A stretch of DNA of 64,000 nt, from contig CAZNDZ010000001.1 in assembly GCA_964572155.1 (NCBI GenBank), positions 271,300-335,299 on the forward strand, in the 5' to 3' direction. Numbering within the stretch: position 1 is the first letter of the stretch; the number at the start of each line of letters is the position of its first letter. The position numbers and the translations under genes are program-made. The notes below the pieces were generated by a model. The model searched no databases, was not told the origin of the DNA, and worked only from the letters and a program-made list of their open reading frames with translations. The DNA is from an uncultured Planctomycetales bacterium. Its GTDB lineage: Bacteria; Omnitrophota; Gorgyraeia; Zapsychrales; Fredricksoniimonadaceae. This document shows, piece by piece, positions 1 through 64,000 of this stretch.

Positions 1-167
1 TAATGCTCGACAATCCAATTTTTAAAGAATTCGTCGGGTGCTTGGACGGTGATGCGGTTGTCTTTGTCTAAAACCGTTAAATTGCTAAACCACGTATCGT
101 AGGATGTATCCCCGATGGCTTCGCGAATGGGTTGTTGGGCTTTTTGCCAGATTTCAAGTAGGTTCAT
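1..167 (-). CDS. dnaA: Chromosomal replication initiator DnaA, N-terminal fragment. The gene runs off the left edge of the window.
   Basis: The reverse complement of 1-167 reads MNLLEIWQKAQQPIREAIGDTSYDTWFSNLTVLDKDNRITVQAPDEFFKNWIVEH. This is the typical DnaA N-terminus, and the gene is divergent from rpmH as in many bacteria. Confidence 0.75.
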   Translation of the reverse strand, partial: MNLLEIWQKAQQPIREAIGDTSYDTWFSNLTVLDKDNRITVQAPDEFFKNWIVEH

Positions 168-186
168 TTTATTAGTATTGCACAGG

Positions 187-206
187 TTATCCACAGGTGT
201 GGATGA
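187..206. promoter_or_regulatory. DnaA-box pair. TTATCCACA is a perfect box at 187-195. The inverted near-box TGTGGATGA lies at 198-206.
   Basis: Exact match to the TTATNCACA consensus in the dnaA-rpmH intergenic region. A weaker box TGATCCAAA sits near 222-230. Confidence 0.5.
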
Positions 207-369
207 GCTCGACGGATTTGATCCAAAAATTCCCCTTTAAGGAGGTCATTATAACAAACAAGCAACCCAATGCAACGTTTTTTTAAACAGATATTTTAGC
301 AGGCTCACAACTTACGTACTTTCAACTATTTTTATCTCAAGTCATAAAAATTTTAGTGCACATTATTGC

Positions 370-397
370 TTGACTTGGGAATGCTCTATGCTATAAT
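370..397 (+). promoter_or_regulatory. Sigma70-type promoter for the rpmH operon: TTGACT, 16-bp spacer, TATAAT.
   Basis: TTGACT is at 370-375 and TATAAT at 392-397, 8 bp upstream of the rpmH ATG. Confidence 0.5.
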
Positions 398-405
398 TTC
401 GCATT

Positions 406-543
406 ATGAAAAAACACTTAAAGACACCAACAAAAATTGTAGGTAAAAAGAAGCACGGTTTTTTAAAGCGTATGGAAACGGCTGATGGTCGCGAAGTTCT
501 CAAACGTCGTCGAGCAAAAGGTCGCAAAAGAATCGCCTTGTGA
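406..543 (+). CDS. rpmH: 50S ribosomal protein L34
   Basis: 45-aa [48 protein letters not shown] matches the L34 signature. It is below the 60-aa ORF-track cutoff. Confidence 0.9.
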
Positions 544-770
544 TAAAATCTTTTATCATCGCGTTTATTAAACTATATCAGCGCTTAAGCTTTTTGAAAC
601 ATCTGCTGCCTGCCTGCAAAGAGGCAGGTTGCCGCTTTTATCCCTCTTGTTCGCAATATGCGATCCAGGCGGTGGATAAGTATGGCGCAGCACGCGGTGT
701 TTTGATGGCGCTAAAGCGTATTTTCCGTTGCTCTCCCCTATCTGCAGGCGGATACGACCCGTTAAGGTAA
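540..770 (+). CDS. yidD: Membrane protein insertion efficiency factor YidD
   Basis: 76-aa ORF with the conserved YidD Cys motif ([12 protein letters not shown]) and GTG start. It overlaps the rpmH stop and sits upstream of yidC. Confidence 0.85.
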
Positions 771-776
771 AAAACT

Positions 777-2318
777 ATGGATAAGAATACAGCCCTAGCA
801 TTAGTTTTATCAGCATGCGTATTGTTTGGTTATGATGCTTTTTTCGGGGCACCAAAACGTGCCGAAATGCTAAAAAAGCAGCAAACTATTGCCACCAAAG
901 AAGTTACAACTAAAAGCATCGTCACTTCTCCAGAGGCGCCAAAAACTGTTACAACCCCACCTGCCTTTACATTCAAAGAAGAAAACAATGATATTAAAAC
1001 CACAAATACGGGTTTTTCATTAAGTAATGCGGGTGGATCGCTCCACAATATACGTGTTGGCGCTAAAGATTTATTGCCGTTGAACAAGGTTTTGACAGTT
1101 GCTGGTTATGAAAACGAGCAATTTGTGGTAAAGAGCCTAGATTCCAATAGAGCGGTATATTATTTCAAGAACGACAGAATGGAAATTAAAAAGACCGTTG
1201 AATTCAAAGATACGAACAACATTTTAGTCAGAATGGAAATTAATTCAAAGGAAGCGGCTAAAATTAACCTATTTGACATTGATTTTGTGAAACATGCCGC
1301 GGATGCTAAGGAAAATAGCTTATACGAATATTTCGTTTCCATGGATAATAAGGTTGTACGTAAGGGAAATGCCTTTAAATTTGAAGCCAAAGAGAATAAA
1401 ACCGTGGCAGGGCAGGTTCAATTTGCAGGTTTTAGAGATCATTTCAATATATTTGTCGTTCATCCTGAGTTCGGGACAAAAACATTTGAAATCAATAAGC
1501 TTACAGATAGTCAACTTAATGTAGCGGTAACTGCGGGAGGGGCACAAGCGTACGATTTTAGTATTTATGTGGGGCCCCAAGACACGCCACTAATGAAGAA
1601 ATATGGCAAAGGCTTCGAAAAGGCCGTTGCGTTTAGCCGTTTTTGGATTCTTAATACCATATCGTTTGCTATATACTACACAATCCCATTTTTACACAAG
1701 ATTTCTCATAGCTGGGGACTTAGTATTATTTTAATTAGTTTAATCATCTATGGTTTAAGCTATCCACTGACGGTAAAAAGCATGATGTCTATGCGTAAAA
1801 TGCAGCTTGTTCAACCAAAAATTAAAGCACTGCAAGATAGATATAAATCGGATCCAACCAAGCTCAATGCGGAAATTATGGATATTTACCGACGAGAAAA
1901 GATAAATCCTTTGGGAGGGTGTTTGCCGTTTTTATTACAGATGCCTTTATTTATTTCTCTGTACCAAGTGCTGTGGCGTTCACATTATTTTCAAGGACAA
2001 GGCTTTTTCTGGATTAAAGACCTGTCTTTGCCAGATCGTTTATTTATTTTACCTTTTTCGTTGCCATTTTTAGGTAATGAGTTTAATATATTGCCTATCT
2101 TGATGGGAGTAGTCATGTTCTTTCAGCAAAAGGTGACTGCAAAAAATTCAGTTGCAACTGATGAACAGCAAATTATGATGCAGAAAATGATGCTATACTT
2201 TTTTCCATTCTTTATTGGTGTTATTTTCTACAAGTTTGCAAGCGGACTATCGTTGTATTTTACCGTGTTCTACGCGCTCTCCGCATGGACACAAATACAA
2301 ATGAATAAAAAGAAATAG
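777..2318 (+). CDS. yidC: Membrane protein insertase YidC
   Basis: 513 aa with the conserved YidC core (…NPLGGCLPFLLQMPLFISLYQVL…) and a large periplasmic N-domain. Confidence 0.9.
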   Translation: MDKNTALALVLSACVLFGYDAFFGAPKRAEMLKKQQTIATKEVTTKSIVTSPEAPKTVTTPPAFTFKEENNDIKTTNTGFSLSNAGGSLHNIRVGAKDLLPLNKVLTVAGYENEQFVVKSLDSNRAVYYFKNDRMEIKKTVEFKDTNNILVRMEINSKEAAKINLFDIDFVKHAADAKENSLYEYFVSMDNKVVRKGNAFKFEAKENKTVAGQVQFAGFRDHFNIFVVHPEFGTKTFEINKLTDSQLNVAVTAGGAQAYDFSIYVGPQDTPLMKKYGKGFEKAVAFSRFWILNTISFAIYYTIPFLHKISHSWGLSIILISLIIYGLSYPLTVKSMMSMRKMQLVQPKIKALQDRYKSDPTKLNAEIMDIYRREKINPLGGCLPFLLQMPLFISLYQVLWRSHYFQGQGFFWIKDLSLPDRLFILPFSLPFLGNEFNILPILMGVVMFFQQKVTAKNSVATDEQQIMMQKMMLYFFPFFIGVIFYKFASGLSLYFTVFYALSAWTQIQMNKKK

Positions 2319-2319
2319 T

Positions 2320-2511
2320 ATGATTCTTGATACCCAAGCAAAAGAATTCGAAGGTGAATCTACCGAAGAAGCCATAGAGAACGCTGAGAAGGCCTTAGGC
2401 GTTTCACGTGAAACGCTAGATATTAAGATTGTCTGTGAAGAGCAGAAGGGCTTGTTTGGCATGGGTGGAGCAAAAAGAGCAAAGATTAAAGTAGCGATCA
2501 AGAAACCGTAG
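2320..2511 (+). CDS. Jag/KhpB N-terminal (Jag_N) domain protein. It is only 63 aa. The KH and R3H domains are absent.
   Basis: It occupies the position directly after yidC where jag normally sits. The sequence resembles Jag_N, and a stop codon follows at 2509-2511, 65 nt before parA. Confidence 0.55.
   Translation: MILDTQAKEFEGESTEEAIENAEKALGVSRETLDIKIVCEEQKGLFGMGGAKRAKIKVAIKKP
2400..2415. other. parS centromere-like site, copy 1: cGTTTCACGTGAAACg. It lies inside the jag-N coding sequence.
   Basis: 14 of 16 positions match the universal parS palindrome tGTTTCACGTGAAACa, including a perfect 14-bp core. Confidence 0.7.
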
Positions 2512-2540
2512 AGACGTGATTCATCGCGTCTAAGAACATC

Positions 2541-2556
2541 CGTTTCACGTGAAACC
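2541..2556. other. parS centromere-like site, copy 2: cGTTTCACGTGAAACc. It lies 21 bp upstream of the parA ATG.
   Basis: Same perfect 14-bp core. The flanking GCTAGATAT/CCTCGATAT is also conserved between the two copies. Confidence 0.7.
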
Positions 2557-2576
2557 CTCGATATAGCGAGAAAACA

Positions 2577-3347
2577 ATGTCCAAAGTGATTGCAGTTTGT
2601 AATCAAAAGGGCGGCACAGGCAAAACCACCACATCGGTTAATCTGCCTGCAGCCTTGGCCGAGCTTGGCGCTCGCGTGCTCTTGGTTGACATGGATCCTC
2701 AAGGCAATGCCACTTCAGGCGTTGGTATTAATAAAAACGACATTAAAAATTCCGTCTATGATGCTCTTGTACACAAGGCGCAAATGTCGGACATTATTTT
2801 AGAAACCAAGTTTAAAAACCTCTATATAGTACCCTGCAACATACACCTTACTGGCGCTGAAATTGAGCTGGTGGGGGCTTTATCGCGCGAAAACAGGCTA
2901 AAGAAAGCCATCGACAGCATCAAAGACAAATTCGACTATGTTTTTATTGATTCTCCGCCGTCATTAGGCCTGTTAACCCTTAATGCGCTGGTTGCCGCAG
3001 ATACCATTTTAATACCTATACAGTGCGAATTTTATGCGTTAGAAGGGGTCTCACAGCTCTTAAATACAATTGAGCTTATCAAGGAGGGTCTGAATCCAAA
3101 TTTGGCCATAGAAGGGGTTTTAATGACCATGGCGGACTTTAGAACCAATTTAACCAATGAAGTGATCAAAGAAATTAGCACGTATTTTAAAGAGAAGGTT
3201 TATAAGTCTATTATTCCCAGAAACATACGCTTGAGCGAAGCGCCAAGTTTTGGAAAACCCATTAATTATTATGATCCAAGTTCTGCAGGGGCAGTTAAAT
3301 ATAAAGAGTTGGCACAAGAGGTTATGGAGGCGCAGAATGGAAAATAG
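2577..3347 (+). CDS. parA: Chromosome partitioning ATPase ParA/Soj
   Basis: 256 aa with the deviant Walker A motif KGGTGKTT. Confidence 0.9.
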   Translation: MSKVIAVCNQKGGTGKTTTSVNLPAALAELGARVLLVDMDPQGNATSGVGINKNDIKNSVYDALVHKAQMSDIILETKFKNLYIVPCNIHLTGAEIELVGALSRENRLKKAIDSIKDKFDYVFIDSPPSLGLLTLNALVAADTILIPIQCEFYALEGVSQLLNTIELIKEGLNPNLAIEGVLMTMADFRTNLTNEVIKEISTYFKEKVYKSIIPRNIRLSEAPSFGKPINYYDPSSAGAVKYKELAQEVMEAQNGK

Positions 3348-4194
3348 AGCTTTGGGAAAAGGACTTTCAGCATTAATTTCAAAAAATAATTTCCAGTCTG
3401 GAAATTCTGAAGAAAAAAATGTAAGCAGCATTGATATAAAGCTAATTAAAAACAACAGCTTGCAGCCGCGGTTAGTTTATGACAAAGACAAATTGGATGA
3501 ATTAAAGGCTTCGATTAAAGAAAAAGGCGTCTTACAGCCCATTTTAGTCAGAGCTAGTGGTGACCAATATGAAGTTGTGGCAGGGGAACGCCGCTTACGT
3601 GCTTCCCGTGAGCTTGGATTAACCCAAGTGCCTGTTATTATCAAAAATGTGACCGATCGCGAAGCTTTGGTCATCGCCTTAGTTGAAAATATTCAGCGTG
3701 AAGAATTAAATGGCATTGAAGAGGCCAAAGCCTATAAGCGTTTGATTGAAGAGTTTGAATTTACTCAAGATACAGTGGCCCAATCATTGGGCAAAGATCG
3801 CAGCACCGTGAGCAATTTATTGCGTTTGCTTAAATTACCCAATGCCGTGCAAGATTATGTGTCGTCGGGAAAGCTATCGGTTGGGCATGCGCGTGCTTTA
3901 TTAACCATTGATAACAGCGACGAGCAAATCAAAATTTCCAAGGAAATTATCGCCAAAAGCTTGTCCGTTCGTCAGGTGGAGGCGGCAGTGCAAAAGCACA
4001 TGGCTTCTAAAACAGCCAAGCCAACCGCCAAGGTTAAGTCGAAGAATCGCGATATACAAATTTTAGAAGAAGAGTTAAGTCGTAGCTTAGGTACCAAGGT
4101 TATCGTTGAAGATAAGAACAACAAAGGCAAGGTTGTGATTGAGTATTATTCCTTAGAAGATTTTGATAGGATCCTGGAGGTCATACGTCGATGA
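3337..4194 (+). CDS. parB: Chromosome partitioning protein ParB/Spo0J
   Basis: ParB N-domain and HTH (GERRLRAS…). The start is chosen at the internal ATG 3337 (MENRALGKGLSALI). The track ORF starting at 3250 is over-extended into parA. Confidence 0.9.
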   Translation: MENRALGKGLSALISKNNFQSGNSEEKNVSSIDIKLIKNNSLQPRLVYDKDKLDELKASIKEKGVLQPILVRASGDQYEVVAGERRLRASRELGLTQVPVIIKNVTDREALVIALVENIQREELNGIEEAKAYKRLIEEFEFTQDTVAQSLGKDRSTVSNLLRLLKLPNAVQDYVSSGKLSVGHARALLTIDNSDEQIKISKEIIAKSLSVRQVEAAVQKHMASKTAKPTAKVKSKNRDIQILEEELSRSLGTKVIVEDKNNKGKVVIEYYSLEDFDRILEVIRR

Positions 4195-4640
4195 AAGAAT
4201 CGGCATTAATTTTAATCAAGCCCGACGGCATGCGTAAAAAGATCGTTGGTGAAATCATCAATCAGTTTTTATCGAGTGATCTTAAGCTCATTGGTTTAAA
4301 GACAGTGCAAGTTTCAAAGCCTTTGGCCGAAGCGCATTATGGTCATTTAAAGAAAGAATTTTTCTTTAAGCAAATTGTTTCATACTTGTGCGGTAATCTC
4401 CACGACGGAGAACCTGTCATAGCCATGGTGTTTTATGGTGAAGGCGCGATTGCCAAATGCCGCGCGATTGCAGGGGCAACCAACCCTGAAGATGCGTTGC
4501 CGACATCTATTCGTGGTAAGTACGGGCGGGTCACAACCAAGGGCGTTTATGAAAATTTAGTACATGTATCCTCGAGCAGCGACGAGTCAAAGCGCGAGAT
4601 CAAATTGTGGTTTGATAAAAAAGAATTACTTAAAGTGTGA
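4191..4640 (+). CDS. ndk: Nucleoside diphosphate kinase
   Basis: 149 aa with the NDK fold motifs (ALILIKPDG…, NLVHVSSS active-site His region). Confidence 0.85.
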   Translation: MKESALILIKPDGMRKKIVGEIINQFLSSDLKLIGLKTVQVSKPLAEAHYGHLKKEFFFKQIVSYLCGNLHDGEPVIAMVFYGEGAIAKCRAIAGATNPEDALPTSIRGKYGRVTTKGVYENLVHVSSSSDESKREIKLWFDKKELLKV

Positions 4641-4650
4641 GAGGATTAAC

Positions 4651-5472
4651 ATGATTTCAGGGATGACAGGATTTGGGGCTGCGGATTTTAGCGTTGCGAA
4701 GATCAAGGGAACGGTTGAGATTAAGACCGTTAATCACCGTTATTTGGATCCTGCGTACTATTTGCCGTCGGGATTTTCTTCTTATGAAGAGCGCATTTCT
4801 AAGCTCGTGGCCAAAAATTTAAAACGTGGACGCGTGACGATATCAGTTAAAATCACCGAAAAGCCAAGCGTTAATATTGTGCTTAATCAAGATGCGGTTA
4901 AACGTTACATTGATTTTGGTAAAAGCTTATCCAAACAATTTCGTATGAACAATGATTTAAGCACAGCGGATATCATGCGCTTACCCGGCGTGGTTGAAGC
5001 CAAAGAAGTTTTTGTCGAAGCCAATACCTTGTGGCCTGTTGTGGCAAAAGCCATTGATAAAGCCTTGGTTTCAGTTGTTGCCATGCGTCGACGCGAAGGA
5101 TCATCGCTTAAAATGGACATTGGCGGGCAATTAGGGCGCATGCAAAAATGCATCAATCAAATAAAGACACGCGCGCAAGGTTTGCTCAAACAAAAGAAGG
5201 GCACTTCCACCCCAGAAGAATTTGCCATATATCAAAAAAGCAATGATATTAACGAAGAATTATCGCGATTAAGTCATCACATCGACGAAGCGAAAGCGCT
5301 CTTATCGTTAAGTCAGGAAGCCGGAAAGAAGCTAGATTTTATCGCTCAAGAAATGCAACGCGAAACCAATACCATAGGTTCTAAAGTACAAGACAAAGAA
5401 ATCTCCGCGAACGTCATCGCGTTAAAAAGCAAAGTCGAAAAGATCCGTGAACAAGCCAACAACGTTGAATAA
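4651..5472 (+). CDS. yicC: YicC-family stress-induced protein
   Basis: N-terminus MISGMTGFGAADF…VNHRYLD matches YicC. The start is set at ATG 4651, because the track start 4564 overlaps ndk. Confidence 0.8.
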   Translation: MISGMTGFGAADFSVAKIKGTVEIKTVNHRYLDPAYYLPSGFSSYEERISKLVAKNLKRGRVTISVKITEKPSVNIVLNQDAVKRYIDFGKSLSKQFRMNNDLSTADIMRLPGVVEAKEVFVEANTLWPVVAKAIDKALVSVVAMRRREGSSLKMDIGGQLGRMQKCINQIKTRAQGLLKQKKGTSTPEEFAIYQKSNDINEELSRLSHHIDEAKALLSLSQEAGKKLDFIAQEMQRETNTIGSKVQDKEISANVIALKSKVEKIREQANNVE

Positions 5473-6043
5473 GCCGATAGGCAAAGTGTTTATCCTTTCA
5501 GGTCCGTCGGGATCAGGGAAGACCACGCTTCATAAGGCGCTTTTAAATGACCCTAAACTTAAAGGCAAGCTTGTAAAGTCTGTTTCTGCCACCACCCGTG
5601 AAAAACGCGAGGGTGAACGCGCGGGCAGAGATTACTTGTATTTAACCCGCAAGACCTTTGAAAGCCGCATCAAGAAAAATTATTTCCTCGAATGGGAAAA
5701 AGTCTTTGATAATTATTACGGCACGCCAAAACAACAGGTTTTGAAATTATTACACAAGGGCAAGCACGTGCTTTTATGCATTGATGTTAAAGGAGCTGCC
5801 CATGTTCGCAGGGAATTTCCCGAGAGCTACAGTGTTTTTATCAAAACACCGACGATGAAAATATTACAAGAACGTTTGCGGCAACGCGCCTCCGAAACAC
5901 ACGAGAGTTTAAGCCTTCGGCTTAAAGTTGCGCGCAAAGAGCTCAAAGAGGCCAAGCACTATGATCGTATTATCGTCAATGGTCGCTTGGATAAGGCCTG
6001 CCGTGACCTTAGCCGCATCGTCAGGGACGTCATCGCACAATAA
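5447..6043 (+). CDS. gmk: Guanylate kinase
   Basis: P-loop GPSGSGKTTL and the guanylate kinase fold. This is the conserved yicC-gmk-rpoZ synteny. The exact start is uncertain, with a 26-nt overlap onto yicC. Confidence 0.85.
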   Translation: MNKPTTLNKPIGKVFILSGPSGSGKTTLHKALLNDPKLKGKLVKSVSATTREKREGERAGRDYLYLTRKTFESRIKKNYFLEWEKVFDNYYGTPKQQVLKLLHKGKHVLLCIDVKGAAHVRREFPESYSVFIKTPTMKILQERLRQRASETHESLSLRLKVARKELKEAKHYDRIIVNGRLDKACRDLSRIVRDVIAQ

Positions 6044-6072
6044 TTGACATTTATAAGCTGTTGTGTTATAAA
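6044..6072 (+). promoter_or_regulatory. Sigma70-type promoter: TTGACA, 17-bp spacer, TATAAA. It lies upstream of rpoZ.
   Basis: TTGACA is at 6044-6049 and TATAAA at 6067-6072. An AAGGAGG Shine-Dalgarno follows at 6113-6119. Confidence 0.5.
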
Positions 6073-6127
6073 GTTCGTTTCACATTAGCATAGATTCCCA
6101 CAGGAATCACTTAAGGAGGCAGTACTT

Positions 6128-6382
6128 ATGGCATACCAGCCACTCGAACATTTGTTACCAAAAGCAGCAGGCAGCGTCTATAAATTGGTGCGCATGGCAT
6201 CCAATCGTTCCCTTGAAATTAGTAACACTGGAACACGTTTAGTTCAAATGCCAATGAATACTAAATTGACCACCGTTGCATTAAATGAAATTCGTAATGC
6301 CAAGGTCGTTGAAAAAAGCTGTTCCAAAGAATTTGAACCAAAACCAGCTGGCAGACTTAAGAAAAATGACGAAAACGCCTAA
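6128..6382 (+). CDS. rpoZ: DNA-directed RNA polymerase subunit omega
   Basis: 84 aa in the position after gmk. The central region (VRMASNRSLEI…TTVALNEIRNAKV) resembles the conserved omega core. Confidence 0.65.
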   Translation: MAYQPLEHLLPKAAGSVYKLVRMASNRSLEISNTGTRLVQMPMNTKLTTVALNEIRNAKVVEKSCSKEFEPKPAGRLKKNDENA

Positions 6383-6899
6383 AAAAATTGTTTTAGGTGT
6401 ATGTGGCAGCATCGCGGCGTATAAAGCTGGCGATATCATTCGACGATTACAAGATGCGGGCGTCGAGGTTAAAGTGGTGATGACACAAGAAGCACAGCAA
6501 TTTATCACGCCATTAACATTGTCCGCGTTATCTGGCAGCAAAGCATTGACCGGCATGTTTGACGAAGATTCTTGGTCCATGGCGCATTTGCAATTGGTCA
6601 AAGGCACCGACGGATTATTAATTGCACCGGCAACGGCGCATGTGATTGGAAAATTAGCTCACGGTTTGGCCGACGATCTTTTAAGCACGTTGGCATTGGC
6701 ATATAAGAAAAGCATTTGGATTGCACCAGCCATGAACGATGACATGTATGCAAATACAATCGTTCAAGCAAATTGTGCAACATTAAAGCGTCATGGATTT
6801 AAGTTTATTGAACCCATCAACGGAAAATTAGCCTGCGGCGTCACTGGCATTGGCCATTTAGCAGATGTTGATGCGATTGTTAAAGCAGTCTTGAAATAA
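6366..6899 (+). CDS. coaC: Phosphopantothenoylcysteine decarboxylase (CoaC flavoprotein). It is standalone, with no CoaB half.
   Basis: MTKTPKKIVLGVCGSIAAYKA… matches the flavoprotein/CoaC family. The start is at ATG 6366, overlapping the rpoZ end by 17 nt. It is only ~177 aa, so the CoaB ligase domain is absent. Confidence 0.8.
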   Translation: MTKTPKKIVLGVCGSIAAYKAGDIIRRLQDAGVEVKVVMTQEAQQFITPLTLSALSGSKALTGMFDEDSWSMAHLQLVKGTDGLLIAPATAHVIGKLAHGLADDLLSTLALAYKKSIWIAPAMNDDMYANTIVQANCATLKRHGFKFIEPINGKLACGVTGIGHLADVDAIVKAVLK

Positions 6900-6905
6900 G
6901 TTTTC

Positions 6906-6989
6906 GGGCGGGTGGTGGAATTGGTATACACGCAGGACTTAAAATCCTGTGATCGCAAGGTCATGAGGGTTCAATTCCCTCCCCGCCCA
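6906..6989 (+). tRNA. tRNA-Leu (anticodon TAA), type II with a long variable arm
   Basis: Acceptor stem GGGCGGG/CCCGCCC and discriminator A. The anticodon loop is CU-UAA-AA. The T-arm is GAGGGTTCAATTCCCTC. CCA is not encoded. Confidence 0.85.
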
Positions 6990-7002
6990 TTTGCATAAAA
7001 AA

Positions 7003-7096
7003 GGGAATTGAAGTGAGCCCGTTTATAAACACGACGAATAGGAGTGTTTATGGGCGAGGGGATGACCGAGCGAAGCGAGGCACCAATTCCCTCCCC
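7003..7096 (+). repeat. tRNA-adjacent structured repeat element, copy A. It begins 14 bp after tRNA-Leu.
   Basis: 51 nt are identical to copy B (7011-7061). It is bounded by the inverted repeat GGGAATTG…CAATTCCC. It ends with CAATTCCCTCCCC, a copy of the tRNA-Leu 3' end. Confidence 0.6.
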
Positions 7097-7131
7097 ACGG
7101 CAAAGCAGCGACGTAAAAATATAAAAATTAC

Positions 7132-7206
7132 GGCGAGGTAGCCAAGTGGTAAGGCAGTGGTCTGCAAAACCGCTATTCACCGGTTCGATTCCGGTCCTCG
7201 CCTCCA
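7132..7206 (+). tRNA. tRNA-Cys (anticodon GCA)
   Basis: Acceptor stem GGCGAGG/CCTCGCC. The anticodon loop is CU-GCA-AA. The T-arm is ACCGGTTCGATTCCGGT. CCA is encoded. Confidence 0.85.
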
Positions 7207-7266
7207 GTCTTCGTCAAATTGCTTTCGCGTTTGACTACGACTGGCTTCGCCAGAAAAATTTTGGAA

Positions 7267-7344
7267 GGACTCTTAGCTCAGTTTGGTTAGAGCGCATCCT
7301 TGACATGGATGAGGTCACAGGTTCGATCCCTGTAGAGTCCACCA
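7267..7344 (+). tRNA. tRNA-Val (anticodon GAC)
   Basis: Acceptor stem GGACTCT/AGAGTCC. The anticodon loop is TT-GAC-AT. The T-arm is ACAGGTTCGATCCCTGT. CCA is encoded. Confidence 0.85.
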
Positions 7345-7373
7345 TATATAAGAATAAAAATTAAAAGTACCAA

Positions 7374-7476
7374 GGGATCGAAGTGAGCCCGTTTATAAAC
7401 ACGACGAATAGGAGTGTTTATGGGCGAGGGGCTGACTCCGACGAAGTCGGAGCACCGATCCCTGTAGAGTCCACCA
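7374..7476 (+). repeat. tRNA-adjacent structured repeat element, copy B. It begins 30 bp after tRNA-Val.
   Basis: It carries the 51-nt core identical to copy A (7381-7431). It is bounded by the inverted repeat GGGATCG…CGATCCC. It ends with GATCCCTGTAGAGTCCACCA, a 20-nt duplicate of the tRNA-Val 3' end. Confidence 0.6.
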
Positions 7477-7490
7477 TTTTACACAAAACC

Positions 7491-9221
7491 ATGGATTATT
7501 CCCGCGACATAGATAAGTTACGACACACGGCGTCTCACGTCATGGCTCAAGCTGTTAAAGAAATTTGGCCAGATGTGAAGGTGACGATTGGGCCTGCCAT
7601 TGAAAACGGGTTTTATTATGATTTCGATAAAAAAGAGCCTTTTACCGACGATGATTTGCGTAAGATCGAAAAGGGCATGTATCGCATCATTAATAAGAAC
7701 TTGCCCATGACGCAAAGCACGATCCGTCGCGAAGACGCCATTAAGAAATTTTCTGCCCAGAATGAAAATTATAAGGTTGAATTAATCGAAGGTCTTCCAG
7801 ATGCTGAAGTGTCATTGTTTCATACGGGCGATGAATTTGTCGACTTATGCAAAGGGCCACACGTTGCCTCAACGGGTTTGATCAAGGGTGTTAAGTTATT
7901 GTCCGTCGCTGGTGCATATTGGCGCGGCGATGAGAAGCGCCCCATGTTGCAACGCATTTACGGCACAGCATTCTTTACCCAAAAAGAACTCGATGAATAT
8001 TTAAAGATGCTCGAGGAAGCAGCCAAGCGTGATCACCGCAAGATTGCCACCCAACTCGATTTATTTCACATTTACCAAGAAACCGCCGGCGCTGGTTTAA
8101 TCTTTTATCACCCCAATGGTGCGATGTTGCGTAAGATCATTGAAGATTATGTTTGCGAACAACACTTGGCGCGAGGCTACCAACTGGTGCATACGCCAAA
8201 CATTTTAAAAGGCAAGTTGTGGGACATTTCTGGTCACTCGGGTCACTATAAAGAAAATATGTATTACTTTAAAGTTGACGACGAGGATTATGTGGTTAAG
8301 CCCATGAATTGCCCTGGACATATTTTAATTTATAAGTCCCATATTCGCTCGTATCGTGATTTACCTATTCGCTATTTTGAATTAGGCACTGTGTATCGCC
8401 AAGAAAAGGCAGGCGTTTTACATGGGTTGTTGCGCGTGCGTGGGTTTACCCAAGATGATGCGCATTTATTTATGCGTGCTGATCAGATCAAAAAAGAAGT
8501 CATGGATGTCATCGACTTTGTTTTTAAAATGATGACGGACTTTGGTTTTAGTGATTTGCACATCGAGCTCTCGACGCAACCCAAAGATTCTATGGGCAGT
8601 CAAGAAAATTGGGACCGCGCAACAGCAGCACTCAAAGACGCACTCGAAACACGCAATTTAAAATATAGCGTGGATGAAGGCGGCGGTGCTTTTTATGGAC
8701 CTAAGATCGATATTAAATTAAAAGACGCCATTGGGCGTTTGTGGCAATGCGGAACGATTCAGTGCGATTTGAATTTACCAGAACGTTTCGAATTGGAATA
8801 TACCGACGAGACAGGTGGTAAACAACGACCAATTATGTTGCACCGTGCGCTGTTGGGCAGCATGGAACGCTTCATGGGCACCTTGATCGAACATTACGCG
8901 GGCAATTTCCCATTGTGGCTTGCGCCTAATCAAATTGCGATTATTCCAATTAAGCCAGAGCACGAAGCTTTTGCTGAAAATTTGAAAAAACAATTACAAG
9001 ATGTCAAATTGCGCGTCATTTTAGATAGCCGCAATGAATCATTATCAAAACGCATCCGCGAAGCATCGGTCAAAAAAGTTCCGTATCAATTGGTGATAGG
9101 GGATAAAGAAGTTGCTACATCCCAAATATCGGTGCGATTGCAAAATGGCCAAGATTTAGGGGTCATGAGCGCTCAAGCCCTGATTGAGCGGTTACAAAAT
9201 CAGATTGTTGACAAAAAATAG
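7491..9221 (+). CDS. thrS: Threonyl-tRNA synthetase. It lacks the N-terminal TGS domain.
   Basis: Begins MDYSRDIDKLRHTASHVMAQAVKEIWPDVKV…, which corresponds to the second (editing) domain of ThrRS. Class II motifs and the anticodon-binding domain are present. The track ORF starting at 7383 runs through repeat B and is an artefact. Confidence 0.9.
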   Translation: MDYSRDIDKLRHTASHVMAQAVKEIWPDVKVTIGPAIENGFYYDFDKKEPFTDDDLRKIEKGMYRIINKNLPMTQSTIRREDAIKKFSAQNENYKVELIEGLPDAEVSLFHTGDEFVDLCKGPHVASTGLIKGVKLLSVAGAYWRGDEKRPMLQRIYGTAFFTQKELDEYLKMLEEAAKRDHRKIATQLDLFHIYQETAGAGLIFYHPNGAMLRKIIEDYVCEQHLARGYQLVHTPNILKGKLWDISGHSGHYKENMYYFKVDDEDYVVKPMNCPGHILIYKSHIRSYRDLPIRYFELGTVYRQEKAGVLHGLLRVRGFTQDDAHLFMRADQIKKEVMDVIDFVFKMMTDFGFSDLHIELSTQPKDSMGSQENWDRATAALKDALETRNLKYSVDEGGGAFYGPKIDIKLKDAIGRLWQCGTIQCDLNLPERFELEYTDETGGKQRPIMLHRALLGSMERFMGTLIEHYAGNFPLWLAPNQIAIIPIKPEHEAFAENLKKQLQDVKLRVILDSRNESLSKRIREASVKKVPYQLVIGDKEVATSQISVRLQNGQDLGVMSAQALIERLQNQIVDKK

Positions 9222-9284
9222 AAATTGAGGATAATAGGTAACCCTTGGGTAAGGGCTTATATTAATTTAGGAGGCGTTAACACA

Positions 9285-9797
9285 TTGAAGAATATTCGCA
9301 TTAATAATCAAATCCGTAACAAAGAAGTTCGTGTGATCGGACCAAACTCAGAACAATTAGGTGTCGTAGCGATCGCAAGGGCTTTAGAGCTGGCAAATGA
9401 ATATGAACTAGATCTCGTGGAAGTTGCACCAACAGCCGTACCGCCAGTGTGTCGGATCATTGATTTTAGCAAGTATAAATATGATCAAGAGAAAAAAGAG
9501 CGTAAGGTTAAGCGCAATCAGCACATTACGCAGTTAAAGCAAATTCGTTTAAAGCCGCATATTAGCGACCATGATTTAGAAACAAAAATGAAGCAAGCCA
9601 TTGCATTTTTGGCCAAGAAGGACAAGGTTAAGATCAACTTAATGTTTCAAGGTAGGGAAATGAGCTTTAGGGACCAATGGCGCGCGGTCTTAGATAAGGT
9701 GGTCACGTTGACCGCTGAACACGCGACCATTGAAAAAGAACCCTTAGCTGAAGGTAGAGTGGTGTCGATGGTTTTGGCGCCAAAATCAGAAAAATAA
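9285..9797 (+). CDS. infC: Translation initiation factor IF-3
   Basis: IF3 N- and C-domains (…EVRVIGPNSEQLGVV…PPVCRIIDFSKYKY…). A non-ATG start is likely: TTG at 9285, 10 nt after GGAGG at 9270-9274. IF3 classically uses an unusual start. The ATG at 9225 is probably too far upstream. Confidence 0.8.
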   Translation: MKNIRINNQIRNKEVRVIGPNSEQLGVVAIARALELANEYELDLVEVAPTAVPPVCRIIDFSKYKYDQEKKERKVKRNQHITQLKQIRLKPHISDHDLETKMKQAIAFLAKKDKVKINLMFQGREMSFRDQWRAVLDKVVTLTAEHATIEKEPLAEGRVVSMVLAPKSEK

Positions 9798-9809
9798 AGG
9801 TGGGGCAAG

Positions 9810-10028
9810 ATGGCTATCGGAAAAAAAGGTAAACAAAAAACAAATAAAGGTGCTGCCAAGCGTCTTCAAGTAACCAAGTCTGGTTTATTGAAGAAGCGCA
9901 CGGCCGGTCGTCAGCACATTTTAAGCAAAAAGTCGCGCAAGAAAAAGCGTCACGCTCGCAAGGATGGCTATTTGTCAGCAACCGATGCAAAGCGTATAAG
10001 GAGGTTGTTGCCATATGGTAAGAATTAA
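9810..10028 (+). CDS. rpmI: 50S ribosomal protein L35
   Basis: Basic 72-aa protein at the infC-rpmI-rplT position. Confidence 0.85.
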   Translation: MAIGKKGKQKTNKGAAKRLQVTKSGLLKKRTAGRQHILSKKSRKKKRHARKDGYLSATDAKRIRRLLPYGKN

Positions 10029-10446
10029 AACGAATGTTTATTCACACAAACGCAAGAAACGCGTTTTAGCTGAAGCCAAAGGTCAATTTGGTAATCGCAG
10101 CAAACGCTATAAAGAAGCAATCAAGTCTTTAACAGCGAGCAAACAATATGCGTATTTTGATCGCAAAAAGAATGCCGGCCATTTCCGTTCATTATGGATC
10201 GTGCGTTTAAATGCAGCCTGTCGTGAAGCTGGCATTTCATACAGCCGTTTCATTAACGGGTTAAAGAATGCAAACGTTTTACTCGATCGTAAAATGTTAT
10301 CTGAAATCGCGATCGCATCTCCCGATATTTTTAATCAAATCGTTGAGATTTCAAAAGCGGCAAAGCCAACAGCAAAAGCTGAAGCTAAACCTGCTGCAAA
10401 AAAAGTCGTTAAGACAGAAGCAAAAGCAAAAAAAGCTAAAGCGTAA
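10015..10446 (+). CDS. rplT: 50S ribosomal protein L20, with a Lys/Ala-rich C-terminal tail
   Basis: L20 core (…RVKRGVNARKRHKKVLKLAKGY-like…). It has a C-terminal AKPAAKKVVKTEAKAKKAKA extension. Confidence 0.9.
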   Translation: MVRIKTNVYSHKRKKRVLAEAKGQFGNRSKRYKEAIKSLTASKQYAYFDRKKNAGHFRSLWIVRLNAACREAGISYSRFINGLKNANVLLDRKMLSEIAIASPDIFNQIVEISKAAKPTAKAEAKPAAKKVVKTEAKAKKAKA

Positions 10447-10465
10447 TTCTGTTTAGTGTATAATA

Positions 10466-10508
10466 AGGGACAGTTTTCTATTTCAATAGGAACTGTCCCT
10501 TTAATTTT
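10466..10508 (+). terminator. Rho-independent terminator after rplT
   Basis: A perfect 10-bp stem AGGGACAGTT/AACTGTCCCT with a 15-nt loop, followed by TTAATTTT. Confidence 0.6.
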
Positions 10509-10513
10509 CAAAA

Positions 10514-11545
10514 TTGGAAATATCGATGTCGTGGAATTTTACGCAACTACAAGATAATGCTCGCCGAGAAGGTGAAGCGGTCAATAGCCCTCAAGCCCTT
10601 GAAGATTTTCGTTTAAAATATTTAGGAAAAAAAGGCATTGTGGCGGATATTTATGCGTCGCTCTCAGCAGCTGCAATTGCTGATAAAGGTGCGATAGGCA
10701 AAGGCGCCAATGATTTGCGCAATGTGGTTAATGCCATCTTGGAAGCGAAAAAGAATACGCTTGGTAGTCAATCGACGGGAGATGGTAAGATCGTTGATGT
10801 GAGCATGCCAGGTGTTGCTGCAACCTTGGGACATCGTCACATTTTGACGCAAACCATGGAAGAGATTTGCGATGTGTTTGAAAAACTAGGTTTTGTTTTA
10901 GAAGACGGCCCAGAAGTTGAGACGGAGCATCATAATTTCACAGGGCTTAATATTCCCATCGATCATCCTTCGCGCGATGCGTTTGATACGTTTTATTTGC
11001 AAGCGGATGACGCATCAGCTAAGGGAAGAAAGTTGTTGTTGCGAAGCCATACGTCTCCAGGTCAAGTGCGGGTGATGAAAGCACATAAGCCGCCGCTCGC
11101 GGTCATTATCCCTGGACGCGTGTATCGTCCCGACGCGGTTGACGCTAGCCACTCATTTATGTTTCATCAGATTGAAGGATTGTTGGTTGATCAAAATGTA
11201 AAGTTTTCCGATCTTAAGGGGTTGTTGACAGAATTTTGTCGACGATTCTTTGGGCCTAATGTCACCATGCGTTTTCGTCCTCATTATTTCCCATTTACTG
11301 AACCATCGGCGGAAGTTGATATTGCGGCAGATATTTTTAAAGGCACGGCCCGTCGGCCATGGCTTGAGATTTTAGGTTGCGGCATGGTTAATCCTAAAGT
11401 GTTTGAGGCGGCAGGATACCCTTCAGGAAAATATACAGGGCTCGCATTTGGTATGGGCGTTGAACGCATGGCCATGCTTAAATATGGCATCAAAGATATT
11501 CGTGTATTTTATGAAAATGATGTGCGATTTTTAAAGCAATTCTAA
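10514..11545 (+). CDS. pheS: Phenylalanyl-tRNA synthetase alpha subunit
   Basis: Class II core with FRPHYFPFTEPS and GLAFGMGVERMAML motifs. Confidence 0.9.
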   Translation: MEISMSWNFTQLQDNARREGEAVNSPQALEDFRLKYLGKKGIVADIYASLSAAAIADKGAIGKGANDLRNVVNAILEAKKNTLGSQSTGDGKIVDVSMPGVAATLGHRHILTQTMEEICDVFEKLGFVLEDGPEVETEHHNFTGLNIPIDHPSRDAFDTFYLQADDASAKGRKLLLRSHTSPGQVRVMKAHKPPLAVIIPGRVYRPDAVDASHSFMFHQIEGLLVDQNVKFSDLKGLLTEFCRRFFGPNVTMRFRPHYFPFTEPSAEVDIAADIFKGTARRPWLEILGCGMVNPKVFEAAGYPSGKYTGLAFGMGVERMAMLKYGIKDIRVFYENDVRFLKQF

Positions 11546-11548
11546 ATT

Positions 11549-13516
11549 ATGAAATTATCCTTAAATTGGCTTAAAGATTATGTAGATCCCAAGATCAGTG
11601 TCGATGATCTAGTGCATCGCTTGACCATGGCTGGGCTAGAAGTTGAAAGCGTGCACAGCGTCGGGAAAGACACGGTGTTAGATCTTGAAATCACACCCAA
11701 CCGCCCGGATTGTTTAAACACCATCGGTCTTGCGCGGGAGATTTCGGCGATTTGTGCAAAGAATTTGAAATTGCCGACGGTAAAATCATATAAGAGCGGC
11801 AAGACCACAGCCTTGTCTGTTGCGATTGAAGATAAGAAAGATTGTACCCGTTATATAGGTACACGCATTGAGAATGTTAATGTGATGGATGCGCCGGCGT
11901 GGATGACGGAACGCTTACAGGCTTTGGGGATTCGTTCGATTGGTAATGCGGTTGATGTGACAAATTTTGTGCTCATGGAAATGGGACAACCGTTACATGT
12001 GTTTGATGCCGATAAAATTGTAGGCAATAAAATTTTAGTGCGCCGCGCAAGAGCGGGCGAAAAGATTGTTACGTTAGATGGCGTTGAACGTAAGCTTGAT
12101 CCGTCGATTTTGGTGATCGCGGATGCGCAAAAACCCATTGCCATTGCAGGGATCATGGGTGGCATGGACACTCAAGTCACGGCGCAAACACGTAACATCG
12201 TGCTTGAAAGCGCGCAGTTTGAGATGGGCATTGTCCGTCGTGGATCTAGATTGCTTGGCCTTAAGAGTGATGCATCGTATCGATTCGAACGCGGCGTTGA
12301 TTTAAAAGGTGTTTTAGATGGCGCTAATCGGGCAACAGCCTTGCTTGTTGAATTAACACGAGGGAAATTTACAGCGCGTGTTGATCAAGGGCAGCAACAT
12401 AAAGACCAAGGGCATGTCATCGGAGTTAGTGTTTTAGATATTGAAAATTTGCTTGGAACGCGCGTATCAGCGACGCAAGTGAAGAATGCGTTGACGCGTT
12501 TGGGACTTAAAGTAGTGGTGGATAAGAAAAAAGGTTTTAAGATTACAACGCCCAGCTTCCGCAATGATTTAAAACAACCGGTTGATATCATCGAAGAAGT
12601 TGCGCGCATCATCGGGTATGATCATTTAAATGTTTCCTTCCCACATATTCAAGTAGCTAACATAGCGCCAGATACAAGGCCACGTAAAATCAAAAAGATC
12701 GTTGCTGATGCGTTGGTAGCGCAAGGCTTTAGTGAAACAATCACCTTTTCACTCATCAATCAAAAAGATTTAGAGAAAAGCGGACAAAGCGATTTGACCA
12801 CGATGCCATTATTAAACGCCCTAAGTGCGGAACATAATATTTTAAGACCCTCACTATTACCGTCGCTGCTAAAGGTAGCGGCCATGAATTTTAATCATGG
12901 TCAGAAAAATTTAAAGCTTTTTGAAATTGGAAAACGATATTTTGTCGATGGCGAGAAAAGCACGTTGGCCATCTTAGCTACAGGGCGACGCGGGCACGAT
13001 TGGCGCAACAATAGCAAAGACGTGGTTGATTTCTTTGATGTGAAAGGCGTGATGGATCAAGTGTATTCAAAACTTGGGGTCCCTGAAATGTTTGACGCTA
13101 AAAACATCGTTAAAATTTCGAAGACTGTTTTGCAACAATGGGATATTAAGGCAGGCGATGTATATTTTGTCGAGATCGATTTACATCCAATTTTTGCTAA
13201 AGAAAAACCTGTGGTTAAGTTTGAAGCATTGATGGGATTTCCTGCCATCCATCGGGACATTAGCGTCGCGGTAAAACGTGATGTGGCTTATGGCGCCATG
13301 GAGCAGACCGCATATAAATTAGGTGCAGATATTCTTAAGCGCGTTGATTTGATCGAAGAATATGTCGGCGATAAGATTGAAAAGGGTCAACGCGGTTTAG
13401 TTTTTTCGTTGGTCTACCAACATAAAGAGCGCACATTGCGTGAAGAAGAAGTTCAACAGGTTCATCAACGCATCGTCGAGGCTTTTGCCCGAGATTTTGC
13501 CGCCGTTCAACGTTAA
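11549..13516 (+). CDS. pheT: Phenylalanyl-tRNA synthetase beta subunit (655 aa, a short form)
   Basis: N-terminal MKLSLNWLKDYVDP…, B3/4 and B5 regions, and the C-terminal FDX-ACB region. It is shorter than the ~800-aa proteobacterial form, so the tRNA-binding OB insert is probably absent. Confidence 0.9.
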   Translation: MKLSLNWLKDYVDPKISVDDLVHRLTMAGLEVESVHSVGKDTVLDLEITPNRPDCLNTIGLAREISAICAKNLKLPTVKSYKSGKTTALSVAIEDKKDCTRYIGTRIENVNVMDAPAWMTERLQALGIRSIGNAVDVTNFVLMEMGQPLHVFDADKIVGNKILVRRARAGEKIVTLDGVERKLDPSILVIADAQKPIAIAGIMGGMDTQVTAQTRNIVLESAQFEMGIVRRGSRLLGLKSDASYRFERGVDLKGVLDGANRATALLVELTRGKFTARVDQGQQHKDQGHVIGVSVLDIENLLGTRVSATQVKNALTRLGLKVVVDKKKGFKITTPSFRNDLKQPVDIIEEVARIIGYDHLNVSFPHIQVANIAPDTRPRKIKKIVADALVAQGFSETITFSLINQKDLEKSGQSDLTTMPLLNALSAEHNILRPSLLPSLLKVAAMNFNHGQKNLKLFEIGKRYFVDGEKSTLAILATGRRGHDWRNNSKDVVDFFDVKGVMDQVYSKLGVPEMFDAKNIVKISKTVLQQWDIKAGDVYFVEIDLHPIFAKEKPVVKFEALMGFPAIHRDISVAVKRDVAYGAMEQTAYKLGADILKRVDLIEEYVGDKIEKGQRGLVFSLVYQHKERTLREEEVQQVHQRIVEAFARDFAAVQR

Positions 13517-13534
13517 TCATATCGAGGAACACAC

Positions 13535-14119
13535 ATGAGAACAGTTGTCATTTTTGTATCCATGATGATGATTGCGAATCTTGCTGTAGCCGAAACGCTC
13601 AAAGAGCGGTTAAAGCGTGCGCGTGAAGAAGAAGCGAGCGTAAGCGTAAAGAAAACACAACCTATTGTTGAGAAAACAGGCGTTCCCCAAGAAGGCACAG
13701 AATCAAGAACTCCACAAGATCAGCCGCAAAGTCTAGAGAATTGTCCTAGCGACCCCCAAGTTGAAGGGGATGTTTCATATTACCGCGAATGTTATTGCCA
13801 AGCACAAACGTATCCTCAGATTGATACTGCGCTTAAGCCGTACGGACTGACTTACATTGCTCAAGGCATCAAAGAATTTGGCGATGGCCCAATACATAAT
13901 GATCCCAAAGAGCGCGCACAATATCGATATACTTGTGGCGTTTCATTGATGTGGGATTCAGAAAATGTCATTAAGTTTTCAAAGGTGGACGAGTGCTATG
14001 CCTTTGTAGATAAGGTTCTAGCTATTGTAAAAACAAAAAAGACACCATATCTTGCCACTTCTTTATATTATGGTTGTGGTCAACGCGTTGCATCAATACA
14101 AAATCCATCGACACCATAA
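13535..14119 (+). CDS. Hypothetical secreted Cys-containing protein
   Basis: A signal-peptide-like N-terminus (MRTVVIFVSMMMIANLAVA). There are 8 Cys residues. It contains no recognisable domain. Confidence 0.45.
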   Translation: MRTVVIFVSMMMIANLAVAETLKERLKRAREEEASVSVKKTQPIVEKTGVPQEGTESRTPQDQPQSLENCPSDPQVEGDVSYYRECYCQAQTYPQIDTALKPYGLTYIAQGIKEFGDGPIHNDPKERAQYRYTCGVSLMWDSENVIKFSKVDECYAFVDKVLAIVKTKKTPYLATSLYYGCGQRVASIQNPSTP

Positions 14120-14127
14120 TTTTGTGG

Positions 14128-14296
14128 TATAATCATTTATCCCTGCTAAGCACGTTAGGATTTGCGCTGTATTGAACCACAAAACTAACTCTAGGGAATA
14201 GGTTCTTGTAGACGCGCCTTGGCGGTCTCACACTTGTTCCCACCTGTGAAAACAGGTTCTCTTACACCAAGTTCGACGGCGGTGCGGGGTTTTTTA
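14128..14296 (+). ncRNA. Candidate small RNA or structured 5' leader. An extended -10 promoter, a ~150-nt GC-richer transcript with a GNRA-capped hairpin, and a T-tract immediately before rarA.
   Basis: TGgTATAAT is at 14125-14133. The hairpin CCTGT-GAAA-ACAGG is at 14242-14255. GGGGTTTTTT is at 14286-14295. There is no ORF and the RNA class is not identified. Confidence 0.25.
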
Positions 14297-14312
14297 TCGA
14301 AGTCTCACCTCT

Positions 14313-15623
14313 ATGAATCCAACACATCTATTTTCAAGCGATGAAATCCCCAAAGATGCGCCATTAAGTGCGCGCATGCGGCCACGGCATTTGGGGGAAT
14401 ATATTGGCCAGACGCATATGTTGGGTGAAGGAAAACTTTTGACGCGAGCGATTGCGGCAGATCGTTTAAGCTCTCTTATTTTGTATGGTCCTCCGGGCGT
14501 TGGTAAAACGACACTCGCTTTGTGTATTGCCAAAGAAACAAAATCCCATTTCGAAAAGATTAACGCGGTGGCCTCGAACGTTGAGGAAATGCGTAAGATT
14601 TTAGCTGGCGCACAACACCGACGAGCAACATCGGGTCGCAAGACATTGTTGTTTATTGACGAGATACATCGTTTCAATAAAGCCCAACAAGATGTTTTGA
14701 TGCCTGACATTGAAGAAGGCAGCATCATCTTAATTGGTGCCACAGTTTTTAATCCCTTTTTTGCGTTGGTAAGTCCCCTGATTTCACGGTCCCTCGTGTT
14801 TGAATTAAAACCACTATCTTGCGACGAGCTTTTGATCATGCTCAAGCGCGCCATTGAGGATAAAGAACGTGGCGTAGGTTTTTTAAATATTAAAGCAGAG
14901 GAAGATGCGCTGTTATTTTTAGCGCAGGCATGTGATGGTGATGGCAGGCGCGTGCTCAATGCGCTTGAGGTTGCTGTCATGACAACGCTCGCGGATAAGC
15001 ATAATGTTGTTTACATTAATTTGAATGTTGCTCAAGAGAGCATTCAAAAGAAGGCTGCGGTTTATGATGCGGATGGCGATGCGCATTATGATACGATTTC
15101 TGCGTTTATTAAATCCATGCGCGGTTCAGATCCAGATGCGGCGCTTTATTGGATGGCCAAAATGATTTATGCAGGTGAAGACCATCGTTTTATCGCGCGA
15201 CGCATTGTGATTTGCGCATCCGAAGATGTGGGCAATGCGGATCCAAACGCCTTGGTATTAGCCAATGCAGCGCTGCAAGCTGCAGAATTTGTGGGCATGC
15301 CTGAGGCGCGCATCATTTTAGCGCAAGCTGCCGTTTATGTGGCCTGTGCTCCTAAATCCAATGCGGTCTATTTAGGCATTGATGCGGCGATTGCGGATGT
15401 TAAAAACAAGCGGCTCGAGCAAGTGCCTGATCATTTAAAAGACGGCAGCTATCCTGGGGCCGCCAAACTCGGCAAGGCCCAAGGTTATAAATATGCCCAT
15501 GATTACCCAAATCATTATGTACAACAGGTTTACATGCCTCATCAAACAACCTACTATGCGCCAACCGATCTAGGTTATGAAGCGAAGATAAAAGAACGCA
15601 TGGACAAGTTACGTAAAAAATGA
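14313..15623 (+). CDS. rarA: Replication-associated recombination protein A (RarA/MgsA AAA+ ATPase)
   Basis: Walker A motif GPPGVGKTTLA, followed by the AAA+ and MgsA C-terminal region. Confidence 0.9.
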   Translation: MNPTHLFSSDEIPKDAPLSARMRPRHLGEYIGQTHMLGEGKLLTRAIAADRLSSLILYGPPGVGKTTLALCIAKETKSHFEKINAVASNVEEMRKILAGAQHRRATSGRKTLLFIDEIHRFNKAQQDVLMPDIEEGSIILIGATVFNPFFALVSPLISRSLVFELKPLSCDELLIMLKRAIEDKERGVGFLNIKAEEDALLFLAQACDGDGRRVLNALEVAVMTTLADKHNVVYINLNVAQESIQKKAAVYDADGDAHYDTISAFIKSMRGSDPDAALYWMAKMIYAGEDHRFIARRIVICASEDVGNADPNALVLANAALQAAEFVGMPEARIILAQAAVYVACAPKSNAVYLGIDAAIADVKNKRLEQVPDHLKDGSYPGAAKLGKAQGYKYAHDYPNHYVQQVYMPHQTTYYAPTDLGYEAKIKERMDKLRKK

Positions 15624-15641
15624 TAGGATATCGCCGTTGTT

Positions 15642-16190
15642 ATGAATGATAAAAGCGCGTTACGTAAACATTTTTTGCAGCTTTTAAAGCATCAAGGAAG
15701 CCAAGCGCGCCATTTGAAGTCCGCACAAATTGCAACGCAAGTATTATCCTTGCCAGCGTTTGTGAAGGCCAAAACAGTGCTGTTTTACGCTTCTTTACCA
15801 GGTGAAGTAGAGACTTTTGCAATGATGCAACAGGCGAGGCAATTGACAAAAAAAATAGCACTTCCTAGTGTAGATGAAAATCAAAAGACGATGCGTCCAA
15901 TATTAACCGATTCATTAGATAGCTTACAATCAGGCCCCTACGGCATCAAAGAACCAAATCCCAATGGATTGGCTTTAGATGTTGATTCGATAGATGTGGT
16001 CATTGTCCCAGGTTTGGCGTTTGATAGAAATAACAATCGCTTAGGCCGAGGCCAAGGGTATTACGACCGTTTCTTGTCTGGATTAAGCGATCATACGACA
16101 ACCATCGGTCTTGCCTTTGATTTTCAACGTGTCGATTCCCTGCCCGTCGAGCAACATGATGTTGCTCTTTCTTGCGTCATTTCTGCATAA
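15642..16190 (+). CDS. 5-formyltetrahydrofolate cyclo-ligase
   Basis: 182 aa with the characteristic GRGQGYYDR motif. Confidence 0.8.
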   Translation: MNDKSALRKHFLQLLKHQGSQARHLKSAQIATQVLSLPAFVKAKTVLFYASLPGEVETFAMMQQARQLTKKIALPSVDENQKTMRPILTDSLDSLQSGPYGIKEPNPNGLALDVDSIDVVIVPGLAFDRNNNRLGRGQGYYDRFLSGLSDHTTTIGLAFDFQRVDSLPVEQHDVALSCVISA

Positions 16191-16242
16191 CGTCTTTGTG
16201 TGAAGACAATTCGTTTTTCTTGAGTATTGAAAGGGGTTTACC

Positions 16243-17808
16243 ATGATTAGTGCGAGTGTATTATTTCTTGCGTTGTTTATCGGGATCGCCGGTATCGTCG
16301 GAGGGTTCTTTTTAAATCGCATCTTAGTTGGCCGTCGTTCTGCCGAAGCTCAAAAAGAAGCAGGGGATGTTCGGGAATTAGCCCGACGCGAAGCTGACAC
16401 CATCCGCAAAGAAGCGGAATTGGCTGCCAAAGACGCGATGATTAAAATGCGTCAAGAATTTGAAAATCAAACTAAAGACCGTCGCGAAGAATTAAATGCG
16501 TCGGAAAAGCGCATCTTGTCGCGTGAAGAGAACTTGGATAAACGCGTTGATCTATTAGAGAAGAAGGAAAAAGATTTAGCTGCCCGCTTAGAATCATTAC
16601 GTGATGGTGAGAATAAAGTTAAAGAAAAAACCGAAGAATTAGAGAAGGCCTTGGCGGAAGAAAAAGCCCGCTTACAAGCAGTAGCGAATTTATCACAAGA
16701 TGAAGCGCGCAAGATTTTGTTAGCCCGCGTCGATGAAGACATTTTAACGGAAAAAGCATTGCGTATCCGTCATATGAATGAAGAGATTAAGGAAAGCGCC
16801 GATAAGAAAGCACGTGAAGTGATCAGCACAGCAATTCAACGATGCGCATCAGATCATACGGCTGAGACAACCATATCAGTTGTGGCTTTACCGTCGGATG
16901 AAATGAAAGGCCGCATCATTGGCCGTGAAGGGCGCAATATCCGTGCGTTAGAACAAGCCACGGGTGTTGATATCATCATCGATGACACACCAGAAGCAGT
17001 TACCATTTCAGGGTTTGACATGGTGCGTCGTGAAACAGCGCGCATTGCGCTTGAACAATTGATTGTCGACGGACGTATTCACCCAGGCCGCATCGAAGAA
17101 GTTGTTGAAAAAGCGAAGCTTGAAATCGAAAAGAAGATCAAAGAAGAAGGTGAACGCGCGGTCATGGAACTTGGTATCCATGGCATGCACCCTGAACTCA
17201 TTAAGCTCGTCGGTCGTTTGCGTTACCGTACCTCATTTGGTCAAAATGGCCTCAATCACTCGATTGAAGTAGCTAAGCTGATGGGCATCATGGCGCATCA
17301 ATTGGAAGCGGATGTGAAAGCTGCCAAACGCGCAGGGTTATTGCATGACATTGGTAAGGTTGTTTCTTCCGACGTGGAAGAAGGCACACACGCCATTGTA
17401 GGCGCTCGTTTAGCACGCAAGTATGGTGAAACAGAAGAAGTTGCCTATGCGGTTGAAAGTCATCATGGTGAAGTTGAAATGAATACGCTGTTTGGTATTT
17501 TAGTGTCGGCTGCGGATGCGATTAGCGCTGCCCGTCCAGGAGCTCGTGCCGAATCCATGGAAACATATATCAAGCGTTTAGAGAATTTAGAGAAGATTTC
17601 TAATTCATTTAAAGGGGTTGAAAAGAGTTATGCGCTCCAAGCTGGTCGCGAGATCCGCATTGTGGTCACCCCAGATAAGGTTAATGACGACGAGGCCGTT
17701 GTTATGGCCCGTGACATCCGTAAAAAGATCGAAGAGGAAATGGAATATCCCGGACATATCAAGGTCATGGTGGTTCGCGAAACACGCGCCATTGAATATG
17801 CAAAGTAA
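16243..17808 (+). CDS. rny: Ribonuclease Y
   Basis: N-terminal TM helix and a coiled-coil, followed by a KH domain ([15 protein letters not shown]) and an HD domain (HDIGK…). Confidence 0.9.
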
Positions 17809-18626
17809 TGAGCAAAGACGTAATTAAAATATTATGCATCGGCGATATTGTTGGTCGTCCAGGCAGGGAAGTTTTAGCGAAAGCATTGCCACGTTTAGCC
17901 GCAGAACATCAATTTGATTTGGTGATTGCCAATGGCGAGAATTCCGCCGGTGGCAGTGGCATTATGCCCAAACAGGCCAAAGAAATTTATGCTGCCGGTG
18001 TTGATGTGATCACCTTAGGTGACCATGTTTGGGATAAGCCCGAGATCAATGTGTATTTAAATGAAACGCCCAACATCATTCGTCCGGCGAATTTTCCAGA
18101 GGCCTGCCTGCCGGACAGGCAGGGCGCCCCTGGGGTTGGTTATGTGATTGCTCAAACAAAAAGCGGCGTTAAAGTGGGCGTTATTAATCTTTTGGGCCGT
18201 ACTTTTATGCGATATAATGTGGAATGCCCATTTCGCATGTTAGATAAAATAGTGGCAACAATTCGTAAAGAAACACCGGTCATTGTTTTAGATATGCATG
18301 CAGAGACAACGTCTGAGAAAGTTGCCATTGGGCATTACAGCGACGGGCGTGTGAGTTGTGTTTTTGGTACGCACACACATGTGCAAACAGCAGATGACAA
18401 GATTTTACCCAAAGGCACGGCGTATATCACTGATCTTGGGATGAGCGGGCCGGTTGATTCCGTTATTGGACAAAATAAAGAAAAGATCATCACGCGTTTT
18501 CTAACCAGTCTTCCACAAAAGTTTGAAGTGGCAGATGATCAAGGTTTGCTTCAAGGTATCATTGTTAGCATCGATCCATTAACTGGACTCGCACAAGCAA
18601 TCGAGCGTGTGCAAGCAAAGGAGTAA
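17808..18626 (+). CDS. ymdB: YmdB-family metallophosphoesterase (2',3'-cyclic-nucleotide phosphodiesterase-like)
   Basis: ILCIGDIVGRPGR…GENSAGG… matches the TIGR00282-type signature. It shows the conserved rny-ymdB linkage. Confidence 0.85.
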   Translation: MSKDVIKILCIGDIVGRPGREVLAKALPRLAAEHQFDLVIANGENSAGGSGIMPKQAKEIYAAGVDVITLGDHVWDKPEINVYLNETPNIIRPANFPEACLPDRQGAPGVGYVIAQTKSGVKVGVINLLGRTFMRYNVECPFRMLDKIVATIRKETPVIVLDMHAETTSEKVAIGHYSDGRVSCVFGTHTHVQTADDKILPKGTAYITDLGMSGPVDSVIGQNKEKIITRFLTSLPQKFEVADDQGLLQGIIVSIDPLTGLAQAIERVQAKE

Positions 18627-18629
18627 CCG

Positions 18630-19022
18630 ATGGAAAATACGAACATCAATCGTCGTAGTTCCCCCCGCGTGGTTTACCCATGTTTGGTGAAATTTTTCTC
18701 CGAGGCGCAGGGTCAAGAGGTTTACTTAACGCATACAGAAAATATTAGCAGCGGCGGATGTTATTTGGTTGTGCCGCGCCAAGCTAAAAAAGGCAGCAAG
18801 GTCTCAATCGAGCTTGATTTACTAGATAATGAAGCGCACATGAATATCGATGGGGCTGTGGCATGGATTGAGCAACGCTCCATGTTAAAGTCGCATAAAA
18901 CATTTTATTATGATATCGGCGTTATTTTTGATGACATGAAAGAAAAAGATAAGAAACGTTTGGAAGATACGCTGGGACATTTAATTAAGAAAGGGTATAA
19001 GCCGACACGGCTTGTGCATTAA
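18630..19022 (+). CDS. PilZ-domain protein (putative c-di-GMP receptor)
   Basis: RRSSPR (RxxxR) and NISSGG (D/NxSxGG) motifs at PilZ spacing. Confidence 0.7.
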   Translation: MENTNINRRSSPRVVYPCLVKFFSEAQGQEVYLTHTENISSGGCYLVVPRQAKKGSKVSIELDLLDNEAHMNIDGAVAWIEQRSMLKSHKTFYYDIGVIFDDMKEKDKKRLEDTLGHLIKKGYKPTRLVH

Positions 19023-19026
19023 AGAC

Positions 19027-20313
19027 ATGTCAAAAGTTCGTTTTGCTCCATCCCCGACGGGATATTTACATATTGGTGGCGCACGTACGGCATTGTTTAA
19101 CTGGATGTATGCCAAGGCTTTGGGCGGCAAGTTCATCTTGCGCATCGAAGATACCGATAAAGTGCGCTCAAAACAAGAATATCTCGACGAAATTTTAGAC
19201 AGCATGAAGTGGTTAGGGCTGACGTGGGATGAATACTATAAGCAAAGCGATCGGTTTGATTTGTATGCTCAGTATGCTCAAAAATTATTAGATGAAGGCA
19301 AAGCATATAAAGAAACCCGCGAAGAAGGCGGCGGGGAAGCGATTGTCCTTAAGATGCCAGAAAAGATCGTTAAGATTTATGATTTAATCCGCGATGAAAT
19401 TATTGTCGATACCAAAGAGCTCAAAGATCAAGTATTGATTAAAAGCGATGGTTCGCCAACTTACAGTTTCGCTTGTGTGATCGATGATGCGTTAATGGAA
19501 GTCACCTGCGTTATCCGCGGCGAAGATCATATTTCAAATACACCAAAGCAAGTGATCATCTATGAAGCGCTAGGTTTTAAGGTGCCAAAGTTTGCTCATT
19601 TGCCCCTTATCTTAGATGATGAACGTGCTCGGCTTTCAAAACGCGCCGGCGCTGTTGCTGTTACAGATTACAGAGCCCAAGGGTTTTTACCTGAAGCTGT
19701 TGTCAATTATTTGATGCTGTTGGGTTGGTCGCCTGGTAACAATCAAGAAAAGGTTGTGTTGGCCAATGCGATTAAGAATTTCTCCATTAAGAAAATCAAT
19801 AAAGCTGGTGCCGCATTCTCGATGGATAAATTAAAGTGGCTCAACGGACAATATATTAAAGAAATGGAAACGCCAAAGTTAACTGCTGCGATCAAGCCGT
19901 TCATTGAACAACGATATGGTGCCGCTGCTACCAATCGTGCGGATTTGGAGGCGATTGTTGCTCTCTATAAAGGCCGCATGGATACTTTGGTTGATTTCTT
20001 GGATTGGACAGAATTTTTATTTAAAACAGATTATACCGTCGACCAACAAGTCAAAGACGAACTTGCCGCGAAGAATGTTAAAAAAGAATTTTTGATGTTG
20101 GCAGATGCTTTAGAAAAATTGTCAACGTATGACATTAAAACAACCGAAGAAGTCTTCCGTCAGGTTGTTGCGGCACTTGGGATTAAAGCCGGAGATTTGG
20201 TGCATCCAGTGCGCGGGGCATTAACGGGCAAAGCGGTTGGGCCGGGATTGTTTGAGACCATGGTGATCTTAGGTCAGGCTAATACTGTCCTGCGTTTGCG
20301 TGCTACGTTTTAA
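19027..20313 (+). CDS. gltX: Glutamyl-tRNA synthetase
   Basis: HIGG motif (YLHIGGARTA) and KMSKS-like RLSKRAG. The start is set at ATG 19027 (MSKVRFAPSPTGY). Confidence 0.85.
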   Translation: MSKVRFAPSPTGYLHIGGARTALFNWMYAKALGGKFILRIEDTDKVRSKQEYLDEILDSMKWLGLTWDEYYKQSDRFDLYAQYAQKLLDEGKAYKETREEGGGEAIVLKMPEKIVKIYDLIRDEIIVDTKELKDQVLIKSDGSPTYSFACVIDDALMEVTCVIRGEDHISNTPKQVIIYEALGFKVPKFAHLPLILDDERARLSKRAGAVAVTDYRAQGFLPEAVVNYLMLLGWSPGNNQEKVVLANAIKNFSIKKINKAGAAFSMDKLKWLNGQYIKEMETPKLTAAIKPFIEQRYGAAATNRADLEAIVALYKGRMDTLVDFLDWTEFLFKTDYTVDQQVKDELAAKNVKKEFLMLADALEKLSTYDIKTTEEVFRQVVAALGIKAGDLVHPVRGALTGKAVGPGLFETMVILGQANTVLRLRATF

Positions 20314-20517
20314 ATCCTCATCCGCAGCTAAATAATCTCGATAGCGTTTGTAATGCGCCAGCTCTGCGCGCAATTGTGCGATCTCTTTATTCTTTTGCTC
20401 GATGATTAAATCCGCTTCCTTGCGCCAAATGCGGTCGCGCTCAGGATCATTGACGATGATGCGCACCGCGCCAATGACCCCGAGCAAAATCGCATATATA
20501 AAACAAATCAACAGCAT
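20269..20517 (-). CDS. Small single-pass membrane protein with a coiled-coil tail (LapA/DUF1049-like?)
   Basis: 82 aa with an N-terminal TM helix and a charged helical C-terminus. It is convergent with gltX and overlaps its 3' end by 45 nt. There is no alternative coding in this gap. Confidence 0.4.
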   Translation of the reverse strand: MLLICFIYAILLGVIGAVRIIVNDPERDRIWRKEADLIIEQKNKEIAQLRAELAHYKRYRDYLAADEDLKRSTQTQDSISLT

Positions 20518-20529
20518 GCTATTAAATCC

Positions 20530-21438
20530 TTAGAATGTATATGCTGTTTTAACGGCACTAAAGAACTTATTGACTTGATTGCCGATGGCAGGATCTTTCA
20601 AGTCTTTCATTGGGAAGTTATACCCAAATGTTGGTGTGACCGTGATGTTTTGAGCCAAGTATAATTTTAAACCAAGGCTTGGTGTCACGTGCCAACCTTT
20701 CCCGGATAACCATTGGCCATCCACATAACCACCTGTTGTGGCAAATTCGAGGCTTGAGCCATATTTGTCTTTGAGCGGCAAGCTGTAGCTTAATGCCAAA
20801 GAGTAATAGTCACCGTGACCAACGCTGTTTAAGTCTTTACCATCTTCATAATCATGTGCGTAGGTAAAGACAGGATTTAAGTAGGTTAGAACACCCAAGG
20901 TGGCATAAATTTCTTTGGAAGATGTCAATGTTCCTGGGAAACTGTACCATGTGTGTCCGACGCCTGCGGTGATCAAGTTCATGAAGGTGTGATTTAAAGC
21001 GACAAAATAATCACTTTCATCAGAATTTAAGGTGTCGCCATTGACGACGTCCCAGCTCCCCCAGTAGCCAACGGTCAAATCATTAAACATCATCATAAAT
21101 CCTGGCTGAACAACCCCATCACGATCAAGAACTTGACCTCTCCAGATATAATTAGAGAAATAGTCTAAGGTTGCCGTGCCAGATACCTTGATATCCATTT
21201 TCTTGAAAACATCTGTAAGAAGGTAGGCAGGTTCTTCAGCTCCTTCTTGAGTAGCCATAGGCGCATGAGTAGCCATAGCCCCACTGGACTCAGATTGATA
21301 CTGCAATTGTGCGGCATTGATTTCGTTTTGAAGTTCAATGTCTTTGAGTGTTGCATCAGCAAAAACAGCTGTGGTGGCTAAAAAGAAGCCAACAGTTGTG
21401 ATAGCCAAGGCCTTGTTAAAACGGTTTACGTGGTGCAT
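20530..21438 (-). CDS. Outer-membrane beta-barrel protein
   Basis: Signal peptide, alternating amphipathic strands, a YIWRGQ motif and a C-terminal aromatic residue (…KTAYTF), typical of OMPs. Confidence 0.7.
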   Translation of the reverse strand: MHHVNRFNKALAITTVGFFLATTAVFADATLKDIELQNEINAAQLQYQSESSGAMATHAPMATQEGAEEPAYLLTDVFKKMDIKVSGTATLDYFSNYIWRGQVLDRDGVVQPGFMMMFNDLTVGYWGSWDVVNGDTLNSDESDYFVALNHTFMNLITAGVGHTWYSFPGTLTSSKEIYATLGVLTYLNPVFTYAHDYEDGKDLNSVGHGDYYSLALSYSLPLKDKYGSSLEFATTGGYVDGQWLSGKGWHVTPSLGLKLYLAQNITVTPTFGYNFPMKDLKDPAIGNQVNKFFSAVKTAYTF

Positions 21439-21540
21439 GACGATTCCTTTCTAAAAATGTTAAAAAATAAAAAACCCCGCCGTTTTCTTATCGAAACAAC
21501 AGGGTTTCAGTCCAGTGGCAAACGATGCCTAAAAGCAGCT

Positions 21541-21566
21541 CAATACAAACATCAACGTTTGTATTG
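21541..21566 (-). terminator. Perfect 10-bp hairpin CAATACAAAC/GTTTGTATTG. It is a possible terminator for the minus-strand ldhA-like gene.
   Basis: On the minus strand it is followed by AGCUGCUUUU, which is only a weak U-tract. Confidence 0.3.
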
Positions 21567-21608
21567 AAACCGAGTATAGTATTTCATGATCAAAATGTCA
21601 AATAAAAC

Positions 21609-22619
21609 TTACGGAGCACTGACGATGTTGGCGCTATCAAGACCGCCTTGACGAAAATTGTGAATATTTAATAGCGTCGTGTTGGCAATATTAATAAGCG
21701 CATTTTGTGTAAAAAAAGCCTGATGTCCAGTGATCAATACATTTGGAAATGTGAGCAATCGGGCAAAAATGTCGTCGTATAATAGTTGACCGGACAAGTC
21801 TTCAAAAAACATCCCATCTTCTTCTTCATAAACATCCAGACCTAAATAACCAATCTTTTTAGATTTTAATCCTTCGATCAAACATGCGGATTGAATCAAG
21901 CCGCCGCGGCTGGTGTTGATGATCATCACATCATTCTTCATTAATTTAAGACTTGCTTCATTGATGGTGTGCTTTGTTTCAGGCAATAAGGGTAAATGCA
22001 ATGAGATGATGTCACTTTTGGCGAACAATTCTTCCTTGGAAACATAGGTGCAGCCTAATGCTTGTACGGCAGGATTGATGCGCGCATCAAATGCTAAAAC
22101 ATTACAGCCAAATCCTTTCATGATGCCTGCAAAGATTTGCCCAATCTTACCGGTGCCCATGATGCCCACGGTTTTGCCGTTTAATTCAAATCCTAATAAG
22201 CCATCGAGGGCAAAGTTTCCATCGTGAACGCGGGTATTGGCACGGCAGATACGTCGATTTAACGCTAAAATCAAAGCGACAGCATGTTCAGCAACGCCAT
22301 GAGGTGAATATGCAGGGACGCGCGCAACCGTGATATTGTGTTTTGCAGCTGTGGGTAAGTCAATATTATTGTAACCCGCACAACGCAACGCAATGAGTTT
22401 AACGCCTAAGGTTGAAAGTGATTCTAAAGTTTTTTGATCAAGATGATCGTTGACAAAAACGCACACCGCTTCAAAACCCATGGCTAATGTCGCAGTAGCG
22501 GTATTAAGCGGAGGGTCAAAGAACATGAGGGAATGGCCGTATGTTTTATTGGCCTCTTGAAAAAAGACCTTATCGTAGGGTTTGCTGCTAAAAATGGCGA
22601 CATTCATGTGTGGTTCCAA
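21609..22619 (-). CDS. D-isomer-specific 2-hydroxyacid dehydrogenase (D-lactate dehydrogenase-like)
   Basis: 336 aa with the NAD-binding GxGxxG region (GIMGTGKIGQ) and catalytic-domain motifs of the D-2-HDH family. Confidence 0.85.
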   Translation of the reverse strand: MEPHMNVAIFSSKPYDKVFFQEANKTYGHSLMFFDPPLNTATATLAMGFEAVCVFVNDHLDQKTLESLSTLGVKLIALRCAGYNNIDLPTAAKHNITVARVPAYSPHGVAEHAVALILALNRRICRANTRVHDGNFALDGLLGFELNGKTVGIMGTGKIGQIFAGIMKGFGCNVLAFDARINPAVQALGCTYVSKEELFAKSDIISLHLPLLPETKHTINEASLKLMKNDVMIINTSRGGLIQSACLIEGLKSKKIGYLGLDVYEEEDGMFFEDLSGQLLYDDIFARLLTFPNVLITGHQAFFTQNALINIANTTLLNIHNFRQGGLDSANIVSAP

Positions 22620-22627
22620 TCGGATGA

Positions 22628-23977
22628 TTAAATTAAGAGAATCTTATCTTTGCCTTGCGCTTTGGCGCGATATAGGGCTTTATCAGCTTTGACCAAGAGG
22701 TCGTGGCGTGACATGGGGTGAATCCATTCAGCACCACCAATGCTAAGCGTAACCTTACGTTTTAGCACCAGCGCGTCTGCGGCTTCTTTGATTTTGTTAG
22801 CAACGATCAATGCCCCAGGCATTGCAGTTTGTGGCAAGATGATGGCGAATTCATCTCCGCCGTAACGGCAGAACACGTCGGAGTTACGCAACTTTTTAGC
22901 GATGGCTTGCGACAATGTTGTTAACAAAGCATCACCCTCTGGATGCCCATACTCATCATTATATGTTTTAAAACCATCCACGTCGAATAGTATTAAACTC
23001 AAGTTTCCCGGGTAGCGTTTTAAACGCATGGTTTCATAATCTAACACCGCCGACATATGGCGATAATTAAAGATGTTTGTCAGCGGGTCAATATTAGCTA
23101 GGTTTTTTAATTCATCGTTATTGAGTGCTACGCCAGATTGTAAGGCCATGTTATAGAGCAAAGATAAGTCGTCTTCGCTAAATGTGCCTGATGACTTTTT
23201 TCCGCAAATGGCCAAAACACCAAGGGCTGTTTCATTGACCAAGAGCGGGGCGCAGATCATTGGAAAAAGAAAATTCTTTAAGTTGTCTCGCTGTGCGTCG
23301 GTTATTTCTTGTGGGGAGGATATTAAAATAGACTTTTTATGTTTAATTACGGAAGTAAAAATCGAATTTTCCGATGAGAACTTAAGGGCAGATAAGCCTA
23401 ACACATCGTCGCCTACAATGGTTTTGATTTGAAGTTGGTGGGTTTCCTTGTCTAATATTAAAAGCATGCCAACCTTGCCATCTAAAGCTTCGCTGGCAGT
23501 TTCAACGATCAGGTGCATGAAACCATTGATATTTTGATTAGACGATAAACCAACGCTGATTTTTGTTAGGACGGAATGCAGTGTTTTTTTTGCAAATTCA
23601 AGATTACGGCGGTCTTCTTCTAAGCGTGTTGTTACGGCTTGGAAGGTTTGATTTAATTGCACCGTTTCATTAGACTCAAGTTTACGTGCAGATTCATTGA
23701 TGTGCATGAGGGAGGAGGCAAGCGCCCGCTGGCCTTCTTGGGCTGTTTTTATAAAACCTAAAATGGTTTTACGCATGGCCCAGTAACCACAGACTATGCC
23801 AAGGATGACCATCAATAATATATTTGTGATGTCGTCTGTTGATAGACGGATTTCATTATATTCGTGTAGTTGATAATACAAATAGAATAAAACGACCAAC
23901 GGGATAATGGATACTAGTAAAAAGAAAATGATGAATTTTCGAAGGATTGAGGTATCATTGAGCGATTGCATGCGCAT
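22628..23977 (-). CDS. Membrane-anchored GAF-like sensor diguanylate cyclase (GGDEF)
   Basis: Two N-terminal TM helices, a central sensor region and a C-terminal GGDEF domain containing RYGGDEF. Confidence 0.85.
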   Translation of the reverse strand: MRMQSLNDTSILRKFIIFFLLVSIIPLVVLFYLYYQLHEYNEIRLSTDDITNILLMVILGIVCGYWAMRKTILGFIKTAQEGQRALASSLMHINESARKLESNETVQLNQTFQAVTTRLEEDRRNLEFAKKTLHSVLTKISVGLSSNQNINGFMHLIVETASEALDGKVGMLLILDKETHQLQIKTIVGDDVLGLSALKFSSENSIFTSVIKHKKSILISSPQEITDAQRDNLKNFLFPMICAPLLVNETALGVLAICGKKSSGTFSEDDLSLLYNMALQSGVALNNDELKNLANIDPLTNIFNYRHMSAVLDYETMRLKRYPGNLSLILFDVDGFKTYNDEYGHPEGDALLTTLSQAIAKKLRNSDVFCRYGGDEFAIILPQTAMPGALIVANKIKEAADALVLKRKVTLSIGGAEWIHPMSRHDLLVKADKALYRAKAQGKDKILLI

Positions 23978-24073
23978 GGGTTTATTTTAATTATAAAATT
24001 TGTAAAACAAAAATATATTTTTGATATATTGTGGCTTAAGTGACGCGTCATTATTCAACATAAAGGAGGCAGT

Positions 24074-24331
24074 ATGTTAAAAGCAGGACAAGTGTTGGTT
24101 TTAGGGGTTGTGTTATTAGTATCAGTGGGTTGCGCAGAAAATAAAACCCGCGTGGCTGAAGGTGCTGGTGTTGGGGGCGTTTTAGGTGCGACGTTAGGCG
24201 GCATCATTGGATATCAAAGCGGAAATGCTGTTGAAGGGGCTTTAATTGGTGGTGCCGTAGGTGCGGGTAGTGGGGCTGTGGTTGGTGCTCAAATCGAAAA
24301 GCCACAAGCTGAGGAAGCTAAAGCGCAGTAA
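24074..24331 (+). CDS. Glycine-zipper (YMGG-like) lipoprotein
   Basis: Lipobox-like …VSVGC, followed by GxxxG-rich repeats (GAGVGGVLGATLGGIIG…). It is preceded by AAGGAGG. Confidence 0.6.
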   Translation: MLKAGQVLVLGVVLLVSVGCAENKTRVAEGAGVGGVLGATLGGIIGYQSGNAVEGALIGGAVGAGSGAVVGAQIEKPQAEEAKAQ

Positions 24332-26331
24332 TGCTTCTTTTCGTATTGGCAGCACTTGGCATATGGATAGCAGCATTTTTTCCATTTTTAAGCGGCCAAA
24401 AGCCAATCATCGACGATGCTTTTCCATATTATGAGCATGTGAAGTATTATCTGGAAAGCATGTCTGCTGGCATCTACCCCCTGTGGGATCCCGTTAGAGA
24501 TTTTGGGGTAGATAATGAGTTTTATTTGCGTCGGATTGGCGAGTTTAATCCAGCGTATCTATTGATTCTTGTATTACAAAAATGCGGTGTCGGCTTTTTA
24601 GTCGCACACCGCATTTTTGTTGCCGCGTATTTTATTTTGGGCGTGGCAGGATTTTATGCCTTAGCTAAACAACTTTTTAAGAATCGTCTAACGCATTTAT
24701 GTGTGGTGTTTTGCGTTATATTTTCTTCGCTTGGAACCCTCGCTTTTGAGTCGTATTTATTATTGGTTGTTGTTCCTCTGATATGGTTTCTATTTTTTGT
24801 GGCGGCATTTGTTCAGAAACCTAGTCGATCGACGATGTTGGGTGGTAGCTTTTGCTTAATGATCATTTGCATCACCTATATTCCCTATTATTTTCTAACG
24901 GTAATCTTTTCAGGCGTTATCGTTGCCGCCATTGTTTTTAATAAAAGCGTATTATCTGCGATTTCAAAAAGCATGGCATTTTTAAAAGCACAGAAGATGT
25001 TCGCAGGGTTGTGCATTGTTTTGGTATGCGTGGGGTTGATCCCAGGCCTTATGTGGTACCAACAATCATCTAAAAGTGAAATGTCGGTTGTTTATCGTCA
25101 TTCCGGTGCGTCGCATTCCAATGCAGCGGCATTACATATCAATGTTGTCAATGAAGGCGGCATCATTGCCCCGAAACTCGTTGACACCCTGTTCTTTGAT
25201 TTGAATAAGATTAAGCTTGGCGAATTTTATATGCCCTTATTTGCGTTCTTGTTGATCCTAAGCGCATGTTTTGTGCCTTTAACCAGACGGATGGCGTTCT
25301 TTTTCGTTTGGGGCATGTTGATTTATGTTATTGGTCTCGCAGACGCAAGTCCTGTGCATCGTTTTTTGTATGAACATGTTTTCTTTTTTAAATATTTCCG
25401 TAATTTACAATTCTTCTTATGGTTGGGAGTTTTGCCTATCTTGATTCTTGCCATTGGTGAAATGTTCGATGCGTTGATGAACACGCCTTTTACTTCACGA
25501 CGATCTAAAGCAGGCTATATCGTTTATGTAATTGCGACACATATTCTGATCGCAGTGTTGTTCAAAACACAAACAATCAATGATGTGATTAGCATGACGT
25601 ATGGCACAATATTTTTAAGCATGATTTTCTTTATTTCCTTGGCATTTAAAAACAATGTTCAAGTACAGCGCGTTCTGCCAATCTTATTGCTTGCCGCCAT
25701 ATCCATACAATCGTACCAAGTTTTTGGGCATATGAAAAATAACACGCCGTCAGTATATGCCCAGAGTTTATATGATGCCCCGTACATGCGCTTTACATTG
25801 CCCAAGACCGATAACTTAGACGACCTTTTGTCTGATCAAAGCCCAGAGCGATATTTAAATCAACCATTCTATTCAACAAAAGCTTTTCAAGATTTGCATC
25901 AAAATGTTAATCGTTCGACGTTAAGTTTGTATATCAAGCCGCGATTATTGCTGTATGACAGTATGCCGGATGTAGATTTTACGAATTTTGACGGGTCTAA
26001 CCTCACCATCGTTACACAAGATTCACCGCACGTGCAAGTAAAAGTGTTTGAACCAAATCGGGTGGTTTTTGCCACGCAATTAGATCATCCAAAATATTTG
26101 GTTTACAATAGTGTTTATCATTCACGCTGGCGTGCTTTTTGTGACGGGAAACAACTAGATATATTCCAAGCAAATCATGCATTCACAGGAATCTTAGTTC
26201 CTGCAGGCCGTCACACCATCGAATTGTTATATCAAGCACCGTGGCGGACATGGTTGGCTTTTGCTTTGGAATTAATTTTTGCTTTAACCTTTCTTGGGGT
26301 TGTGGTGTTGTTATGCAAACAAAAGATATAA
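24331..26331 (+). CDS. Large polytopic membrane protein, a putative GT-C/YfhO-like glycosyltransferase
   Basis: 666 aa with at least 12 predicted TM helices, a C-terminal soluble domain and a final TM helix. The family is uncertain. Confidence 0.55.
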   Translation: MLLFVLAALGIWIAAFFPFLSGQKPIIDDAFPYYEHVKYYLESMSAGIYPLWDPVRDFGVDNEFYLRRIGEFNPAYLLILVLQKCGVGFLVAHRIFVAAYFILGVAGFYALAKQLFKNRLTHLCVVFCVIFSSLGTLAFESYLLLVVVPLIWFLFFVAAFVQKPSRSTMLGGSFCLMIICITYIPYYFLTVIFSGVIVAAIVFNKSVLSAISKSMAFLKAQKMFAGLCIVLVCVGLIPGLMWYQQSSKSEMSVVYRHSGASHSNAAALHINVVNEGGIIAPKLVDTLFFDLNKIKLGEFYMPLFAFLLILSACFVPLTRRMAFFFVWGMLIYVIGLADASPVHRFLYEHVFFFKYFRNLQFFLWLGVLPILILAIGEMFDALMNTPFTSRRSKAGYIVYVIATHILIAVLFKTQTINDVISMTYGTIFLSMIFFISLAFKNNVQVQRVLPILLLAAISIQSYQVFGHMKNNTPSVYAQSLYDAPYMRFTLPKTDNLDDLLSDQSPERYLNQPFYSTKAFQDLHQNVNRSTLSLYIKPRLLLYDSMPDVDFTNFDGSNLTIVTQDSPHVQVKVFEPNRVVFATQLDHPKYLVYNSVYHSRWRAFCDGKQLDIFQANHAFTGILVPAGRHTIELLYQAPWRTWLAFALELIFALTFLGVVVLLCKQKI

Positions 26332-26957
26332 AACAACGCGCAATATTTCTTTTCACGCGAGCATGGGTGCTTTGCGTTGTGGCGCTGTTGATATTTTATT
26401 TTGGAACGGATTTGTATTTGATGAAGGTTAAGGCCATTAACCATGTTGTACCGCAGTCTATGGTTACGCAAGCTAACTTCATGACCAAGCCACGTTTTAA
26501 TGACACAACGTCATTAGAGCAGGCGACTAAGTATTACAAAACCATTGTTAAGATGGTGCCAAACTCTTGGTCTGATTGGGCATTCTTGGGTTATGCGTTC
26601 TTCTTCCAAGGTGATTTAGAGCGAGCCAAGTTTTGTTTTCATAGGGCTGCTTTTAACGAGAAAGATTTCTTCTGGTTCTCATATAATTTAGGGGTTGTGT
26701 ATTTACATCAAGGTCAATATGAGTTAGCAGAGAAAACATTTACGCGGGCATTAAGCGTATCGTTTCCTAAAACGTTGTCGCTGATGCATGCGTATAAGTC
26801 TTACAACATGCTGCTACCAGAAGTTTTGAATAAGGGCTATGATGTGGAACAGGGGCTATTGAGTGCAGTCCAAAATGCGCGGGCGTTGCTTGTAACAAGT
26901 CATTTCAAAACCCCCATCGACAAGAACGACCCAAAATATTTCCCGCGTATGTTCTAG
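26313..26957 (+). CDS. TPR-repeat membrane-anchored protein
   Basis: N-terminal TM helix followed by TPR-like repeats (…AFLGYAFFFQGDLERAKFCFHRAA…YNLGVVYLHQGQYELAEKTF…). The start is at the internal ATG 26313. The track ORF starting at 26241 overlaps the upstream gene. Confidence 0.55.
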   Translation: MQTKDIKQRAIFLFTRAWVLCVVALLIFYFGTDLYLMKVKAINHVVPQSMVTQANFMTKPRFNDTTSLEQATKYYKTIVKMVPNSWSDWAFLGYAFFFQGDLERAKFCFHRAAFNEKDFFWFSYNLGVVYLHQGQYELAEKTFTRALSVSFPKTLSLMHAYKSYNMLLPEVLNKGYDVEQGLLSAVQNARALLVTSHFKTPIDKNDPKYFPRMF

Positions 26958-26977
26958 TCTGCCCGCCGGTAGGTAAG

Positions 26978-27625
26978 TTATTTTTTGCGGTGTTTCATGA
27001 ATTCTAAAACCGCAGGGATAAGCGATATGGCCACGATCGCTAAAACCACTAACGAGAAATGTTCCGACACAAAAGGCAAGTTTCCAAAAAAGAATCCCGC
27101 AAAAACTCCAGCCAATACCCAGAAAATGCCACCAGCGACATTAAATAAAGTAAATGTCGTATAAGGCATCTTTCCGACGCCAGCCATGAATGGGGCAAAG
27201 GTACGAACGATGGGAATAAAGCGGGCAATGATAATGGTCTTTGTTCCATACTTTTCAAAGTATTCGCGTGTGCGATCCAAATATTCCTTCTTGATAAAGG
27301 GCAATTTCTTATTTTCTAGAACACTGGATGCTAAGCGGCGCCCAATTTGATAATTTAGTGCATCTCCAGCGATAGCAGCGACGATCAAAATAGGGATTAA
27401 GAATTTTAGTTCTAAAGAGCCTTGGGCAGCTAAAGCGCCTAGAACAAATAATAATGAATCTCCAGGTAAGAAGGGTGTGATAACCAAGCCGGTTTCACAA
27501 AAAACGACAGCAAAGACAATGGCATAAATCCACTGGCCGTATTGAGCAACCATCTGGGCCATGTGACTGTCAAGGTGTAAGAAAAGATCAACAAACGATT
27601 TAATGATTTCCATATTACTCCTCAA
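26978..27625 (-). CDS. DedA-family membrane protein
   Basis: 215 aa with the DedA/TVP38 core (…GLVITPFLPGDSLLFVLGALAA…). Confidence 0.8.
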   Translation of the reverse strand: MRSNMEIIKSFVDLFLHLDSHMAQMVAQYGQWIYAIVFAVVFCETGLVITPFLPGDSLLFVLGALAAQGSLELKFLIPILIVAAIAGDALNYQIGRRLASSVLENKKLPFIKKEYLDRTREYFEKYGTKTIIIARFIPIVRTFAPFMAGVGKMPYTTFTLFNVAGGIFWVLAGVFAGFFFGNLPFVSEHFSLVVLAIVAISLIPAVLEFMKHRKK

Positions 27626-27668
27626 TTTTTTAAAGTATAATTAGGAATATAACCAAAGGAGATGCTTT

Positions 27669-28163
27669 ATGCCATTAAAAATTTTTGTTTTTTGTACGGT
27701 TGCCTTGTGTTTAAGCGCACTTCCTTTAAAGGCTCAAGAAACTGCAGAAGCCGAAAAAGAAAATGCGCCGATAATAAATGAAGTGCTACCATCAGAGCCA
27801 GAAACTGTTGTTGTAGATGTCAAAGCGGAGCCTGCCGTAGAAAATGAAGAACCGGCACCTGTGCCAGAAGTTAAAGAAGTTCCTAAGGAAGAGCCTGCAG
27901 TGGGTGTCCCGCATATTTCCGGCGCTGATCCATCTATTGAAGAAAAAGAAAAGGTCAAAGAGGACCGTCGCGCCAGACGTGAAGCATGGATTAAGGCTCA
28001 CCCTGAGCAATTAAAAGTCATGCAAGAAAATCGTCTCAAGCGTCAACAATGGATGAAAGATCATCCTCAAGAAGCATTGCGCATGAAAGAAGAGATGCGC
28101 GTCAAACAATTAGAGCGTAAGCTTAAGATGCAGGCTGAGGCTGCTGCGAAATCAGCAAATTAA
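27669..28163 (+). CDS. Hypothetical secreted protein. The N-half is Pro/Glu/Val-rich and the C-half is a basic helix.
   Basis: Signal peptide MPLKIFVFCTVALCLSALPLKA. It is a low-complexity protein with no recognisable domain. Confidence 0.45.
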   Translation: MPLKIFVFCTVALCLSALPLKAQETAEAEKENAPIINEVLPSEPETVVVDVKAEPAVENEEPAPVPEVKEVPKEEPAVGVPHISGADPSIEEKEKVKEDRRARREAWIKAHPEQLKVMQENRLKRQQWMKDHPQEALRMKEEMRVKQLERKLKMQAEAAAKSAN

Positions 28164-29772
28164 TTTGTTGTAATGCTTCTTGTGCGTTTTGATCCTCTGG
28201 GTCAAAGCGCACAAGGACTTCAATATACTGCCGGGCCGTCTCATACCGTTTCAACCGCCAATACAAATCCGCCAGCGATCGATAGGAAAAAATAAATTTA
28301 GAATCAAGTTCGATCGCGCGTTTAAAATTGTTTTCTGCTAAATCCAATTGCCCAATGTCTCGATAGGTTCCTGCGATATTGTGATACGCCACAGGGTTTC
28401 TAGGGTCCATCTCAATGGCGCGTTTATACCAAATGAGTGCTTTATCTTGAATCCCTTTATCGGCATATTCCATGCCAAGATTATTGATCACCCGATAACT
28501 GGGTGCGTATTGAACAAGTTGTTCATAAAAACCAATGGCCGTGTGCCAATCCACATTACGACGGATATTGACAAAACAAAATAACCCTAAGATGACGGCG
28601 AGAACGCATGTCCCAATTTTATGCATGTTTTGTTTTTCAATATATGGCAAGATAACGCCAACAGCGACGATCACGATGCCAATCATGGGCATATACAGGA
28701 AGTGTTCGTAAACAACGGCATTGATGGGTACCAAGATGTTTGACGCTGGGGCAATGGCCATGAAGAACCAACAGCAACCAAAAGCAATGAGTGGGCGCGT
28801 GCGCCAGAATTTGAAAATACAAAATAACATCATCATAATGTAAATCCCACCAATGATCACATCTGGTTCAAATAAAGACTGCGCATATGGCATTTGGCGC
28901 TCAACGCGCAATTGATACGGCATAAAAATAAAACCAGCATATAGAAAGCAAGCTTTAAAGAAGGTGAGCAAGCGCAAGAAAATGCTATCGGTAAAGGCAT
29001 TGTGTTCATTGTAGAAGTTAAAAGAATTATTAAAGTTAAGCACTGTGCCGCGCATGATCACATAAATGATGGCCAAGGTGATAAAAGGCCAGAGTGTGGC
29101 TAGTGATTTGCCAATGCGTTTAAAGAGCGACCGATCTTGTTGCAAGACAAGCACATCCATCACAGGCAGCAAGCCGCAAAGCACAAAACCAGTTTCCTTG
29201 CTCATGATGGCGAGTGGGAAAAATATAAGGGAGAAGTAGAAATTTCGGCTAAGGAAAGCTGGTTTGCCGGACTGGCGAAAACGGGTAAAAAGCAAAAGCC
29301 CAGATAAGACAAAGAAGGTGGCCAGTGAGTCGCCTAAGCTGTTGACATAGACAATGGCTTCGTTGTGGACTGGGTGGGCTACAAATATAACCCCGACAAC
29401 AAAAGCTAAAACTTTATTGGCAAATAAACGGTTGATAAGAAAGAATAATAAAATACCGTCGATGCTATGAAAGAAAATGTTTAAGGCGTGCCACCCCGGC
29501 ACCCATGTGCCCCACGCATGATGTGCTAATGAAAACACGGTAAGTAAAACAGGGCGCCAATAATTGCTTAGTAAATATCCACCAGCAACCAAGTTCTCAC
29601 TAAAGAAGTTAGGAAAATATTTCCAATCTTTAATGTAGCGGTTCTTTAAAATGAAATCATCGTCGTCCCAAAACATTTCGTTTTGAAAGCAGTTGTGATA
29701 GGCGATGAGCCCCACTAACAAGATAATTGAGACGAGAAAATATTTATGTTGTAAGATTTTTTTCCAAGGCAT
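28123..29772 (-). CDS. Membrane glycosyltransferase-like protein (PMT/GT-C-like N-domain) with C-terminal TPR repeats
   Basis: N-terminal polytopic region with a DD-containing first loop (…FWDDDDFILKN…), typical of TPR-containing PMT_2-like bacterial proteins. The C-terminus is TPR-rich (…YKRAIEMDPRNPVAYHNIAGTY…). Confidence 0.75.
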   Translation of the reverse strand: MPWKKILQHKYFLVSIILLVGLIAYHNCFQNEMFWDDDDFILKNRYIKDWKYFPNFFSENLVAGGYLLSNYWRPVLLTVFSLAHHAWGTWVPGWHALNIFFHSIDGILLFFLINRLFANKVLAFVVGVIFVAHPVHNEAIVYVNSLGDSLATFFVLSGLLLFTRFRQSGKPAFLSRNFYFSLIFFPLAIMSKETGFVLCGLLPVMDVLVLQQDRSLFKRIGKSLATLWPFITLAIIYVIMRGTVLNFNNSFNFYNEHNAFTDSIFLRLLTFFKACFLYAGFIFMPYQLRVERQMPYAQSLFEPDVIIGGIYIMMMLFCIFKFWRTRPLIAFGCCWFFMAIAPASNILVPINAVVYEHFLYMPMIGIVIVAVGVILPYIEKQNMHKIGTCVLAVILGLFCFVNIRRNVDWHTAIGFYEQLVQYAPSYRVINNLGMEYADKGIQDKALIWYKRAIEMDPRNPVAYHNIAGTYRDIGQLDLAENNFKRAIELDSKFIFSYRSLADLYWRLKRYETARQYIEVLVRFDPEDQNAQEALQQINLLISQQPQPAS

Positions 29773-29861
29773 TAATTTTTCTTTCGTTGCGAAAACATTC
29801 TAATACAAAAATAAATTATTTATATCGCAAATATCTTAAATCATGATAATATTCAACCTAC

Positions 29862-30995
29862 ATGAAAATTCACGAATACCAAGGCCGAAATTTATTTTTA
29901 CAATATGAAATCCCTGTTGCGTCGGGCGACGTGTCCGCGACGGTTGAGGGCGCTAAAGCCATTGCCGCAAAAACAGGATATCCCGTCGTTATTAAGGCGC
30001 AAGTTTTAGTTGGTGGCCGCGGTAAGGCTGGCGGCGTTAAAGCTGTAGCCAATGAAACCGAACTCGTCAGTGAATTTACCCGCATTAAAAATTTAAATAT
30101 CAAAGGTTATGCCGTTGAAACCATTTTAGTGGCCAAGGCCATTGATATTAAAAAAGAATATTATGTCGCTGTCACAATCGATAATATTAAGGGCGATGTG
30201 GTCATCATCGCTTCTGCCGATGGTGGCGTTGAGATTGAAGAAACCGCCAAGACCAATCCTGAAAAGATCATTAAATTTTATATGAATGGCAGCCGCACGC
30301 TTGATGAAGCGCGCTGGATCCCTGTTGTGCAACGCCTATTTTTAGATACCCGTTTGCAAAAAAGCGCCACGGCTATCGTCGAGAAATTGTTGAAATTATT
30401 CTTTGAAAAAGATTGTGCGTTGGCTGAAATCAATCCATTTGTCATCAACGGCGAAGGTAATTTGATGGCTGCAGATGCAAAGGTGATCATTGACGACAAT
30501 GCGTTGTATCGTCAAGTCGAAGTAGCCAAGCTCATGGATTTGAAATATGAAGATGCCGATGAATTGGAAGCCAAAGAAAAGGGTTTAAGCTTTGTGAAGT
30601 TGGAAGGCAATGTGGGTTGTATAGTTAATGGCGCAGGTTTGGCCATGGGCACCATGGATGCGGTTAATTTGCTTGGCGGTAAACCAGCTAACTTCCTAGA
30701 TGTCGGTGGCAGCTCAAATCCTGAAAAAGTTTTAAACGCGCTTAAAATCATCTTACGCAACAAAGACATCAAGGTTATCCTCATTAATATTTTTGGCGGC
30801 ATCACCCGTTGTGATGATATTGCAACCGGTATTTTGACCGCTTTAAAACAAATCGATATTAAAGTGCCATTGGTTATTCGTTTGACGGGAACCAATGAAA
30901 AAGAAGCGAAAGATATGTTAACCGCCGCAGGTTTGACGACATTTACATCCATGCGTCAGGCTGTTACCCAAGCGGTTGCATACGCAAATAAATAA
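29862..30995 (+). CDS. sucC: Succinyl-CoA synthetase beta subunit
   Basis: ATP-grasp N-domain ([12 protein letters not shown]…) followed by a CoA-ligase domain. Confidence 0.9.
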
Positions 30996-30996
30996 T

Positions 30997-31863
30997 ATGG
31001 CAATCCTGATTAACGAAAATACAAAAGTCATTGTTCAAGGCATCACCGGCCGCGATGGTTCTTTCCATGCAAAGCAAATGAAAGAATATGGCACTAAGGT
31101 CGTTGGCGGGGTTACGCCAGGCAAAGGCGGCCAAAACGTCGACGGTATTCCTGTTTTTAATGGCGTTAAAGAAGCTAAAGATGCAACAGGGGCGAATGCG
31201 GCAGTTATTTATGTGCCAGCGAAATTTGCTAAAGATGCAATGCTCGAAGACATTGCTAACGGCATTGAATTGATCATTTGTATCACCGAAGGTGTTCCAG
31301 TTTTGGACATGGTGGAAGTTAAAAAAGCATTAAATAACAGCAAGTGCCGTTTGATTGGGCCAAATTGCCCAGGGCTTATATCCCCAGGGAAATCGAAGAT
31401 TGGTATTATGCCAGGTCACATCCATAAGGCTGGTAATATTGGCGTTGTGTCACGTTCGGGAACATTGACCTATGAAGTTGTTTATAATTTAACAGCCAAT
31501 AACATGGGGCAAAGCTCTTGTGTTGGTTTAGGCGGCGATCCGATCATTGGTACGCGCTTTGTTGATATTTTAAAAATGTTCCAAGATGATCCTGACACTG
31601 CAGGCATTGTCATGGTCGGTGAAATTGGCGGCGGTGACGAGCAAACAGCCGCAGAATTCATCAAGAGCTATGTGAAAAAACCCGTTGTGTCATTCATTGC
31701 AGGCCGCACTGCACCAACAGGCAAACGCATGGGGCATGCTGGCGCGATCATTTCCTCCGGTGATTCCACTGCAGAAGCTAAAATGCAAATGTTGCGCGAT
31801 GCGGGCGTAACGGTCATTGATTTTCCAGACGAAATTCCTCAGGCTTTAGCCAAGCGTTTGTGA
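30997..31863 (+). CDS. sucD: Succinyl-CoA synthetase alpha subunit
   Basis: [24 protein letters not shown]…, and the catalytic His region [10 protein letters not shown]. Confidence 0.9.
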
Positions 31864-31879
31864 TACAATTCTTCTTGTC

Positions 31880-32989
31880 ATGAAGAAAATCAAAAAACCC
31901 ATTAAGAATATTTTCATTTCTGCGATTCACCAAAACGCTGGTAAGACCACCATTTCATTGGGCCTATTTAAAAACTTCCAAGAACGTAAATTAAAGACCA
32001 CCTTCATGAAACCCGTCGGGCAAGAGACGGTGACCTATGAAGAAAAGGCCATTGATAAAGATACGTATTTGATGGGTGAAGTCTATCACTGCAAAAAGCA
32101 CATCAAGGACATGAGTCCTGTTACCGTCGGTAAAGGGTATACAGAAAAGTATATCTTAAATCCACAAAAAGATGAGTTACAGGCGCGTATTTTAAAATCT
32201 TTTCAAACCTTGTCCAAAGGCAAAGATGCGATCATTGTTGAGGGTACGGGTCATGCAGGGGTTGGCGCGGTCATTGATTGTTCCAATGCTGATGTGGCGG
32301 CTTTGCTTGATTCTAAGGTCATCATCATCTCCCAAGGGGGGATTGGTCGCGCCATCGACGAGATTATGCTTAATAAGGCCTTATTTGATTTGCGGCATGC
32401 GGATGTGTTGGGCGTTATCATAAATAAAGTGCATGCGGATAAATTGGATAAAATTAAAAGCATTGTTGGTAAAGGGCTTGAACGTAAAGGCATTCGATTG
32501 CTTGGTGTTATCCCCGAGATGGAAATGTTAAGCGCGCCTACTGTTGCTCAAATCAAAGAACGTTTGGATTTAAAAGTTTTTTCTGGCGCTGAAAACATGA
32601 ATACGCGCGTTTCCGACGCTATTGTTGCAGCCATGGAGCCTTATAATATGATTGGCCACTTGCACGAAGGCGCCTTGGTTATCACTTCGGGTGATCGGGT
32701 TGATAATATTTTAGTTGCCGTGTCTTCTTATTTGTTGCAACAAGGACGTAGCGTTAAGGTGGCGGGATTGATTTTAACCGGAGGCTTGACCCCGGATGCT
32801 AAAATCGCGGGTTTGCTTAAAGATAGCCGCATCCCTGTGCTATATTCTCAAAGCGAAACCTATACGATTGCTGCCGCGATCGAAAACATGACCCCCAAGA
32901 TTCAAAAAACCGACAAAGACAAGATTCGCGAAGCCCACCGCTTGGTCAAAAATTACGTGGATGTCGATTTAATCCTACAGAATTTATAG
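31880..32989 (+). CDS. Standalone phosphotransacetylase-N-terminal-like protein (P-loop AAA_26 plus DRTGG domains). It has no PTA catalytic domain.
   Basis: P-loop-like HQNAGKTT near the N-terminus and …ITSGDRVDNILVAV… (DRTGG-type) near the C-terminus. At 369 aa it equals only the N-terminal regulatory half of class II Pta. Confidence 0.7.
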   Translation: MKKIKKPIKNIFISAIHQNAGKTTISLGLFKNFQERKLKTTFMKPVGQETVTYEEKAIDKDTYLMGEVYHCKKHIKDMSPVTVGKGYTEKYILNPQKDELQARILKSFQTLSKGKDAIIVEGTGHAGVGAVIDCSNADVAALLDSKVIIISQGGIGRAIDEIMLNKALFDLRHADVLGVIINKVHADKLDKIKSIVGKGLERKGIRLLGVIPEMEMLSAPTVAQIKERLDLKVFSGAENMNTRVSDAIVAAMEPYNMIGHLHEGALVITSGDRVDNILVAVSSYLLQQGRSVKVAGLILTGGLTPDAKIAGLLKDSRIPVLYSQSETYTIAAAIENMTPKIQKTDKDKIREAHRLVKNYVDVDLILQNL

Positions 32990-33005
32990 TAATTACAACA
33001 CTATA

Positions 33006-33042
33006 ATCGCATAGCGACATGCGATTTCTTGTAGTTATTTTT
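33006..33042 (+). terminator. Hairpin ATCGCAT-AGCGAC-ATGCGAT followed by TTCTTGTAGTTATTTTT. It is a possible terminator after the DRTGG gene.
   Basis: A 7-bp perfect stem with a 6-nt loop. The downstream region is T-rich but interrupted. Confidence 0.35.
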
Positions 33043-33213
33043 GATATTAATCAATAATTTTAATGAAATTGTCGTAAACCATTGCAGTATATAGAATTAA
33101 AAGTCTACAAAATTAACCCCTCGTCTTGATTTTTATCTTATCCGTGGTATATTTAATAGGTAACGTTTTCTAGTGAAGGTCCAACTATCCAATCTTGCAG
33201 AATTGAGTAAATA

Positions 33214-36200
33214 ATGGTTTCCAAAAGAAGCATCCTAAGCGCAGCAATTTTAATTTCATTCCTATTTACAACCATTATCCCTGCCAACCGCGTTTTTGCA
33301 CTTGAAAGCACCCTTTTAACATTACCAAAACCTGGGACCATGGTTGCTGTCAGTCAACCGCTGGTGCCTGTTATGCTTAAAGGCTTACAGATTAATCCCA
33401 AAAATCCGTTGATCGTTGATTTCTTAGTTTCAAAAGGCGATGAGGTTTTAGGCCAAGCGCAATATTACAAAGAAATTGAAACCTTAGCCCGATATTTCCT
33501 CGCCAGCATGGCCATTCCAGAAGATCAATTATGGGTTAACTTATCCCCATTTGAAAAAGACAAGATCATAACCGACCCTTTAAGTCAAACCGAGATGGGC
33601 CAAAATATGTTGGCGCAAGATTATTTGCTTAAGCAATTAACAGCGTCGATGATTTACCCTGAAAAATCATTGGGGAAAGAATTTTGGAGCCGTATTTATG
33701 AACAAGCCAAGAATAAAACAGGTAATGCGAATATTCCTGTTAATACCTTTAATAAGGTGTGGATCTTAGCCGACACAGCCAATGCCGTTGAAAAAGGCAA
33801 CACCGTCATGATCACCGATGCGCATTTGAAAGTCATGTTGGAAGAAGATTATTTAGCCGCTAAGAAGCATGATGTTGTCTCAAACAATGAAAATTCTAGA
33901 ATCATCAGAGAGCTCATCATTCCGGAACTAGAAAAAGAAGTAAATACAGGCAAAAATTTCGCCCCATTGCGCCAAATCTTCAATGCTTTTGTGTTGTCTG
34001 TTTGGTATAAGCAAAACCTAAAACAATCCATCCTCAATCAAGTTTACGCCGATAAAACCAAACTGGGCGGCATCGAAGCCAAAGACAGACAAGCCAAACA
34101 AAAGATCTATGAGCGTTATATCCAAGCTTATAAGAAGGGCGTATTCAATTACATTAGAGAAGACAAAACACAGGGTGTCTCACAGCCACGCAAATATTTC
34201 TCAGGCGGAGAAGTCATCTCAGCGCAACATGTGAAATTTACCCGTGATGCAGCGATGTTTGCCGAGGCATTAACAAAGCCGTTGGATAGGGCGCGAGTTG
34301 AATTTGATGCAGCCATGAGAAGCGATGATCGCGGCAATTTCTTGTCTGTGATCGATAATGCAAACACGGATAATTTGCCCGAAGCAGCGGTTGCTATTCT
34401 TGAACAGCGCGCCAAAGACATTACAACAAGCGTCATAACAAAAAATGTGATTGAAGAAACACAGTCATTAGGGATACCCGTTAACATTAGGGTTAAGGAA
34501 ATAGCAGACCAAGATAATGTTTATAATGCCGAAAACATCATACAAAATGGCTATATCATTGAATATTCAAATGACATTAATCGTGAAAAAGGTGAAGGCG
34601 ATGCGGTTATTTATGTAACCAGTAGCTTTAGAAAGAAAATCGCTGATAACAATGGGTTGTTTTATTTTTATGTAAGAAAGATTCTAAAGATATATGAAAC
34701 GTCGGGCAATGCTGGCAGACAAAAAGAAGTGGATTTTATAAAAGCAAAAATAGAAGATGAAAAGCAAAGATTGAATGGGAGGGCAAAGATTGAAAAATCT
34801 TTGGCTTTAAGGATTCCTCCTGAAAGTTTCCCATGGGTATTGTTAGAGCGCGAAGCCAATGCATTATTAATCAATCCAACGTTATCGAAAGAACAGCGGA
34901 GCCCAGAGTATTTCAAAGAACGCGTAAAACACATTTTCCCAAATAGAAAGTTTAAGAAGATTGTTGTTCCGGGAACAGTGGCGTTTGAAGCATCGCAAGA
35001 AGCGTATCGATTGATGAAGAACAATGCTAATTTAAAGCTTATCAATGCCATGGATGGTGTGGCAAATTATGCAGATACAATCCCATCCACGGTCAAAGGG
35101 ATGATGGATCGTTTGAAAGAAGGCAAGCCTATTACCTTTGCATTTGGTGCTTCGAAATATAATCCGTCCTCTATCGCACACATTTCTGTCACCTTAGACG
35201 GAACATTCGCTCAAACAGGTGCATCCAGTTACATTGTCAATGTAACGCTCGAAGATGTCCGCAAGCCCTCGGTAAAAAAGTCAGCAAAGTCTCGTCTTAA
35301 ATTAGCCAAGGCGGATATCGAAGGTATTTTTAAGAATTTATTTACCATCTTAGATGTGAGTGAGCCAATCAATGGGTATGATCTAGGAAAATATAATGGG
35401 GAAGAAGTCTTCTTTCTAATTATCAAAATGTTAATACCTTATGGTTTGCAGGGTCCGCAATATTATGTCGCTGGTGAAGACCATTACTTTATTTTTGCAC
35501 CGTTGGGCAATGATCCTCAAAGCAAGTTCATTCAGTGGGATTTGATGGAAAATGAAAATGTACGGCAGCATTATACGTTTTATGCCAGCGAGTTTAATGG
35601 GGATGATTGGAAAACGTATCAAGAATTAGTTCGTCGTCAGGTGGTGTTGAGTAAAAATTTAGGACCAAGCACGGAAGCTAGATCCTTCTATTCAGATGAG
35701 GATAGTGCGCTCGATCGTAACGTTAAAGAAGGTATTATTAATGGCATCATTCAGGCTAAGACAAAAGAAAGATTGCTAGATGTTATGAATGCCGCGTCGA
35801 CGTTGCCCCGTTTTGATACAGCGGGTAAGGCGGTGGCAATTAACTTAGAGCATGACATACAAAAGAGTAGCGTTAAGGCGGTTTTGGTTCTTCCTCATCG
35901 ACAAGGTGCGCGGGGGCACGATAGTTTAAGAGATCAATTGGTTGAGGAGAAGAAACTAATCGTTATGCCCATGGAAGGGATCAAGCATGCTGTTTCAGCA
36001 ACAACTAATAGAAAATTCTTAGAACAAATTTTAACAGGCGTCTTTGATTATAATTATGGTTACGGGTTGACTATGGAAACCATGGAAAATATGAACAAAG
36101 ATCCCGAAATATTTCGCATCCTTGTACGACAAAGCGGCGTTAAGTTGCCCTTAGCATTACCATTGTTAATGCCAGAGCCGAGCGAACTAAAGGATTCAGT

Positions 36201-36720
36201 TAAACAAAAAGATTTTGAATTAAAAAGAGAGTTGCTAAAGTTAGGCGCACATCATGAAGAGGGCACAACACCTGCAGGCGATGAGTCGTACATTAAAGTG
36301 TTTGATGCGATGGGCAAGGAAGCCGTTTTTGTTGAATATTACATTGTAAATGGTCTAGATGAGCATGAGGGCGGGAGATTAAAAGATAAGAATACTGTAG
36401 AATACACGAAGATCACCGTCAATAAAGAAAGCCCAAATGGCCAAAAGATTTTAAAGCTCATTGAGGATTATGTGAAGCATTTAAATGATGCTGCGATGGT
36501 TTCTAAAGATATTGTGAATACGACACGCAATGAAAATAATGTGGGCGGTATCGAGCTTAATCGGAAAGATTTGAATTTGAATGTTACAAAAGAAGGGCAG
36601 GGGTTGCAGTTTGAGATGGATCCTGTTTTGTTGGAAGAGTTGAAGTCAGATAATTTTGGTGGGTTTAGACCGACGGTGTTGAGCATCACACCATTGAGGG
36701 CAAGCCCTGCATTGAATTAA
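33214..36720 (+). CDS. Giant secreted protein A (1168 aa). It has a signal peptide, a conserved N-domain (shared with B), a variable core and a conserved ~50-aa C-terminal module.
   Basis: A long uninterrupted ORF with signal peptide MVSKRSILSAAILISFLFTTIIPANRVFA. Residues ~30-340 are ~60% identical to protein B. The last ~50 aa align with B's C-terminus. Confidence 0.8.
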   Translation: MVSKRSILSAAILISFLFTTIIPANRVFALESTLLTLPKPGTMVAVSQPLVPVMLKGLQINPKNPLIVDFLVSKGDEVLGQAQYYKEIETLARYFLASMAIPEDQLWVNLSPFEKDKIITDPLSQTEMGQNMLAQDYLLKQLTASMIYPEKSLGKEFWSRIYEQAKNKTGNANIPVNTFNKVWILADTANAVEKGNTVMITDAHLKVMLEEDYLAAKKHDVVSNNENSRIIRELIIPELEKEVNTGKNFAPLRQIFNAFVLSVWYKQNLKQSILNQVYADKTKLGGIEAKDRQAKQKIYERYIQAYKKGVFNYIREDKTQGVSQPRKYFSGGEVISAQHVKFTRDAAMFAEALTKPLDRARVEFDAAMRSDDRGNFLSVIDNANTDNLPEAAVAILEQRAKDITTSVITKNVIEETQSLGIPVNIRVKEIADQDNVYNAENIIQNGYIIEYSNDINREKGEGDAVIYVTSSFRKKIADNNGLFYFYVRKILKIYETSGNAGRQKEVDFIKAKIEDEKQRLNGRAKIEKSLALRIPPESFPWVLLEREANALLINPTLSKEQRSPEYFKERVKHIFPNRKFKKIVVPGTVAFEASQEAYRLMKNNANLKLINAMDGVANYADTIPSTVKGMMDRLKEGKPITFAFGASKYNPSSIAHISVTLDGTFAQTGASSYIVNVTLEDVRKPSVKKSAKSRLKLAKADIEGIFKNLFTILDVSEPINGYDLGKYNGEEVFFLIIKMLIPYGLQGPQYYVAGEDHYFIFAPLGNDPQSKFIQWDLMENENVRQHYTFYASEFNGDDWKTYQELVRRQVVLSKNLGPSTEARSFYSDEDSALDRNVKEGIINGIIQAKTKERLLDVMNAASTLPRFDTAGKAVAINLEHDIQKSSVKAVLVLPHRQGARGHDSLRDQLVEEKKLIVMPMEGIKHAVSATTNRKFLEQILTGVFDYNYGYGLTMETMENMNKDPEIFRILVRQSGVKLPLALPLLMPEPSELKDSVKQKDFELKRELLKLGAHHEEGTTPAGDESYIKVFDAMGKEAVFVEYYIVNGLDEHEGGRLKDKNTVEYTKITVNKESPNGQKILKLIEDYVKHLNDAAMVSKDIVNTTRNENNVGGIELNRKDLNLNVTKEGQGLQFEMDPVLLEELKSDNFGGFRPTVLSITPLRASPALN

Positions 36721-36791
36721 GAGGGCAACAACATTGATGTTGTTGCGTATCGATTAACATGGATGTTAAACGTAATTCCAAGGAGTTTTAC

Positions 36792-39700
36792 ATGAACGGA
36801 TGTCGCAAATACATTTCTTTAACGGTGTTGGTCGCTTTCTTTTGCTCGACGTTGACGCCCATTAAAAATGCCAATGCTGCGCCTTTGGTTGCGGGTTTAC
36901 CCACGCCTGGGGCCATGGTCAATTTAAGCGCAACATATACGCCGCTATTGATCAAAGGCTTGCGTGTTCATCCAGAAAATCCATTGGTGTTTGATTTTAT
37001 CGTCGACACAGGCAACTCGCCCATTAAGAGCGACTCTAAAGAATTGCGTGCGCAGTCCGAAAAGCTCATCAAATATTTTTTAGCGACATTAACCATCCCC
37101 GAGAAAGATTTGTGGGTCAACCTTTCTCCTTATGAAAAAGATCGCATCATCGAAGAACCATTAGGCCAAACCGAACTAGGCCGCGACATGTTGGCGCAAG
37201 ATTACTTGCTCAAACAATTAACTGCCTCCTTGGTTTATCCTGAAAAAGAATTAGGTAAGAAATTTTGGGACAAAGTTTATGCTCAAGCCCGCGAACGTTT
37301 TGGTGTTACCAATATTCCGGTCAACACGTTTAACAAAGTTTGGATTTTGCCTGATCAAGCCGACATTTTTGTCCGCAACAACACAGCCTTTGTTGTTAAT
37401 GGTCATTTGAAAGTTATGCTTGAGGAAGATTATTTGGCATCAAAGAAAAACAGCGTCGCTAGCAGCAGTGAGAATTCTCAAATTATTCGGGAGATTATTT
37501 TGCCTGAGATTGAAAAAGAAGTTAATCAAGGTCAAAATTTTGCCCCATTGCGTCAAATCTTTAATTCCATGATTTTAGCGACGTGGTACAAAAAAAGCCT
37601 CAAAGAAGCGCTGCTCAACCAAGTGTATGCAAATAAAGCCAAGATCAATGGCGTCGATGCAGATGATAAAGCGATTAAAGCCAAGATTTACGAACAATAT
37701 TTACAAGCCTATAAGAAGGGTGTTTTTAATTATATCAAAGAGACAAACACATCAAATGGTCAAGTTACCCCCAAGAAGTATTTCTCCGGCGGGGAAGTCT
37801 TTACTAATATCCCTGTAAGTGAAATTTCAAATCCTTCACCCGCAATGATTGCACCAGCAGGCAGTTTATTTTCTGTGAATGCAGCGATGAGTAGCAGCGC
37901 TACTGTTTATAGAGCGGCAAGATTAAATGGTCTTGAGAAAGCTCAAAAAGCTAAAGAAGATGAAATAAATACCACGGTTAATCGTTATTTTGAAGCTTTG
38001 CAATATGCAGAACCACTTCAACAAAGACAGGTAGCTGAATATCAGGGTTTGGCTAGATTTATTTTGGAGGACTTAGATGAGCATGTTGATTCAGCGACGA
38101 GAAAGAAGCTCATTGCAAGCGTCATGACAAACATTGTGGGTTGGGCAAAGCAAGATCTAGATGGGAAATTGGATCCAAATGCAAAAGCTGTTTTTTCTTT
38201 AACAGCGTTTCCAATCATTCATTGGGGACACATCGAGTTGATCTTAAGAACGCTCAATCAAAAACATTTGTCTGGCCTTTCACTAGATCTTAGTGCTCAA
38301 AGTGCGAATAATCCATTAATTGGGGCTTCGTATGAGGACAGGATGTATTTGTTAAAAATCATGTTGCAAAGGTTTAATGGAAGTTTCTCGAGAGACAAAT
38401 TGACAGCGATTAATGAAGATCAGCGTCCAGAAGAAACCGGCGAACGCAGGCTTTTGGAGAGCATCAAAACAGCCAATAAAGGACAAACGCTTTATTATCC
38501 TGTTGGAAAAGGCTATGAGAGTACTATAGAACAATTTGCTGCATGGGCGCGAAATTCAGAGAATGCTAAGATTCTCGAAGAAAGGGATTTAAAACTCGTT
38601 GTTCTCGTCAATAGATTAAGCGAAGCTCAAAAAGTTTCTGCTAAACAAATAGCAAACAGGGTTAGTGTGGAAGTTTTAGATGGTGTTGATTTAGGCATTA
38701 ATAACACCGCCATCAGAGCGGGGCTCGCAAGCACTCCTAATAAGCCAGCAATTAACGGCATATGGTTTATTCCAAAGTCATTGGTTTTGCATCTTGCACG
38801 CATATCTCCAAGCACTTTAGGAAATATCATGGGGATTCCCGACATTCTTAAAGACATTGATCAAAAAGGCATGAGTTCAAGCATTGCTGTCTTAAAAGAC
38901 TTTATTGATAATGTTTATTCTGCACAAGGAAATTACCTGATCACAGAAGAGATTGTAGAGTTGTTCATGCCCAATCTAGCAGATGATAAAAAACAGGTTT
39001 TGGCGGATAAAATGCAATCTCTGTTGGATAAAGCGATGACTCAAATTAATCCAAGAGAAGTTGCTGCCGGCATCAGGTTTTGGGAAGGGTTGGATAAGAC
39101 AACAGTTATTAAGGGTGATTATTGGGCTTTACAAGAAAAGGATGTGTCGGATTTAGACAGCATTTCAGCATCTGAAGGTAAAGAATTGGAAAGCATTGGC
39201 GCCAATACCTTGAGAAATGGCCAAATTGCGGTGATGGGGCTTTGGGCAGGCGCAAGCTCTAGAATGAATACACATGAAGCGCCAGCTGAGATTAAGAAGA
39301 TAGTTAAGGGAAAAGAATTAGGGTCAAAAGCAGTTGTTCCAATTGGACAATATAATGGCGATGTTATTACGTATGCCGATATTGCCGCGTTTAATTTAAA
39401 GCGATTATTTGATCAGATCGATGCAGCTGCTAAAAAGGCAGGCATTGTGTCTAATGTTACTAATAATGTCGTTGGTTTTATGACCAATGATGCGTATCAA
39501 TCAGAACATGATGCAATGTTTATAGCGCATCAAAATTATGGCATGAAGAATCCCATACATTCATTCAGACAGCGCTTAGGTCCTATTTTTCAAGCACGTC
39601 CAATTGATGTTGAGAAATATTTTGGAGAAGAAAATAAACAAACATTTAAAAATGAAGAAGAGCGAAGTGCTTGGAGACAGAAAAAAGAAAGAGCTTTGAA

Positions 39701-42140
39701 AATTGCAGGAGAGTCAAGTTTACGCATTGATTCTAGGGGAGACGAGAGCGCTGTTATTGTCCCTGAAGATAGACAGCCGTTAGGGCATGGAGAATTTCTA
39801 ATGCAGCTTATTGAGTCTGGGGAAATCATAAGACTTATTGATCAAGGGATTAGATTTGTCTCTATTAGAAATGTAGATAACTATGCAGCAAAGTATGACA
39901 GTATGTGGCTTCGGACGATAGGGTATGCCGTTAAGAACAATCTCGACTTTTTGATAGAGAATTCATTGCGTGTTCCAGGACAAAAAGGTGGGGTCGGTGT
40001 CGGTACACCTAACGGACATGTTATCGGAGAAGATCCAATTCTGAATGCGGATATTGATAAAACAACAGATCGGCCCAAAGTTCCATCTACTTCAGGAAAA
40101 TGGATGAATAATGCCGTTGGTATTGCAAGCATACCTTACATTTTGCAATTTTTTAAGCAAGAGGGACAAAGTGATGCTGAATTAATTGATGAGTTAAGAA
40201 ATGCAAACGCAGAACAGCGTGCTGCGATTGCCGATCGAGGCAGAAAACTACTTCCAAAAATTTACGACGTTAAACCTGGAAAGTCTTCCGACGAGAAGTA
40301 TAAGGGCGGCTTAACAAGTAAGGGTGAAACAAATCTTTGGACATCTACAATTGTTTCGGGAAAAGACAAGAAGATTGCAGTTGTTGGTGTCAGAGGCATT
40401 GGGCATTTTGATTTAAATGCTTTTAAAGCAGCAACAGCTGAACAAAAAATTGAGATGTTAAGAAGAGTTCGTTTTATGGCAACGAAACAGTGGGATGTTC
40501 CAGAATCATCAAGGGTTAAATTAAAGAAAGAATTAGAAACATTGTTGGGCAGAGAAATGACAGAAGAAGAAGCGGGCTTAAGATTGGAAAGTTACGAAGG
40601 AAATAAGCCTCTCGCAGACCCAATGATAAAATATATTATGGAAGCCCCCTTAGTTGACGAAAATATTTTCCAAGGCATGAAAGATGATCCTGCAATGTCA
40701 GGCCAAGTTGGGCGAGGTGAGGATCAATTGCAGCAGAAGTTATTCACTACAGAACAAATGGGTGCTGGTGAAGCGGCTTTAGTAGCAACCTTGAATCAAA
40801 AGCCATTGACAATTGAGGAGCAGAGATCCTATTTGGAAAAGGCAAGAAATGCGTTCTTTAGTGAAGTTCAAGCAGTGCCTGAAATTATGAGTGGTATGCA
40901 AGATGCGTTTAAGCGATTTCATATTACTAGCATCACATTTGAAAGTGCTAGACAAGATCAACTCCCAAGAAATTTAGAGGCGTTGAAGAATCAACTAAAT
41001 GTTATTAAGAACACAGCTGTGCAATTGATGCAGAAGGCAGCGCAAGATAAGATCAATACGCTTCTTCCTATTTTGGTACAAACGGATAAGTTTGGAAGAA
41101 AGAAAATTGAGAATCTTCAAGTGTTACAAATAGAACTTAACGCATTAAAGAATTCTAACGTCAGTGCAGATCAACAATTTGATGCGTTAAAAATCATTTT
41201 TAATAAACTCAAAGCATTAGATCAGGCGATGACCGTTGCAGAGCTTAATCGTATTAATGTTTTGTATCCCAGCGACGAGAGCGTTAGGATGCTTGATAAG
41301 ATTAAAGAATCAGATATTGTGTCTTTGGGATTAGTAAATTCAGATGAGGATATAGAAGCCCCAGAAAAAGCGCGTGGATTTTTAAATGGCGAGTTTTCAG
41401 AGCAAGATCTTCAAAATATAACAACTGTTCAAAGAGGAACAGAAATATTCCAGTTTCTTGAAAAAGTAGGATTCTTAGTGCGTGTAAATGGCCATGCGAT
41501 TTCAAGCCATAGGAGTCAACTTGAATTAAGAAGTTTCATAGAAATGAACTTTCCAGAGAACTTAAATGTTGTTGATTTCTTCAATCAATTAAGAAGGCCT
41601 TCGGTAAGATACTATCCTAGAATGCCGGAATTATTGGTTGTTAAGAATGCGACTTTTGATGTTATCGCTGGAACTCGGGTTATTCCTGATACAGCATCAA
41701 AGGGCCAGAAAGATTATCCTTTGGGGTATACAAGTGCAGTAAAGGCAATTTACTTTTCCGAAAGATTCCTTGAGCGCATGAAGGATCAGGGCGTAAAGTT
41801 AGACGACCTGCTTGTTTTTGTGAATGCTGGAGAAACTCCCAAAGAGCGAGCGGAAATGTATGCCAAGTATCAAGCTTACAAGAGAATGTTGGCAAATAGA
41901 GACGATCAAGCCCAGTTAGCAAATCCAGGCGGTATTGATCTTAATACGAAGGGTATGAGATCCTCTGTTACGGGGGATAAGATTGATATTCAATTTGATC
42001 CGGCGATGGTTGAGCAGTTTAAACGTGGGGATTTTACGGGTGTTCGACCGGTGATCTTAAATGTGACGCCGCTCACAAGCGTGTTGCCATTATTAGGACT
42101 CGCGCCCCGTCGTGAAGACGATGTTGCATTGGGCGTTTAA
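36792..42140 (+). CDS. Giant secreted protein B (about 1782 aa). It has a signal peptide, the shared N-domain, a UDP-glucose-pyrophosphorylase-like nucleotidyltransferase domain, a helical region and the shared C-terminal module.
   Basis: The start is chosen at ATG 36792, 6 nt after AAGGAG. The track ORF starting at 36759 has no Shine-Dalgarno. Signal peptide is MNGCRKYISLTVLVAFFCSTLTPIKNANA. The nucleotidyltransferase motifs are …QPLGHGEFLMQLIESGEIIRLIDQGIRFVSIRNVDNY… and …QKGGVGVGTPNG…. Confidence 0.8.
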   Translation: MNGCRKYISLTVLVAFFCSTLTPIKNANAAPLVAGLPTPGAMVNLSATYTPLLIKGLRVHPENPLVFDFIVDTGNSPIKSDSKELRAQSEKLIKYFLATLTIPEKDLWVNLSPYEKDRIIEEPLGQTELGRDMLAQDYLLKQLTASLVYPEKELGKKFWDKVYAQARERFGVTNIPVNTFNKVWILPDQADIFVRNNTAFVVNGHLKVMLEEDYLASKKNSVASSSENSQIIREIILPEIEKEVNQGQNFAPLRQIFNSMILATWYKKSLKEALLNQVYANKAKINGVDADDKAIKAKIYEQYLQAYKKGVFNYIKETNTSNGQVTPKKYFSGGEVFTNIPVSEISNPSPAMIAPAGSLFSVNAAMSSSATVYRAARLNGLEKAQKAKEDEINTTVNRYFEALQYAEPLQQRQVAEYQGLARFILEDLDEHVDSATRKKLIASVMTNIVGWAKQDLDGKLDPNAKAVFSLTAFPIIHWGHIELILRTLNQKHLSGLSLDLSAQSANNPLIGASYEDRMYLLKIMLQRFNGSFSRDKLTAINEDQRPEETGERRLLESIKTANKGQTLYYPVGKGYESTIEQFAAWARNSENAKILEERDLKLVVLVNRLSEAQKVSAKQIANRVSVEVLDGVDLGINNTAIRAGLASTPNKPAINGIWFIPKSLVLHLARISPSTLGNIMGIPDILKDIDQKGMSSSIAVLKDFIDNVYSAQGNYLITEEIVELFMPNLADDKKQVLADKMQSLLDKAMTQINPREVAAGIRFWEGLDKTTVIKGDYWALQEKDVSDLDSISASEGKELESIGANTLRNGQIAVMGLWAGASSRMNTHEAPAEIKKIVKGKELGSKAVVPIGQYNGDVITYADIAAFNLKRLFDQIDAAAKKAGIVSNVTNNVVGFMTNDAYQSEHDAMFIAHQNYGMKNPIHSFRQRLGPIFQARPIDVEKYFGEENKQTFKNEEERSAWRQKKERALKIAGESSLRIDSRGDESAVIVPEDRQPLGHGEFLMQLIESGEIIRLIDQGIRFVSIRNVDNYAAKYDSMWLRTIGYAVKNNLDFLIENSLRVPGQKGGVGVGTPNGHVIGEDPILNADIDKTTDRPKVPSTSGKWMNNAVGIASIPYILQFFKQEGQSDAELIDELRNANAEQRAAIADRGRKLLPKIYDVKPGKSSDEKYKGGLTSKGETNLWTSTIVSGKDKKIAVVGVRGIGHFDLNAFKAATAEQKIEMLRRVRFMATKQWDVPESSRVKLKKELETLLGREMTEEEAGLRLESYEGNKPLADPMIKYIMEAPLVDENIFQGMKDDPAMSGQVGRGEDQLQQKLFTTEQMGAGEAALVATLNQKPLTIEEQRSYLEKARNAFFSEVQAVPEIMSGMQDAFKRFHITSITFESARQDQLPRNLEALKNQLNVIKNTAVQLMQKAAQDKINTLLPILVQTDKFGRKKIENLQVLQIELNALKNSNVSADQQFDALKIIFNKLKALDQAMTVAELNRINVLYPSDESVRMLDKIKESDIVSLGLVNSDEDIEAPEKARGFLNGEFSEQDLQNITTVQRGTEIFQFLEKVGFLVRVNGHAISSHRSQLELRSFIEMNFPENLNVVDFFNQLRRPSVRYYPRMPELLVVKNATFDVIAGTRVIPDTASKGQKDYPLGYTSAVKAIYFSERFLERMKDQGVKLDDLLVFVNAGETPKERAEMYAKYQAYKRMLANRDDQAQLANPGGIDLNTKGMRSSVTGDKIDIQFDPAMVEQFKRGDFTGVRPVILNVTPLTSVLPLLGLAPRREDDVALGV

Positions 42141-42181
42141 TTGTATTGAAATGTGCAAGAACACTGGTATATTAAGTCCTT

Positions 42182-43417
42182 ATGAGCGAACAGGCGAAGA
42201 ATAAGAAATTAAATGTTTCATCTGCAGAAGAGTTGAAGATCCTGCGCACCATTGTGGACATTGCGTCCTCCGAGCTCGATCTTGTATTAACCCTTCAGTT
42301 GATTGTTAAAATTGTTACTGAAATTACCGCCGCTGATTCGGTTTTCATTTATCTCTTTGATGATAAGAAAGAAAACTTGGTGCTCATGGCATCCAAGACT
42401 AGCCATAAAAAAGAATTAGGGCAGTTGGAATTAAAGGTGGGCGAAGGTATTACCGGGTGGGTAGCTAAAGAGAACATGCCCGTTGCCATCAAGAGCCATG
42501 CCTATAAAGATCCTCGCTTTAAAGGGTTTGATGTGTTGCCAGAAGATCGCTACGAAGCCTTCCTTTCGGTGCCTATAGTATATAAGGGAAAAGCCATCGG
42601 GGTTGTTAACGTTCAACATAAACGCGAACAAGATTATTCCCAAACAACGGTTAACCTGCTTGAGATGATTGCCAAGCAAGTTGGCGGCGTCATTGATCAT
42701 GCGCGTCTTTTTGAAGAAACCAAGCAAAAAGCGCTGCAGTTTGATTCTTTGGTCAAGGTTAGCCAAAGCATCACCTCCGAACACTATTTAGACGAAATTT
42801 TAAATCTGATTGTGGTTGTGACCGCCGAGATGCTTAACTCTAAGATTTGCTCGATCATGTTGTTAGATGAAAAGGGCACAGAGTTATCGATTAAAGCAAC
42901 ACAATCATTAAGTGTGGACTATAAAAAGAAGCCAAATATTAGCGTAGAAAATTCTCTAACTGGTTCTGTTATAAAGACTAAAGAACCAGCTGTGGTTTAT
43001 GATGTGCAAAAAGAAGACAGGTATGCATATCGAGATCTAGCCTCCAAAGAAGGGTTAACCTCGATGGTGGCCGTTCCCATGATCCTCAAAGATAAAGCCA
43101 TTGGCGTTATCAATGTTTATACCAAGAAACACCATCGCTTCTCAAAAGAAGAGATCAATGTGTTGCAAATGGTTGCCAACCAAGCAGCGGTGGCGGTTGA
43201 AAATACCAAATTGATGGAAGAAGCCCTTAAAGCCAAGGAAGCCTTGGAAACACGCAAGTTAATCGAGCGCGCCAAGGGCATTATCATGAAAATGAACGGC
43301 CTCTCAGAAGACGCGGCCTATAAATTGATTCATAAAAAGAGCATGGATACCTGCCGATCAATGAAAGAAATCGCTGAGTCGATTATCTTAATGTCGGATT
43401 TGCAAAAGGGCATCTAG
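42182..43417 (+). CDS. GAF-GAF-ANTAR RNA-binding antitermination regulator
   Basis: Two GAF domains (…GEGITGWVAKENMPV…; …LTGSVIKTKEPAVVYDV…) and a C-terminal ANTAR helix bundle (…ALETRKLIERAKGIIMKMNGLSEDAAYKLIHKKSMD…). Confidence 0.8.
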   Translation: MSEQAKNKKLNVSSAEELKILRTIVDIASSELDLVLTLQLIVKIVTEITAADSVFIYLFDDKKENLVLMASKTSHKKELGQLELKVGEGITGWVAKENMPVAIKSHAYKDPRFKGFDVLPEDRYEAFLSVPIVYKGKAIGVVNVQHKREQDYSQTTVNLLEMIAKQVGGVIDHARLFEETKQKALQFDSLVKVSQSITSEHYLDEILNLIVVVTAEMLNSKICSIMLLDEKGTELSIKATQSLSVDYKKKPNISVENSLTGSVIKTKEPAVVYDVQKEDRYAYRDLASKEGLTSMVAVPMILKDKAIGVINVYTKKHHRFSKEEINVLQMVANQAAVAVENTKLMEEALKAKEALETRKLIERAKGIIMKMNGLSEDAAYKLIHKKSMDTCRSMKEIAESIILMSDLQKGI

Positions 43418-43437
43418 GGCTACCTTAAAAAATTTTA

Positions 43438-43465
43438 TTGACAAAATCGTTTTGTAGTATATACT
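43438..43465 (+). promoter_or_regulatory. Sigma70-type promoter for the amtB-1 leader: TTGACA, 16-bp spacer, TATACT.
   Basis: TTGACA is at 43438-43443 and TATACT at 43460-43465. Confidence 0.45.
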
Positions 43466-43598
43466 TACAACCGTAGTAAAAAATGAACGTTCGAAGCAAC
43501 GATGTTTCGGGCGATATTAAGGGCAACGTTTACGTCCTCTGACTGGCAAGATATATAAAGCCGCGGGGGATTTTTTGTTTTATACATATAGAAAACAT

Positions 43599-43662
43599 CA
43601 GTGACTGATGTGAAGGGCACAGAGGCTCAATCGTATTATTGAATACAGGTTGGGCTTTTTTT
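43599..43662 (+). promoter_or_regulatory. Leader RNA element: the CAGTGACT motif, a hexaloop hairpin GGGC-ACAGAG-GCTC, and an overlapping intrinsic terminator. This is a putative ANTAR target.
   Basis: The hexaloop hairpin is at 43615-43628. Its 3' arm GCTC is the start of the terminator 5' arm GCUCAAUC (43625-43632). That arm pairs with GGUUGGGC (43648-43655, 6 Watson-Crick pairs and 2 G-U). An inner GTATT/AATAC extension is present. The stem is followed by TTTTTTT at 43656-43662. Confidence 0.5.
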
Positions 43663-43686
43663 ATTGTCAAAATCAAGGAGGTACTT

Positions 43687-43809
43687 ATGGTATCTAAACA
43701 AGCAACTTTGGAACGATTCTTACATGCAATGGGTTTTTGTGTGGCTTTCGCGGTGATCGCGGTGGCGGCTGGCATGTTTTGGGCAGTTGAACATCATATT
43801 TTAGTGTAA
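43687..43809 (+). CDS. Small hydrophobic ORF (40 aa, one TM helix) immediately upstream of amtB-1
   Basis: ATG sits 5 nt after AAGGAGG (43675-43681). The product is MVSKQATLERFLHAMGFCVAFAVIAVAAGMFWAVEHHILV. It is below the 60-aa ORF-track cutoff. Confidence 0.4.
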   Translation: MVSKQATLERFLHAMGFCVAFAVIAVAAGMFWAVEHHILV

Positions 43810-43859
43810 ACAGATAACAAACGTATAAACAATAATAACAAAAACAAAGGAGTCAAGAA

Positions 43860-45095
43860 ATGGACGCAAATCCAATTAATGCCGGAGACACATCATGGGT
43901 TCTGGTCTCAACAGCGCTCGTTATGTTGATGACCCCGGGCTTAGCCTTCTTCTACGGCGGCATGGTCAGACGTAAGAACATTTTAGGTGTTTTAATGCAA
44001 TGTATGATCTGTTTGGCGCTGGTTAGCGTCTTGTGGGTTGTATATGGTTACAGCTTAGCGTTTGGTAAAGGTAATGCGTTTATCGGCGGTTTGGATTGGG
44101 CTATGCTTAAGGATGTTGGTCAAACAGCCAACGCTGATTATGCAGCAACAATTCCTCACCAAGTGTTTATGATCTTCCAAGGCATGTTCGCGGTGATCAC
44201 GCCTGCGCTTATCATTGGTTCTTTCGCAGAGCGCATGAAGTTTTCCGCATTCGTTGTTTTCACCGTTTTATGGTTAACGCTTGTATATTCTCCTATCTGT
44301 CACATGGTTTGGGCTGTTGGTGGTTTAGTCCGCGGTTGGGGTGCACTTGACTTCGCCGGTGGTACTGTTGTTCACATCAACGCAGGTATCGCAGGTTTAA
44401 TCTCTGCCATCTACTTAGGTAAACGTATCGGTACTGAAAAACCTGGTATGCACAATGTGCCTTTCGTTGTTTTGGGTGCAGCATTGCTCTGGTTTGGTTG
44501 GTTTGGTTTCAACGCTGGTTCTGCATTAGCAGCTAACGGTTTAGCTGGTTCTGCATTTGTCGTTACAAACACAGCCGCAGCTGCAGCAGCATTAGCATGG
44601 GCTGTTATGGAATGGATCTTTGCAGGTAAACCAACCATGATCGGTACAGTTTCTGGTGCCGTCGCTGGTTTAGTTGCGATCACTCCTGCAGCAGGTTTCG
44701 TTGATGTGGGCGGAGCGCTTATCATCGGTTTAGTTGTTTCTGTCATCTGCTACATGATGGTTGCTTTTGTGAAGACAAAGTTAGGGTACGATGATACATT
44801 AGATGCATTCGGTGTTCACTGTATCGGCGGTATTTGGGGCGCTTTAGCCACTGGTTTATTTGCTCAAAAGGCTATAAACTCTGCCGGTGCTGATGGTTTG
44901 TTCTATGGTAATCCTGCTCAATTCATCATTCAGATCAAAGCGGTATTGTTTACGGTTGCGTACACAGCCGTTGTCACATGGGTGATCTGTTTCGTGGTTG
45001 ACAAAGTCATGGGCTTGCGTGCTAATGCTGAAGACGAAGTCATGGGCTTGGATTTGAGCCAACATCATGAACGTGCATACACAATTTTAGACTAA
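43860..45095 (+). CDS. amtB: Ammonium transporter (Amt family), copy 1
   Basis: 411 aa with an 11-TM Amt fold and the conserved twin-His region. Confidence 0.9.
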   Translation: MDANPINAGDTSWVLVSTALVMLMTPGLAFFYGGMVRRKNILGVLMQCMICLALVSVLWVVYGYSLAFGKGNAFIGGLDWAMLKDVGQTANADYAATIPHQVFMIFQGMFAVITPALIIGSFAERMKFSAFVVFTVLWLTLVYSPICHMVWAVGGLVRGWGALDFAGGTVVHINAGIAGLISAIYLGKRIGTEKPGMHNVPFVVLGAALLWFGWFGFNAGSALAANGLAGSAFVVTNTAAAAAALAWAVMEWIFAGKPTMIGTVSGAVAGLVAITPAAGFVDVGGALIIGLVVSVICYMMVAFVKTKLGYDDTLDAFGVHCIGGIWGALATGLFAQKAINSAGADGLFYGNPAQFIIQIKAVLFTVAYTAVVTWVICFVVDKVMGLRANAEDEVMGLDLSQHHERAYTILD

Positions 45096-45123
45096 TCTAA
45101 CTTTTTTCACGAAAGGAAAGGCA

Positions 45124-45465
45124 ATGAAATTAATTATCGCAATCATCCAGCCTCATCGCCTCGACGATGTAAAGCGCGAGTTATATGCGGCGGATGTTAA
45201 TTTGATCACCGTATCAGAAGTGTTAGGCCACGGCCGTCAAGTTGGTGTTGACGAATTTTACCGCGGTGTTAAAGAAACAGGTAACTTGTTGCGTAAGATC
45301 CAAATTGAGATCGCGGTCAACGAAGATTTCGTTGAACCATCCATCAAGGCGATCATCAAGGGTGCACGCACAGGTAAAATCGGCGATGGTAAGATCTTCG
45401 TCTTAGATTTACCACGCACCATCCGTATTCGTACGGGCGAAGAAGGCACCAAGGCCATCGGCTAA
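45124..45465 (+). CDS. glnK: Nitrogen regulatory protein P-II (GlnK-like)
   Basis: 113 aa with the P-II fold and T-loop …GHGRQVGVDEFYRGVKE…. Position 51 is Glu rather than Tyr. Confidence 0.9.
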   Translation: MKLIIAIIQPHRLDDVKRELYAADVNLITVSEVLGHGRQVGVDEFYRGVKETGNLLRKIQIEIAVNEDFVEPSIKAIIKGARTGKIGDGKIFVLDLPRTIRIRTGEEGTKAIG

Positions 45466-45474
45466 GTTTGCCGC

Positions 45475-45503
45475 TTGACTGAAAATAAATAACACGATAT
45501 CAT
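45475..45503 (+). promoter_or_regulatory. Sigma70-type promoter for the amtB-2 leader: TTGACT, 17-bp spacer, TATCAT.
   Basis: TTGACT is at 45475-45480 and TATCAT at 45498-45503. Confidence 0.45.
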
Positions 45504-45546
45504 GGCTCGTCTTTATGGGCGATGATGTCTGTAGGGCATAAGCTTT

Positions 45547-45596
45547 GAGGCTTGAGGATTCTGTTAAACATAGAATTCTCAGGCCTCTTTGTTTTT
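45547..45596 (+). terminator. Intrinsic terminator/attenuator within the amtB-2 leader
   Basis: A 16-bp stem GAGGCTTGAGGATTCT/AGAATTCTCAGGCCTC with 2 mismatches or wobbles and a 9-nt loop. It is followed by TTTGTTTTT and lies 80 nt upstream of the amtB-2 ATG. Confidence 0.6.
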
Positions 45597-45675
45597 GTGG
45601 CATTGGTGCCAGCGGTTCCGATGAGGGAAAAGGCGATAATCAAAGGATATATGATGATGCAGGGGAGTTTATATA

Positions 45676-46914
45676 ATGGAAGGCATTTCACAAATCAGCG
45701 CCGGAGATACGGCGTGGGTGCTGGTGTGCGCCGCGTTGGTCTTATTGATGACGCCAGCATTGGGTTTCTTCTATGGAGGGATGGTCCGTCGTAAAAATGT
45801 TTTAGGTATTTTGATGCAATGCATGAGTTGTTTGGCCTTGATTAGTATTTTGTGGGGCATTTATGGCTACAGTTTGGCGTTTGCACCTGGAAATTTGATT
45901 TTTGGTGGGCTTGATTGGTTTATGCTCAAAGGTGTTGGTGTAACACCCAATAGCGACTATGCGCCAACCATACCGCATGCTGCGTTTATGATTTTTCAAT
46001 GCATGTTTGCGGTCATCACCCCCGCAGTCATTGTGGGGTCATACGCAGAACGTGTGAAGTTTTCTGCATTTTTATTGTTCACCGTTTTATGGCTAACCTT
46101 TGTTTATTGCCCTGTCGCGCATATGGCCTGGGGCATGGGCGGACTATTTCGCAACATGGGCATCCTTGATTTTGCCGGCGGCACCGTTGTTGAAATCAAC
46201 TGCGGGATTGCAGGTTTAGTCACCGCATTATTTTTAGGTAAGCGCATCGGCATTAGTCATCCAACATTGCACAATATACCTTTTGTCGTCTTAGGGGCAG
46301 GTTTATTATGGTTTGGGTGGCTTGGCTTTAACGCGGGCTCTGCTCTCTCGGCTAACGGCGTTGCGGTCAATGCCTTTGTCACGACCAATATGGCTGCAGC
46401 CGCAGCCGCCACCAGCTGGGCGATTGTGGAATGGTGTTTGACAGGTAAACCAACCATCTTTGGTGCCGTCACAGGTGCGGTGGCAGGTTTGGTTGCCATC
46501 ACCCCAGCTGCGGGCTTTGTTGATTTTACAGGGGCCTTAATCATTGGCTTTGTTGTGAGCGTCATCAGCTACTTTTTCGTTGGCGCTATCAAGCATAAAT
46601 TCCAATATGATGATTCGCTCGATGCGTTTGGTGTTCATGCAGTGGGTGGTGCATGGGGCATGTTGGCCACAGGCTTATTAGCCACAACAACCGTCAATGC
46701 CGCAGGTGCAAATGGTTTACTAAACGGTAACCCAAAGCAATTTAGCATACAACTCATGTGTGTGATCATGACCATGGTTTATTGTGCGGCGGTTACCTTG
46801 GTGATCTGTTTTGTCGTCGACAAAATGATTGGCATGCGGGTTAATCGTGAGGATGAGGTCATGGGTTTAGACTTAACCCAGCATCATGAAAGAGCTTACA
46901 CCATCTTAGATTAA
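45676..46914 (+). CDS. amtB: Ammonium transporter (Amt family), copy 2
   Basis: 412 aa, about 60% identical to copy 1. Confidence 0.9.
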   Translation: MEGISQISAGDTAWVLVCAALVLLMTPALGFFYGGMVRRKNVLGILMQCMSCLALISILWGIYGYSLAFAPGNLIFGGLDWFMLKGVGVTPNSDYAPTIPHAAFMIFQCMFAVITPAVIVGSYAERVKFSAFLLFTVLWLTFVYCPVAHMAWGMGGLFRNMGILDFAGGTVVEINCGIAGLVTALFLGKRIGISHPTLHNIPFVVLGAGLLWFGWLGFNAGSALSANGVAVNAFVTTNMAAAAAATSWAIVEWCLTGKPTIFGAVTGAVAGLVAITPAAGFVDFTGALIIGFVVSVISYFFVGAIKHKFQYDDSLDAFGVHAVGGAWGMLATGLLATTTVNAAGANGLLNGNPKQFSIQLMCVIMTMVYCAAVTLVICFVVDKMIGMRVNREDEVMGLDLTQHHERAYTILD

Positions 46915-46940
46915 TCGCCTGTTTTAGGTATTAAAAAAAC

Positions 46941-46969
46941 TTGACTTTATGGTCGATTTTCAGTAAAAT
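46941..46969 (+). promoter_or_regulatory. Sigma70-type promoter for the glnN leader: TTGACT, 17-bp spacer, TAAAAT.
   Basis: TTGACT is at 46941-46946 and TAAAAT at 46964-46969. Confidence 0.45.
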
Positions 46970-46970
46970 T

Positions 46971-47046
46971 CAGTACTTAATTTGAGGGCACAGACGTCCT
47001 CCTTGAACCACAATGTTAGTGTGCGCCAAGGAGGACTTTTTATTTT
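46971..47046 (+). promoter_or_regulatory. Leader RNA element: the CAGTACT motif, a hexaloop hairpin GAGGGC-ACAGAC-GTCCTC, and an overlapping intrinsic terminator. This is a putative ANTAR target.
   Basis: The hexaloop hairpin is at 46984-47001. Its 3' arm GTCCTC is the start of the terminator 5' arm GTCCTCCTTG (46996-47005). That arm pairs perfectly with CAAGGAGGAC (47027-47036). The stem is followed by TTTTTATTTT at 47037-47046. The terminator 3' arm contains an AAGGAGG Shine-Dalgarno. Confidence 0.5.
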
Positions 47047-47079
47047 ATGGAATCTAACAACAACCAGGGGGGTCTATGA
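47047..47079 (+). CDS. 10-codon upstream ORF MESNNNQGGL. Its stop overlaps the glnN start codon (ATGA).
   Basis: ATG at 47047 directly follows the terminator T-tract. The stop TGA is at 47077-47079 and overlaps glnN ATG 47076-47078. The only strong Shine-Dalgarno in the area (47028-47034) serves this uORF. Confidence 0.35.
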   Translation: MESNNNQGGL

Positions 47080-49196
47080 GTCAAGCAAGAGAAGAAGTTA
47101 TTCAAGCCTGCAACGATGAAGATTGTGGTTGCGACGCAAATTTCAGCGCAAATTTACCTTCATATTTCGGTCAAAACGTGTTCTCGCTCAAGGTGATGCG
47201 CGAATTCCTTTCACCAAAAGCTTATGCATCCATTGAAAAGACAATTAAAGAAGGCGGCAAGGTAGATCCAGCGATTGCTGATGAAGTTGCCGAAGGCATG
47301 AAGAAATGGGCTATTTCTAAGGGTGCAACCCACTTTACACATTGGTTCCAACCTTTAACAGGTACCACCGCTGAAAAGCATGATTCATTTATCACATGGG
47401 ATGATAAAGGTGGGATTATCTTAAGTTTTGGCGGCAAAGAATTAATCCAAGGTGAACCAGATGCATCTTCTTTCCCATCCGGTGGTTTGCGTGCAACATT
47501 CGAAGCACGTGGTTATACAGGTTGGGATCCAACATCTCCAGCGTTCATCAAAGAAGGTCCAGAAGGCGCCACATTATGTATCCCAACATTCTATATTGGT
47601 TACCATGGTGAAGCGTTAGATAAGAAAACACCATTGCTGCGTTCCATGAATGCCTTATCTAAACAAATTTGCCGCTTGGCTAACTTGTTTAGCATCGACA
47701 CCAAGGGTAAACGTGCATACTGCACCTTAGGGCCAGAACAAGAATATTTTTTGATCGATAAAATTCACTTCGAAGCACGTATGGACTTGGTTCAAACCGG
47801 CCGTACCTTATTCGGTGTAAAACCAGCAAAGCATCAACAACAAGAAGATCATTATTTTGGCGCCATCAAGCCACGCGTCATGGCCTTCATGGAAGATTTA
47901 GACCGCACCTTGTGGGGTTTAGGTATTCCGTCGAAAACACGTCACAATGAAGTCGCCCCTGCGCAATACGAAATGGCTCCAATTTACGAAGATTTAAACA
48001 CGGGCGTTGATCATAACATGATCGCCATGGAAGTCATGCGTCAATTAGCCGATAAGCATGGTTTAGTTTGTTTGCTCCATGAAAAACCATTCGCCGGTGT
48101 TAACGGTTCTGGTAAACATAACAACTGGTCTGTCGTAGGTCCAGATGGCAAGAACTGGTTATATCCTGGTAAAACACCACACGAAAATGCGAAATTCTTA
48201 ACCACCTTATGCGCGATCATCAAAGCTGTCGATACATACGCTGACCTTTTACGCGTCACGGTTGCAACCGCTGGTAACGATCACCGCTTAGGTGCCAACG
48301 AAGCGCCTCCTGCGATTGTTTCAATCTTCTTAGGCGATCAATTATTTGACATCGTCGAGCAAATTGAAAAAGGCGGAGCAAAGACCTCCAAGCAAGGTGG
48401 CGAAATCAACGTGGGCGTAGATGCATTGCCAACATTAAGCAAAGACACCACAGATCGTAACCGCACATCGCCATTTGCGTTTACCGGCGCTAAGTTCGAA
48501 TTCCGCGCTGTTGGTTCAAATCAAAACCCTTCAGCTGCTAACATGGTTTTAAACACCATCGTCGCTGAAGCGATCTCACAAATCTGTGATCAATTAGAAG
48601 CTGATAAGAAAGCCGGCAAGGATTTCAATAAATCCTTACAAGCTGTCTTGCAAGACATCATCAAGAAACATAAACGCGTCCTCTTTAACGGCGACGGCTA
48701 CACCAAAGAATGGCATGCCGAAGCGAAGAAACGTGGTTTACCAAACATGAAAACAACACCAGAAGCCTTGGAAGTTTTAAAGGCTAAGAAGAACATCGAT
48801 GTTTTAGTCAAACATGGTGTTTTATCTGCTGTTGAAGTGGCCTCACGTTATGAAATCAACAAACATGCATACGATACTGTCATCAGCTTAGAAGGCAGCT
48901 GTGCAGCGACGATCGCTCGTACACAATTGATTCCTGCAGCTTTGGAATTCCAAGCCCAATTAAGCGTGGTTAAATCAGCGACACAAAAGAAATTGCAAAA
49001 ACAAGTTTCTGATTTGATCGATGATGCTTTAACGACAGTTGCCGCTTTGGAAGCAGCTGTGGCAAAGCATGATTCTGCTAAAACATCAGCAAACATGTTG
49101 AAATTACGTGAAGCCATCGATGGTTTGGAAGCATTAGTTCCAGCATCCATCTGGCCATTGCCAAGTTATGCTGAAATGTTGTTAATGAACGCATAA
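47076..49196 (+). CDS. glnN: Glutamine synthetase type III (GlnN)
   Basis: 706 aa, the length and architecture of type III GS. The catalytic region is …NGSGKHNNWSV…. Confidence 0.85.
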   Translation: MSQAREEVIQACNDEDCGCDANFSANLPSYFGQNVFSLKVMREFLSPKAYASIEKTIKEGGKVDPAIADEVAEGMKKWAISKGATHFTHWFQPLTGTTAEKHDSFITWDDKGGIILSFGGKELIQGEPDASSFPSGGLRATFEARGYTGWDPTSPAFIKEGPEGATLCIPTFYIGYHGEALDKKTPLLRSMNALSKQICRLANLFSIDTKGKRAYCTLGPEQEYFLIDKIHFEARMDLVQTGRTLFGVKPAKHQQQEDHYFGAIKPRVMAFMEDLDRTLWGLGIPSKTRHNEVAPAQYEMAPIYEDLNTGVDHNMIAMEVMRQLADKHGLVCLLHEKPFAGVNGSGKHNNWSVVGPDGKNWLYPGKTPHENAKFLTTLCAIIKAVDTYADLLRVTVATAGNDHRLGANEAPPAIVSIFLGDQLFDIVEQIEKGGAKTSKQGGEINVGVDALPTLSKDTTDRNRTSPFAFTGAKFEFRAVGSNQNPSAANMVLNTIVAEAISQICDQLEADKKAGKDFNKSLQAVLQDIIKKHKRVLFNGDGYTKEWHAEAKKRGLPNMKTTPEALEVLKAKKNIDVLVKHGVLSAVEVASRYEINKHAYDTVISLEGSCAATIARTQLIPAALEFQAQLSVVKSATQKKLQKQVSDLIDDALTTVAALEAAVAKHDSAKTSANMLKLREAIDGLEALVPASIWPLPSYAEMLLMNA

Positions 49197-49219
49197 TTTG
49201 TAGATCAAGTAAGATTGAA

Positions 49220-49253
49220 AAGGGCGGATATTTTTTATCCGCCCTTTTTGTTT
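49220..49253 (+). terminator. Rho-independent terminator after glnN
   Basis: Stem AAGGGCGGAT/ATCCGCCCTT (about 10 bp) with a T-rich loop, followed by TTTTTGTTT. Confidence 0.7.
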
Positions 49254-49272
49254 ATCTAGTATAATATCCGAC

Positions 49273-49998
49273 ATGATTCTGATTATTAAGCACATTGACA
49301 TCGAGGGGCCTGGAACCCTAGGCGACTTTTTGAATGCTCGGAAAATTCCATTCAAAATTATTGAATTAGGAGCAGGTGAAGCTTTGCCATTATCATTAGA
49401 AGGTATAGATGCGGTTGTCGTCTTAGGCGGTCCGATGAATGTGGATGAAGAAGATCAATACCAATTTTTAAAGCCCGAGAATGTTTTTATTAAGCAAGTC
49501 TTAGCGCTAGAAATACCATTTTTAGGTATTTGTTTGGGATCGCAATTATTAGCTAAGGCAGCAGGAGCCAAGGTCGTTAAGTCACCGGTTAAAGAAATTG
49601 GCTGGTATAACGTCGAGCTTACACCAGAAGGTAAACAAGATCCATTTCTTAAAGGTTTTAAAGCGGATGAAAAGATTTACCATTGGCATGGCGACATGTT
49701 TCAAATTCCTGCAAACGGCCAATTGCTTGCAACAGCACAAGGTTGCCCTCATCAGGCGTTACGCGTCGGGAAAAATGCCTATGGTGTGCAATTTCACGTT
49801 GAAGTGACAGACAAAAGCATCAAAGAATGGTGTGATGAGTATATAGAAAACGACCTGCCCGGACGTCGCGATCATGCCAAGGCCATGATCGATGATTATT
49901 ATCGGTATGAGCGTGCGTTTTTAGCGCAGGCCAATACCATTTATCAAAACTTTATTGAGATTGTGGAACATGCTAAACGTAGCGCTTGCACAAATTAA
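49273..49998 (+). CDS. Class I glutamine amidotransferase-like protein (standalone GATase1)
   Basis: 241 aa with the catalytic Cys in GICLGSQLL and the His/Glu region …GVQFHVEV…. Confidence 0.75.
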   Translation: MILIIKHIDIEGPGTLGDFLNARKIPFKIIELGAGEALPLSLEGIDAVVVLGGPMNVDEEDQYQFLKPENVFIKQVLALEIPFLGICLGSQLLAKAAGAKVVKSPVKEIGWYNVELTPEGKQDPFLKGFKADEKIYHWHGDMFQIPANGQLLATAQGCPHQALRVGKNAYGVQFHVEVTDKSIKEWCDEYIENDLPGRRDHAKAMIDDYYRYERAFLAQANTIYQNFIEIVEHAKRSACTN

Positions 49999-51574
49999 TC
50001 CTATCGTCGGAGATTTGACCGGCAATAGCATGAAGATCAAAACGGCCATCACTGATGCGCGCTTGTTGCATGCGGATGTGGTTGTCTTTTGTGAGCTTGT
50101 TCTAACAGGTTATCCACCGGAAGATTTATTGCTCAAAGAGCACTTCATTGCCAATAACATAAAGGCATTGCAAGCCATTGCCAAAGAGGTAAAAGGTATC
50201 ACGGCGATTGTGGGTTTTGTCGATCGCGACAGCCAAGGCCGCATTTACAATGCCGCCGCGGTGATATCCAGCGGCAAGATCATTCATGTGTATCACAAAC
50301 AGGAATTGCCTAACTATGGTGTCTTTGATGAGAAGCGCTATTTTAGCGTCGGAAAAAGCAACGGCATGGTTGTTATCAAGGGCGTGAAGGTGGGAGTTAA
50401 TATTTGTGAAGACATCTGGATTGATGACGCGATTTATCAGAACCAAGTTAAAGCAGGCGCAAAGCTTTTGATCAATCTTTCGTCTTCTCCCTATGAGGTT
50501 GGTAAGTTAAAGATTCGTGAATCATTGCTGTCACGCCGCGCGAAGAGCTTGAAGTGTCCCATAGTCTATGTGAATTGTGTCGGCGGGCAAGATGAGTTGG
50601 TGTTTGACGGAGCTAGCATGGTTTACGATAAAACCGGCAAACTAATCGCACGGGCTAAACAATTTGAAGAAGAGTTAATCTGCATTGATTTAAAAGAATC
50701 TAAAACACACATCGCCCCTATTTTACCTGAAATATCAGAGATTTATCACGCCTTGGTTGTCGGCACCCGTGACTATGTGCAGAAAAATGGATTTAAGAAA
50801 GCGGCTTTGGGTTTAAGCGGGGGGATTGATTCGGCGCTTGTGGTTGCGATTGCCGTTGATGCGTTGGGCCAAGACAATGTCACCGCCATCTCCATGCCAT
50901 CGCCGTATAATTTAAAAGCCACACGTGATGATGCGCGCATCATTGCAAAGAATTTGAATATCACGTTTCATGAGATCTCGATTAAGAAAATTTTAGAAAG
51001 CTACCTATCGTCCCTAAAGCCATACTTTAAAAGCACGCAGCCTAATATCGCCGAAGAAAACGTTCAAGCACGTATTCGCGGGGATATGCTCATGGCGTTT
51101 TCCAATAAATATGGGTGGTTGATTTTAACGACGGGCAACAAGAGTGAGATGGCTGCAGGGTATTGCACGTTATACGGCGACATGTCCGGTGGATTCTCGC
51201 CACTTAAAGATATTTTTAAAACCAAGGTTTATGAACTATGCCGTTGGCGGAATAAACAAGGCTTAAAACCCATCATCCCAGAAAGTGTGATTAAACGCGC
51301 ACCGACGGCAGAATTGCGACCCAATCAAACCGATGAAGCAAGCTTAGGCGCATATGCCGACTTAGATCAAGTGTTGGGTAAATACATCGAGCAGCATCAA
51401 CCTCTAAATAAAATTGTTACAACAAAAATTAAGTTGCCATACATTCAAAAAACAGCAAGGTTGGTTGATATCAACGAATATAAACGCCGACAAGCGCCCC
51501 CAGGGGTTAAGATCACCGCGCGCGCTTTTGGCAAAGATTGGCGTTTGCCGATCACCAATAAATATCGTGAATAA
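49970..51574 (+). CDS. nadE: Glutamine-dependent NAD+ synthetase (CN-hydrolase plus NAD synthase domains)
   Basis: N-terminal nitrilase-like domain (MLNVALAQINPIVGD…) followed by an NAD synthetase domain with SGGIDS. The start is at ATG 49970. Confidence 0.85.
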   Translation: MLNVALAQINPIVGDLTGNSMKIKTAITDARLLHADVVVFCELVLTGYPPEDLLLKEHFIANNIKALQAIAKEVKGITAIVGFVDRDSQGRIYNAAAVISSGKIIHVYHKQELPNYGVFDEKRYFSVGKSNGMVVIKGVKVGVNICEDIWIDDAIYQNQVKAGAKLLINLSSSPYEVGKLKIRESLLSRRAKSLKCPIVYVNCVGGQDELVFDGASMVYDKTGKLIARAKQFEEELICIDLKESKTHIAPILPEISEIYHALVVGTRDYVQKNGFKKAALGLSGGIDSALVVAIAVDALGQDNVTAISMPSPYNLKATRDDARIIAKNLNITFHEISIKKILESYLSSLKPYFKSTQPNIAEENVQARIRGDMLMAFSNKYGWLILTTGNKSEMAAGYCTLYGDMSGGFSPLKDIFKTKVYELCRWRNKQGLKPIIPESVIKRAPTAELRPNQTDEASLGAYADLDQVLGKYIEQHQPLNKIVTTKIKLPYIQKTARLVDINEYKRRQAPPGVKITARAFGKDWRLPITNKYRE

Positions 51575-53906
51575 AATACTATCGATCATCATCCCTGCGT
51601 ATAACGAAGAAAAGACCATTGAGCGCATTGTTCAAAAAGTGTTAACAGCGCCGATCCCCGAGTCACTAATCAAAGAAATCATCATTGTCAATGATGGGTC
51701 AACGGACAATACGTTATTGATCCTAAAGCAGTGCGCCAATCATCCGTCCATCAAAGTCTTTAGCAAATCCAATGGTGGCAAAGCCTCAGCATTAAAACAT
51801 GGGCTTAAAGAAGCGCGTGGAGACATCATCCTCATTCAAGATGCAGATTTAGAATATGACCCCATGCATTATCCACATTTGGTCGCGCCAATTTTAAATG
51901 GGACATCTCATGTGGTTTATGGTTCCCGTTTCTTAGGAAAGATCGACGACATGCATTGGGTTAATCGTGCGGCCAATAAGGTTTCTAATTGGACAATGCT
52001 TGTCATGTGGGGGACTAAGATAACGGACATCAACACTTGTTACAAGGTGTTCACCAAAGAAGCTTTGGTAGGCATTGACATAAAGTCTCAGAACTTTGCT
52101 TTTGAGACAGAGATCACCACAAAGTTTTTAAAGAAGGGTTTAAAAGTCCTCGAGGTTCCAATTGCATATCAAGCGCGTTCCCGACAAGAAGGAAAAAAAA
52201 TTAAGTGGTCAACCGCCCTTGAAATGTACTGGCCGATCATTTCACATCGTTTTATAAACAGCATCATGGTGACATTGTTGGCATGCCTGCTGTGTTCTAA
52301 TGATGCTCATGCATTTCGTTTTGAAAAAGATCAAATCAAAGGGTTTATCGATACCACTATTTCATCAGGTGTTGGTTTGCGCCTCGAAAAGCCACGAGCC
52401 TATTTAATTGGCCGTGCGAATGGCGGTAGCGCGTATACAGTTGATAGCGACGATGGCGATCGTCATTATAAGAAGAATAAATTGTTTTCAGTGACCAGTA
52501 AAATCACCAATGATATTGGTGTGAACTATCAAAATTTCGGCGCTTTTATCCGCACCAACTTTTTCTTCGACCCCATCAACCGTTATAAAAAATCTCTAAC
52601 CCCATATGAACGCCTCGAAGCGGGCCAAGGTTTTGATTTGTTGGACGCTTATGTGGAAGGAAAATTCACGCCAGCCAATAAAGCACTAGATGTGCGTCTT
52701 GGTAATCAGGTGCTTAATTGGGGAGAAAGTTTTTTTATTCCAGGGGGACTCAATGCCATTAATGCGGTTGATCTTTCGAAATTGCGTTTACCTGGCGCTG
52801 AAGTGCGTGAGGCTTTATTGCCAAGCCCGATGATTTCTGATTCCTATCAGCTGACCGATAATTTTAGCATTTCAAATTTTTATATCTTCAAATTCGATCG
52901 CACCAAGCTCGACGTGTGTGGAACATATTTCGCAACTGATGATGTTTTCTGTGAAGGTGGCAGTGGTGACTCCTATGGTGGATTTGGCTCATTACCCGAG
53001 GGGACTGCGGGACAAATAATACATCGCCTGCCGGATCAACGCCCCTCTAATCAGGGGCAGTTTGGGACAGCGTTTCGTTATTTATCGCCGGAACTTAATG
53101 ATACTGAGTTTGGGTTTTATTTCATGAACTACCACAATCATGTGCCTGTTGTTTCTGCAGTTGCCGGCGCTCCAGGTGATTTACCGGCTTTGGTTGCGCA
53201 ATATATTGAGAATTTGCAAGTATACGGGGTAAGTGCTAGCACAGATTTAAATGGCGTAGCCTTACAGGGAGAGTATACATATCGACCACGTTATCCTATG
53301 CAAATTGATGGCGGTGAATTTGTCGCTGCGGCGCAATATTTCCCGTCGGCACAAGTTGCTGCTGCTAGAGCTCCGGGTGATATTATCCGTGGTTGGAGAG
53401 AGATGCCTGTTAATCAGCTTCAGGCCAGTGTCACTAAGGCATTTGGTCGAGACAATCCTTTTAGCGCACAAGAATGGTTAGTTGCAGGAGAGGCAGCCGG
53501 TATTTATGTAGGACATTTTCCAGATAAAAAAGATCTACGTTTTGAAGCTCCCAATACAGATTTATCAGCGTATAATGGTGTTGGGTCCCCTAAATTGCAA
53601 ACAACAGGTTGGGCCGATCGTTTTTCCTGGGGTTATGTTTTGGCAACATCGTTAACCTATGAGCAAGTGATTAAGAATGTCAATCTAGTGCCGCGCTTGG
53701 CATTTTCGCACGACGTGATGGGAACAACACCGTCACCGTTGAACCAATTTGTCGAAGATAGCAAGGGCATGACGATGGGTTTAAATGTATTATATTTACA
53801 TGTGTGGTCCGTGGATATGAGTTACACCAATTATTTCGGTGCCGCGGCACGCAATGCCTTACAAGATAGAGATTTTGCAAGTTTAACGGTTAAACATTGG
53901 TTTTAA
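51567..53906 (+). CDS. In-frame fusion ORF: GT2-family (DPM1-like) glycosyltransferase N-terminal part joined to a DUF1302-like outer-membrane protein. The stop codon may have been lost, or this may be an assembly artefact.
   Basis: GT2 motifs ILSIIIPAYNEE…IVNDGSTD…IQDADLEYDP are present from a GTG start at 51567. There is no stop codon. At 52266 an internal Met starts a signal-peptide-like MVTLLACLLCSNDAHA. A ~545-aa DUF1302-like domain follows, ending in …TVKHWF with a C-terminal aromatic residue. Confidence 0.55.
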   Translation: MNKILSIIIPAYNEEKTIERIVQKVLTAPIPESLIKEIIIVNDGSTDNTLLILKQCANHPSIKVFSKSNGGKASALKHGLKEARGDIILIQDADLEYDPMHYPHLVAPILNGTSHVVYGSRFLGKIDDMHWVNRAANKVSNWTMLVMWGTKITDINTCYKVFTKEALVGIDIKSQNFAFETEITTKFLKKGLKVLEVPIAYQARSRQEGKKIKWSTALEMYWPIISHRFINSIMVTLLACLLCSNDAHAFRFEKDQIKGFIDTTISSGVGLRLEKPRAYLIGRANGGSAYTVDSDDGDRHYKKNKLFSVTSKITNDIGVNYQNFGAFIRTNFFFDPINRYKKSLTPYERLEAGQGFDLLDAYVEGKFTPANKALDVRLGNQVLNWGESFFIPGGLNAINAVDLSKLRLPGAEVREALLPSPMISDSYQLTDNFSISNFYIFKFDRTKLDVCGTYFATDDVFCEGGSGDSYGGFGSLPEGTAGQIIHRLPDQRPSNQGQFGTAFRYLSPELNDTEFGFYFMNYHNHVPVVSAVAGAPGDLPALVAQYIENLQVYGVSASTDLNGVALQGEYTYRPRYPMQIDGGEFVAAAQYFPSAQVAAARAPGDIIRGWREMPVNQLQASVTKAFGRDNPFSAQEWLVAGEAAGIYVGHFPDKKDLRFEAPNTDLSAYNGVGSPKLQTTGWADRFSWGYVLATSLTYEQVIKNVNLVPRLAFSHDVMGTTPSPLNQFVEDSKGMTMGLNVLYLHVWSVDMSYTNYFGAAARNALQDRDFASLTVKHWF

Positions 53907-53919
53907 GAGAGGACGTTGC

Positions 53920-54915
53920 ATGGAAACGGTATTGTTAATTGGTGGACGATCGTTTATCGGTGGGCATGTTTGTCGCACATTGATTAAACGCGGCTACAAT
54001 GTTTTGTTGCATTCAACGGGGACATCAAAATTTGATAATTTAGTCGACGTGATGCCGCATCAACAGATCACGCCGGTGTCGTGTTCATATGAGAATAAAG
54101 AACAAATGCGCTCGATTATGCAAAAAGCACAGTGCGTTGTGTTTCTGGCGCCACCGCCGGGGAAACAAACCGTGGGTCAAGAAAAAACCAAAGAGCGCGA
54201 TTTTGATAATACCCGTAATGTTTTAGATGTCATAGCTGCGTGCCAAATCAAGAAATCTGTTTTCATTTCAACATGCAGCACGATTGGTAAAGTTGAAGAG
54301 GGTAGTGCGGATGAAACTAGTGTCCCCAAAGATACGCAAGGATGGGCAGGGTTAGCTTTTAAATTCAAGTTAGAGAAGTTGATCATGGAATATTTTCATA
54401 AAGGGCTGCCTATTGTCATTGTAAACCCGACGATGTTTATCGGTGAATATGATACAAAGCCATCTTCCGGCGAGTTCTTTCGGTTTATTGATAAGGCGCC
54501 ATTTATTTTCTTGCCCAAAGCAAAGATGAACATAGTCAATTTGGAAGATGCCGGATTAGGCGTTGTCTTAGCGTTAGAGAAAGGCCGCCCAGGTGAACGT
54601 TACTTATTGGGAGGTTTAAATATTTTGCATGAAGAATTGATTACGCGCATTAAACAGTGCGGCGGGCAAAAAACACCGTGGCTTGTGATGCCGTATCCCT
54701 TGTGTGTTTTAGCTTCATATGCGTCAGAATTATTAAATGTGATCTTAAAGCAAGATAAACCAGCCATCCCATTAATTGGGATTGAGTTAACCGTGCACGG
54801 TAATCAGCATTACTCATGTGAGAAAGCAAAAAAAGAATTGGGATATGTTCCGGGGGAAACATGGTCTGCCGTTGACCGTGCGTACAAATGGTATAAAGAT
54901 CATGGGATGCTATAG
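53920..54915 (+). CDS. NAD-dependent epimerase/dehydratase (SDR family)
   Basis: N-terminal Rossmann motif LLIGGRSFIGGHV. 331 aa. Confidence 0.8.
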   Translation: METVLLIGGRSFIGGHVCRTLIKRGYNVLLHSTGTSKFDNLVDVMPHQQITPVSCSYENKEQMRSIMQKAQCVVFLAPPPGKQTVGQEKTKERDFDNTRNVLDVIAACQIKKSVFISTCSTIGKVEEGSADETSVPKDTQGWAGLAFKFKLEKLIMEYFHKGLPIVIVNPTMFIGEYDTKPSSGEFFRFIDKAPFIFLPKAKMNIVNLEDAGLGVVLALEKGRPGERYLLGGLNILHEELITRIKQCGGQKTPWLVMPYPLCVLASYASELLNVILKQDKPAIPLIGIELTVHGNQHYSCEKAKKELGYVPGETWSAVDRAYKWYKDHGML

Positions 54916-54940
54916 TTTAAAAATCATGGAGGGATTTATC

Positions 54941-56269
54941 GTGAAAAAGCATGCGATTGCAACAATTCTAACGTCAATATTCATGGCCATGCCGCTTTAT
55001 GCTGCCGACACATGGAATGATGCCTTAACACCCATGGGTGCAGAGATAGCCGCTAATGCTGATGGAACAATTCCCGCGTGGACGGGTGGCATTACAACGC
55101 TCCCTGCGAATTATGTGCAAGGCGGTTTTCGCCCAGATCCATTTAGCGAAGACAAACCATTGTTTACAATCACACATGATAACTGGAAAACATATCATGA
55201 TAAATTAAGCATTGGTCATCAGACTATGTTTGAAAAGTACCCAGATTTTCAAATGCCCGTTTACCCAACGCGACGCAGTGCGTCATATCCGCAATTTGTT
55301 TATGATGCCGTAAAGCAAAATGCTATGGAAGCAAAGTTAGATCGCAATGGGGATGCGGTTAAAGGCGGCAGCATTGCTTGTCCATTTCCCATGCCAAAAG
55401 ATGGAGTAGAAGCTATATGGAATCATTTGTTACGTTATCGTGGACCATCGATTGATCGTGTTGTCAATCACACTGCAGTTTTATCTGCTGATCATTTAGT
55501 AGGCACGATTGAGCATGAAAAGATTTTATTCCCATTAGCTCAACAAGGCACAACCTTTGATGCGCCGGAAAATATCATTGCGTACTTTAAACAGCATTTG
55601 TTAGAGCCCACGCGAGAGGCAGGAACATTGATCTTGGTTTTTGAAACGCTTGATAAAGCCAAGGAATTGCGCAAGTCATGGATATATAATCCCGGTCAGC
55701 GACGGGTCAGTCGGGCGCCATTTATTAATTATGATTCAATTCCTCCAACGAATGAAGGGCTATCAACCTTCGATCAATACGACATGTTTAACGGCGCTAT
55801 TGACCGTTACACATGGACACTCGAGGGAAAACAAGAAATGTATGTGCCGTATAATGCCTATCAATTTGCTAGTCAGAAGTTTGATGCAAAGAAGTTTCTA
55901 GGCGTGCATTTTCCAAAGACAGAATTAACCCGTTATGAATTGCATCGCGTTTGGAAAGTTACCGCAACCCTTAAGCCAGGCAAAAAGCATTTGTATCCCA
56001 AGCGAGTATATTATTTTGATGAGGATAGTTGGCAAATCTTAGTCGGCGAACAATATGATGCAAGAGGCGACTTATGGCGTTTTTCAGAGGGGCATGCGGT
56101 TAATTTTTATGATGTTCCTTTGGTGATGACAAGTCTTGAAACGCACTATGATTTGAAATCAGGTCAATATTTGGCAGGTGTTTTGCAAGTGGAGCCAGCC
56201 AGTTTTTCAAAGCCGTTAACGCGTGCTGACTTTACGCCAGAAACCCTTCGCCGCGAGGGGAATCGTTAG
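54941..56269 (+). CDS. DUF1329-family (LolA-like) periplasmic protein
   Basis: GTG start 6 nt after GGAGGG. Signal peptide is followed by the DUF1329 N-terminal signature …TPMGAEIAANADGTIPAWTGGIT…. It is the usual partner of DUF1302. Confidence 0.7.
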   Translation: MKKHAIATILTSIFMAMPLYAADTWNDALTPMGAEIAANADGTIPAWTGGITTLPANYVQGGFRPDPFSEDKPLFTITHDNWKTYHDKLSIGHQTMFEKYPDFQMPVYPTRRSASYPQFVYDAVKQNAMEAKLDRNGDAVKGGSIACPFPMPKDGVEAIWNHLLRYRGPSIDRVVNHTAVLSADHLVGTIEHEKILFPLAQQGTTFDAPENIIAYFKQHLLEPTREAGTLILVFETLDKAKELRKSWIYNPGQRRVSRAPFINYDSIPPTNEGLSTFDQYDMFNGAIDRYTWTLEGKQEMYVPYNAYQFASQKFDAKKFLGVHFPKTELTRYELHRVWKVTATLKPGKKHLYPKRVYYFDEDSWQILVGEQYDARGDLWRFSEGHAVNFYDVPLVMTSLETHYDLKSGQYLAGVLQVEPASFSKPLTRADFTPETLRREGNR

Positions 56270-56281
56270 GAAAGTTATTTC

Positions 56282-57238
56282 ATGAGGCCCGTTTCCTTTT
56301 ATGTCGCCTGCCTAGGGTGTGCCATGTTTGTGGTAGCGGCATGCCTTTTTTGGAAGCCCATCCCTGTCTCGCATCATCCCTCCGCTGTTGTTGATCAAAC
56401 AAAGCGTGGCGTCTTCTTCGCCATTACAAAAACATCTACATCGCTCATCGCTGTTGGTGAACATGGCCGCATTTTCTTCTCAACCAATCAAGGTCAAACA
56501 TGGCGAAGCGTTTCAACCAATGTTGATCAAACATTGACGGGCATTTTCATGCTCAATGATCTGGTAGGTTGGGTGGTTGGGTATGACGGGATTATTTTAA
56601 AAACCAACGATGGTGGCGTTACATGGAGCGTGCTTCGAAAACCGACTTTAGATGAACCGCCGTTTTTTGCTGTTTGGTTTCAAGATGAAGCAATTGGCGT
56701 GGTTGTCGGAGCTGATAGTAGGACATATCGTACTAACGATGGCGGGCTTAGTTGGGATCAAATTAATATAGATGCCCAAGCACATCTTTACGCCATCACA
56801 CACAGTGCTGACAATGCACTTTGGATTATTGGAGAAAATAGCACGCTATATCAAAGTGTGAATGCTGGCATGACGTGGGCTCGCATCTCAACACCTTTCC
56901 CAAGTTCGTTCTTTGGATTAATTTCATTACCTGATAATACTGTGATGACCTATGGGTTGCGGGGACGCGTTGCGTTGTGGAATAATTCAAAACTTATTCA
57001 AACGAAACAAGTAATTGATGAGAGTTTATTTGCGGGGGTTGTGTTAAAAGACCAGCGTGTGGCGCTCGTCGGAAAACGTGGGCATATATTTATTGGTGAT
57101 GTCACGAGCTTAGATTTTAAAAGTAAGGAAATAATGCCCAATCATGACATTAGCGGTATTGTTGAAGTGGATGATGCGTTCATCTTAACGGGAGATTTTG
57201 GCATTGCCCAGGTAGCAAAGAAAGATGTGGGCTTATGA
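56282..57238 (+). CDS. BNR/Ycf48-like beta-propeller repeat protein
   Basis: Repeated …TxDGGxTW… motifs (TNDGGVTW, TNDGGLSW, VNAGMTW). Confidence 0.7.
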   Translation: MRPVSFYVACLGCAMFVVAACLFWKPIPVSHHPSAVVDQTKRGVFFAITKTSTSLIAVGEHGRIFFSTNQGQTWRSVSTNVDQTLTGIFMLNDLVGWVVGYDGIILKTNDGGVTWSVLRKPTLDEPPFFAVWFQDEAIGVVVGADSRTYRTNDGGLSWDQINIDAQAHLYAITHSADNALWIIGENSTLYQSVNAGMTWARISTPFPSSFFGLISLPDNTVMTYGLRGRVALWNNSKLIQTKQVIDESLFAGVVLKDQRVALVGKRGHIFIGDVTSLDFKSKEIMPNHDISGIVEVDDAFILTGDFGIAQVAKKDVGL

Positions 57239-59232
57239 CCTTTAGAAAAATCTTATCAATCGGTATATGCCTCGCTGCGATCGGGTTTTTGTTTCTAAAA
57301 CCTCTACAGCTAGACACGCGTTTGACAACGCTGTTGCCAAATGGCTATGCTAATGATTTTACCAGCAACGATAATGATAGCCGTTCCAATCGCATTTACG
57401 TGGTGTTGGCAGCAACAGCAGGAGAAATTTATAACGCCTCATTCTTAACCGCATTGCGGGATCTGACCGAGAATATATTCTTTTTACCAGGCGTAGATCG
57501 CAGTGGCGTTACATCGATCACCGCTCATGATATGAATTTCCGAGATATTATCGAGGATGGTTTTGATGGTGGCACCATTATCCCGGAGGAATATGCTTAT
57601 GACGACAAAGGGCTTGATGTGATCAAGCAACATGTGCAAAAGTCACACTTGGTCGGTCAAATTGTGGCCTACGATCATAAAAGCACTATGATCGTGGTGC
57701 CGTATTTCAAGGGTGTTGACGGAAATAAACTAACCCAAGATATTATCAAATTATTTCCTCAATCCAATGGCATTAACTTTAGTGTTATCGGCCAATCCCC
57801 ATTTGTGGTGGCGATGCAACAAGAATTCAACACGTCGCTAAAAATGTTGATGTTTGGCTGGCTGCTTGTGACAGTGTTGGCATATGTGTTTTTACGACGG
57901 AGCGTATGGTCCATGGCGCTTGCCCCTGTGTTAAGTGTCGTCTTGCAGTTGGCGCTGTATCGCTTATGTGCACCGACACTACATCCGTTTGTTTTTCCGG
58001 TGATTTGGGTCGTGGTCATGCTTGCGTGTTTAAACACGATATGGGGTGGATCATTGTTGACGTGCGCGGTGTTATTGTTGGCAACTAGCGTTTATGCGTT
58101 TGGAAGCCCACAGGCAATGCAAATGGCGATGCTATGTTTAACAGGCGCCGTCGGGCTTTTTGTGACACAGCAACTTTTTATAGACAAGACGTCTACTGGC
58201 ATGGACCGCGTACGTTTTGATTTAAACGTTCTGTCACTTGTGATGATATTTCTTATAGCAATGGTCGCAGCCGCACCTTTGGGCATTGGTAGCAATGAAG
58301 CCGCCCCTAAATTCTTAAAAGCCAATACAGCGTATAAACAATCGCAACAATTTGTATCAAAACATTATGCCTTTACATCCGATATGATGACCATCTCAAC
58401 GTTTGCCGCAGGTGAAGGATGCACAGATGTGGCTACGGTTAATGTTTTAGAAGAATTAAATTGGTGTTTAACAGATCATGCAGGTGTAAGGTCCGTCTGG
58501 AGTTTGTCCGAAGGCGTTAAGCGCATCAATATGTTCTTGCATGAAGATTATATAAAATGGCGCACCATCCCCCAAGAGCGTGCCACGTTGATTTCAGCGA
58601 CCAGTAATTTAGATCCAGCGTCAGGCTTGCTGGATGAATCCGGGCGCATTCTGCCTGTGCTGTTGTTTATGGAAGATCACGATCCTAATCAAATCACCAA
58701 GGTCTATGATGCGATTCGTCGGTTTAATTTTTCATCGAACCTACTAACACATCAAAATCCATCAGGCATGGCTGCGTTTGAAGCAGTAGAACTTAAAGCT
58801 GTGGTTAAGGCGTATAGAAATATTTGCGTGATCTTTTTGTTTGGACTTTTGCTGTTGACTCGCTGCTTTTTTCCTTGGAAAGAAACCATGGGCTTATGTT
58901 TTTTGATGGTGGTTGTTATTGCTGCAACAGCTGGATTTATAGCCCGCCTTGGTTTAGGCCTCGACGTAGATGTATTATTTGCGATTGTTTTAGGTGCCTG
59001 TGTTAGCACGTTGCTCTTGGGTTTAAGTGCAAGATCGCCTGCTGTGCGCAGTAAAACATTTTTGATGTTTTTAAGTGGGATCATTATGGCCGCAGGTGGT
59101 TTGGTTAGCGGGGTTAGTTTTATTTATACGACGGGACTTGTGATGGCGTGGATGATTTTTGTAACGGGCGTCTTGGCGTGGTTGTGTCTTAAGGGATCAT
59201 CAGATCTTCTGGATTCATCCGCAACGATTTAA
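57235..59232 (+). CDS. RND/MMPL-superfamily exporter-like membrane protein
   Basis: 665 aa with two blocks of TM helices separated by soluble loops. It is the usual fourth member of the DUF1302/DUF1329/BNR clusters. Confidence 0.65.
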   Translation: MTFRKILSIGICLAAIGFLFLKPLQLDTRLTTLLPNGYANDFTSNDNDSRSNRIYVVLAATAGEIYNASFLTALRDLTENIFFLPGVDRSGVTSITAHDMNFRDIIEDGFDGGTIIPEEYAYDDKGLDVIKQHVQKSHLVGQIVAYDHKSTMIVVPYFKGVDGNKLTQDIIKLFPQSNGINFSVIGQSPFVVAMQQEFNTSLKMLMFGWLLVTVLAYVFLRRSVWSMALAPVLSVVLQLALYRLCAPTLHPFVFPVIWVVVMLACLNTIWGGSLLTCAVLLLATSVYAFGSPQAMQMAMLCLTGAVGLFVTQQLFIDKTSTGMDRVRFDLNVLSLVMIFLIAMVAAAPLGIGSNEAAPKFLKANTAYKQSQQFVSKHYAFTSDMMTISTFAAGEGCTDVATVNVLEELNWCLTDHAGVRSVWSLSEGVKRINMFLHEDYIKWRTIPQERATLISATSNLDPASGLLDESGRILPVLLFMEDHDPNQITKVYDAIRRFNFSSNLLTHQNPSGMAAFEAVELKAVVKAYRNICVIFLFGLLLLTRCFFPWKETMGLCFLMVVVIAATAGFIARLGLGLDVDVLFAIVLGACVSTLLLGLSARSPAVRSKTFLMFLSGIIMAAGGLVSGVSFIYTTGLVMAWMIFVTGVLAWLCLKGSSDLLDSSATI

Positions 59233-60268
59233 TTGCACACTCATCGGCATAACCCACCCGCAATAAGGTTAGGATAAATTCTGGTTTCATGCCAATGGCA
59301 TCATGAATGTTTTTTTCATGCAAGGCGATATCACTCTGTTGCGCTGGTTCAAAAAATGTGCGGGTGATTTTTACAATGTCTACGCTGGAAGCAACCAAAT
59401 GACTGCTTAACCCTTCTTTTTGTAAGAAGTTTGTAATTTTCTGAATGTCCATCCAGTCTTTGACTAAAACATCAGAGGCATTATTGGTTTCTTTAAAGGC
59501 GATCAACAACCCCGTGCCATTTAATAATTTCAGATGAGATTGTTTAGCAATAGCTTTGGCGATAAAGTTGCCGCGCATCAAACGTCTAAAGATTGGATTT
59601 CTATTGGCACGTAAGAATTGCGCAGAGATCGTTGGGATTTCCAACGTCCTTAAATCAAGCCCGCGCCGTAATTTTTCTGCATCTTCTGGGGTAAAACACA
59701 CATTATCAATGATCTCTCCAAAAAGCTCGGAATTATCAATGCGCATGCTTTCAAGCGATGCTAAGTTATCAATCACCACCTGATTTTGCGTAATATCCAA
59801 AGCTTCACGGGTGGGCCCTTGAAAGATGTCACGTATTTTGGCTCTGATGTGCTCTGGAACAGCTTTTGTGTGGTGTAATTTACGATTGGTGTATCGAGCC
59901 AACACATGGGTGATGTCATGCGCTGCTGTATTTCCGGTTGGGGTAAAGGTAACTTCACACAATGCTTTACCAAGCAAGCCGTCTTTATCGTTTAAACGAT
60001 AGCTCATGGCATAATGCCAATGTGCAGCACCTTCAGATAGATTCTCTAATAGGGGGCCAAGCGAATAAAAAGGCAGATTCTCAAAGTTTTCTAAGAAACC
60101 ACCTTTGGCATCTTTAGCAAAAATAAGCAAACCACTATCTTTTAATTGAAAACCCCAAGGTTGTCCATTATAAGGTGAAGCGGCTTTGATCCCAACACGC
60201 AGGATATCTCGTAAAATGTGAGCTTCCATATTCAGCAATAGTGTAACCTTTCTGGCGTAATTTTCCAT
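59189..60268 (-). CDS. Hypothetical protein, possibly of the double nitroreductase-fold (Acg-like) family
   Basis: 359-aa ORF convergent with the RND gene. The family assignment is tentative. Confidence 0.45.
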   Translation of the reverse strand: MENYARKVTLLLNMEAHILRDILRVGIKAASPYNGQPWGFQLKDSGLLIFAKDAKGGFLENFENLPFYSLGPLLENLSEGAAHWHYAMSYRLNDKDGLLGKALCEVTFTPTGNTAAHDITHVLARYTNRKLHHTKAVPEHIRAKIRDIFQGPTREALDITQNQVVIDNLASLESMRIDNSELFGEIIDNVCFTPEDAEKLRRGLDLRTLEIPTISAQFLRANRNPIFRRLMRGNFIAKAIAKQSHLKLLNGTGLLIAFKETNNASDVLVKDWMDIQKITNFLQKEGLSSHLVASSVDIVKITRTFFEPAQQSDIALHEKNIHDAIGMKPEFILTLLRVGYADECAIKSLRMNPEDLMIP

Positions 60269-60369
60269 TGCTTTTTATTTAAAATCTGTTTAAAATAGCC
60301 ATTTCTTGTAAGCGTGTAAGATGTTGAAAATAATGTAATTTTGTCCCTAATTGAGAAAAAGGAAAACTA

Positions 60370-63300
60370 ATGCAGCATCCGAATCACCCACATAAACAAG
60401 GATTTTTCGATCCAAATAATGAAGTTGATGCCTGTGGCGTTGGTTTCATTGTAAATATTAAAGGTAAAAAGTCTCATGACATTGTGCGTCAAGGGATTCA
60501 GATCCTAGAAAATTTAGCACATCGCGGTGCATGCGGTTGTGATCCTGAAACTGGCGACGGGGCAGGCATTTTAATTCAAATGCCCGATGTATTCTTGCGT
60601 AAAGAAATGCAAAAGCAAGATATCACCTTGCCACCTGAAGGCGACTATGCCTGCGGGTTGGTTTTCTTACCGCCTTCCTTAGAAGATCGCAATATGATCG
60701 AACAGTGGACGGAGCATATCATCCATGAAGAAGGCCAAAAGTTAATCGGCTGGCGTACGGTGCCACATGATTCAACTAAAATCGGCCGTGTCGCGCGTTC
60801 TGTAGAGCCTGAATTTAAACAATTATTTATCGCACGCGGTAAAAATACACCACAAGCAGATTTTGACCGTAAGCTTTATGTCATCCGCAAGCGTCTTTGG
60901 TATAAGGTCTATACCTCAACTTTATCTCAAAAGAACTATTACTATTTCTGTTCCCTCAACAGCCGTACCTTGGTTTATAAAGGCCAGTTGATGTCTGAAC
61001 AAGTTGATCGTTTCTTTTTGGATTTAGCTGATGAGAGCATGACCTCCGCGATCGCGCTCATTCACTCACGCTATTCGACCAATACTTTCCCAAGCTGGGC
61101 TTTGGCACATCCGTATCGTTATATTGCGCACAATGGAGAAATCAACACCTTGCGTGGCAACATCAATTGGATGCATGCCCGTGAAAAACAATTTATTTCA
61201 GCAGCGTTTGGCGATGATCTAAAGAAGGTCTTGCCCATTGTTGTGCCACATGGTTCTGATACGGCAACCTTTGACAATGTGTTGGAAATGCTTGTTTTAG
61301 CTGGCCGTTCTTTGCCGCATGCCATGATGATGATGATCCCTGAGGCATGGAGTGCTAATCAAGAAATGGATCCACAAAAACGCGCCTTTTATGAATATCA
61401 TTCTTGTTTTATGGAACCATGGGATGGTCCAGCGGCGATCGCATTCTCCGACGGGCGTTACATGGGGGCCTTGCTTGACCGCAACGGCTTGCGTCCTTCG
61501 CGTTATATTGTGACCAACGATGATTTAGTTGTTATGGCCTCTGAAGCAGGTGTTTTACCCATTGGCCCAGAACGCATCATTAAAAAGGGTCGTTTGCAAC
61601 CCGGGAAAATGTTTTTAGTCGACACCCAAGAAGGTCGCATCATCGACGATAAAGAACTAAAAGCAGATTATGCGTCCCGTCATCCTTATGGCCAATGGCT
61701 TAAAGAAAATTTGGTTGATTTACGCAGTTTACCAAAGCCAAAGAAGGTTGAAGGCTTGAATGAAAAAACACTGTTAGCACGTCAACGTGCGTTTGGTTAT
61801 ACCTTAGAAGACACTAAGATCGTTTTGATGCCGATGGCTTTAGGTGAAGAAGCAACCGGTTCTATGGGTGCGGATGTGCCGTTGGCTGTTTTGTCTGATA
61901 AACCAAAATTATTGTACGACTATTTTAAGCAATTGTTCGCTCAGGTGACCAACCCACCCATCGACGCTATCCGTGAAGAAATCATCATGGCGGAAGATAT
62001 GATGTTGGGTCCCGAAGGCAATTTGTTGGAAGAAACACCACAACATGCGCATCGTTTGTGGATACAGCGTCCAATTATAACCAATGAAGAATTGGAACAA
62101 GTTGCTCATATCAATGCCGGTACCTTAAAGAGCGTGACCATCGAGGCTGTTTATAAAAAAGACGACGGCCCCAAAGGTTTGGCTAAGGCTTTGGACGTAA
62201 TTTTTAATAAAGCAGAAGCAGCGATCAATGAAGGCAACAGCATCATTATCTTAAGCGACAGGACATTGGGCACAAAGATGTTACCAATTCCAATGTTGTT
62301 GGCGTGTGCTGGCTTGCACCATCATTTGATCAGCAAGGGCATGCGTAGCAAAGCAAGCATCGTCGCTGAAACAGGCGAAGCCCGTGAAATGCATCATTTT
62401 GCTGTTCTCATCGGCTATGGGGTCAACGCCATTAATCCATATTTGGCTTTTGAAACCATTGAAGATTTAATCATCCAAGAACGTTTCGAACAACCCATTA
62501 CCTTCAAAGATGCTCAAAAGAATTTCTTAAAAGCAACTCATAAAGGTTTGTATAAAGTCATCTCTAAAATGGGGATATCGACGATACAGTCCTATTGCGG
62601 CGCTCAAATTTTTGAATGCGTTGGTTTGGCAGACAGCGTTGTGGATAAATATTTCACCGCAACCCCGTCGCGCATTGGTGGCATTGATTTAGAAACCATC
62701 GCACAAGAAGCCATCAAGCGTCATGACAAAGGTTATGGCGATTTGGCTGCATTGGATCACATGTTAGAAGAAGGCGGCGAATATGCATGGCGTAAAGAAG
62801 GGGAATTTCACCAATTAAACCCGACGACCATTGCCTTGTTGCAACATTCTGTCCGTTCAGGAAGCTATCCAATATTTAAGCAATACAGCAAGGCTGTGAA
62901 TAATTTAGATAAGCAAGCGGCGAATTTGCGCGGGCTTTTGAAATTTAAAGCAGGGCATCCTATACCAATCACCGACGTGGAACCTGCTAGCGAAATTGTA
63001 AAACGTTTTGCAACTGGGGCCATGAGTTATGGATCTATTTCCAAGGAAGCGCATGAGACCTTGGCCATTGCCATGAATCGTTTGGGTGGTTATTCCAATA
63101 CTGGTGAGGGTGGCGAAGATCCAGAGCGTTTTAAAAAGGAAGCCAATGGCGACTGGAAACGTAGCCGCATCAAGCAAGTGGCGCAAGGCCGTTTTGGGGT
63201 GACCATTGACTACTTGGTCAATGCCGATCAAATCCAAATCAAGATGGCACAAGGTGCGAAACCAGGTGAAGGCGGTCAATTGCCAGGCCATAAGGTATCT

Positions 63301-64000
63301 AGTGAAATTGCTAAAACACGTAATACGACGCCCGGTGTTGGTTTGATTTCACCGCCGCCGCATCACGATATTTATTCGATTGAAGATTTGTCACAATTGA
63401 TCCATGATTTGAAAAATGCCAACCCACAAGCCGCGATTTCCGTGAAGCTTGTGTCGGAAATTGGTGTTGGCACCGTCGCTGCAGGTGTGTCTAAGGGTAA
63501 AGCAGATCATGTGCTCATTTCTGGTTTTGAAGGTGGTACAGGTGCCTCCCCACAAACATCGATCAAACATGCGGGCTTGCCGATGGAATTAGGTATTGCC
63601 GAAACGCAACAAGTTTTGGTCATGAATGATTTGCGTGGTCGTATCCGTGTGCAAACCGATGGTCAATTAAAGTGTGGCCGTGACGTCGCCATTGCTGCGA
63701 TGTTGGGTGCTGATGAATTTGGTTTTGCCACAACCGCCCTTGTGACCATGGGTTGTATTTTGTTACGCAAATGCCATCTAAACACATGTTCCGTCGGTGT
63801 TGCTACCCAAGATCCTGAATTGCGTAAGAAGTTTGAAGGCAAGCCAGAACATGTGGTGAATTATTTTATGTACATTGCCGAAGAGGTGCGCGAGATCATG
63901 TCAGAATTAGGCTTTAGAAAATTCGAAGACATGGTTGGTCGTGTGGACATGTTGGAAGTCAAAGATGCCATCGAGCATTGGAAAGCCCGTGGCATTGATT
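60370..64000 (+). CDS. gltB: Glutamate synthase large subunit, N-terminal ~1210 aa. The gene runs off the right edge of the window.
   Basis: Starts [37 protein letters not shown]…, the class II GATase N-terminus with the catalytic Cys after Met-processing. FMN-domain sequences follow. Confidence 0.9.

Follow-up and report, generated by a model that had tools for sequence, protein, structure and literature searches.

The 64,000-nt stretch of Omnitrophota DNA analysed here (herein referred to as the window) carries two copies of a small structured element, each lying 3′ of an intact tRNA gene, tRNA-Leu(taa) or tRNA-Val(gac), as an earlier note on this DNA had reported. The element belongs to a previously uncatalogued family that is present in Omnitrophota and other uncultured bacteria, and we favour reading it, with a probability of about 0.55, as a non-autonomous, base-pair-guided insertion element that is specific for the tRNA T-loop. 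Three related segments accompany each copy, namely the T-arm of the tRNA (X_up), its complement (X′) and its duplicate (X_down). The family is associated with these tRNA-derived repeats throughout, and its members have been gained, lost, amplified and loaded with cargo.

Anatomy of the Two Copies

All features described here lie on the forward strand. Copy A follows tRNA-Leu(taa) (6906-6989; ARAGORN; 63.2 bits with the Rfam tRNA model), an intact gene with no encoded CCA, whose positions 56-73 (6972-6989) constitute X_up. An A/T-rich spacer that differs from those of other copies (tttgcataaaaa, 6990-7001) leads to a putative guide arm (7002-7012; found as inverted repeat I4 and in the fold), which is composed of X′ (AGGGAATTG) and an invariant AA and is the reverse complement of T54-T64 of the same tRNA (6970-6980; the complementary sequences are TTCAATTCCCT/AGGGAATTGAA). 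The conserved core (7011-7083; 84.4 bits with the covariance model) then runs through J1/2 (AAGUGA), hairpin P2 (a GCCC...GGGC stem with the loop GACGAAUAGGA), J2/3 (GAGG) and hairpin P3 with its GGCAC end. X_down (CAATTCCCTCCCC, 7084-7096; direct repeat D3) comes last, a 13-nt duplicate of 6972-6984 that corresponds to tRNA-Leu positions 56-68. The outer arms, AGGGAATTG (7002-7010) and CAATTCCCT (7084-7092), pair with each other as helix P1.

Copy B has the same layout behind tRNA-Val(gac) (7267-7344; ARAGORN; Rfam tRNA 68.4 bits), which is likewise intact and encodes its CCA. Here X_up comprises tRNA positions 56-76 and a T (7324-7345), the A/T-rich spacer (7346-7372) is unrelated to that of copy A, and the putative guide arm (7373-7382; inverted repeat I7, folds) consists of X′ (AGGGATCG) and AA, together the reverse complement of T54-T63 of tRNA-Val (7322-7331; TTCGATCCCT/AGGGATCGAA). 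The core (7381-7455; 89.9 bits with the covariance model) is divided into J1/2 (7381-7386), P2 (7387-7425), J2/3 (7426-7429) and P3 (7430-7455), the base pairing of P3 running on to C7456, and P1 is formed by AGGGATCG (7373-7380) and CGATCCCT (7456-7463). X_down (CGATCCCTGTAGAGTCCACCAT, 7456-7477; recognized as a repeat and from the homology of its flank to empty sites) duplicates 22 nt of tRNA-Val (7324-7345, positions 56-76 and a T), CCA and T included; the native flank follows, and then the thrS start codon (ATG, 7491).

Several details of the earlier description need adjustment. The 51-nt core reported there occurs exactly twice (7011-7061 and 7381-7431; 0 expected in shuffles), but the identity amounts to 52 nt, since G7010/G7380 is common to both copies, and the copies diverge after GAGGGG. 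The 3′ duplicates were correctly given as 13 nt in copy A and as including CCA in copy B, where the length is however 22 nt and not 20. The outer arms do differ between the copies and are complementary within each, but what was taken for covariation arises because both arms match the adjacent tRNA; similarly, the palindrome GTTTATAAAC is present, but is a mere bulge and stem of hairpin P2 that other copies do not conserve. The ORF at 7383, which extends thrS at its N-terminus, was rightly attributed to copy B and is an artefact of it: thrS begins at ATG 7491 and encodes 576 aa, as in homologues, and by its ThrS homologues the window is assigned to Omnitrophota. We also rejected a coding function of the core, in which AGGAG and an ATG give short ORFs in the window; the ATG is CTG, TAG or AAG elsewhere.

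Relative to shuffled sequences, copies A and B have fold z-scores of -4.6 and -5.7 on the forward strand and of -2.3 and -3.9 on the reverse strand. The two copies share the 52-nt tract and have different P3 hairpins; they are mosaics of one another, which suggests gene conversion.

A Family Associated with tRNA 3′ Ends

A search of relatives for the core, the check that the earlier note had proposed, returned further copies, again at tRNA 3′ ends; the core is neither unique to the two loci of the window nor part of a longer annotated element. About 17 further copies with the same layout were found in Omnitrophota MAGs and metagenomes. A gapped core pattern, run against reference genomes, picked out three true copies, all from Omnitrophota MAGs and located after tRNA-Leu(cag), tRNA-Val(gac) and tRNA-Tyr, along with one chance match, and scanning metagenomes gave seven more true loci, after tRNA-Leu(tag), tRNA-Ala(ggc) and tRNA-Leu(cag), tandem arrays among them. 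The family as a whole is thereby hosted by tRNA-Leu (cag, tag and taa), tRNA-Val(gac), tRNA-Tyr and tRNA-Ala(ggc). These searches were anchored on core motifs, and the sequence conservation of those blocks is therefore partly by construction; a covariance model built from alignment A3 recovered a diverged, unseeded copy in locus L034 (70 bits). Pattern matches in L003 (Methylomirabilota) and L008 fell within coding sequence and were discarded as chance.

The shared layout begins with an intact tRNA and a spacer or cargo (9 nt to >10 kb; the spacers proper measure 9-60 nt and are unrelated between loci), continues with X′, which is the reverse complement of tRNA positions 56 to 61-71, and with G-AAGUGA, P2 (invariant loop GACGAAWAGGA), GAGK and P3 with a GGCRN end, and finishes with an X that starts from C56. 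This left boundary of X is C56 in every copy.

No counterpart of the element was found in existing collections. Two core patterns had 0 matches in viral contigs, BLAST against phage and plasmid collections found nothing similar, and Rfam models, applied to the window and four other loci at gathering and permissive thresholds, returned only tRNAs, tmRNA and 6S. A survey of the literature on Omnitrophota, tRNA, mobile elements, ribozymes and T-loop integration likewise found no description of the element.

Empty Sites Reveal What Was Inserted

Orthologous sites that lack the element establish the polarity of insertion. The tRNA-Val upstream of thrS is empty in L015, L029 and L030, where nothing but a short flank separates tRNA-Val-CCA from the thrS start codon; a diverged copy is present in L014/L028 and a remnant, cut off after AAGTGAGC, in L013. 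The empty-site flank after CCA (TTTTTTCTAATTACA) is homologous to the occupied-site flanks after the CCA of X_down (TTTCTAACACG, TTTTACACA), a homology seen with the flank behind X_down in the window, L014 and L017, and is not homologous to the spacer behind X_up. The tRNA-Val upstream of mgsA is empty, with encoded CCA, in L031/L032, and is occupied in L004 and L034, in which X_up lacks CCA and X_down ends in CCA (L004) or CAA (L034). Because orthologous empty sites carry both CCA and a homologous flank, the original 3′ end of the tRNA gene is X_down, along with its CCA and flank, and the added DNA therefore consists of one X, the spacer, X′ and the core. The X_down of copy A is likewise the displaced native 3′ end of its tRNA, truncated past 13 nt.

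The insertion is thus att-like and leaves the tRNA gene intact, since a replacement for the displaced 3′ end comes with the insert. Its register is ambiguous within the direct repeat, with a left limit that is always tRNA 55|56. X_up equals X_down up to an abrupt boundary, mostly at position 73 or 76-77 and at 62, 64 or 68 in truncated copies, as expected of att-type repeats and not of slow decay.

Other accounts of the repeats were considered and rejected. The CCA is no proof of reverse transcription from a mature tRNA, given that empty-site orthologues encode it, and a retro-copied tRNA fragment of the Mauriceville type would require the CCA to be absent from the native gene, where the empty sites have it. 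Insertion partway along the 3′ flank, with de novo formation of X_down, is contradicted by the native flank that directly follows X_down, and a simple target-site duplication of X and flank by the spacer, which is no copy of the flank behind X_down.

Covariation Supports a Three-Way Junction

RNAalifold and pair counting, applied to 14 aligned copies (alignments A3/A4), agree on a three-way junction. Paired cells amount to 96.7% in these copies, compared with 38-47% when the partners are slid; compensatory changes occur in 12 of the 22 pairs, and the observed values were reached by 0 of 500 shuffles. The covariation supports all three helices, P1, P2 and P3. P1 is formed by X′ and tRNA positions 57-63 or beyond, and P2 is a covarying stem with tandem G.A pairs on its flanks; many of the unpaired nucleotides in the module are invariant.

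The base of P3 is the informative part: there the final five nucleotides of the element, together with C56 of the tRNA copy, form a helix with the conserved strand G-N-(N)-Y-G-(A)-C-C (pairs 85:152, GC/UA/CG, and 87:151, CG/UA, covary; C56 pairs with an invariant G), and the junction between element and tRNA therefore lies inside one continuous helix, the left half of which is conserved (the P3 base) and the right half tRNA-specific (P1). G.U pairs outnumber A.C pairs by 5 to 2, with two further G.U pairs in the P2 stem of L005; because this excess is slight, the tRNA-sense strand, and with it an RNA nature of the module, is only weakly favoured.

The 5′ arm follows its target. At one and the same locus, positions 59-60 of the T-loop read TC in the window, GT in L014 and AT in L013, and the corresponding X′ dinucleotides are GA, AC and AT. 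In L007, the complementarity of X′ to the tRNA extends over 16 nt, and X_down is only 9 nt long. Moreover, X′ and AA together are complementary to T54-T55-C56 and onward in the intact tRNA, that is, across the 55|56 insertion point.

Signs of Mobility, Possible Retargeting and Cargo

The presence of the element is patchy at the same tRNA among close relatives. Tandem arrays of the unit [X-spacer-X′-core] occur in L001, L005 and L011, and truncated copies in L013 and L010. Cargo is found as well: in the second unit of L010, a NUDIX gene occupies the place of the spacer between X repeats, and in L018 an MNT-HEPN pair stands between two X repeats. The L018 copy is the end of a stretch that contains IS21 and Bro-N genes, and the 10.9 kb upstream of it are free of tRNA genes. 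Copies without an upstream tRNA comprise L009 and L012/L018. A cassette array, with many copies between the small genes of L018 or beside Bro-N homologues, was considered and rejected: the covariance model detected no copy other than the known one in the 20-kb gene-cassette-like region L018, and none in L019-L027.

Tandem arrays, truncated copies and cargo-bearing units fit a mobile element. The first and last of these also speak against the suggestion of the earlier note that a tRNA-targeting integrative element has here been reduced to a relic of about 100 bp. The tRNA-derived repeats do behave as the att direct repeats which that suggestion invoked, and the empty sites agree with it; however, a core that is conserved and covarying in at least 17 copies across many genomes, that also occurs in tandem arrays and beside cargo genes, and that has been kept at the orthologous site in L004 and L034, whose MgsA proteins are only 67% identical, is no relic. 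The orthologous copies in L004 and L034 suggest long vertical persistence with conserved structure, a pattern that would also fit an RNA of use to the host.

A single genome can hold near-identical modules at unlike targets. L001 and L004 adjoin two different tRNAs (Leu and Val) of one MAG and have cores that are 96% identical and spacers that are unrelated; X_up, spacer and X′ all differ between these copies. Retargeting to a different tRNA with so similar a core might come about through separate lineages, each specific for one tRNA, in which gene conversion keeps the cores alike, or through a templated step that rebuilds the arms.

The mini units measure 110-130 nt. A Pfam scan of window positions 777-51574 found no recombinase, integrase, transposase or reverse transcriptase, and no recombinase, transposase or reverse transcriptase adjoins any mini copy. 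Mobility in trans is an assumption that we make because none of the latter three is present in cis.

A Base-Pair-Guided Insertion Model and Its Alternatives

We hypothesize that each copy represents the conserved right-hand end of a small site-specific insertion into the 3′ part of a tRNA gene. The added DNA would be X_up (tRNA 56-73/76), the spacer or cargo, the X′ guide and a core of about 75-100 nt; the native 3′ end (X_down, CCA and flank) would be displaced downstream while the insert supplies its replacement. The module would act as a single strand in the tRNA sense, most likely as RNA, with the X′+AA guide picking a tRNA T-loop through base pairing and the P3 strand and scaffold setting the 3′ end of the element against C56 for strand transfer. 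The catalyst might be a trans-encoded recombinase or HUH enzyme that works on the folded strand, for which integron attC and the CTXphi attP(+) hairpin offer a model, or the RNA itself. A bolder form of this proposal, to which we give a tentative and clearly minor share of our belief, is that of a programmable system in which an RNA scaffold of about 80 nt with an exchangeable X′+AA guide may address any tRNA across positions 54-63, splint itself onto C56 and undergo self-catalysed or enzyme-directed strand transfer.

An intron or ribozyme operating at the RNA level is the first alternative to be weighed, and we think it unlikely. In this scheme [X_up...core] would be inserted in the T-loop, the core, as a small ribozyme, would cleave or ligate at U55|C56 and at core|C56 with X′+AA and the P3 strand as internal guides, and the element would spread by the reverse reaction into tRNAs followed by DNA copying, or its RNA would simply be removed or circularised. 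The position of the junction in a splint-like helix and the span of the guide over 55|56 are what such chemistry would call for, and the invariant unpaired nucleotides and tandem G.A pairs are characteristic of RNAs that are catalytic or have a tertiary fold. The minimum-energy fold of tRNA-Val with copy B is suggestive too: the 5′ acceptor strand of the tRNA pairs with X_down and [X_up...core] is looped out, with X_up on X′+AA, a predicted intron-like conformer. Against this, no known ribozyme family was matched in any circular permutation (tandem arrays were scanned), a length of about 80 nt leaves no room for group I or group II chemistry, the CCA of X_down is native and leaves no signature of reverse transcription from a mature tRNA, and copies with a truncated X_down are not spliceable.

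Quite improbable, in our estimation, is a cis-acting RNA useful to the host, in which a ligand- or protein-binding core would switch X′ between the tRNA T-arm, with maturation blocked, and X_down as a decoy, so as to control the expression or processing of the tRNA or of the downstream thrS. X_up, X′ and X_down do provide three mutually exclusive pairing partners, the element sits within tRNA operons and in the thrS leader, and its structure is conserved at the L004/L034 site over deep divergence. Yet a regulator would hardly be patchy at the same tRNA in close relatives, occur as tandem arrays and truncated copies, admit cargo genes between X and X′, or dispense with the upstream tRNA (L009, L012/L018), and the scheme gives no reason for X_down to reach through the acceptor strand and CCA.

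Equally poor prospects attend an ordinary integrase scar, that is, the attL/attR of degraded tRNA-3′-end islands of tRNA-specific tyrosine integrases with the core as a double-stranded attP arm. Elements of the P4 type classically have, as their att signature, a direct repeat that extends from the T-loop as far as the tRNA 3′ end, and larger versions with mobile-element genes exist (L018). However, compensatory changes in three helices point to single-strand folding and not to double-stranded binding sites, a protein-read att would forbid near-identical cores at different tRNAs of one genome, a target-complementary arm is no feature of known attP sites, and the mini copies retain exactly the full module and almost no cargo. 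Finally, the earlier note's second suggestion, a structured small RNA that imitates the 3′ end of a tRNA, here considered as a free-standing decoy for, or substrate of, a tRNA-binding enzyme or toxin, draws on the terminator-like hairpins that bracket L009 and L012 and on the ...GCCA end of L012, and is highly improbable, as the tRNA-like tail is dispensable (copy A, L007 and L010 retain only 7-13 nt of it), the CCA comes from the native gene and is no designed 3′ end (it has decayed to CAA in L034), and no tRNA-like family of Rfam matches.

Implications

On the most conservative reading, the family is an uncatalogued, strongly covarying structured nucleic acid that is widespread in Omnitrophota and related uncultured bacteria. 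It affects annotation through false ORF extensions, as for thrS here, and pseudo-tRNA fragments, and its tandem arrays may break metagenome contigs (that of L005 reaches the contig end). If base-pair-guided insertion is correct and the T-loop is selected by base pairing, the family would represent guide-directed insertion elements of a new type, tiny, free of protein genes and harmless to an essential target by virtue of the spare tRNA 3′ end; the programmable form would further imply a new class of RNA-guided or ribozyme-driven mobile elements hidden in tRNA genes by this spare end. A unit of 110 nt and a tRNA gene should suffice as a test case for small-RNA-directed or small-RNA-catalysed transfer of DNA or RNA strands.

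Comparison with Known Systems

Known tRNA-like RNAs and small ribozymes do not account for the element. In the comparison with tmRNA, YrlA, viral TLS and mascRNA, nothing but the genuine tRNAs scores; the matches to permuted tmRNA and mascRNA are sub-threshold and fall on the real tRNAs. No match to hammerhead, twister, twister-sister, pistol, hatchet, hairpin or HDV-like ribozymes was returned by cmscan at E<=10 in window positions 6850-7550, and none to self-cleaving ribozymes at E<=1 in the tandem arrays, which present all circular permutations. Hammerhead-like (GUGA...GAG), HDV-like, K-turn and box C/D readings were also tried and rejected, as their sequence requirements are unmet and no model matches.

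The element resembles group I and group II introns (IGS P1/P10; EBS/IBS) and archaeal T-loop tRNA introns in its internal guide, which is complementary to sequence to the left and right of the insertion point, in its site inside a tRNA, and in a predicted fold of the full transcript that would place the insert in a loop outside the T-loop. Unlike introns, it measures about 80 nt, compared with 200-600 or more, and its duplicate 3′ exon makes splicing unnecessary; neither the P3-P9 nor the I-VI catalytic domains were detected in its core of about 75-100 nt, which has no Rfam match. Its hosts, moreover, are bacteria, which lack the BHB endonuclease.

With the ends of IS200/IS605 elements, where a guide tetranucleotide adjoins a subterminal hairpin, and the bridge or seek RNAs of IS110/IS1111 the element shares a short guide beside conserved end hairpins, through which the target would be chosen by base pairing and which is reprogrammable in principle. 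Those elements have no long target duplication and no target copy, and encode TnpA/TnpB or a DEDD recombinase alongside. In the IS200/IS605 group (including PATE, TnpB reRNA and IscB omegaRNA), no tnpA, tnpB or iscB was found in window positions 777-51574, Rfam gave no match to the HEARO or IS605-orfB RNA families, and the direct repeat of 7-22 nt departs from insertion without duplication. The bridge RNA of IS110/IS1111 adjoins the DEDD recombinase gene and has two internal guide loops and a 2-nt core repeat; the present element has no adjacent ORF, its guide is a closing stem and not loops, and its direct repeat is long.

Integron cassettes and their attC sites share several features with the element. 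As there, one structured site stands at the end of each unit, imperfect inverted arms vary and yet remain complementary, and units form arrays behind a fixed primary site, some of them "empty"; as in attC and the CTXphi attP(+), the crossover point falls within a helix of the folded strand. A folded single-strand site with covarying arms, unit ends and arrays is thus common to both. The R″/R′ signature (RYYYAAC...GTTRRRY, crossover G|TT) is not found, the junction here reading GGCRN|C-R-A with arms of tRNA sequence, and unlike integrons the element has no intI, a variable arm that copies the target tRNA, and a three-way junction with long invariant loops.

The closest system is that of tRNA-targeting islands (P4-type tyrosine integrases; the T-loop sublocation class), together with the CIMEs that lack an integrase. 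Like these, the element inserts into the 3′ part of a tRNA gene, carries a replacement 3′ end, accretes in tandem, bears cargo in its larger versions and has a direct repeat, 18-22 nt in length, that runs from T-loop to discriminator or CCA; copies of the tRNA 3′ end stand as direct repeats on either side of the insert, and the tRNA is restored. A cognate integrase was found neither in the mini units nor in window positions 777-51574, the NUDIX unit of L010 or the MNT-HEPN unit of L018. Nor is there one protein-read att specificity: cores of 96% identity lie at tRNA-Leu and tRNA-Val of one MAG, and copies A and B of the window themselves serve tRNA-Leu and tRNA-Val. Unlike islands, the element has as its sole conserved part a covarying three-way junction of about 85-110 nt with a target-complementary arm, the same module serves many tRNAs, and units go down to about 110 nt. 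The element is accordingly a type of tRNA-targeting integrative element whose structured, target-complementary end module is unprecedented.

tRNA-Val sites upstream of thrS

Comparison of the window with L014, a thrS-proximal tRNA-Val site that carries a diverged copy of the element, reveals that the tRNA-Val sequence from C56 onward (X) differs at five positions between the two, and that inside each genome the X of the intact tRNA and that of the displaced downstream duplicate are identical over 21–22 nt. The insertions have either arisen recently and separately from each other, or else gene conversion or selection keeps the displaced copy free of differences from the tRNA.

The start of thrS lies only 8–14 nt past the tRNA-Val CCA, and no recognizable Shine-Dalgarno sequence is found between the two, at both the empty site L015 (2994-3003) and the window (7478-7493). 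The gene and the tRNAs are probably carried on one transcript, with the 5′ end of the thrS mRNA probably being generated through tRNA 3′ processing. In the window, the thrS leader is the inserted element.

In a relative, L017, the thrS-proximal position is occupied by a decayed tRNA-Val pseudo-copy (2839-2965), which has accumulated mutations in its 5′ half and carries, in place of the anticodon arm, a hairpin whose 10-bp stem closes a 17-nt loop, its 3′ end and CCA being intact. A new, intact tRNA-Val gene without CCA lies upstream and the core module is absent from this site; here, the same tRNA gene has been replaced by a different route than core-module insertion.

Variants of the repeat unit

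At L010 (3340-2340, minus strand), the element is present in two copies of a two-module form, whose order runs from the core through a 7-nt X (CGACTCC) and a linker to a second P3-like hairpin and finally GGCGC joined to X. The two copies flank a NUDIX hydrolase gene, and because the composite is found on both sides of this gene, it is itself a repeat unit. The tandem arrays of L001 and L005 both close with a unit that is cut off (L001 7034-7129 and L005 1033-1134, both on the minus strand); these final units end at a nearly identical point, a few nucleotides past the conserved loop of hairpin P2, which could represent a preferred breakpoint or an alternative unit boundary.

A Bro-N/DinD-like protein

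L012 (2169-3149) and L018 (10001-10822) encode a Bro-N/DinD-like protein of ~275 aa. Its 80–89% identity across thousands of records, under source names that include Nitrospirae, Deltaproteobacteria, Nitrospinae, Sedimentisphaerales and a Euryarchaeota MAG, implies that it has spread horizontally, both very widely and recently. The covariance model of the tRNA module had no matches in further loci (L019-L027), and the protein is not generally tied to this module.

Other genes of the window

The presence of yidC, parA and parB at the window start (777-4194) suggests that the chromosomal replication origin is close by; the tRNA cluster and its elements follow ~3 kb beyond these genes. A 6S RNA (SsrS) gene (14137-14294, plus strand; 49.1 bits, barely over the Rfam gathering score) is directly followed at its 3′ side by a gene for an MgsA/RarA-type ATPase (14313-15623). 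Two adjacent, very large plus-strand ORFs of 1168 aa (33214-36720) and 1793 aa (36759-42140) have essentially no Pfam match, the sole exception being a weak UDPGP stretch in the latter. Beyond them (42182-46914), a gene for a GAF-ANTAR regulator precedes amtB, a P-II gene, a second amtB (both amtB genes encoding ammonium transporters) and a type III glutamine synthetase gene, possibly a nitrogen operon under ANTAR control.

Follow-up and report, generated by a model that had tools for sequence, protein, structure and literature searches.

A conserved C-terminal module co-occurs with an N-terminal domain in a very large family of Omnitrophota cassette proteins

The window (the whole stretch of 64,000 nt that was analysed) carries two large adjacent ORFs, A and its paralogue B, which are, with all their features, on the + strand. 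ORF A (1168 aa, P0145; 33214..36720) opens with a Sec-type signal-peptide-like sequence recognised by inspection (aa 1-29, ...NRVFA/LE; 33214..33300), made of a K/R n-region, a 16-aa hydrophobic core and an A-x-A-like site. It is followed by a conserved N-domain (aa 31-346; 33304..34251; HMM match 1e-198), an uncharacterised middle and a truncated subtype of what we call the C module; A gave no Pfam, NCBIfam or PDB match. The truncated module (aa 1103-1168; 36520..36717) covers profile positions 2-66 (E 2e-18 for P0145) and reads GGIELNRKDLNLNVTKEGQGLQFEMDPVLLEELKSDNFGGFRPTVLSITPLRASPALN, then the stop. A short junction motif, D-A-A-M, is present at aa 345-348 (34246..34257), at aa 365-368 (34306-34317) and at aa 1092-1095 (36487..36498), the last copy being 17 aa upstream of GGIELN.

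ORF B (1793 aa, P0152; 36759..42140) is represented in the database by P0007, which begins with the Met encoded at nt 36792. Its signal-peptide-like sequence, also found by inspection (aa 12-40, ...KNANA/AP; 36792..36878), leads into the N-domain (aa 40-361; 36876..37841; HMM match about 2e-203 to 5e-202). A junction variant, N-A-A-M (aa 374-377; 37878..37889), marks the start of the first cassette. Further on lies a UDP-glucose-pyrophosphorylase-like (UDPGP-like) cassette (39027..40697; Pfam UDPGP 2e-7, PDB 4m2b/2oef 2e-6) bounded by D-K-A-M (aa 757-760) and D-P-A-M (aa 1310-1313), then a D-Q-A-M motif (aa 1488-1491; 41220..41231) and the full C module (aa 1715-1793; 41901..42137; E 7e-32 for P0007). 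The latter, GGIDLNTKGMRSSVTGDKIDIQFDPAMVEQFKRGDFTGVRPVILNVTPLTSVLPLLGLAPRREDDVALGV up to the stop, shows in order D-Q-A-Q, GGIDLN, I-D-I-Q-F-D-P-A-M, G-V-R-P-V-I-L-N-V-T-P-L, L-P-L-L-G-L and an acidic tail.

The original prediction was that A and B, otherwise divergent, share a C-terminal module that might be a secretion or sorting signal. Both C-terminal peptides on which it was based were found in the translated ORFs, and the homology of the module, which spans ~65-78 aa, was confirmed by BLASTP (23/53 identities, i.e. 43%, E 2e-9) and by phmmer on the six-frame translation of the window (E 7e-9 and 3e-9), where no third copy was detected. The similarity of the two tails is far above chance. 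The words 'otherwise divergent' need correcting: the signal peptide and the N-terminal ~320-340 aa are also common to A and B, at 55% identity (BLASTP, E 9e-121).

A profile search with the C module returned 3587 cluster representatives at E<=1e-3 (795 at E<=1e-10): as the prediction had anticipated, there are other carriers, thousands of proteins with the module at their extreme C-terminus and unrelated sequence upstream. In 150/150 matches listed, which were 74-3895 aa long, the match ended 0-37 residues from the C-terminus; all carriers with a named source were from Omnitrophota. The module combines G-G-I-D-[LMF]-N, a strand I-x-I-x-F-D-P-A, G-[FV]-x-P-V-I-[IL]-N-I-T-P-[IL], L-P-L-L-G-L and a Glu-rich tail. 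Within it P-x-x-x-x-x-P-L-L-G-L is near-invariant, and the short charged tail that follows has a median length of 14 aa with 19% Glu. The A module lacks P-L-L-G-L and the acidic tail, and the truncation is kept in the A-orthologues of two other loci (L001 and L002); because this tailless subfamily is conserved, some members evidently do without the P-L-L-G-L tail. In neither A nor B did the module have a Pfam or NCBIfam match at E<=1, in line with the earlier view that it matches none of the familiar sorting domains.

The N-domain (~320 aa) had 1301 relatives at E<=1e-10 in a profile search, and no sequence or fold relative outside them was detected, PDB included; like the C module, it matches nothing in Pfam, NCBIfam or PDB. 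It was present in 43/48 C-module matches of at least 800 aa. For two of the five others, longer cluster mates do have it; the remaining ones are a split gene pair and a gene cut by a transposase, P0026 being left out. At 15 genomic loci all complete genes had both N-domain and C module, and the ORFs with the C module only were pieces of frameshifted genes. Both parts were also found in nine short complete members (533-589 aa), and P0081 is a natural minimal member with a signal peptide, half an N-domain and a C module. Since signal peptide, N-domain and C module were together in every complete gene examined, the idea of a portable tag on unrelated proteins does not hold. What emerges is a very large Omnitrophota-specific family, to which A and B belong, built as Sec-type signal peptide, N-domain of ~320 aa, cassettes and, as its end-piece, a C module of ~75 aa. 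N-domain identities track C-module identities (Mantel r 0.67, p 0.001): the two parts co-diversify, which can also come from simple co-inheritance.

Between these constant parts lie one to many variable cassettes shuffled between paralogues. Residues 721-1293 of B match residues 400-956 of P0011, which carries the UDPGP-like cassette at another place in the chain (38% identity over 581 aa); similarly, residues 975-1448 of P0013 match P0035 398-874, P0108 367-844 and P0012 421-866. Many cassettes are complete proteins from their native N-terminus onward, and whole enzymes of cytoplasmic type (PGI, hexokinase, PGM, UDPGP) are frequent among them; a Pfam scan of 32 members at E<=1e-3 matched 29 families, 25 of them listed, and the cargo also includes PMM, receiver domains, HEAT, NUDIX and methyltransferases. 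The junction motif, D-x-A-M, is 22-fold enriched (198 observed versus 9.1 expected), with 16-17 copies in 3-kaa members, and is conserved as a peptide but not as DNA. It precedes the cassettes, whose homology begins at it, and embedded enzymes start at the junction Met (hexokinase in P0013; PGI in P0044, with the variant D-A-A-Q). A Sec-, Tat- or lipoprotein-type signal peptide comes directly after 10/185 junctions against 13/1344 other internal Met (p 1.5e-4). The motif occurs at most 16 aa upstream of GGID in 27% of C modules and is missing upstream of half of them; some lineages hardly use it (P0144, P0058). At one locus (L019), an 86-aa ORF begins exactly at the Met of the D-x-A-M upstream of the C module.

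In the AlphaFold model of P0180 the pLDDT is 85-95 for the N-domain, below 50 for the linker and 67-87 for the C module. The latter has a single DSSP strand (474-479), present as the same lone strand in P0081; in both models the module consists of this strand, one to three short helices and an extended segment (pLDDT 60-87), the P-L-L-G-L part being extended and hydrophobic. At this moderate model confidence, the C module does not form an autonomous beta-sandwich and, because it has only one strand, would need a partner outside itself. A 19-aa stretch, P-V-I-I-N-I-T-P-L-P-S-V-L-P-L-L-G-L, has a Kyte-Doolittle mean of 1.7-2.0 in several members.

A comparison with known systems gave partial likenesses. 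The gingipain polyproteins RgpA and Kgp, T9SS cargo of Bacteroidota, are processed into several pieces, and T9SS CTDs are likewise conserved extreme C-terminal domains (~70-100 aa) on Sec-exported, otherwise unrelated and often very large multi-module proteins. Their fold is a compact Ig-like beta-sandwich of ~7 strands (PMC11285876), whereas the C-module models show one strand, helices and coil. Moreover, neither A nor B matched TIGR04183 or Por_Secre_tail, no T9SS core gene (PorK/L/M/N, SprA, PorU/V) was seen in the 64-kb window, the carriers belong to Omnitrophota and not to Bacteroidota, and T9SS cargo is not known to share an obligatory N-domain of the kind always found here in complete genes. 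In MARTX toxins, conserved N- and C-terminal arms surround a shuffled effector array and an internal protease releases the effectors; these toxins are exported by a T1SS, without a Sec signal peptide. The family resembles them in its constant ends, its cassettes exchanged between paralogues or strains and its short inter-cassette sites (where processing is putative), but its constant parts, of 320 + 75 aa, are far smaller and lack relatives in sequence or fold, and RTX repeats and a cysteine protease are absent from A, B and the 25 of 29 families listed for the 32 members scanned. An RTX-type T1SS is further contradicted by the Sec-type N-termini of A and B, the lack of a HemolysinCabind match and the neighbours of A and B, which are sucCD, a DRTGG protein and a GAF-ANTAR regulator, with no adjacent ABC or MFP gene. 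LPXTG/sortase, PEP-CTERM/exosortase and GlyGly-CTERM/rhombosortase substrates also combine an N-terminal signal peptide with a short C-terminal motif, a hydrophobic stretch and a charged tail, and L-P-L-L-G resembles L-P-x-T-G in spacing. Here, however, the hydrophobic stretch lies ahead of L-P-L-L-G-L, which is the opposite order, the tail is acidic and not basic, no helix is predicted, no NCBIfam model matches, and the module is 75 aa long with a structured upstream part. No sortase, exosortase or rhombosortase was found in the window, nor next to the family genes of four further loci. As for autotransporters (T5SS), a single-stranded module of 65-78 aa is no beta-barrel of ~250-300 aa, and there was no Pfam Autotransporter match.

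We infer that the role of the C module, in trafficking or assembly, is specific to this family and not that of a proteome-wide sorting tag. The explanation we prefer, which we regard as an even bet, is that it is the C-terminal constant half of a two-part frame for trafficking, assembly or processing of the cargo. It would act jointly with the N-domain on its own chain, possibly by docking its beta-strand and hydrophobic segment onto the N-domain sheet, as suggested by predicted secondary structure in a region of moderate pLDDT; alternatively, one partner might read both. The pair could mark a complete full-length chain and serve, after Sec targeting, as a handle to traffic, anchor or present the variable cargo, which would probably part from the frame at the D-x-A-M junctions. 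Cohesin-dockerin pairs and NRPS/PKS docking domains are comparable in that they, too, are small, conserved and placed at the ends of enzymes with diverse functions; by analogy the modules could assemble multi-enzyme complexes, family genes being found in tandem arrays, but there is no sequence similarity and here both modules are on one chain behind a signal peptide. Some members have hydrophobic signal-peptide-like segments in their middle: should such segments cross the membrane, N-domain and C module would end up on its two different sides, which counts against the frame. Export of the whole chain is also hard to reconcile with ATP- or UTP-dependent cargo (hexokinase, PGM, UDPGP, PGI). A split variant (L016), where the C module is on a polypeptide without signal peptide, counts against the frame reading as well.

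Were the C module an autonomous sorting or secretion signal, unlinked machinery would export, anchor or cleave the proteins and the role of the N-domain would be unrelated. This general reading is only partly supported: the strict extreme C-terminal position, the flexible linker ahead of the module, the lack of match to known domains, the Sec-type signal peptides, which T9SS and sortase substrates have too, and a near-invariant motif and charged tail resembling a recognition or cleavage motif all speak for it. We nevertheless judge it unlikely, as the module was seen without N-domain only where gene calls are truncated, split or fragmentary (P0026 left out), P-L-L-G-L is lost in the A subfamily, the acidic tail and the lack of a transmembrane helix set the module apart from known tripartite CTERM signals, and no curated sorting-domain model matches. 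Neither a transporter or sortase-like gene nor any other conserved gene adjoined family genes in the window or at four independent loci; and a simple surface-display or secretion tag fits poorly because the cargo is largely of cytoplasm type. Insertion of the 19-aa stretch as a membrane tail-anchor, the acidic tail staying on the far side, would suit its hydrophobicity and its position before a charged tail, but is very unlikely given its three to four conserved prolines, its Asn, Thr and Ser residues, the extended coil without helix in the models and its truncation in the A subfamily.

Another reading, also unlikely in our view, takes the ORFs as polyprotein precursors cut at D-x-A/M. The C module would then be freed as a ~70-aa peptide with a role of its own, perhaps membrane-associated or as a processing cofactor, instead of serving the intact chain as a signal. 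Enrichment and peptide-level conservation of the motif, the start of cassette homology at it, the enzymes and signal peptides that begin at junctions, and its position close to GGID in a fraction of modules and at the 86-aa ORF all favour this, and cleavage of Omnitrophota giants was raised as an open question by West-Roberts et al. (10.1101/2023.11.21.568195). Against it, the cleavage is putative, no protease domain was found in A, B or the N-domain, half of the modules have no copy of the motif upstream, some lineages use it very little, and D-x-A-M might alternatively act as a helix-capping structural linker. Finally, chance similarity or the end of a locally duplicated domain, which the adjacency of A and B might have suggested, has next to no probability: with thousands of independent carriers with unrelated middles it is refuted by the profile search. 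The low-confidence linker that parts cargo from module in two AlphaFold models also argues against a piece integral to the upstream fold. Both conditions named in the original prediction for its refutation thus fail: the module is no private duplication and does not belong to the fold directly ahead of it.

The bacteria of the phylum Omnitrophota are ultra-small, ubiquitous, uncultured and believed to rely on hosts or prey, and we know of no genetic system for them. Whether their very long multi-enzyme proteins are exported, where they act and whether they are cleaved is a puzzle. The giants described by West-Roberts et al. 2023 and in a 2026 preprint (10.1101/2023.11.21.568195; 10.64898/2026.06.07.730766) are from the same phylum and also have an N-terminal signal peptide or transmembrane segment and the same cargo (PGM/PMM, hexokinase, receiver domains, HEAT, NUDIX, methyltransferases); the proteins treated there are of at least 10-30 kaa, and the passages covered hold no description of the N-domain, C module or D-x-A-M junction. 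The present family is undescribed so far, and these three elements, which define thousands of such proteins and mark cassette boundaries, are searchable and testable handles. Tentatively, there may exist an Omnitrophota polyprotein or cassette system that places whole genes in frame between the signal-peptide plus N-domain head and the C module, among them genes for sugar-phosphate housekeeping enzymes and for proteins that retain a Sec, Tat or lipoprotein signal. Release would occur at a D-x-A/M processing site, with the C module as an obligatory terminal cap licensing processing or delivery, and the same grammar may reach the giants; if so, it would supply the cleavage points whose absence is noted by West-Roberts et al. 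(10.1101/2023.11.21.568195). If the junctions are processing sites, cleavage can be tested by re-searching existing metaproteomes, and a trafficking handle formed by N-domain and C module, if confirmed, would amount to a new route for moving folded-enzyme cargo. Annotation pipelines, for their part, may count cassette-embedded PGI, hexokinase and PGM as ordinary cytoplasmic enzymes.

The DNA, a bacterial chromosome segment of about 42% G+C, has tRNAs, a 6S RNA, aminoacyl-tRNA synthetases and further housekeeping genes besides two ORFs placed head to tail on the + strand: A (33214-36720, 1168 aa) and B (36759-42140, 1793 aa). Their translations end exactly as quoted in the original prediction, which saw in the common C-terminus a possible secretion or sorting signal on otherwise divergent proteins. 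The C-terminal likeness is genuine (23 identities out of 53, E = 2e-9 with BLASTP) but the two proteins are not otherwise divergent: BLASTP also revealed a common N-terminal region of about 340 aa with 55% identity (E = 9e-121). The conserved N-domain (about 320 aa, common to A and B) lies at 33304-34251 in A and 36876-37841 in B (+ strand), and is preceded in both, as judged by inspection, by a Sec-type signal-peptide-like N-terminus. B has two candidate start codons, at 36759 and 36792; the database holds both forms (P0152, 1793 aa; P0007, 1782 aa), and the signal-peptide-like segment comes after the second Met (36792).

In the window, the C module was found only in A and B (phmmer against all six frames). 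Eight module sequences made up a profile that was run against 1.84 billion cluster representatives, and it picked out 3587 carriers at E ≤ 1e-3, of which 795 reached E ≤ 1e-10. A word-index homology search with the module gave six fragments only. In all 150 matches listed, 0-37 residues (usually 0-10) lay between the end of the match and the C-terminus, and the carriers among the matches listed ranged from 74 to 3895 aa. Their named sources are all Candidatus Omnitrophota/Omnitrophica, save a few other labels on short or co-assembled contigs. From N to C, the full module comprises G-G-I-D-[LMF]-N, one conserved Gly, [VI]-x-[IM]-x-F-D-P-A, then G-[FVI]-x-P-V-I-[IL]-N-I-T-P-[IL]-x-[SN]-x-L-P-L-L-G-L and a Glu-rich tail (median 14 aa). 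The module of B is complete. That of A ends early (...ITP[LM]...P[AIL]LN), as do those of its orthologues in loci L001 and L002, so that they form a conserved truncated subtype. Pfam and NCBIfam searches on A and B and a PDB sequence profile search matched the module to no known sorting domain, as had been claimed; it is a real, highly significant, family-defining and apparently undescribed element. An oddity is P0002 (96 aa, on a 596-nt contig), in which an AsnC-type HTH N-terminus is joined straight to the C module, probably as a chimera.

The C module does not travel alone. Among the 48 C-module matches of at least 800 aa, 43 had the N-domain at residues ~30-350. Four of the five exceptions were explained: P0041 and P0114 are N-truncated calls whose longer cluster mates carry the N-domain, P0075 is the downstream half of a gene split in two (L016), the upstream half of which has the signal peptide and N-domain, and P0034 is a family member truncated by a transposase (L020); the fifth, P0026, was left out. 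Every complete gene in 15 genomic loci had both parts, including that of L009, whose divergent C module was missed by the HMM; the C-only ORFs in these loci were pieces of frameshifted genes. The sampling of loci was biased since it used type-1 module patterns only. Both parts were also present in 9 out of 9 short complete members (533-589 aa), and pairwise identities of N-domain and C module were correlated (Mantel r = 0.67, p = 0.001, 47 members). C-only proteins were rejected as proof of a portable tag: they were contig-end fragments, frameshift pieces (L011, L012), N-truncated calls (P0041, P0114), or transposase-cut (L020) or split (L016) genes. The C module is one half of a two-ended frame, not a free tag. 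A likeness between it and the start of the N-domain was an artefact of MAFFT misalignment (A4), with an hhalign probability of 0.3%.

Three loci deserve description. In L016, gene 1 (1136-3013) encodes a signal peptide, the N-domain and some cargo before it reaches a stop; beyond a spacer of 156 nt, gene 2 (3170-6136, P0075), which lacks a signal peptide, encodes the C module together with a receiver domain and UDPGP. In L020, a Transposase_mut (IS256-type) gene (23-1075) lies immediately upstream of the N-truncated P0034 (1372-4971), which suggests that the latter was broken by an insertion sequence. L019, a 1.1-kb contig, has an 86-aa ORF (48-308) made of the C module alone and starting exactly at the Met of D-T-A-M, with a stop eight codons upstream and the next family gene at 312; it is possibly a pseudogene remnant.

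Family genes are multi-copy, and two or three of them often stand in tandem; single MAGs have at least four paralogues among the best 120 matches. The window pairing, with an A-like gene ahead of a B-like one, recurs in L001 and L002. The N-domain has 1301 relatives at E ≤ 1e-10, all from Omnitrophota; two fragments on contigs of about 2 kb (P0223, P0241) are labelled Heimdallarchaeota and Pacearchaeota, probably through mis-binning. No Pfam, NCBIfam or PDB sequence relative of the N-domain was detected. Its invariant polar residues (e.g. in the W-V-N-L-S-P-x-E and L-K-Q-x-T-A-S motifs) could be catalytic. No conserved gene neighbour was found: in the window, L003, L004, L005 and L015 the family genes are flanked by unrelated housekeeping genes, and the co-occurring transporter or sortase-like gene that a sorting signal had led one to look for does not adjoin them.

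AlphaFold gave a low-confidence model for the minimal member P0081 (mean pLDDT 63) and a better one for the short complete member P0180 (mean pLDDT 71.7, pTM 0.66, 85-row alignment). In the latter, the N-domain has a helix-plus-long-hairpin form, predicted confidently (pLDDT 85-95), and a disordered linker leads to the C module (pLDDT 67-87), where the model places a single strand, a helix that begins at D-P-x-M, a hydrophobic segment in extended form and, at the terminus, short helices. Neither model had a Foldseek match at E ≤ 0.001 in PDB or BFVD. In these models the C module stands apart from the cargo fold and does not make a beta-sandwich of its own. Its lone DSSP strand needs a partner, and other strands occur in the N-domain only; judging from secondary structure, the models probably dock the C module there. 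Some internal transmembrane helices suggested by a crude hydropathy scan were false (e.g. the first receiver-domain strand in P0196), so topology is not argued from that scan.

Between the two ends of the frame lie shuffled cassettes. All-against-all BLAST found the same cassette at positions that differ from one member to the next: B 721-1293 corresponds to P0011 400-956; P0013 975-1448 matches P0035 398-874, P0108 367-844 and P0012 421-866; P0044 1111-1707 matches P0011 1275-1854. Pfam identified in the middles hexokinase, phosphoglucose isomerase (PGI; E = 5.6e-199), PGM/PMM, UDPGP, aldose epimerase, dCMP deaminase, 2H phosphodiesterase, NUDIX and methyltransferase enzymes, together with receiver domains, ankyrin repeats and HEAT repeats. 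The second cassette of B is UDP-glucose-pyrophosphorylase-like; the middle of A had no detectable relative in Pfam, NCBIfam or PDB. Some embedded enzymes are full-length (PGI at P0044 617-1097, hexokinase at P0013 392-797, and PGM/PMM cassettes; carriers P0044, P0013, P0011 and P0035). Metabolic reconstructions of Omnitrophota may tally cassette-embedded PGI, hexokinase and PGM/PMM as free cytoplasmic enzymes.

The cassette junctions are marked by a short peptide, D-x-A-M, which occurs 198 times in 48 large members against 9.1 expected (22-fold), with up to 16-17 copies in 3-kaa proteins. It lies at most 60 aa after the N-domain in 45% of members (1.3% expected) and at most 16 aa upstream of GGID in 27%. 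Homology between cassettes sets in 0-30 aa ahead of the Met of the motif; in P0013 the hexokinase Pfam model, from its position 6, begins one residue after D-L-A-M, and in P0044 the native PGI N-terminus comes after D-A-A-Q. A Sec-, Tat- or lipoprotein-type signal peptide directly follows 10 of 185 internal junctions versus 13 of 1344 other internal Met (p = 1.5e-4), as in P0059 (D-N-A-M-S-T-R-R-E-F-I...). On the + strand, A has copies at aa 345 (34246-34257), 365 (34306-34317) and 1092 (36487-36498), and B at aa 757 (39027-39038), 1310 (40686-40697), 1488 (41220-41231) and, within the C module, 1747 (41997-42008), plus an N-A-A-M variant at aa 374. The flanking DNA showed no conservation beyond the codons, apart from a wobble bias in the Ala codon (GCG or GCC in 83% of copies versus 54% elsewhere, p = 1e-6), and selection therefore acts on the peptide; a DNA recombination site and a Shine-Dalgarno/start context were both discarded on that ground.

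Two preprints deal with long or giant Omnitrophota proteins that carry the same repertoire of cargo and have a signal peptide or transmembrane segment at the N-terminus; both ask about cleavage, and according to one no cleavage point is known (10.1101/2023.11.21.568195; 10.64898/2026.06.07.730766). The accessible portions of these preprints and of Seymour et al. 2023 (PMC10066038) mention neither the N-domain, the C module nor D-x-A-M. In mechanism the family comes closest to T9SS CTD cargo (gingipain polyproteins among them), MARTX toxins and tripartite CTERM signals; those membership tests that were run placed it in none of these classes.

A two-ended frame with D-x-A-M-delimited cassettes is a more informative result than a sorting signal. 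The analysis establishes the architecture and where it occurs, the coupling of N-domain and C module, the shuffling of cassettes and the junction motif. From these, the proteins would be Sec-targeted cargo carriers in which the C module works with the N-domain as a constant handle, and the D-x-A-M junctions would be the sites where cargo parts from the frame. The sorting-signal reading is partly supported: it keeps the strict C-terminal end of the module in listed carriers in its favour, but in the complete genes examined the module is always paired with the N-domain; that it is an autonomous signal read by unlinked machinery is doubtful. That a polyprotein is cut to free the module as a small peptide seems unlikely. 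A tail anchor, for which the extended hydrophobic segment and the Glu-rich tail behind it are the elements to weigh, is very improbable. The main tension is between an export signal at the start of the chain and a cargo of cytoplasmic type: enzymes that depend on ATP or UTP are sensible only in a cytoplasm, the cell's own or a host's, and so are internal Sec/Tat signals.

Elsewhere in the window, a nitrogen-assimilation cluster lies directly downstream of B (42182-49196), in the order double-GAF ANTAR regulator, amt, P-II gene, second amt and type III glutamine synthetase. At 51414-59232, a single ORF joins a family-2 glycosyltransferase to DUF1302, a fusion that looks unusual; after it come genes for an epimerase, a DUF1329/LolA-like protein and a BNR/Ycf48-like protein, then an ORF of 665 aa without Pfam match. 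The 6S RNA (14137-14294; Rfam RF00013, 49.1 bits, barely over the gathering score) is flanked by a 194-aa ORF on one side and an MgsA-type AAA+ ATPase gene on the other.

What the first reader, a model, noticed from the sequence alone, without database searches (positions are those of the whole stretch)
39200..40150. UDP-glucose-pyrophosphorylase-like nucleotidyltransferase domain embedded in a signal-peptide-bearing 1782-aa protein
Within giant protein B the segment …IAVMGLWAGASSRMN…(≈220 aa)…QPLGHGEFLMQLIESGEIIRLIDQGIRFVSIRNVDNYAAKYD…QKGGVGVGTPNG…WMNNAVGIAS… has the same order and spacing as the hallmark motifs of the UGPase/UAP (UDPGP) family. Those motifs are G-rich NB-loop, P.GHG, N[IV]DN, K.GG and the F/W.NN element. 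Human UGP2 has PPGHGDIY…FVSNIDNL…KGGTL…FNTNNLW.

A sugar-1-phosphate nucleotidyltransferase fold in an exported multi-domain protein is unexpected, because NTP substrates are cytoplasmic. It could act inside a host cell if the protein is an effector. It could also be a repurposed binding or transferase module.
Basis: partly seen in the sequence, partly recalled or inferred. Interest (0 to 1): 0.7.

Follow-up and report, generated by a model that had tools for sequence, protein, structure and literature searches.

The report
Exported-looking UDP-glucose pyrophosphorylase module in Omnitrophota
The segment encodes a complete, probably active UDP-sugar pyrophosphorylase domain inside one member of a very large Omnitrophota-only protein family, in which ordinary cytoplasmic enzymes sit between a secretion signal plus conserved N-terminal domain and a conserved C-terminal domain, suggesting sugar and energy metabolism outside the cytoplasm.

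Summary
All five quoted motifs lie at 39225-40130 in ORF 36792-42140 (1782 aa).

Support for UDPGP identity:
- Pfam UDPGP: E=2e-7, above the curated cutoff.
- An 18-sequence profile hits plant UGPase at 2.5e-10.
- An AlphaFold model (pLDDT 89) matches only UAP/UGP structures (Foldseek E=5e-18).

The full module spans about 39039-40694. Its motifs are invariant across relatives only 31-41% identical.

In relatives the module is fused to phosphoglucomutase, UDP-glucose dehydrogenase, NDK or PGK. This points to genuine UDP-glucose synthesis.

The host protein is not a one-off. More than 4000 database proteins share three features:
- a canonical Sec-type signal peptide;
- a ~300-aa N-terminal "cap" with no Pfam match and no known fold;
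- a ~70-aa C-terminal cap.

Every genomic locus examined is from an Omnitrophota MAG. Between the caps sit varied housekeeping enzymes of glycolysis, gluconeogenesis and nucleotide metabolism. The upstream gene (33214-36720) is a paralog.

Standalone, signal-less versions of the enzyme also exist, one next to a capped copy.

The most likely reading is an active enzyme deployed outside the cytoplasm within an exported metabolic toolkit. Localisation and activity are inferred, not shown.

The parts
33214..36720 (+). Upstream paralog (ORF A, 1168 aa). It has a signal peptide, an N-cap 55% identical to that of protein B, a ~750-aa cargo of unknown type, and a C-cap (GGIELN...ITPL).
   Evidence: tblastn of the caps against the window. 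No Pfam or PDB hit for the cargo.
36777..36782 (+). Shine-Dalgarno AAGGAG, 9 nt upstream of the ATG at 36792.
   Evidence: Sequence read. Homologs P0010 and P0018 start at the equivalent Met.
36792..42140 (+). Gene for protein B (1782 aa plus stop). The mechanical ORF begins at 36759.
   Evidence: An identical protein, P0001, is recorded on three contigs, the longest 1.34 Mb. One Logan contig from a different sequencing run carries the identical gene.
36792..36878 (+). Predicted Sec (SPase I) signal peptide: MNGCRK-YISLTVLVAFFCSTL-TPIKNANA, with cleavage expected after ANA.
   Evidence: Read by eye. Across 120 homologs: median 34 aa before the conserved LPxPG; net positive n-region in 96%; small-x-small after the h-region in 114/120. 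This is a heuristic, not a trained predictor.
36879..37793 (+). N-cap, the family-defining domain (aa 41-345). It runs from 'LPxPGxMVxLS..Y.P...KGL.VHPENP.LFDFI.DTG' through 'WVNLSPYE' and 'TFNKVWI' to 'YFSGG'.
37794..39038 (+). Unassigned region 1 (aa 346-760), nearly unique to this protein.
   Evidence: No Pfam, PDB or homolog hits. Only a weak 25%-identity match to P0062.
39039..40694 (+). Complete UDPGP-family (UGPase/UAP-like) sugar-1-phosphate nucleotidyltransferase module (aa ~761-1312).
39240..39269 (+). Nucleotide-binding loop variant LWAGASSRMN. A, G and R are invariant in 18 relatives.
39324..39341 (+). SKAVVP. S, K and A are invariant. It is the likely counterpart of the 'PK' lysine that follows the NB loop in UGP/UAP.
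   Evidence: The equivalence is inferred from order and spacing and was not aligned by a tool.
39777..39791 (+). PLGHG. G-H-G is invariant and aligns with PPGHG of plant and Leishmania UGPases.
39870..39881 (+). NVDN. N, D and N are invariant and align with N-S-D-N / N-G-D-N of UGPases.
39984..39992 (+). KGG. G-G is invariant. The Lys is present here but replaced by S, A, V, D or R in some relatives.
40101..40112 (+). WMNN. The first Asn (N1117) is invariant and the Trp is nearly so. W-x-N is aligned by HMMER with 'LWVN' of plant UGPase.
40320..40340 (+). KGETNLW. K, E, N and W are invariant or nearly invariant. It is a candidate counterpart of the phosphate-binding Lys region.
   Evidence: No sequence alignment to solved structures was obtained.
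40470..40493 (+). RFMATKQW. R, F, K and W are invariant. It resembles the 'RFLPVK' element of eukaryotic UGPases (resemblance recalled from memory).
   Evidence: The equivalence is untested.
40695..41900 (+). Unassigned region 2 (aa 1313-1714). It has one sub-threshold spectrin-like match; the rest is unknown.
   Evidence: Pfam Spectrin_3 at E=0.0015, below the cutoff. No PDB hit.
41901..42137 (+). C-cap (aa 1715-1793): PGGIDLN...FDPAMV..FKRGDFTGVRPVILNVTPLTSVLPLLGL plus a charged tail. It includes a 19-aa moderately hydrophobic stretch at 42048-42104.
   Evidence: Shared by most of the 120 homologs (44-50 of the 94 cap ORFs in MAG loci, many of which are truncated). Hydropathy 1.62. No Pfam hit.

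Best explanation
Window 39039-40694 encodes a full-length UDPGP-family enzyme module that most likely still catalyses UTP + glucose-1-phosphate <-> UDP-glucose + PPi, or the same reaction on a close sugar-1-P.

The module is one interchangeable 'cargo' in a modular protein family found only in Omnitrophota in every locus examined. Each member has a cleavable Sec-type signal peptide, a ~300-aa conserved N-cap, one or more enzyme modules of cytoplasmic type, and a ~70-aa conserved C-cap.

The signal peptide would send the whole polypeptide across the inner membrane. The enzyme would then work in an extracytoplasmic space, which could be the periplasm, the cell surface or the interface with a host or prey cell. 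It would work alongside exported paralogs that carry phosphoglucomutase, NDK, adenylate kinase, PGK, PPDK and other enzymes. Together these could interconvert sugar phosphates and regenerate NTPs locally, for example to supply UDP-glucose to the exported glycosyltransferase domains already reported on Omnitrophota giant proteins.

Shown here: domain identity and fold, motif conservation, the family architecture, its restriction to Omnitrophota in all loci examined, its multi-copy nature, and the fusion partners.

Inferred: catalytic activity, substrate, actual export, and the role of the caps as a targeting or anchoring device.
For: Domain identity:
- Pfam E=2e-7, above the cutoff.
- PDB phmmer E=2e-6.
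- Profile E=2.5e-10, with PxGHG, NxDN, KGG and WxN aligned to Arabidopsis UGPase.
- AF2 pLDDT 89 and pTM 0.89.
- The 50 listed Foldseek PDB hits are all UAP/UGP, best E=4.6e-18, TM 0.5-0.64.

Likely active: 41 invariant columns across 18 sequences that are 33-41% identical to the query. These include the NB-loop G/R, SKA, GHG, N-D-N, GG, K-x-E-x-N-x-W and RF...K.W.

Substrate and pathway, from fusions of this same module:
- PGM/PMM: P0003, P0005, P0016, P0017, P0020, P0133.
- UDP-glucose 6-dehydrogenase immediately downstream: P0126.
- NDK: P0015, P0022.
- PGK: P0011, P0013.

Family:
- 4149 hits among the 8000 candidates scored. All 120 best share the N-cap and most share the C-cap, while the middles differ.
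- 70 of the 120 carry Pfam enzyme domains. These include hexokinase, PGI, PFK, FBPase, PGK, PGAM, enolase, PPDK, PEPCK, malate synthase/ICL, transaldolase, ADK and NDK.
- At least 594 genomic stretches were found. The best 79 loci are all in Omnitrophota MAGs (some records labelled otherwise), from about 50 genomes. Genes often occur 2-3 in tandem, as in the window.

Export signal: canonical n/h/c regions are conserved directly ahead of the N-cap. In the exhaustive search, 33/47 long carriers of this UDPGP clade have SP-like N-termini, against 0/7 standalone ~500-aa versions.

A signal-less standalone copy lies about 1 kb from a capped copy in one genome. The capped enzyme is therefore an extra, differently addressed copy.

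Precedent and context:
- Preprints report metabolic Pfam domains on signal-peptide/TM-bearing long Omnitrophota proteins, and GT5/glycogen-synthase-like domains on giant ones (10.64898/2026.06.07.730766; 10.1101/2023.11.21.568195).
- Chlamydia secretes glycogen enzymes and its phosphoglucomutase to run UDP-glucose-fed metabolism outside the bacterium (PMC4829429, PMC9251005).
Against: - No experiment or trained predictor supports export. The signal-peptide call is heuristic.
- UTP, ATP and sugar phosphates are not normally available in a periplasm, so the proposed extracytoplasmic network is speculative.
- The NB loop (AGASSRM) departs from the canonical GGxGTxM, and the Lys of KGG is not conserved in the clade.
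- The catalytic Lys of the C-terminal half could not be mapped by sequence.
- The caps have no recognisable fold or known function.
- No conserved neighbouring secretion or sorting gene was found in 79 loci.
- Two thirds of protein B (aa 346-760 and 1313-1714) is unexplained.
- The query module is the most divergent of its clade, at 31-41% identity to the others, which reach 74% among themselves.
Confidence: 0.5

Rival explanations
1. Delivered effector. The capped proteins are exported and then handed to a host or prey cell. The UGPase module and the other cargo enzymes work in the victim's cytoplasm, where NTPs and sugar phosphates are plentiful, and redirect its metabolism.
For: - The same signal peptide and cap evidence as for the best explanation.
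- Omnitrophota are proposed to be predatory or parasitic nanobacteria with T2SS, Tad and type-4 pili (PMC10066038; 10.1101/2023.11.21.568195).
- The substrate-availability problem disappears.
- The same UDPGP clade occurs in long SP-bearing proteins of Endomicrobiia and of Chlamydiota-labelled MAGs, lineages I recall (own knowledge) as including host-associated members.
- Chlamydia gives a precedent for housekeeping enzymes acquiring secretion signals (PMC9251005).
Against: - A Sec signal alone reaches only the periplasm.
- No translocation domain, pore-forming fold or dedicated injection system was found in or next to these genes.
- The cargo repertoire looks like a self-consistent pathway set rather than a set of toxins.
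- Proteins of 1000-3000 aa are unusual effectors.
Confidence: 0.15
2. Membrane-tethered cytoplasmic metabolon. The N-terminal hydrophobic segment is an uncleaved anchor, or is not engaged by Sec. The enzymes then stay on the cytoplasmic face, and the caps organise housekeeping enzymes on the membrane of an ultra-small cell.
For: - The cargo enzymes are classic cytoplasmic enzymes that need NTPs.
- The 2026 preprint considers an inner-membrane-anchored, cytoplasmic-domain reading for nearly half of long Omnitrophota proteins.
- The query's h-region is only moderately hydrophobic over a 19-aa window.
Against: - Positive charges precede the hydrophobic segment in 96% of members, and a small-x-small site follows it in 114/120. 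This is the signature of cleaved export signals with the bulk of the protein outside.
- No further TM helix could return the chain to the cytoplasm.
- Signal-less standalone copies of the same enzyme exist, one adjacent to a capped copy. This argues for distinct destinations.
Confidence: 0.15
3. Repurposed non-catalytic module. The UDPGP fold is kept as a nucleotide-sugar or glycan-binding domain, or as a structural spacer, on a surface protein.
For: - The NB loop is non-canonical (AGASSRM).
- The KGG lysine is variable in the clade.
- The query module is the most divergent member.
- An extracytoplasmic location would starve a true pyrophosphorylase of substrate.
Against: - All other hallmark residues are invariant across capped and standalone (presumably enzymatic) members.
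- Standalone P0123 is 74% identical to a capped module.
- Repeated fusion to the preceding and following pathway enzymes, PGM and UDP-glucose dehydrogenase, and to NDK is hard to explain for a binding module.
Confidence: 0.08
4. Chance motif resemblance or assembly chimera.
Against: - Significant Pfam, PDB, profile and fold matches.
- The identical protein is recorded on three contigs from NCBI and Logan sources, and one from a different sequencing run was read and translates identically.
Confidence: 0.01

Closest known systems
Eukaryote-type UDP-glucose pyrophosphorylases (PF01704; e.g. Arabidopsis At3g03250 2icx/1z90, Leishmania major UGP 2oef/4m2b, sugarcane 5weg)
   Same: They share the Pfam family, the overall fold, and the order of the motifs P-x-GHG, N-x-D-N, KGG and W-x-N. 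The GHG form of the motif is UGP/USP-like. Fusion partners in relatives (PGM, UDP-glucose dehydrogenase) fit UDP-glucose synthesis.
   Different: - Sequence identity is only about 15% over the fold.
- The NB loop reads AGASSRM instead of GG(L/Q)GT(S/R)M.
- Between the NB loop and GHG there are about 70 extra residues, including a long helical insert.
- The C-terminal part is not alignable by sequence.
- The module is embedded in a 1782-aa protein behind a signal peptide.
- It belongs to a small separate clade. There are 81 representatives at E<=1e-30, and canonical enzymes only appear at about 1e-11.
UDP-N-acetylglucosamine pyrophosphorylases UAP1/AGX1 (8yp3, 1jv1, 2yqs, 4bqh)
   Same: These are the best structural matches, with Foldseek E down to 4.6e-18 and TM up to 0.64. 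The Arg in the NB loop (SSRMN here, GTRLG in UAP by my recollection) is UAP-like.
   Different: The query has P-L-G-H-G. UAPs, as I recall them, have a G-N-G-type motif there, which was not checked here. Identity is 12-15%. No GlcNAc-pathway fusion partners were seen.
Bacterial GalU-type UDP-glucose pyrophosphorylase (PF00483 NTP_transferase)
   Same: The same presumed reaction.
   Different: A different family. No PF00483 hit was obtained. GalU is a small cytoplasmic enzyme.
Omnitrophota long/giant proteins with metabolic domains ('Archaeovorins', 'multi-enzyme metabolic clusters'; bioRxiv 10.1101/2023.11.21.568195 and 10.64898/2026.06.07.730766)
   Same: The same phylum and the same paradox: sugar-metabolism and kinase domains on proteins predicted to carry signal peptides or TM helices. 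PGM/PMM, glycosyltransferase and PPDK domains are reported there.
   Different: Those reports concern proteins above 5-10 kaa with many TM helices. The family here is 0.65-3 kaa, has no internal TM helices, and is defined by a conserved N-cap/C-cap pair. I did not find that pair described in the papers searched.
Chlamydia trachomatis secreted glycogen-metabolism enzymes (GlgA and others; PGM CT295)
   Same: Housekeeping sugar-phosphate and UDP-glucose-dependent enzymes gain a secretion signal and work outside the bacterial cytoplasm. By my own knowledge, not checked here, both lineages belong to the PVC superphylum (PMC4829429, PMC9251005).
   Different: Chlamydia uses type 3 secretion signals on otherwise ordinary single-domain proteins. 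Here the signal is Sec-type, and the enzymes are inserted between two large conserved caps.
Polymorphic toxin / modular effector architectures (conserved trafficking ends, variable payload)
   Same: Conserved ends with swappable middles. The closest cap relative, P0010 (79% N-cap, 76% C-cap), carries a different UDPGP subtype.
   Different: The payloads are central-metabolism enzymes rather than toxins. Both ends are conserved. No immunity genes or known trafficking domains were found.

Membership tests
UDPGP family (Pfam PF01704; UGPase/UAP/USP) | Significant match to the family HMM above the curated threshold | tested here: met
   E=2.1e-7, 30.5 bits against a cutoff of 22. Only profile positions 160-226 of 413 are aligned.
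UDPGP family (Pfam PF01704; UGPase/UAP/USP) | Overall UGP/UAP fold | tested here: met
   AF2 model pLDDT 89. The 50 listed Foldseek PDB hits are all UAP/UGP, E 5e-18 to 3e-15, TM(target) 0.50-0.64, with 450-590 aligned columns.
UDPGP family (Pfam PF01704; UGPase/UAP/USP) | Glycine-rich nucleotide-binding loop L-x2-G-x-G-T-x-M followed by a P-K lysine | tested here: inconclusive
   A variant, L-W-A-G-A-S-S-R-M-N, is present, with invariant A, G and R. An invariant S-K-A follows 19 aa later, further downstream than I recall for the canonical enzymes. Only weak profile matches to UAP chains cover the N-terminal third (8yp3 at E=0.006 for profile positions 41-90, 3oc9 for positions 135-196), and their residue alignments were not displayed.
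UDPGP family (Pfam PF01704; UGPase/UAP/USP) | P-x-G-H-G motif | tested here: met
   PLGHG at aa 1007-1011. G-H-G is invariant in 18 relatives and aligns with PPGHG of 2icx and 4m2b.
UDPGP family (Pfam PF01704; UGPase/UAP/USP) | N-[IVS]-D-N motif (metal/ribose-binding Asp) | tested here: met
   NVDN at aa 1038-1041. N, D and N are invariant and aligned by HMMER.
UDPGP family (Pfam PF01704; UGPase/UAP/USP) | K-G-G lysine | tested here: inconclusive
   K1076-G-G is present in the query and aligns with the VKGG of 2icx. In the clade the Lys is S, A, V, D or R in 6 of 18 sequences, while G-G is invariant.
UDPGP family (Pfam PF01704; UGPase/UAP/USP) | Catalytic Lys of the C-terminal part of the core (the 'RFLPVK'-type Lys of UGPases; recalled from the literature) | tested here: inconclusive
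   Invariant candidates exist: K1188 in K-x-E-T-N-x-W and K1243 in R-F-x3-K-x-W. A profile of this half finds no solved structure by sequence, and the fold search returns no residue alignment.
UDPGP family (Pfam PF01704; UGPase/UAP/USP) | NTP + sugar-1-phosphate pyrophosphorylase activity | not testable with these tools
   Only indirect support: fusions with PGM, UDP-glucose dehydrogenase, NDK and PGK.
Sec-exported protein (SPase I signal peptide) | Positively charged n-region, 10-15-residue hydrophobic h-region, c-region with small residues at -3/-1 | tested here: met
   Query: MNGCRK / YISLTVLVAFFCSTL / TPIKNANA|A. Across 120 homologs, 96% have a positive n-region, median peak hydropathy is 2.4, and 114/120 have small-x-small. 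This is a heuristic script only. There is no lipobox or twin-arginine motif by eye.
Sec-exported protein (SPase I signal peptide) | Demonstrated translocation or cleavage | not testable with these tools
   Needs PhoA fusions or N-terminal proteomics.
Omnitrophota two-cap modular family (not described in the papers I could search) | N-cap (LPxPG...WVNLSPYE...TFNKVWI...YFSGG) directly after the signal peptide | tested here: met
   aa 41-345. It is 46-79% identical to 120 homologs.
Omnitrophota two-cap modular family (not described in the papers I could search) | C-cap (GGIDLN...FDPAM...RGDF.G..P.I..ITP...LLG) at the extreme C-terminus | tested here: met
   aa 1715-1793.
C-terminal sorting signals (sortase / exosortase / T9SS-CTD type) | Short motif + full TM helix + basic cluster, or a recognised CTD domain | tested here: not met
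   The hydrophobic stretch after ITP is 10 residues or fewer in many members. Several proteins end at ...LLGL, and the tail is mixed acidic/basic. No Pfam hit for the C-cap.

The most novel reading that the evidence does not exclude
Omnitrophota run a substantial part of central carbon, nucleotide and nucleotide-sugar metabolism outside the cytoplasm. A cassette system supplies it, in which a Sec signal plus conserved N- and C-terminal caps address duplicated housekeeping enzymes (hexokinase to PPDK, PGM, UGPase, NDK, ADK and others) to the periplasm, the cell surface or the host interface.

There the enzymes would harvest a partner cell's metabolites, regenerate NTPs locally, and feed UDP-glucose to extracellular glycosyltransferases that build the cell coat. 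The UGPase module in this window would be one step of that exported pathway.
Probability: 0.25. Interest if true: 0.9.

Novelty: new variant of a known kind. Interest (0 to 1): 0.68.

Why it matters
The enzyme domain itself belongs to a known family. Its packaging is what matters.

More than 4000 database proteins, in every genomic locus examined from Omnitrophota MAGs, place textbook cytoplasmic enzymes behind canonical export signals and between two conserved domains of unknown fold. If export is real, this challenges the assumption that NTP-dependent sugar and energy metabolism is confined to the cytoplasm.

It would also give a concrete, testable handle on how these uncultured, ultra-small and possibly predatory bacteria exploit partner cells, and on why their long and giant proteins are loaded with metabolic domains.

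It matters for annotation too. Pathway reconstructions of Omnitrophota MAGs that count these capped paralogs as ordinary cytoplasmic steps may be wrong.

The N-cap and C-cap are good candidates for new domain families and for a new targeting or anchoring mechanism.

Tried and rejected
1. **HWGH motif.** The 'FPIIHWGH' string at aa ~488 looked like the HxGH motif of cytidylyltransferases. It has no Pfam or PDB hit and is not conserved in the only weak relative. Dropped.
2. **Residue mapping of the C-terminal half.** A sub-profile of the module's C-terminal half against PDB gave only noise.
4. **Conserved neighbouring genes.** I clustered 615 flanking ORFs from 79 loci to look for a secretion, sorting or immunity partner. 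Only generic response-regulator/kinase-like similarity recurred.
5. **Word-indexed homolog searches.** The search with the module alone returned 4 proteins, and the search with aa 400-760 returned none. The exhaustive HMMER search was needed.
6. **Cargo of ORF A and region aa 1313-1714.** No family assignment.
7. **Sorting signals.** Lipoprotein and Tat signals, and sortase/exosortase or T9SS-like C-terminal signals, were considered from the alignments and rejected.
8. **Organism name for the window.** The identical protein P0001 carries no name or accession in the collection.


Full report
**The gene and the observation**

The + strand carries a 1793-codon ORF at 36759-42140. An AAGGAG Shine-Dalgarno at 36777-36782 lies 9 nt upstream of the second ATG, at 36792. 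The closest homologs begin at the equivalent Met. An identical protein, P0001, is recorded on three contigs, the longest 1.34 Mb, and one Logan contig from a different sequencing run was read and translates identically. It is not an assembly chimera. Residue numbers below count from 36759; subtract 11 for the 1782-aa form.

All five quoted strings are present at 39225-40130.

**Is it a UDPGP domain?**

Yes. Four lines of evidence agree.
- Pfam PF01704 is hit at E=2.1e-7, 30.5 bits against a curated cutoff of 22.
- phmmer against PDB sequences finds Leishmania UGPase at 2e-6.
- A profile of the query plus 17 relatives (A1) finds Arabidopsis UGPase at 2.5e-10. It aligns PLGHG with PPGHG, NVDN with NSDN, KGG with KGG, and W-x-N with LWVN.
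- An AlphaFold2 model of aa 751-1330 is confident (pLDDT 89, pTM 0.89). Its 50 listed Foldseek PDB matches are all UDP-GlcNAc or UDP-glucose pyrophosphorylases, with E from 4.6e-18 and TM(target) 0.50-0.64.

The module spans about aa 761-1312 (39039-40694). That is wider than the flagged interval.

- The distance from the NB loop to GHG is 168 aa, not about 220.
- That distance is still about 70 aa longer than in canonical enzymes, because of inserts.
- The fifth motif aligns with 'LWVN' rather than 'FNTNN'.

**Is it likely active, and on what?**

Across 18 sequences that are 33-41% identical to the query, 41 columns are invariant. They include the following:
- A-G and R of the NB loop (LWAGASSRMN);
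- S-K-A;
- G-H-G;
- N-x-D-N;
- G-G;
- the first Asn of WMNN (the Trp is nearly invariant);
- K-x-E-x-N-x-W;
- R-F-x3-K-x-W.

Two caveats apply. The Lys of KGG varies in the clade. The C-terminal catalytic Lys could not be mapped by sequence, because a sub-profile finds nothing in the PDB.

Domain fusions give functional context. The same module is fused to:
- phosphoglucomutase/phosphomannomutase (P0003, P0005, P0016, P0017, P0020, P0133);
- UDP-glucose 6-dehydrogenase immediately downstream (P0126);
- nucleoside-diphosphate kinase (P0015, P0022);
- phosphoglycerate kinase (P0011, P0013).

PGM, UGPase and UGDH are consecutive steps, and NDK supplies UTP. UDP-glucose (or UDP-hexose) synthesis is therefore the best-supported activity. 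This is an inference.

**A distinct clade, mostly embedded**

An exhaustive HMMER search of 1.84 billion representatives with A1 finds only 81 proteins at E<=1e-30. Canonical 400-520-aa UGP/UAPs appear only at about 1e-11 and match only the core.

Of the 52 strongest hits, 42 are 900 aa or longer (up to 5132 aa) and five are standalone proteins of about 500 aa.

By a crude hydropathy and charge test, 33/47 long carriers start with a signal-peptide-like segment, against 0/7 standalone ones.

Source names, where present, are Omnitrophota, Endomicrobiia and Chlamydiota MAGs.

In one Omnitrophota contig (L002) a signal-less 520-aa copy lies about 1 kb upstream of a capped 1568-aa copy. The gene order is UvrB, UDPGP, CoaX, cap-UDPGP, GroES/EL. 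That standalone protein is 67-74% identical to modules inside capped proteins.

**The host protein belongs to a huge two-cap family**

A search with the whole protein returned 4149 hits among the 8000 candidates scored. BLAST mapping of the 120 best gives this picture:
- all share aa ~15-345 at roughly 50-65% identity (46-79% overall);
- most share aa ~1715-1790;
- only 19 share the UDPGP module, and in those it sits at different positions;
- aa 346-760 and 1313-1714 are almost unique to this protein.

*N-terminus.* Every N-terminus inspected is a canonical Sec-type signal, and the conserved LPxPG...KGL.VHPENP.LFDFI.DTG sequence follows directly. Median length before LPxPG is 34 aa, 96% have a positive n-region, and 114/120 have small-x-small after the h-region.

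*C-cap.* The consensus is pGGIDLN...FDPAMI..F.RGDF.GV.PVI..ITPI...PLLGL, with or without a short charged tail.

*Cargo.* 70 of the 120 proteins have precomputed Pfam enzyme domains. These include hexokinase, PGI, PFK, FBPase, PGK, PGAM (both types), enolase, PPDK, PEPCK, malate synthase/ICL, transaldolase, 6-phosphogluconolactonase, ADK, NDK, GHMP kinase, NAPRTase, Glu dehydrogenase, epimerases and receiver domains.

*Distribution.* A scan of one genome per species found at least 594 stretches. The best 79 loci are all in Omnitrophota MAGs, although some TPA records are labelled 'Planctomycetales'. They come from about 50 genomes and often have two or three cap genes in tandem. Complete members run from about 650 aa to more than 2400 aa.

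*In the window.* The upstream gene at 33214-36720 is a paralog: N-cap 55% identical, C-cap present, cargo unknown.

*Cargo swapping.* The closest cap relative, P0010 (79% and 76% identical caps), carries a different UDPGP subtype.

*Neighbours.* No partner gene recurs next to cap genes.

**Surroundings in the window**

This is ordinary core chromosome. In order:
- YidC, ThrRS, PheST, MgsA, RNase Y, GltX and a GGDEF protein;
- standalone SucCD;
- a DRTGG protein;
- the two cap genes;
- GAF-ANTAR, Amt-PII-Amt, GlnA-III and NadE;
- a GT2-DUF1302 fusion, DUF1329 and a BNR protein.

Nothing marks a mobile island.

**Mechanism**

The best reading (about 0.5) is an active UGPase-type enzyme that the signal peptide sends out of the cytoplasm as one component of an exported toolkit. 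That toolkit handles sugar phosphates, nucleotide sugars and NTP regeneration, and the caps serve as a common targeting, anchoring or assembly device.

Three sources give context.
- Preprints report metabolic domains (PGM/PMM, GT1, GT5/starch synthase, PPDK) on signal-peptide/TM-bearing long and giant Omnitrophota proteins (10.1101/2023.11.21.568195; 10.64898/2026.06.07.730766).
- Omnitrophota are proposed to have a symbiotic or predatory lifestyle (PMC10066038).
- Chlamydia secretes glycogen enzymes and its PGM to run UDP-glucose-fed metabolism outside the cell (PMC4829429, PMC9251005).

The rivals are:
- delivery into a partner's cytoplasm (0.15);
- a cytoplasmic-face tethered metabolon with a non-cleaved anchor (0.15);
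- a non-catalytic binding module (0.08);
- chance (refuted).

Export, activity, substrate and cap function are all inferred. None is shown here.

**Novelty and verdict**

The enzyme is a divergent member of a known family. The two-cap, Sec-addressed cassette family that carries it is not in Pfam, and I did not find it described in the literature I could search. The broader phenomenon has been noted in preprints.

I classify the finding as a new variant of a known kind, with interest 0.68.

Noticed in passing
window 33214-36720 (+): The gene immediately upstream is a paralog of the same two-cap family. It has a signal peptide, an N-cap 55% identical, and a C-cap. Its ~750-aa cargo matches nothing in Pfam or the PDB.
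   Followed up: partly
window 36727-36746: A perfect 9-bp hairpin (CAACAACAT-TG-ATGTTGTTG) lies between the stop of ORF A and the Shine-Dalgarno of ORF B, with no T-run after it. It may be a processing, stability or attenuation element between the two cap genes.
   Followed up: no
homologs P0026, P0028, P0059, P0069, P0091, P0093, P0104, P0105 (IPAKAGI); P0007, P0028, P0090, P0118 (SEAKQS); P0048, P0087 (LVKEGVRGS); P0058, P0091 (MSSPNAxVGDP): The same short peptides recur in frame at two variable loops of the N-cap (around aa 220-235 and 295-340) in many family members. They look like translated copies of small repeat elements that the loops tolerate.
   Followed up: partly
P0002 aa 827-1364 and 1367-1904: Two 100% identical tandem copies of the 538-aa UDPGP module sit in one 2747-aa cap protein. 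This is either a very recent duplication or an assembly artefact.
   Followed up: partly
P0010 (1507 aa), aa 662-729: The closest relative of protein B by its caps (79% and 76% identity) carries a different UDPGP subtype (PGGH..., FNIDNL). It aligns with the query module only at the core. This is evidence of cargo exchange between nearly identical caps.
   Followed up: partly
P0133, P0124 (Endomicrobiia); P0139, P0259 (Chlamydiota-labelled MAGs): The same UDPGP clade is embedded in 2900-3300-aa proteins outside Omnitrophota. These lack the N-cap, and two of them (P0133, P0139) start with signal-peptide-like segments.
   Followed up: partly
window 42182-49196: A nitrogen-control cluster lies directly downstream of protein B: a double-GAF ANTAR antiterminator-type regulator, then Amt, PII, Amt, then type III glutamine synthetase. 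The GAF-ANTAR gene starts only 41 nt after protein B's stop.
   Followed up: partly
window 51414-56269: There is a glycosyltransferase family 2 domain fused to DUF1302 (830 aa), followed by an epimerase and a DUF1329/LolA-like protein. I recall DUF1302 and DUF1329 being described as a paired outer-membrane module (own recollection, not checked here); the fusion to GT2 looks unusual.
   Followed up: no
window 37794-39038 and 40695-41900: Two large parts of protein B (about 415 and 400 aa) have no detectable relatives or family matches. They may be additional, unrecognised cargo domains.
   Followed up: partly
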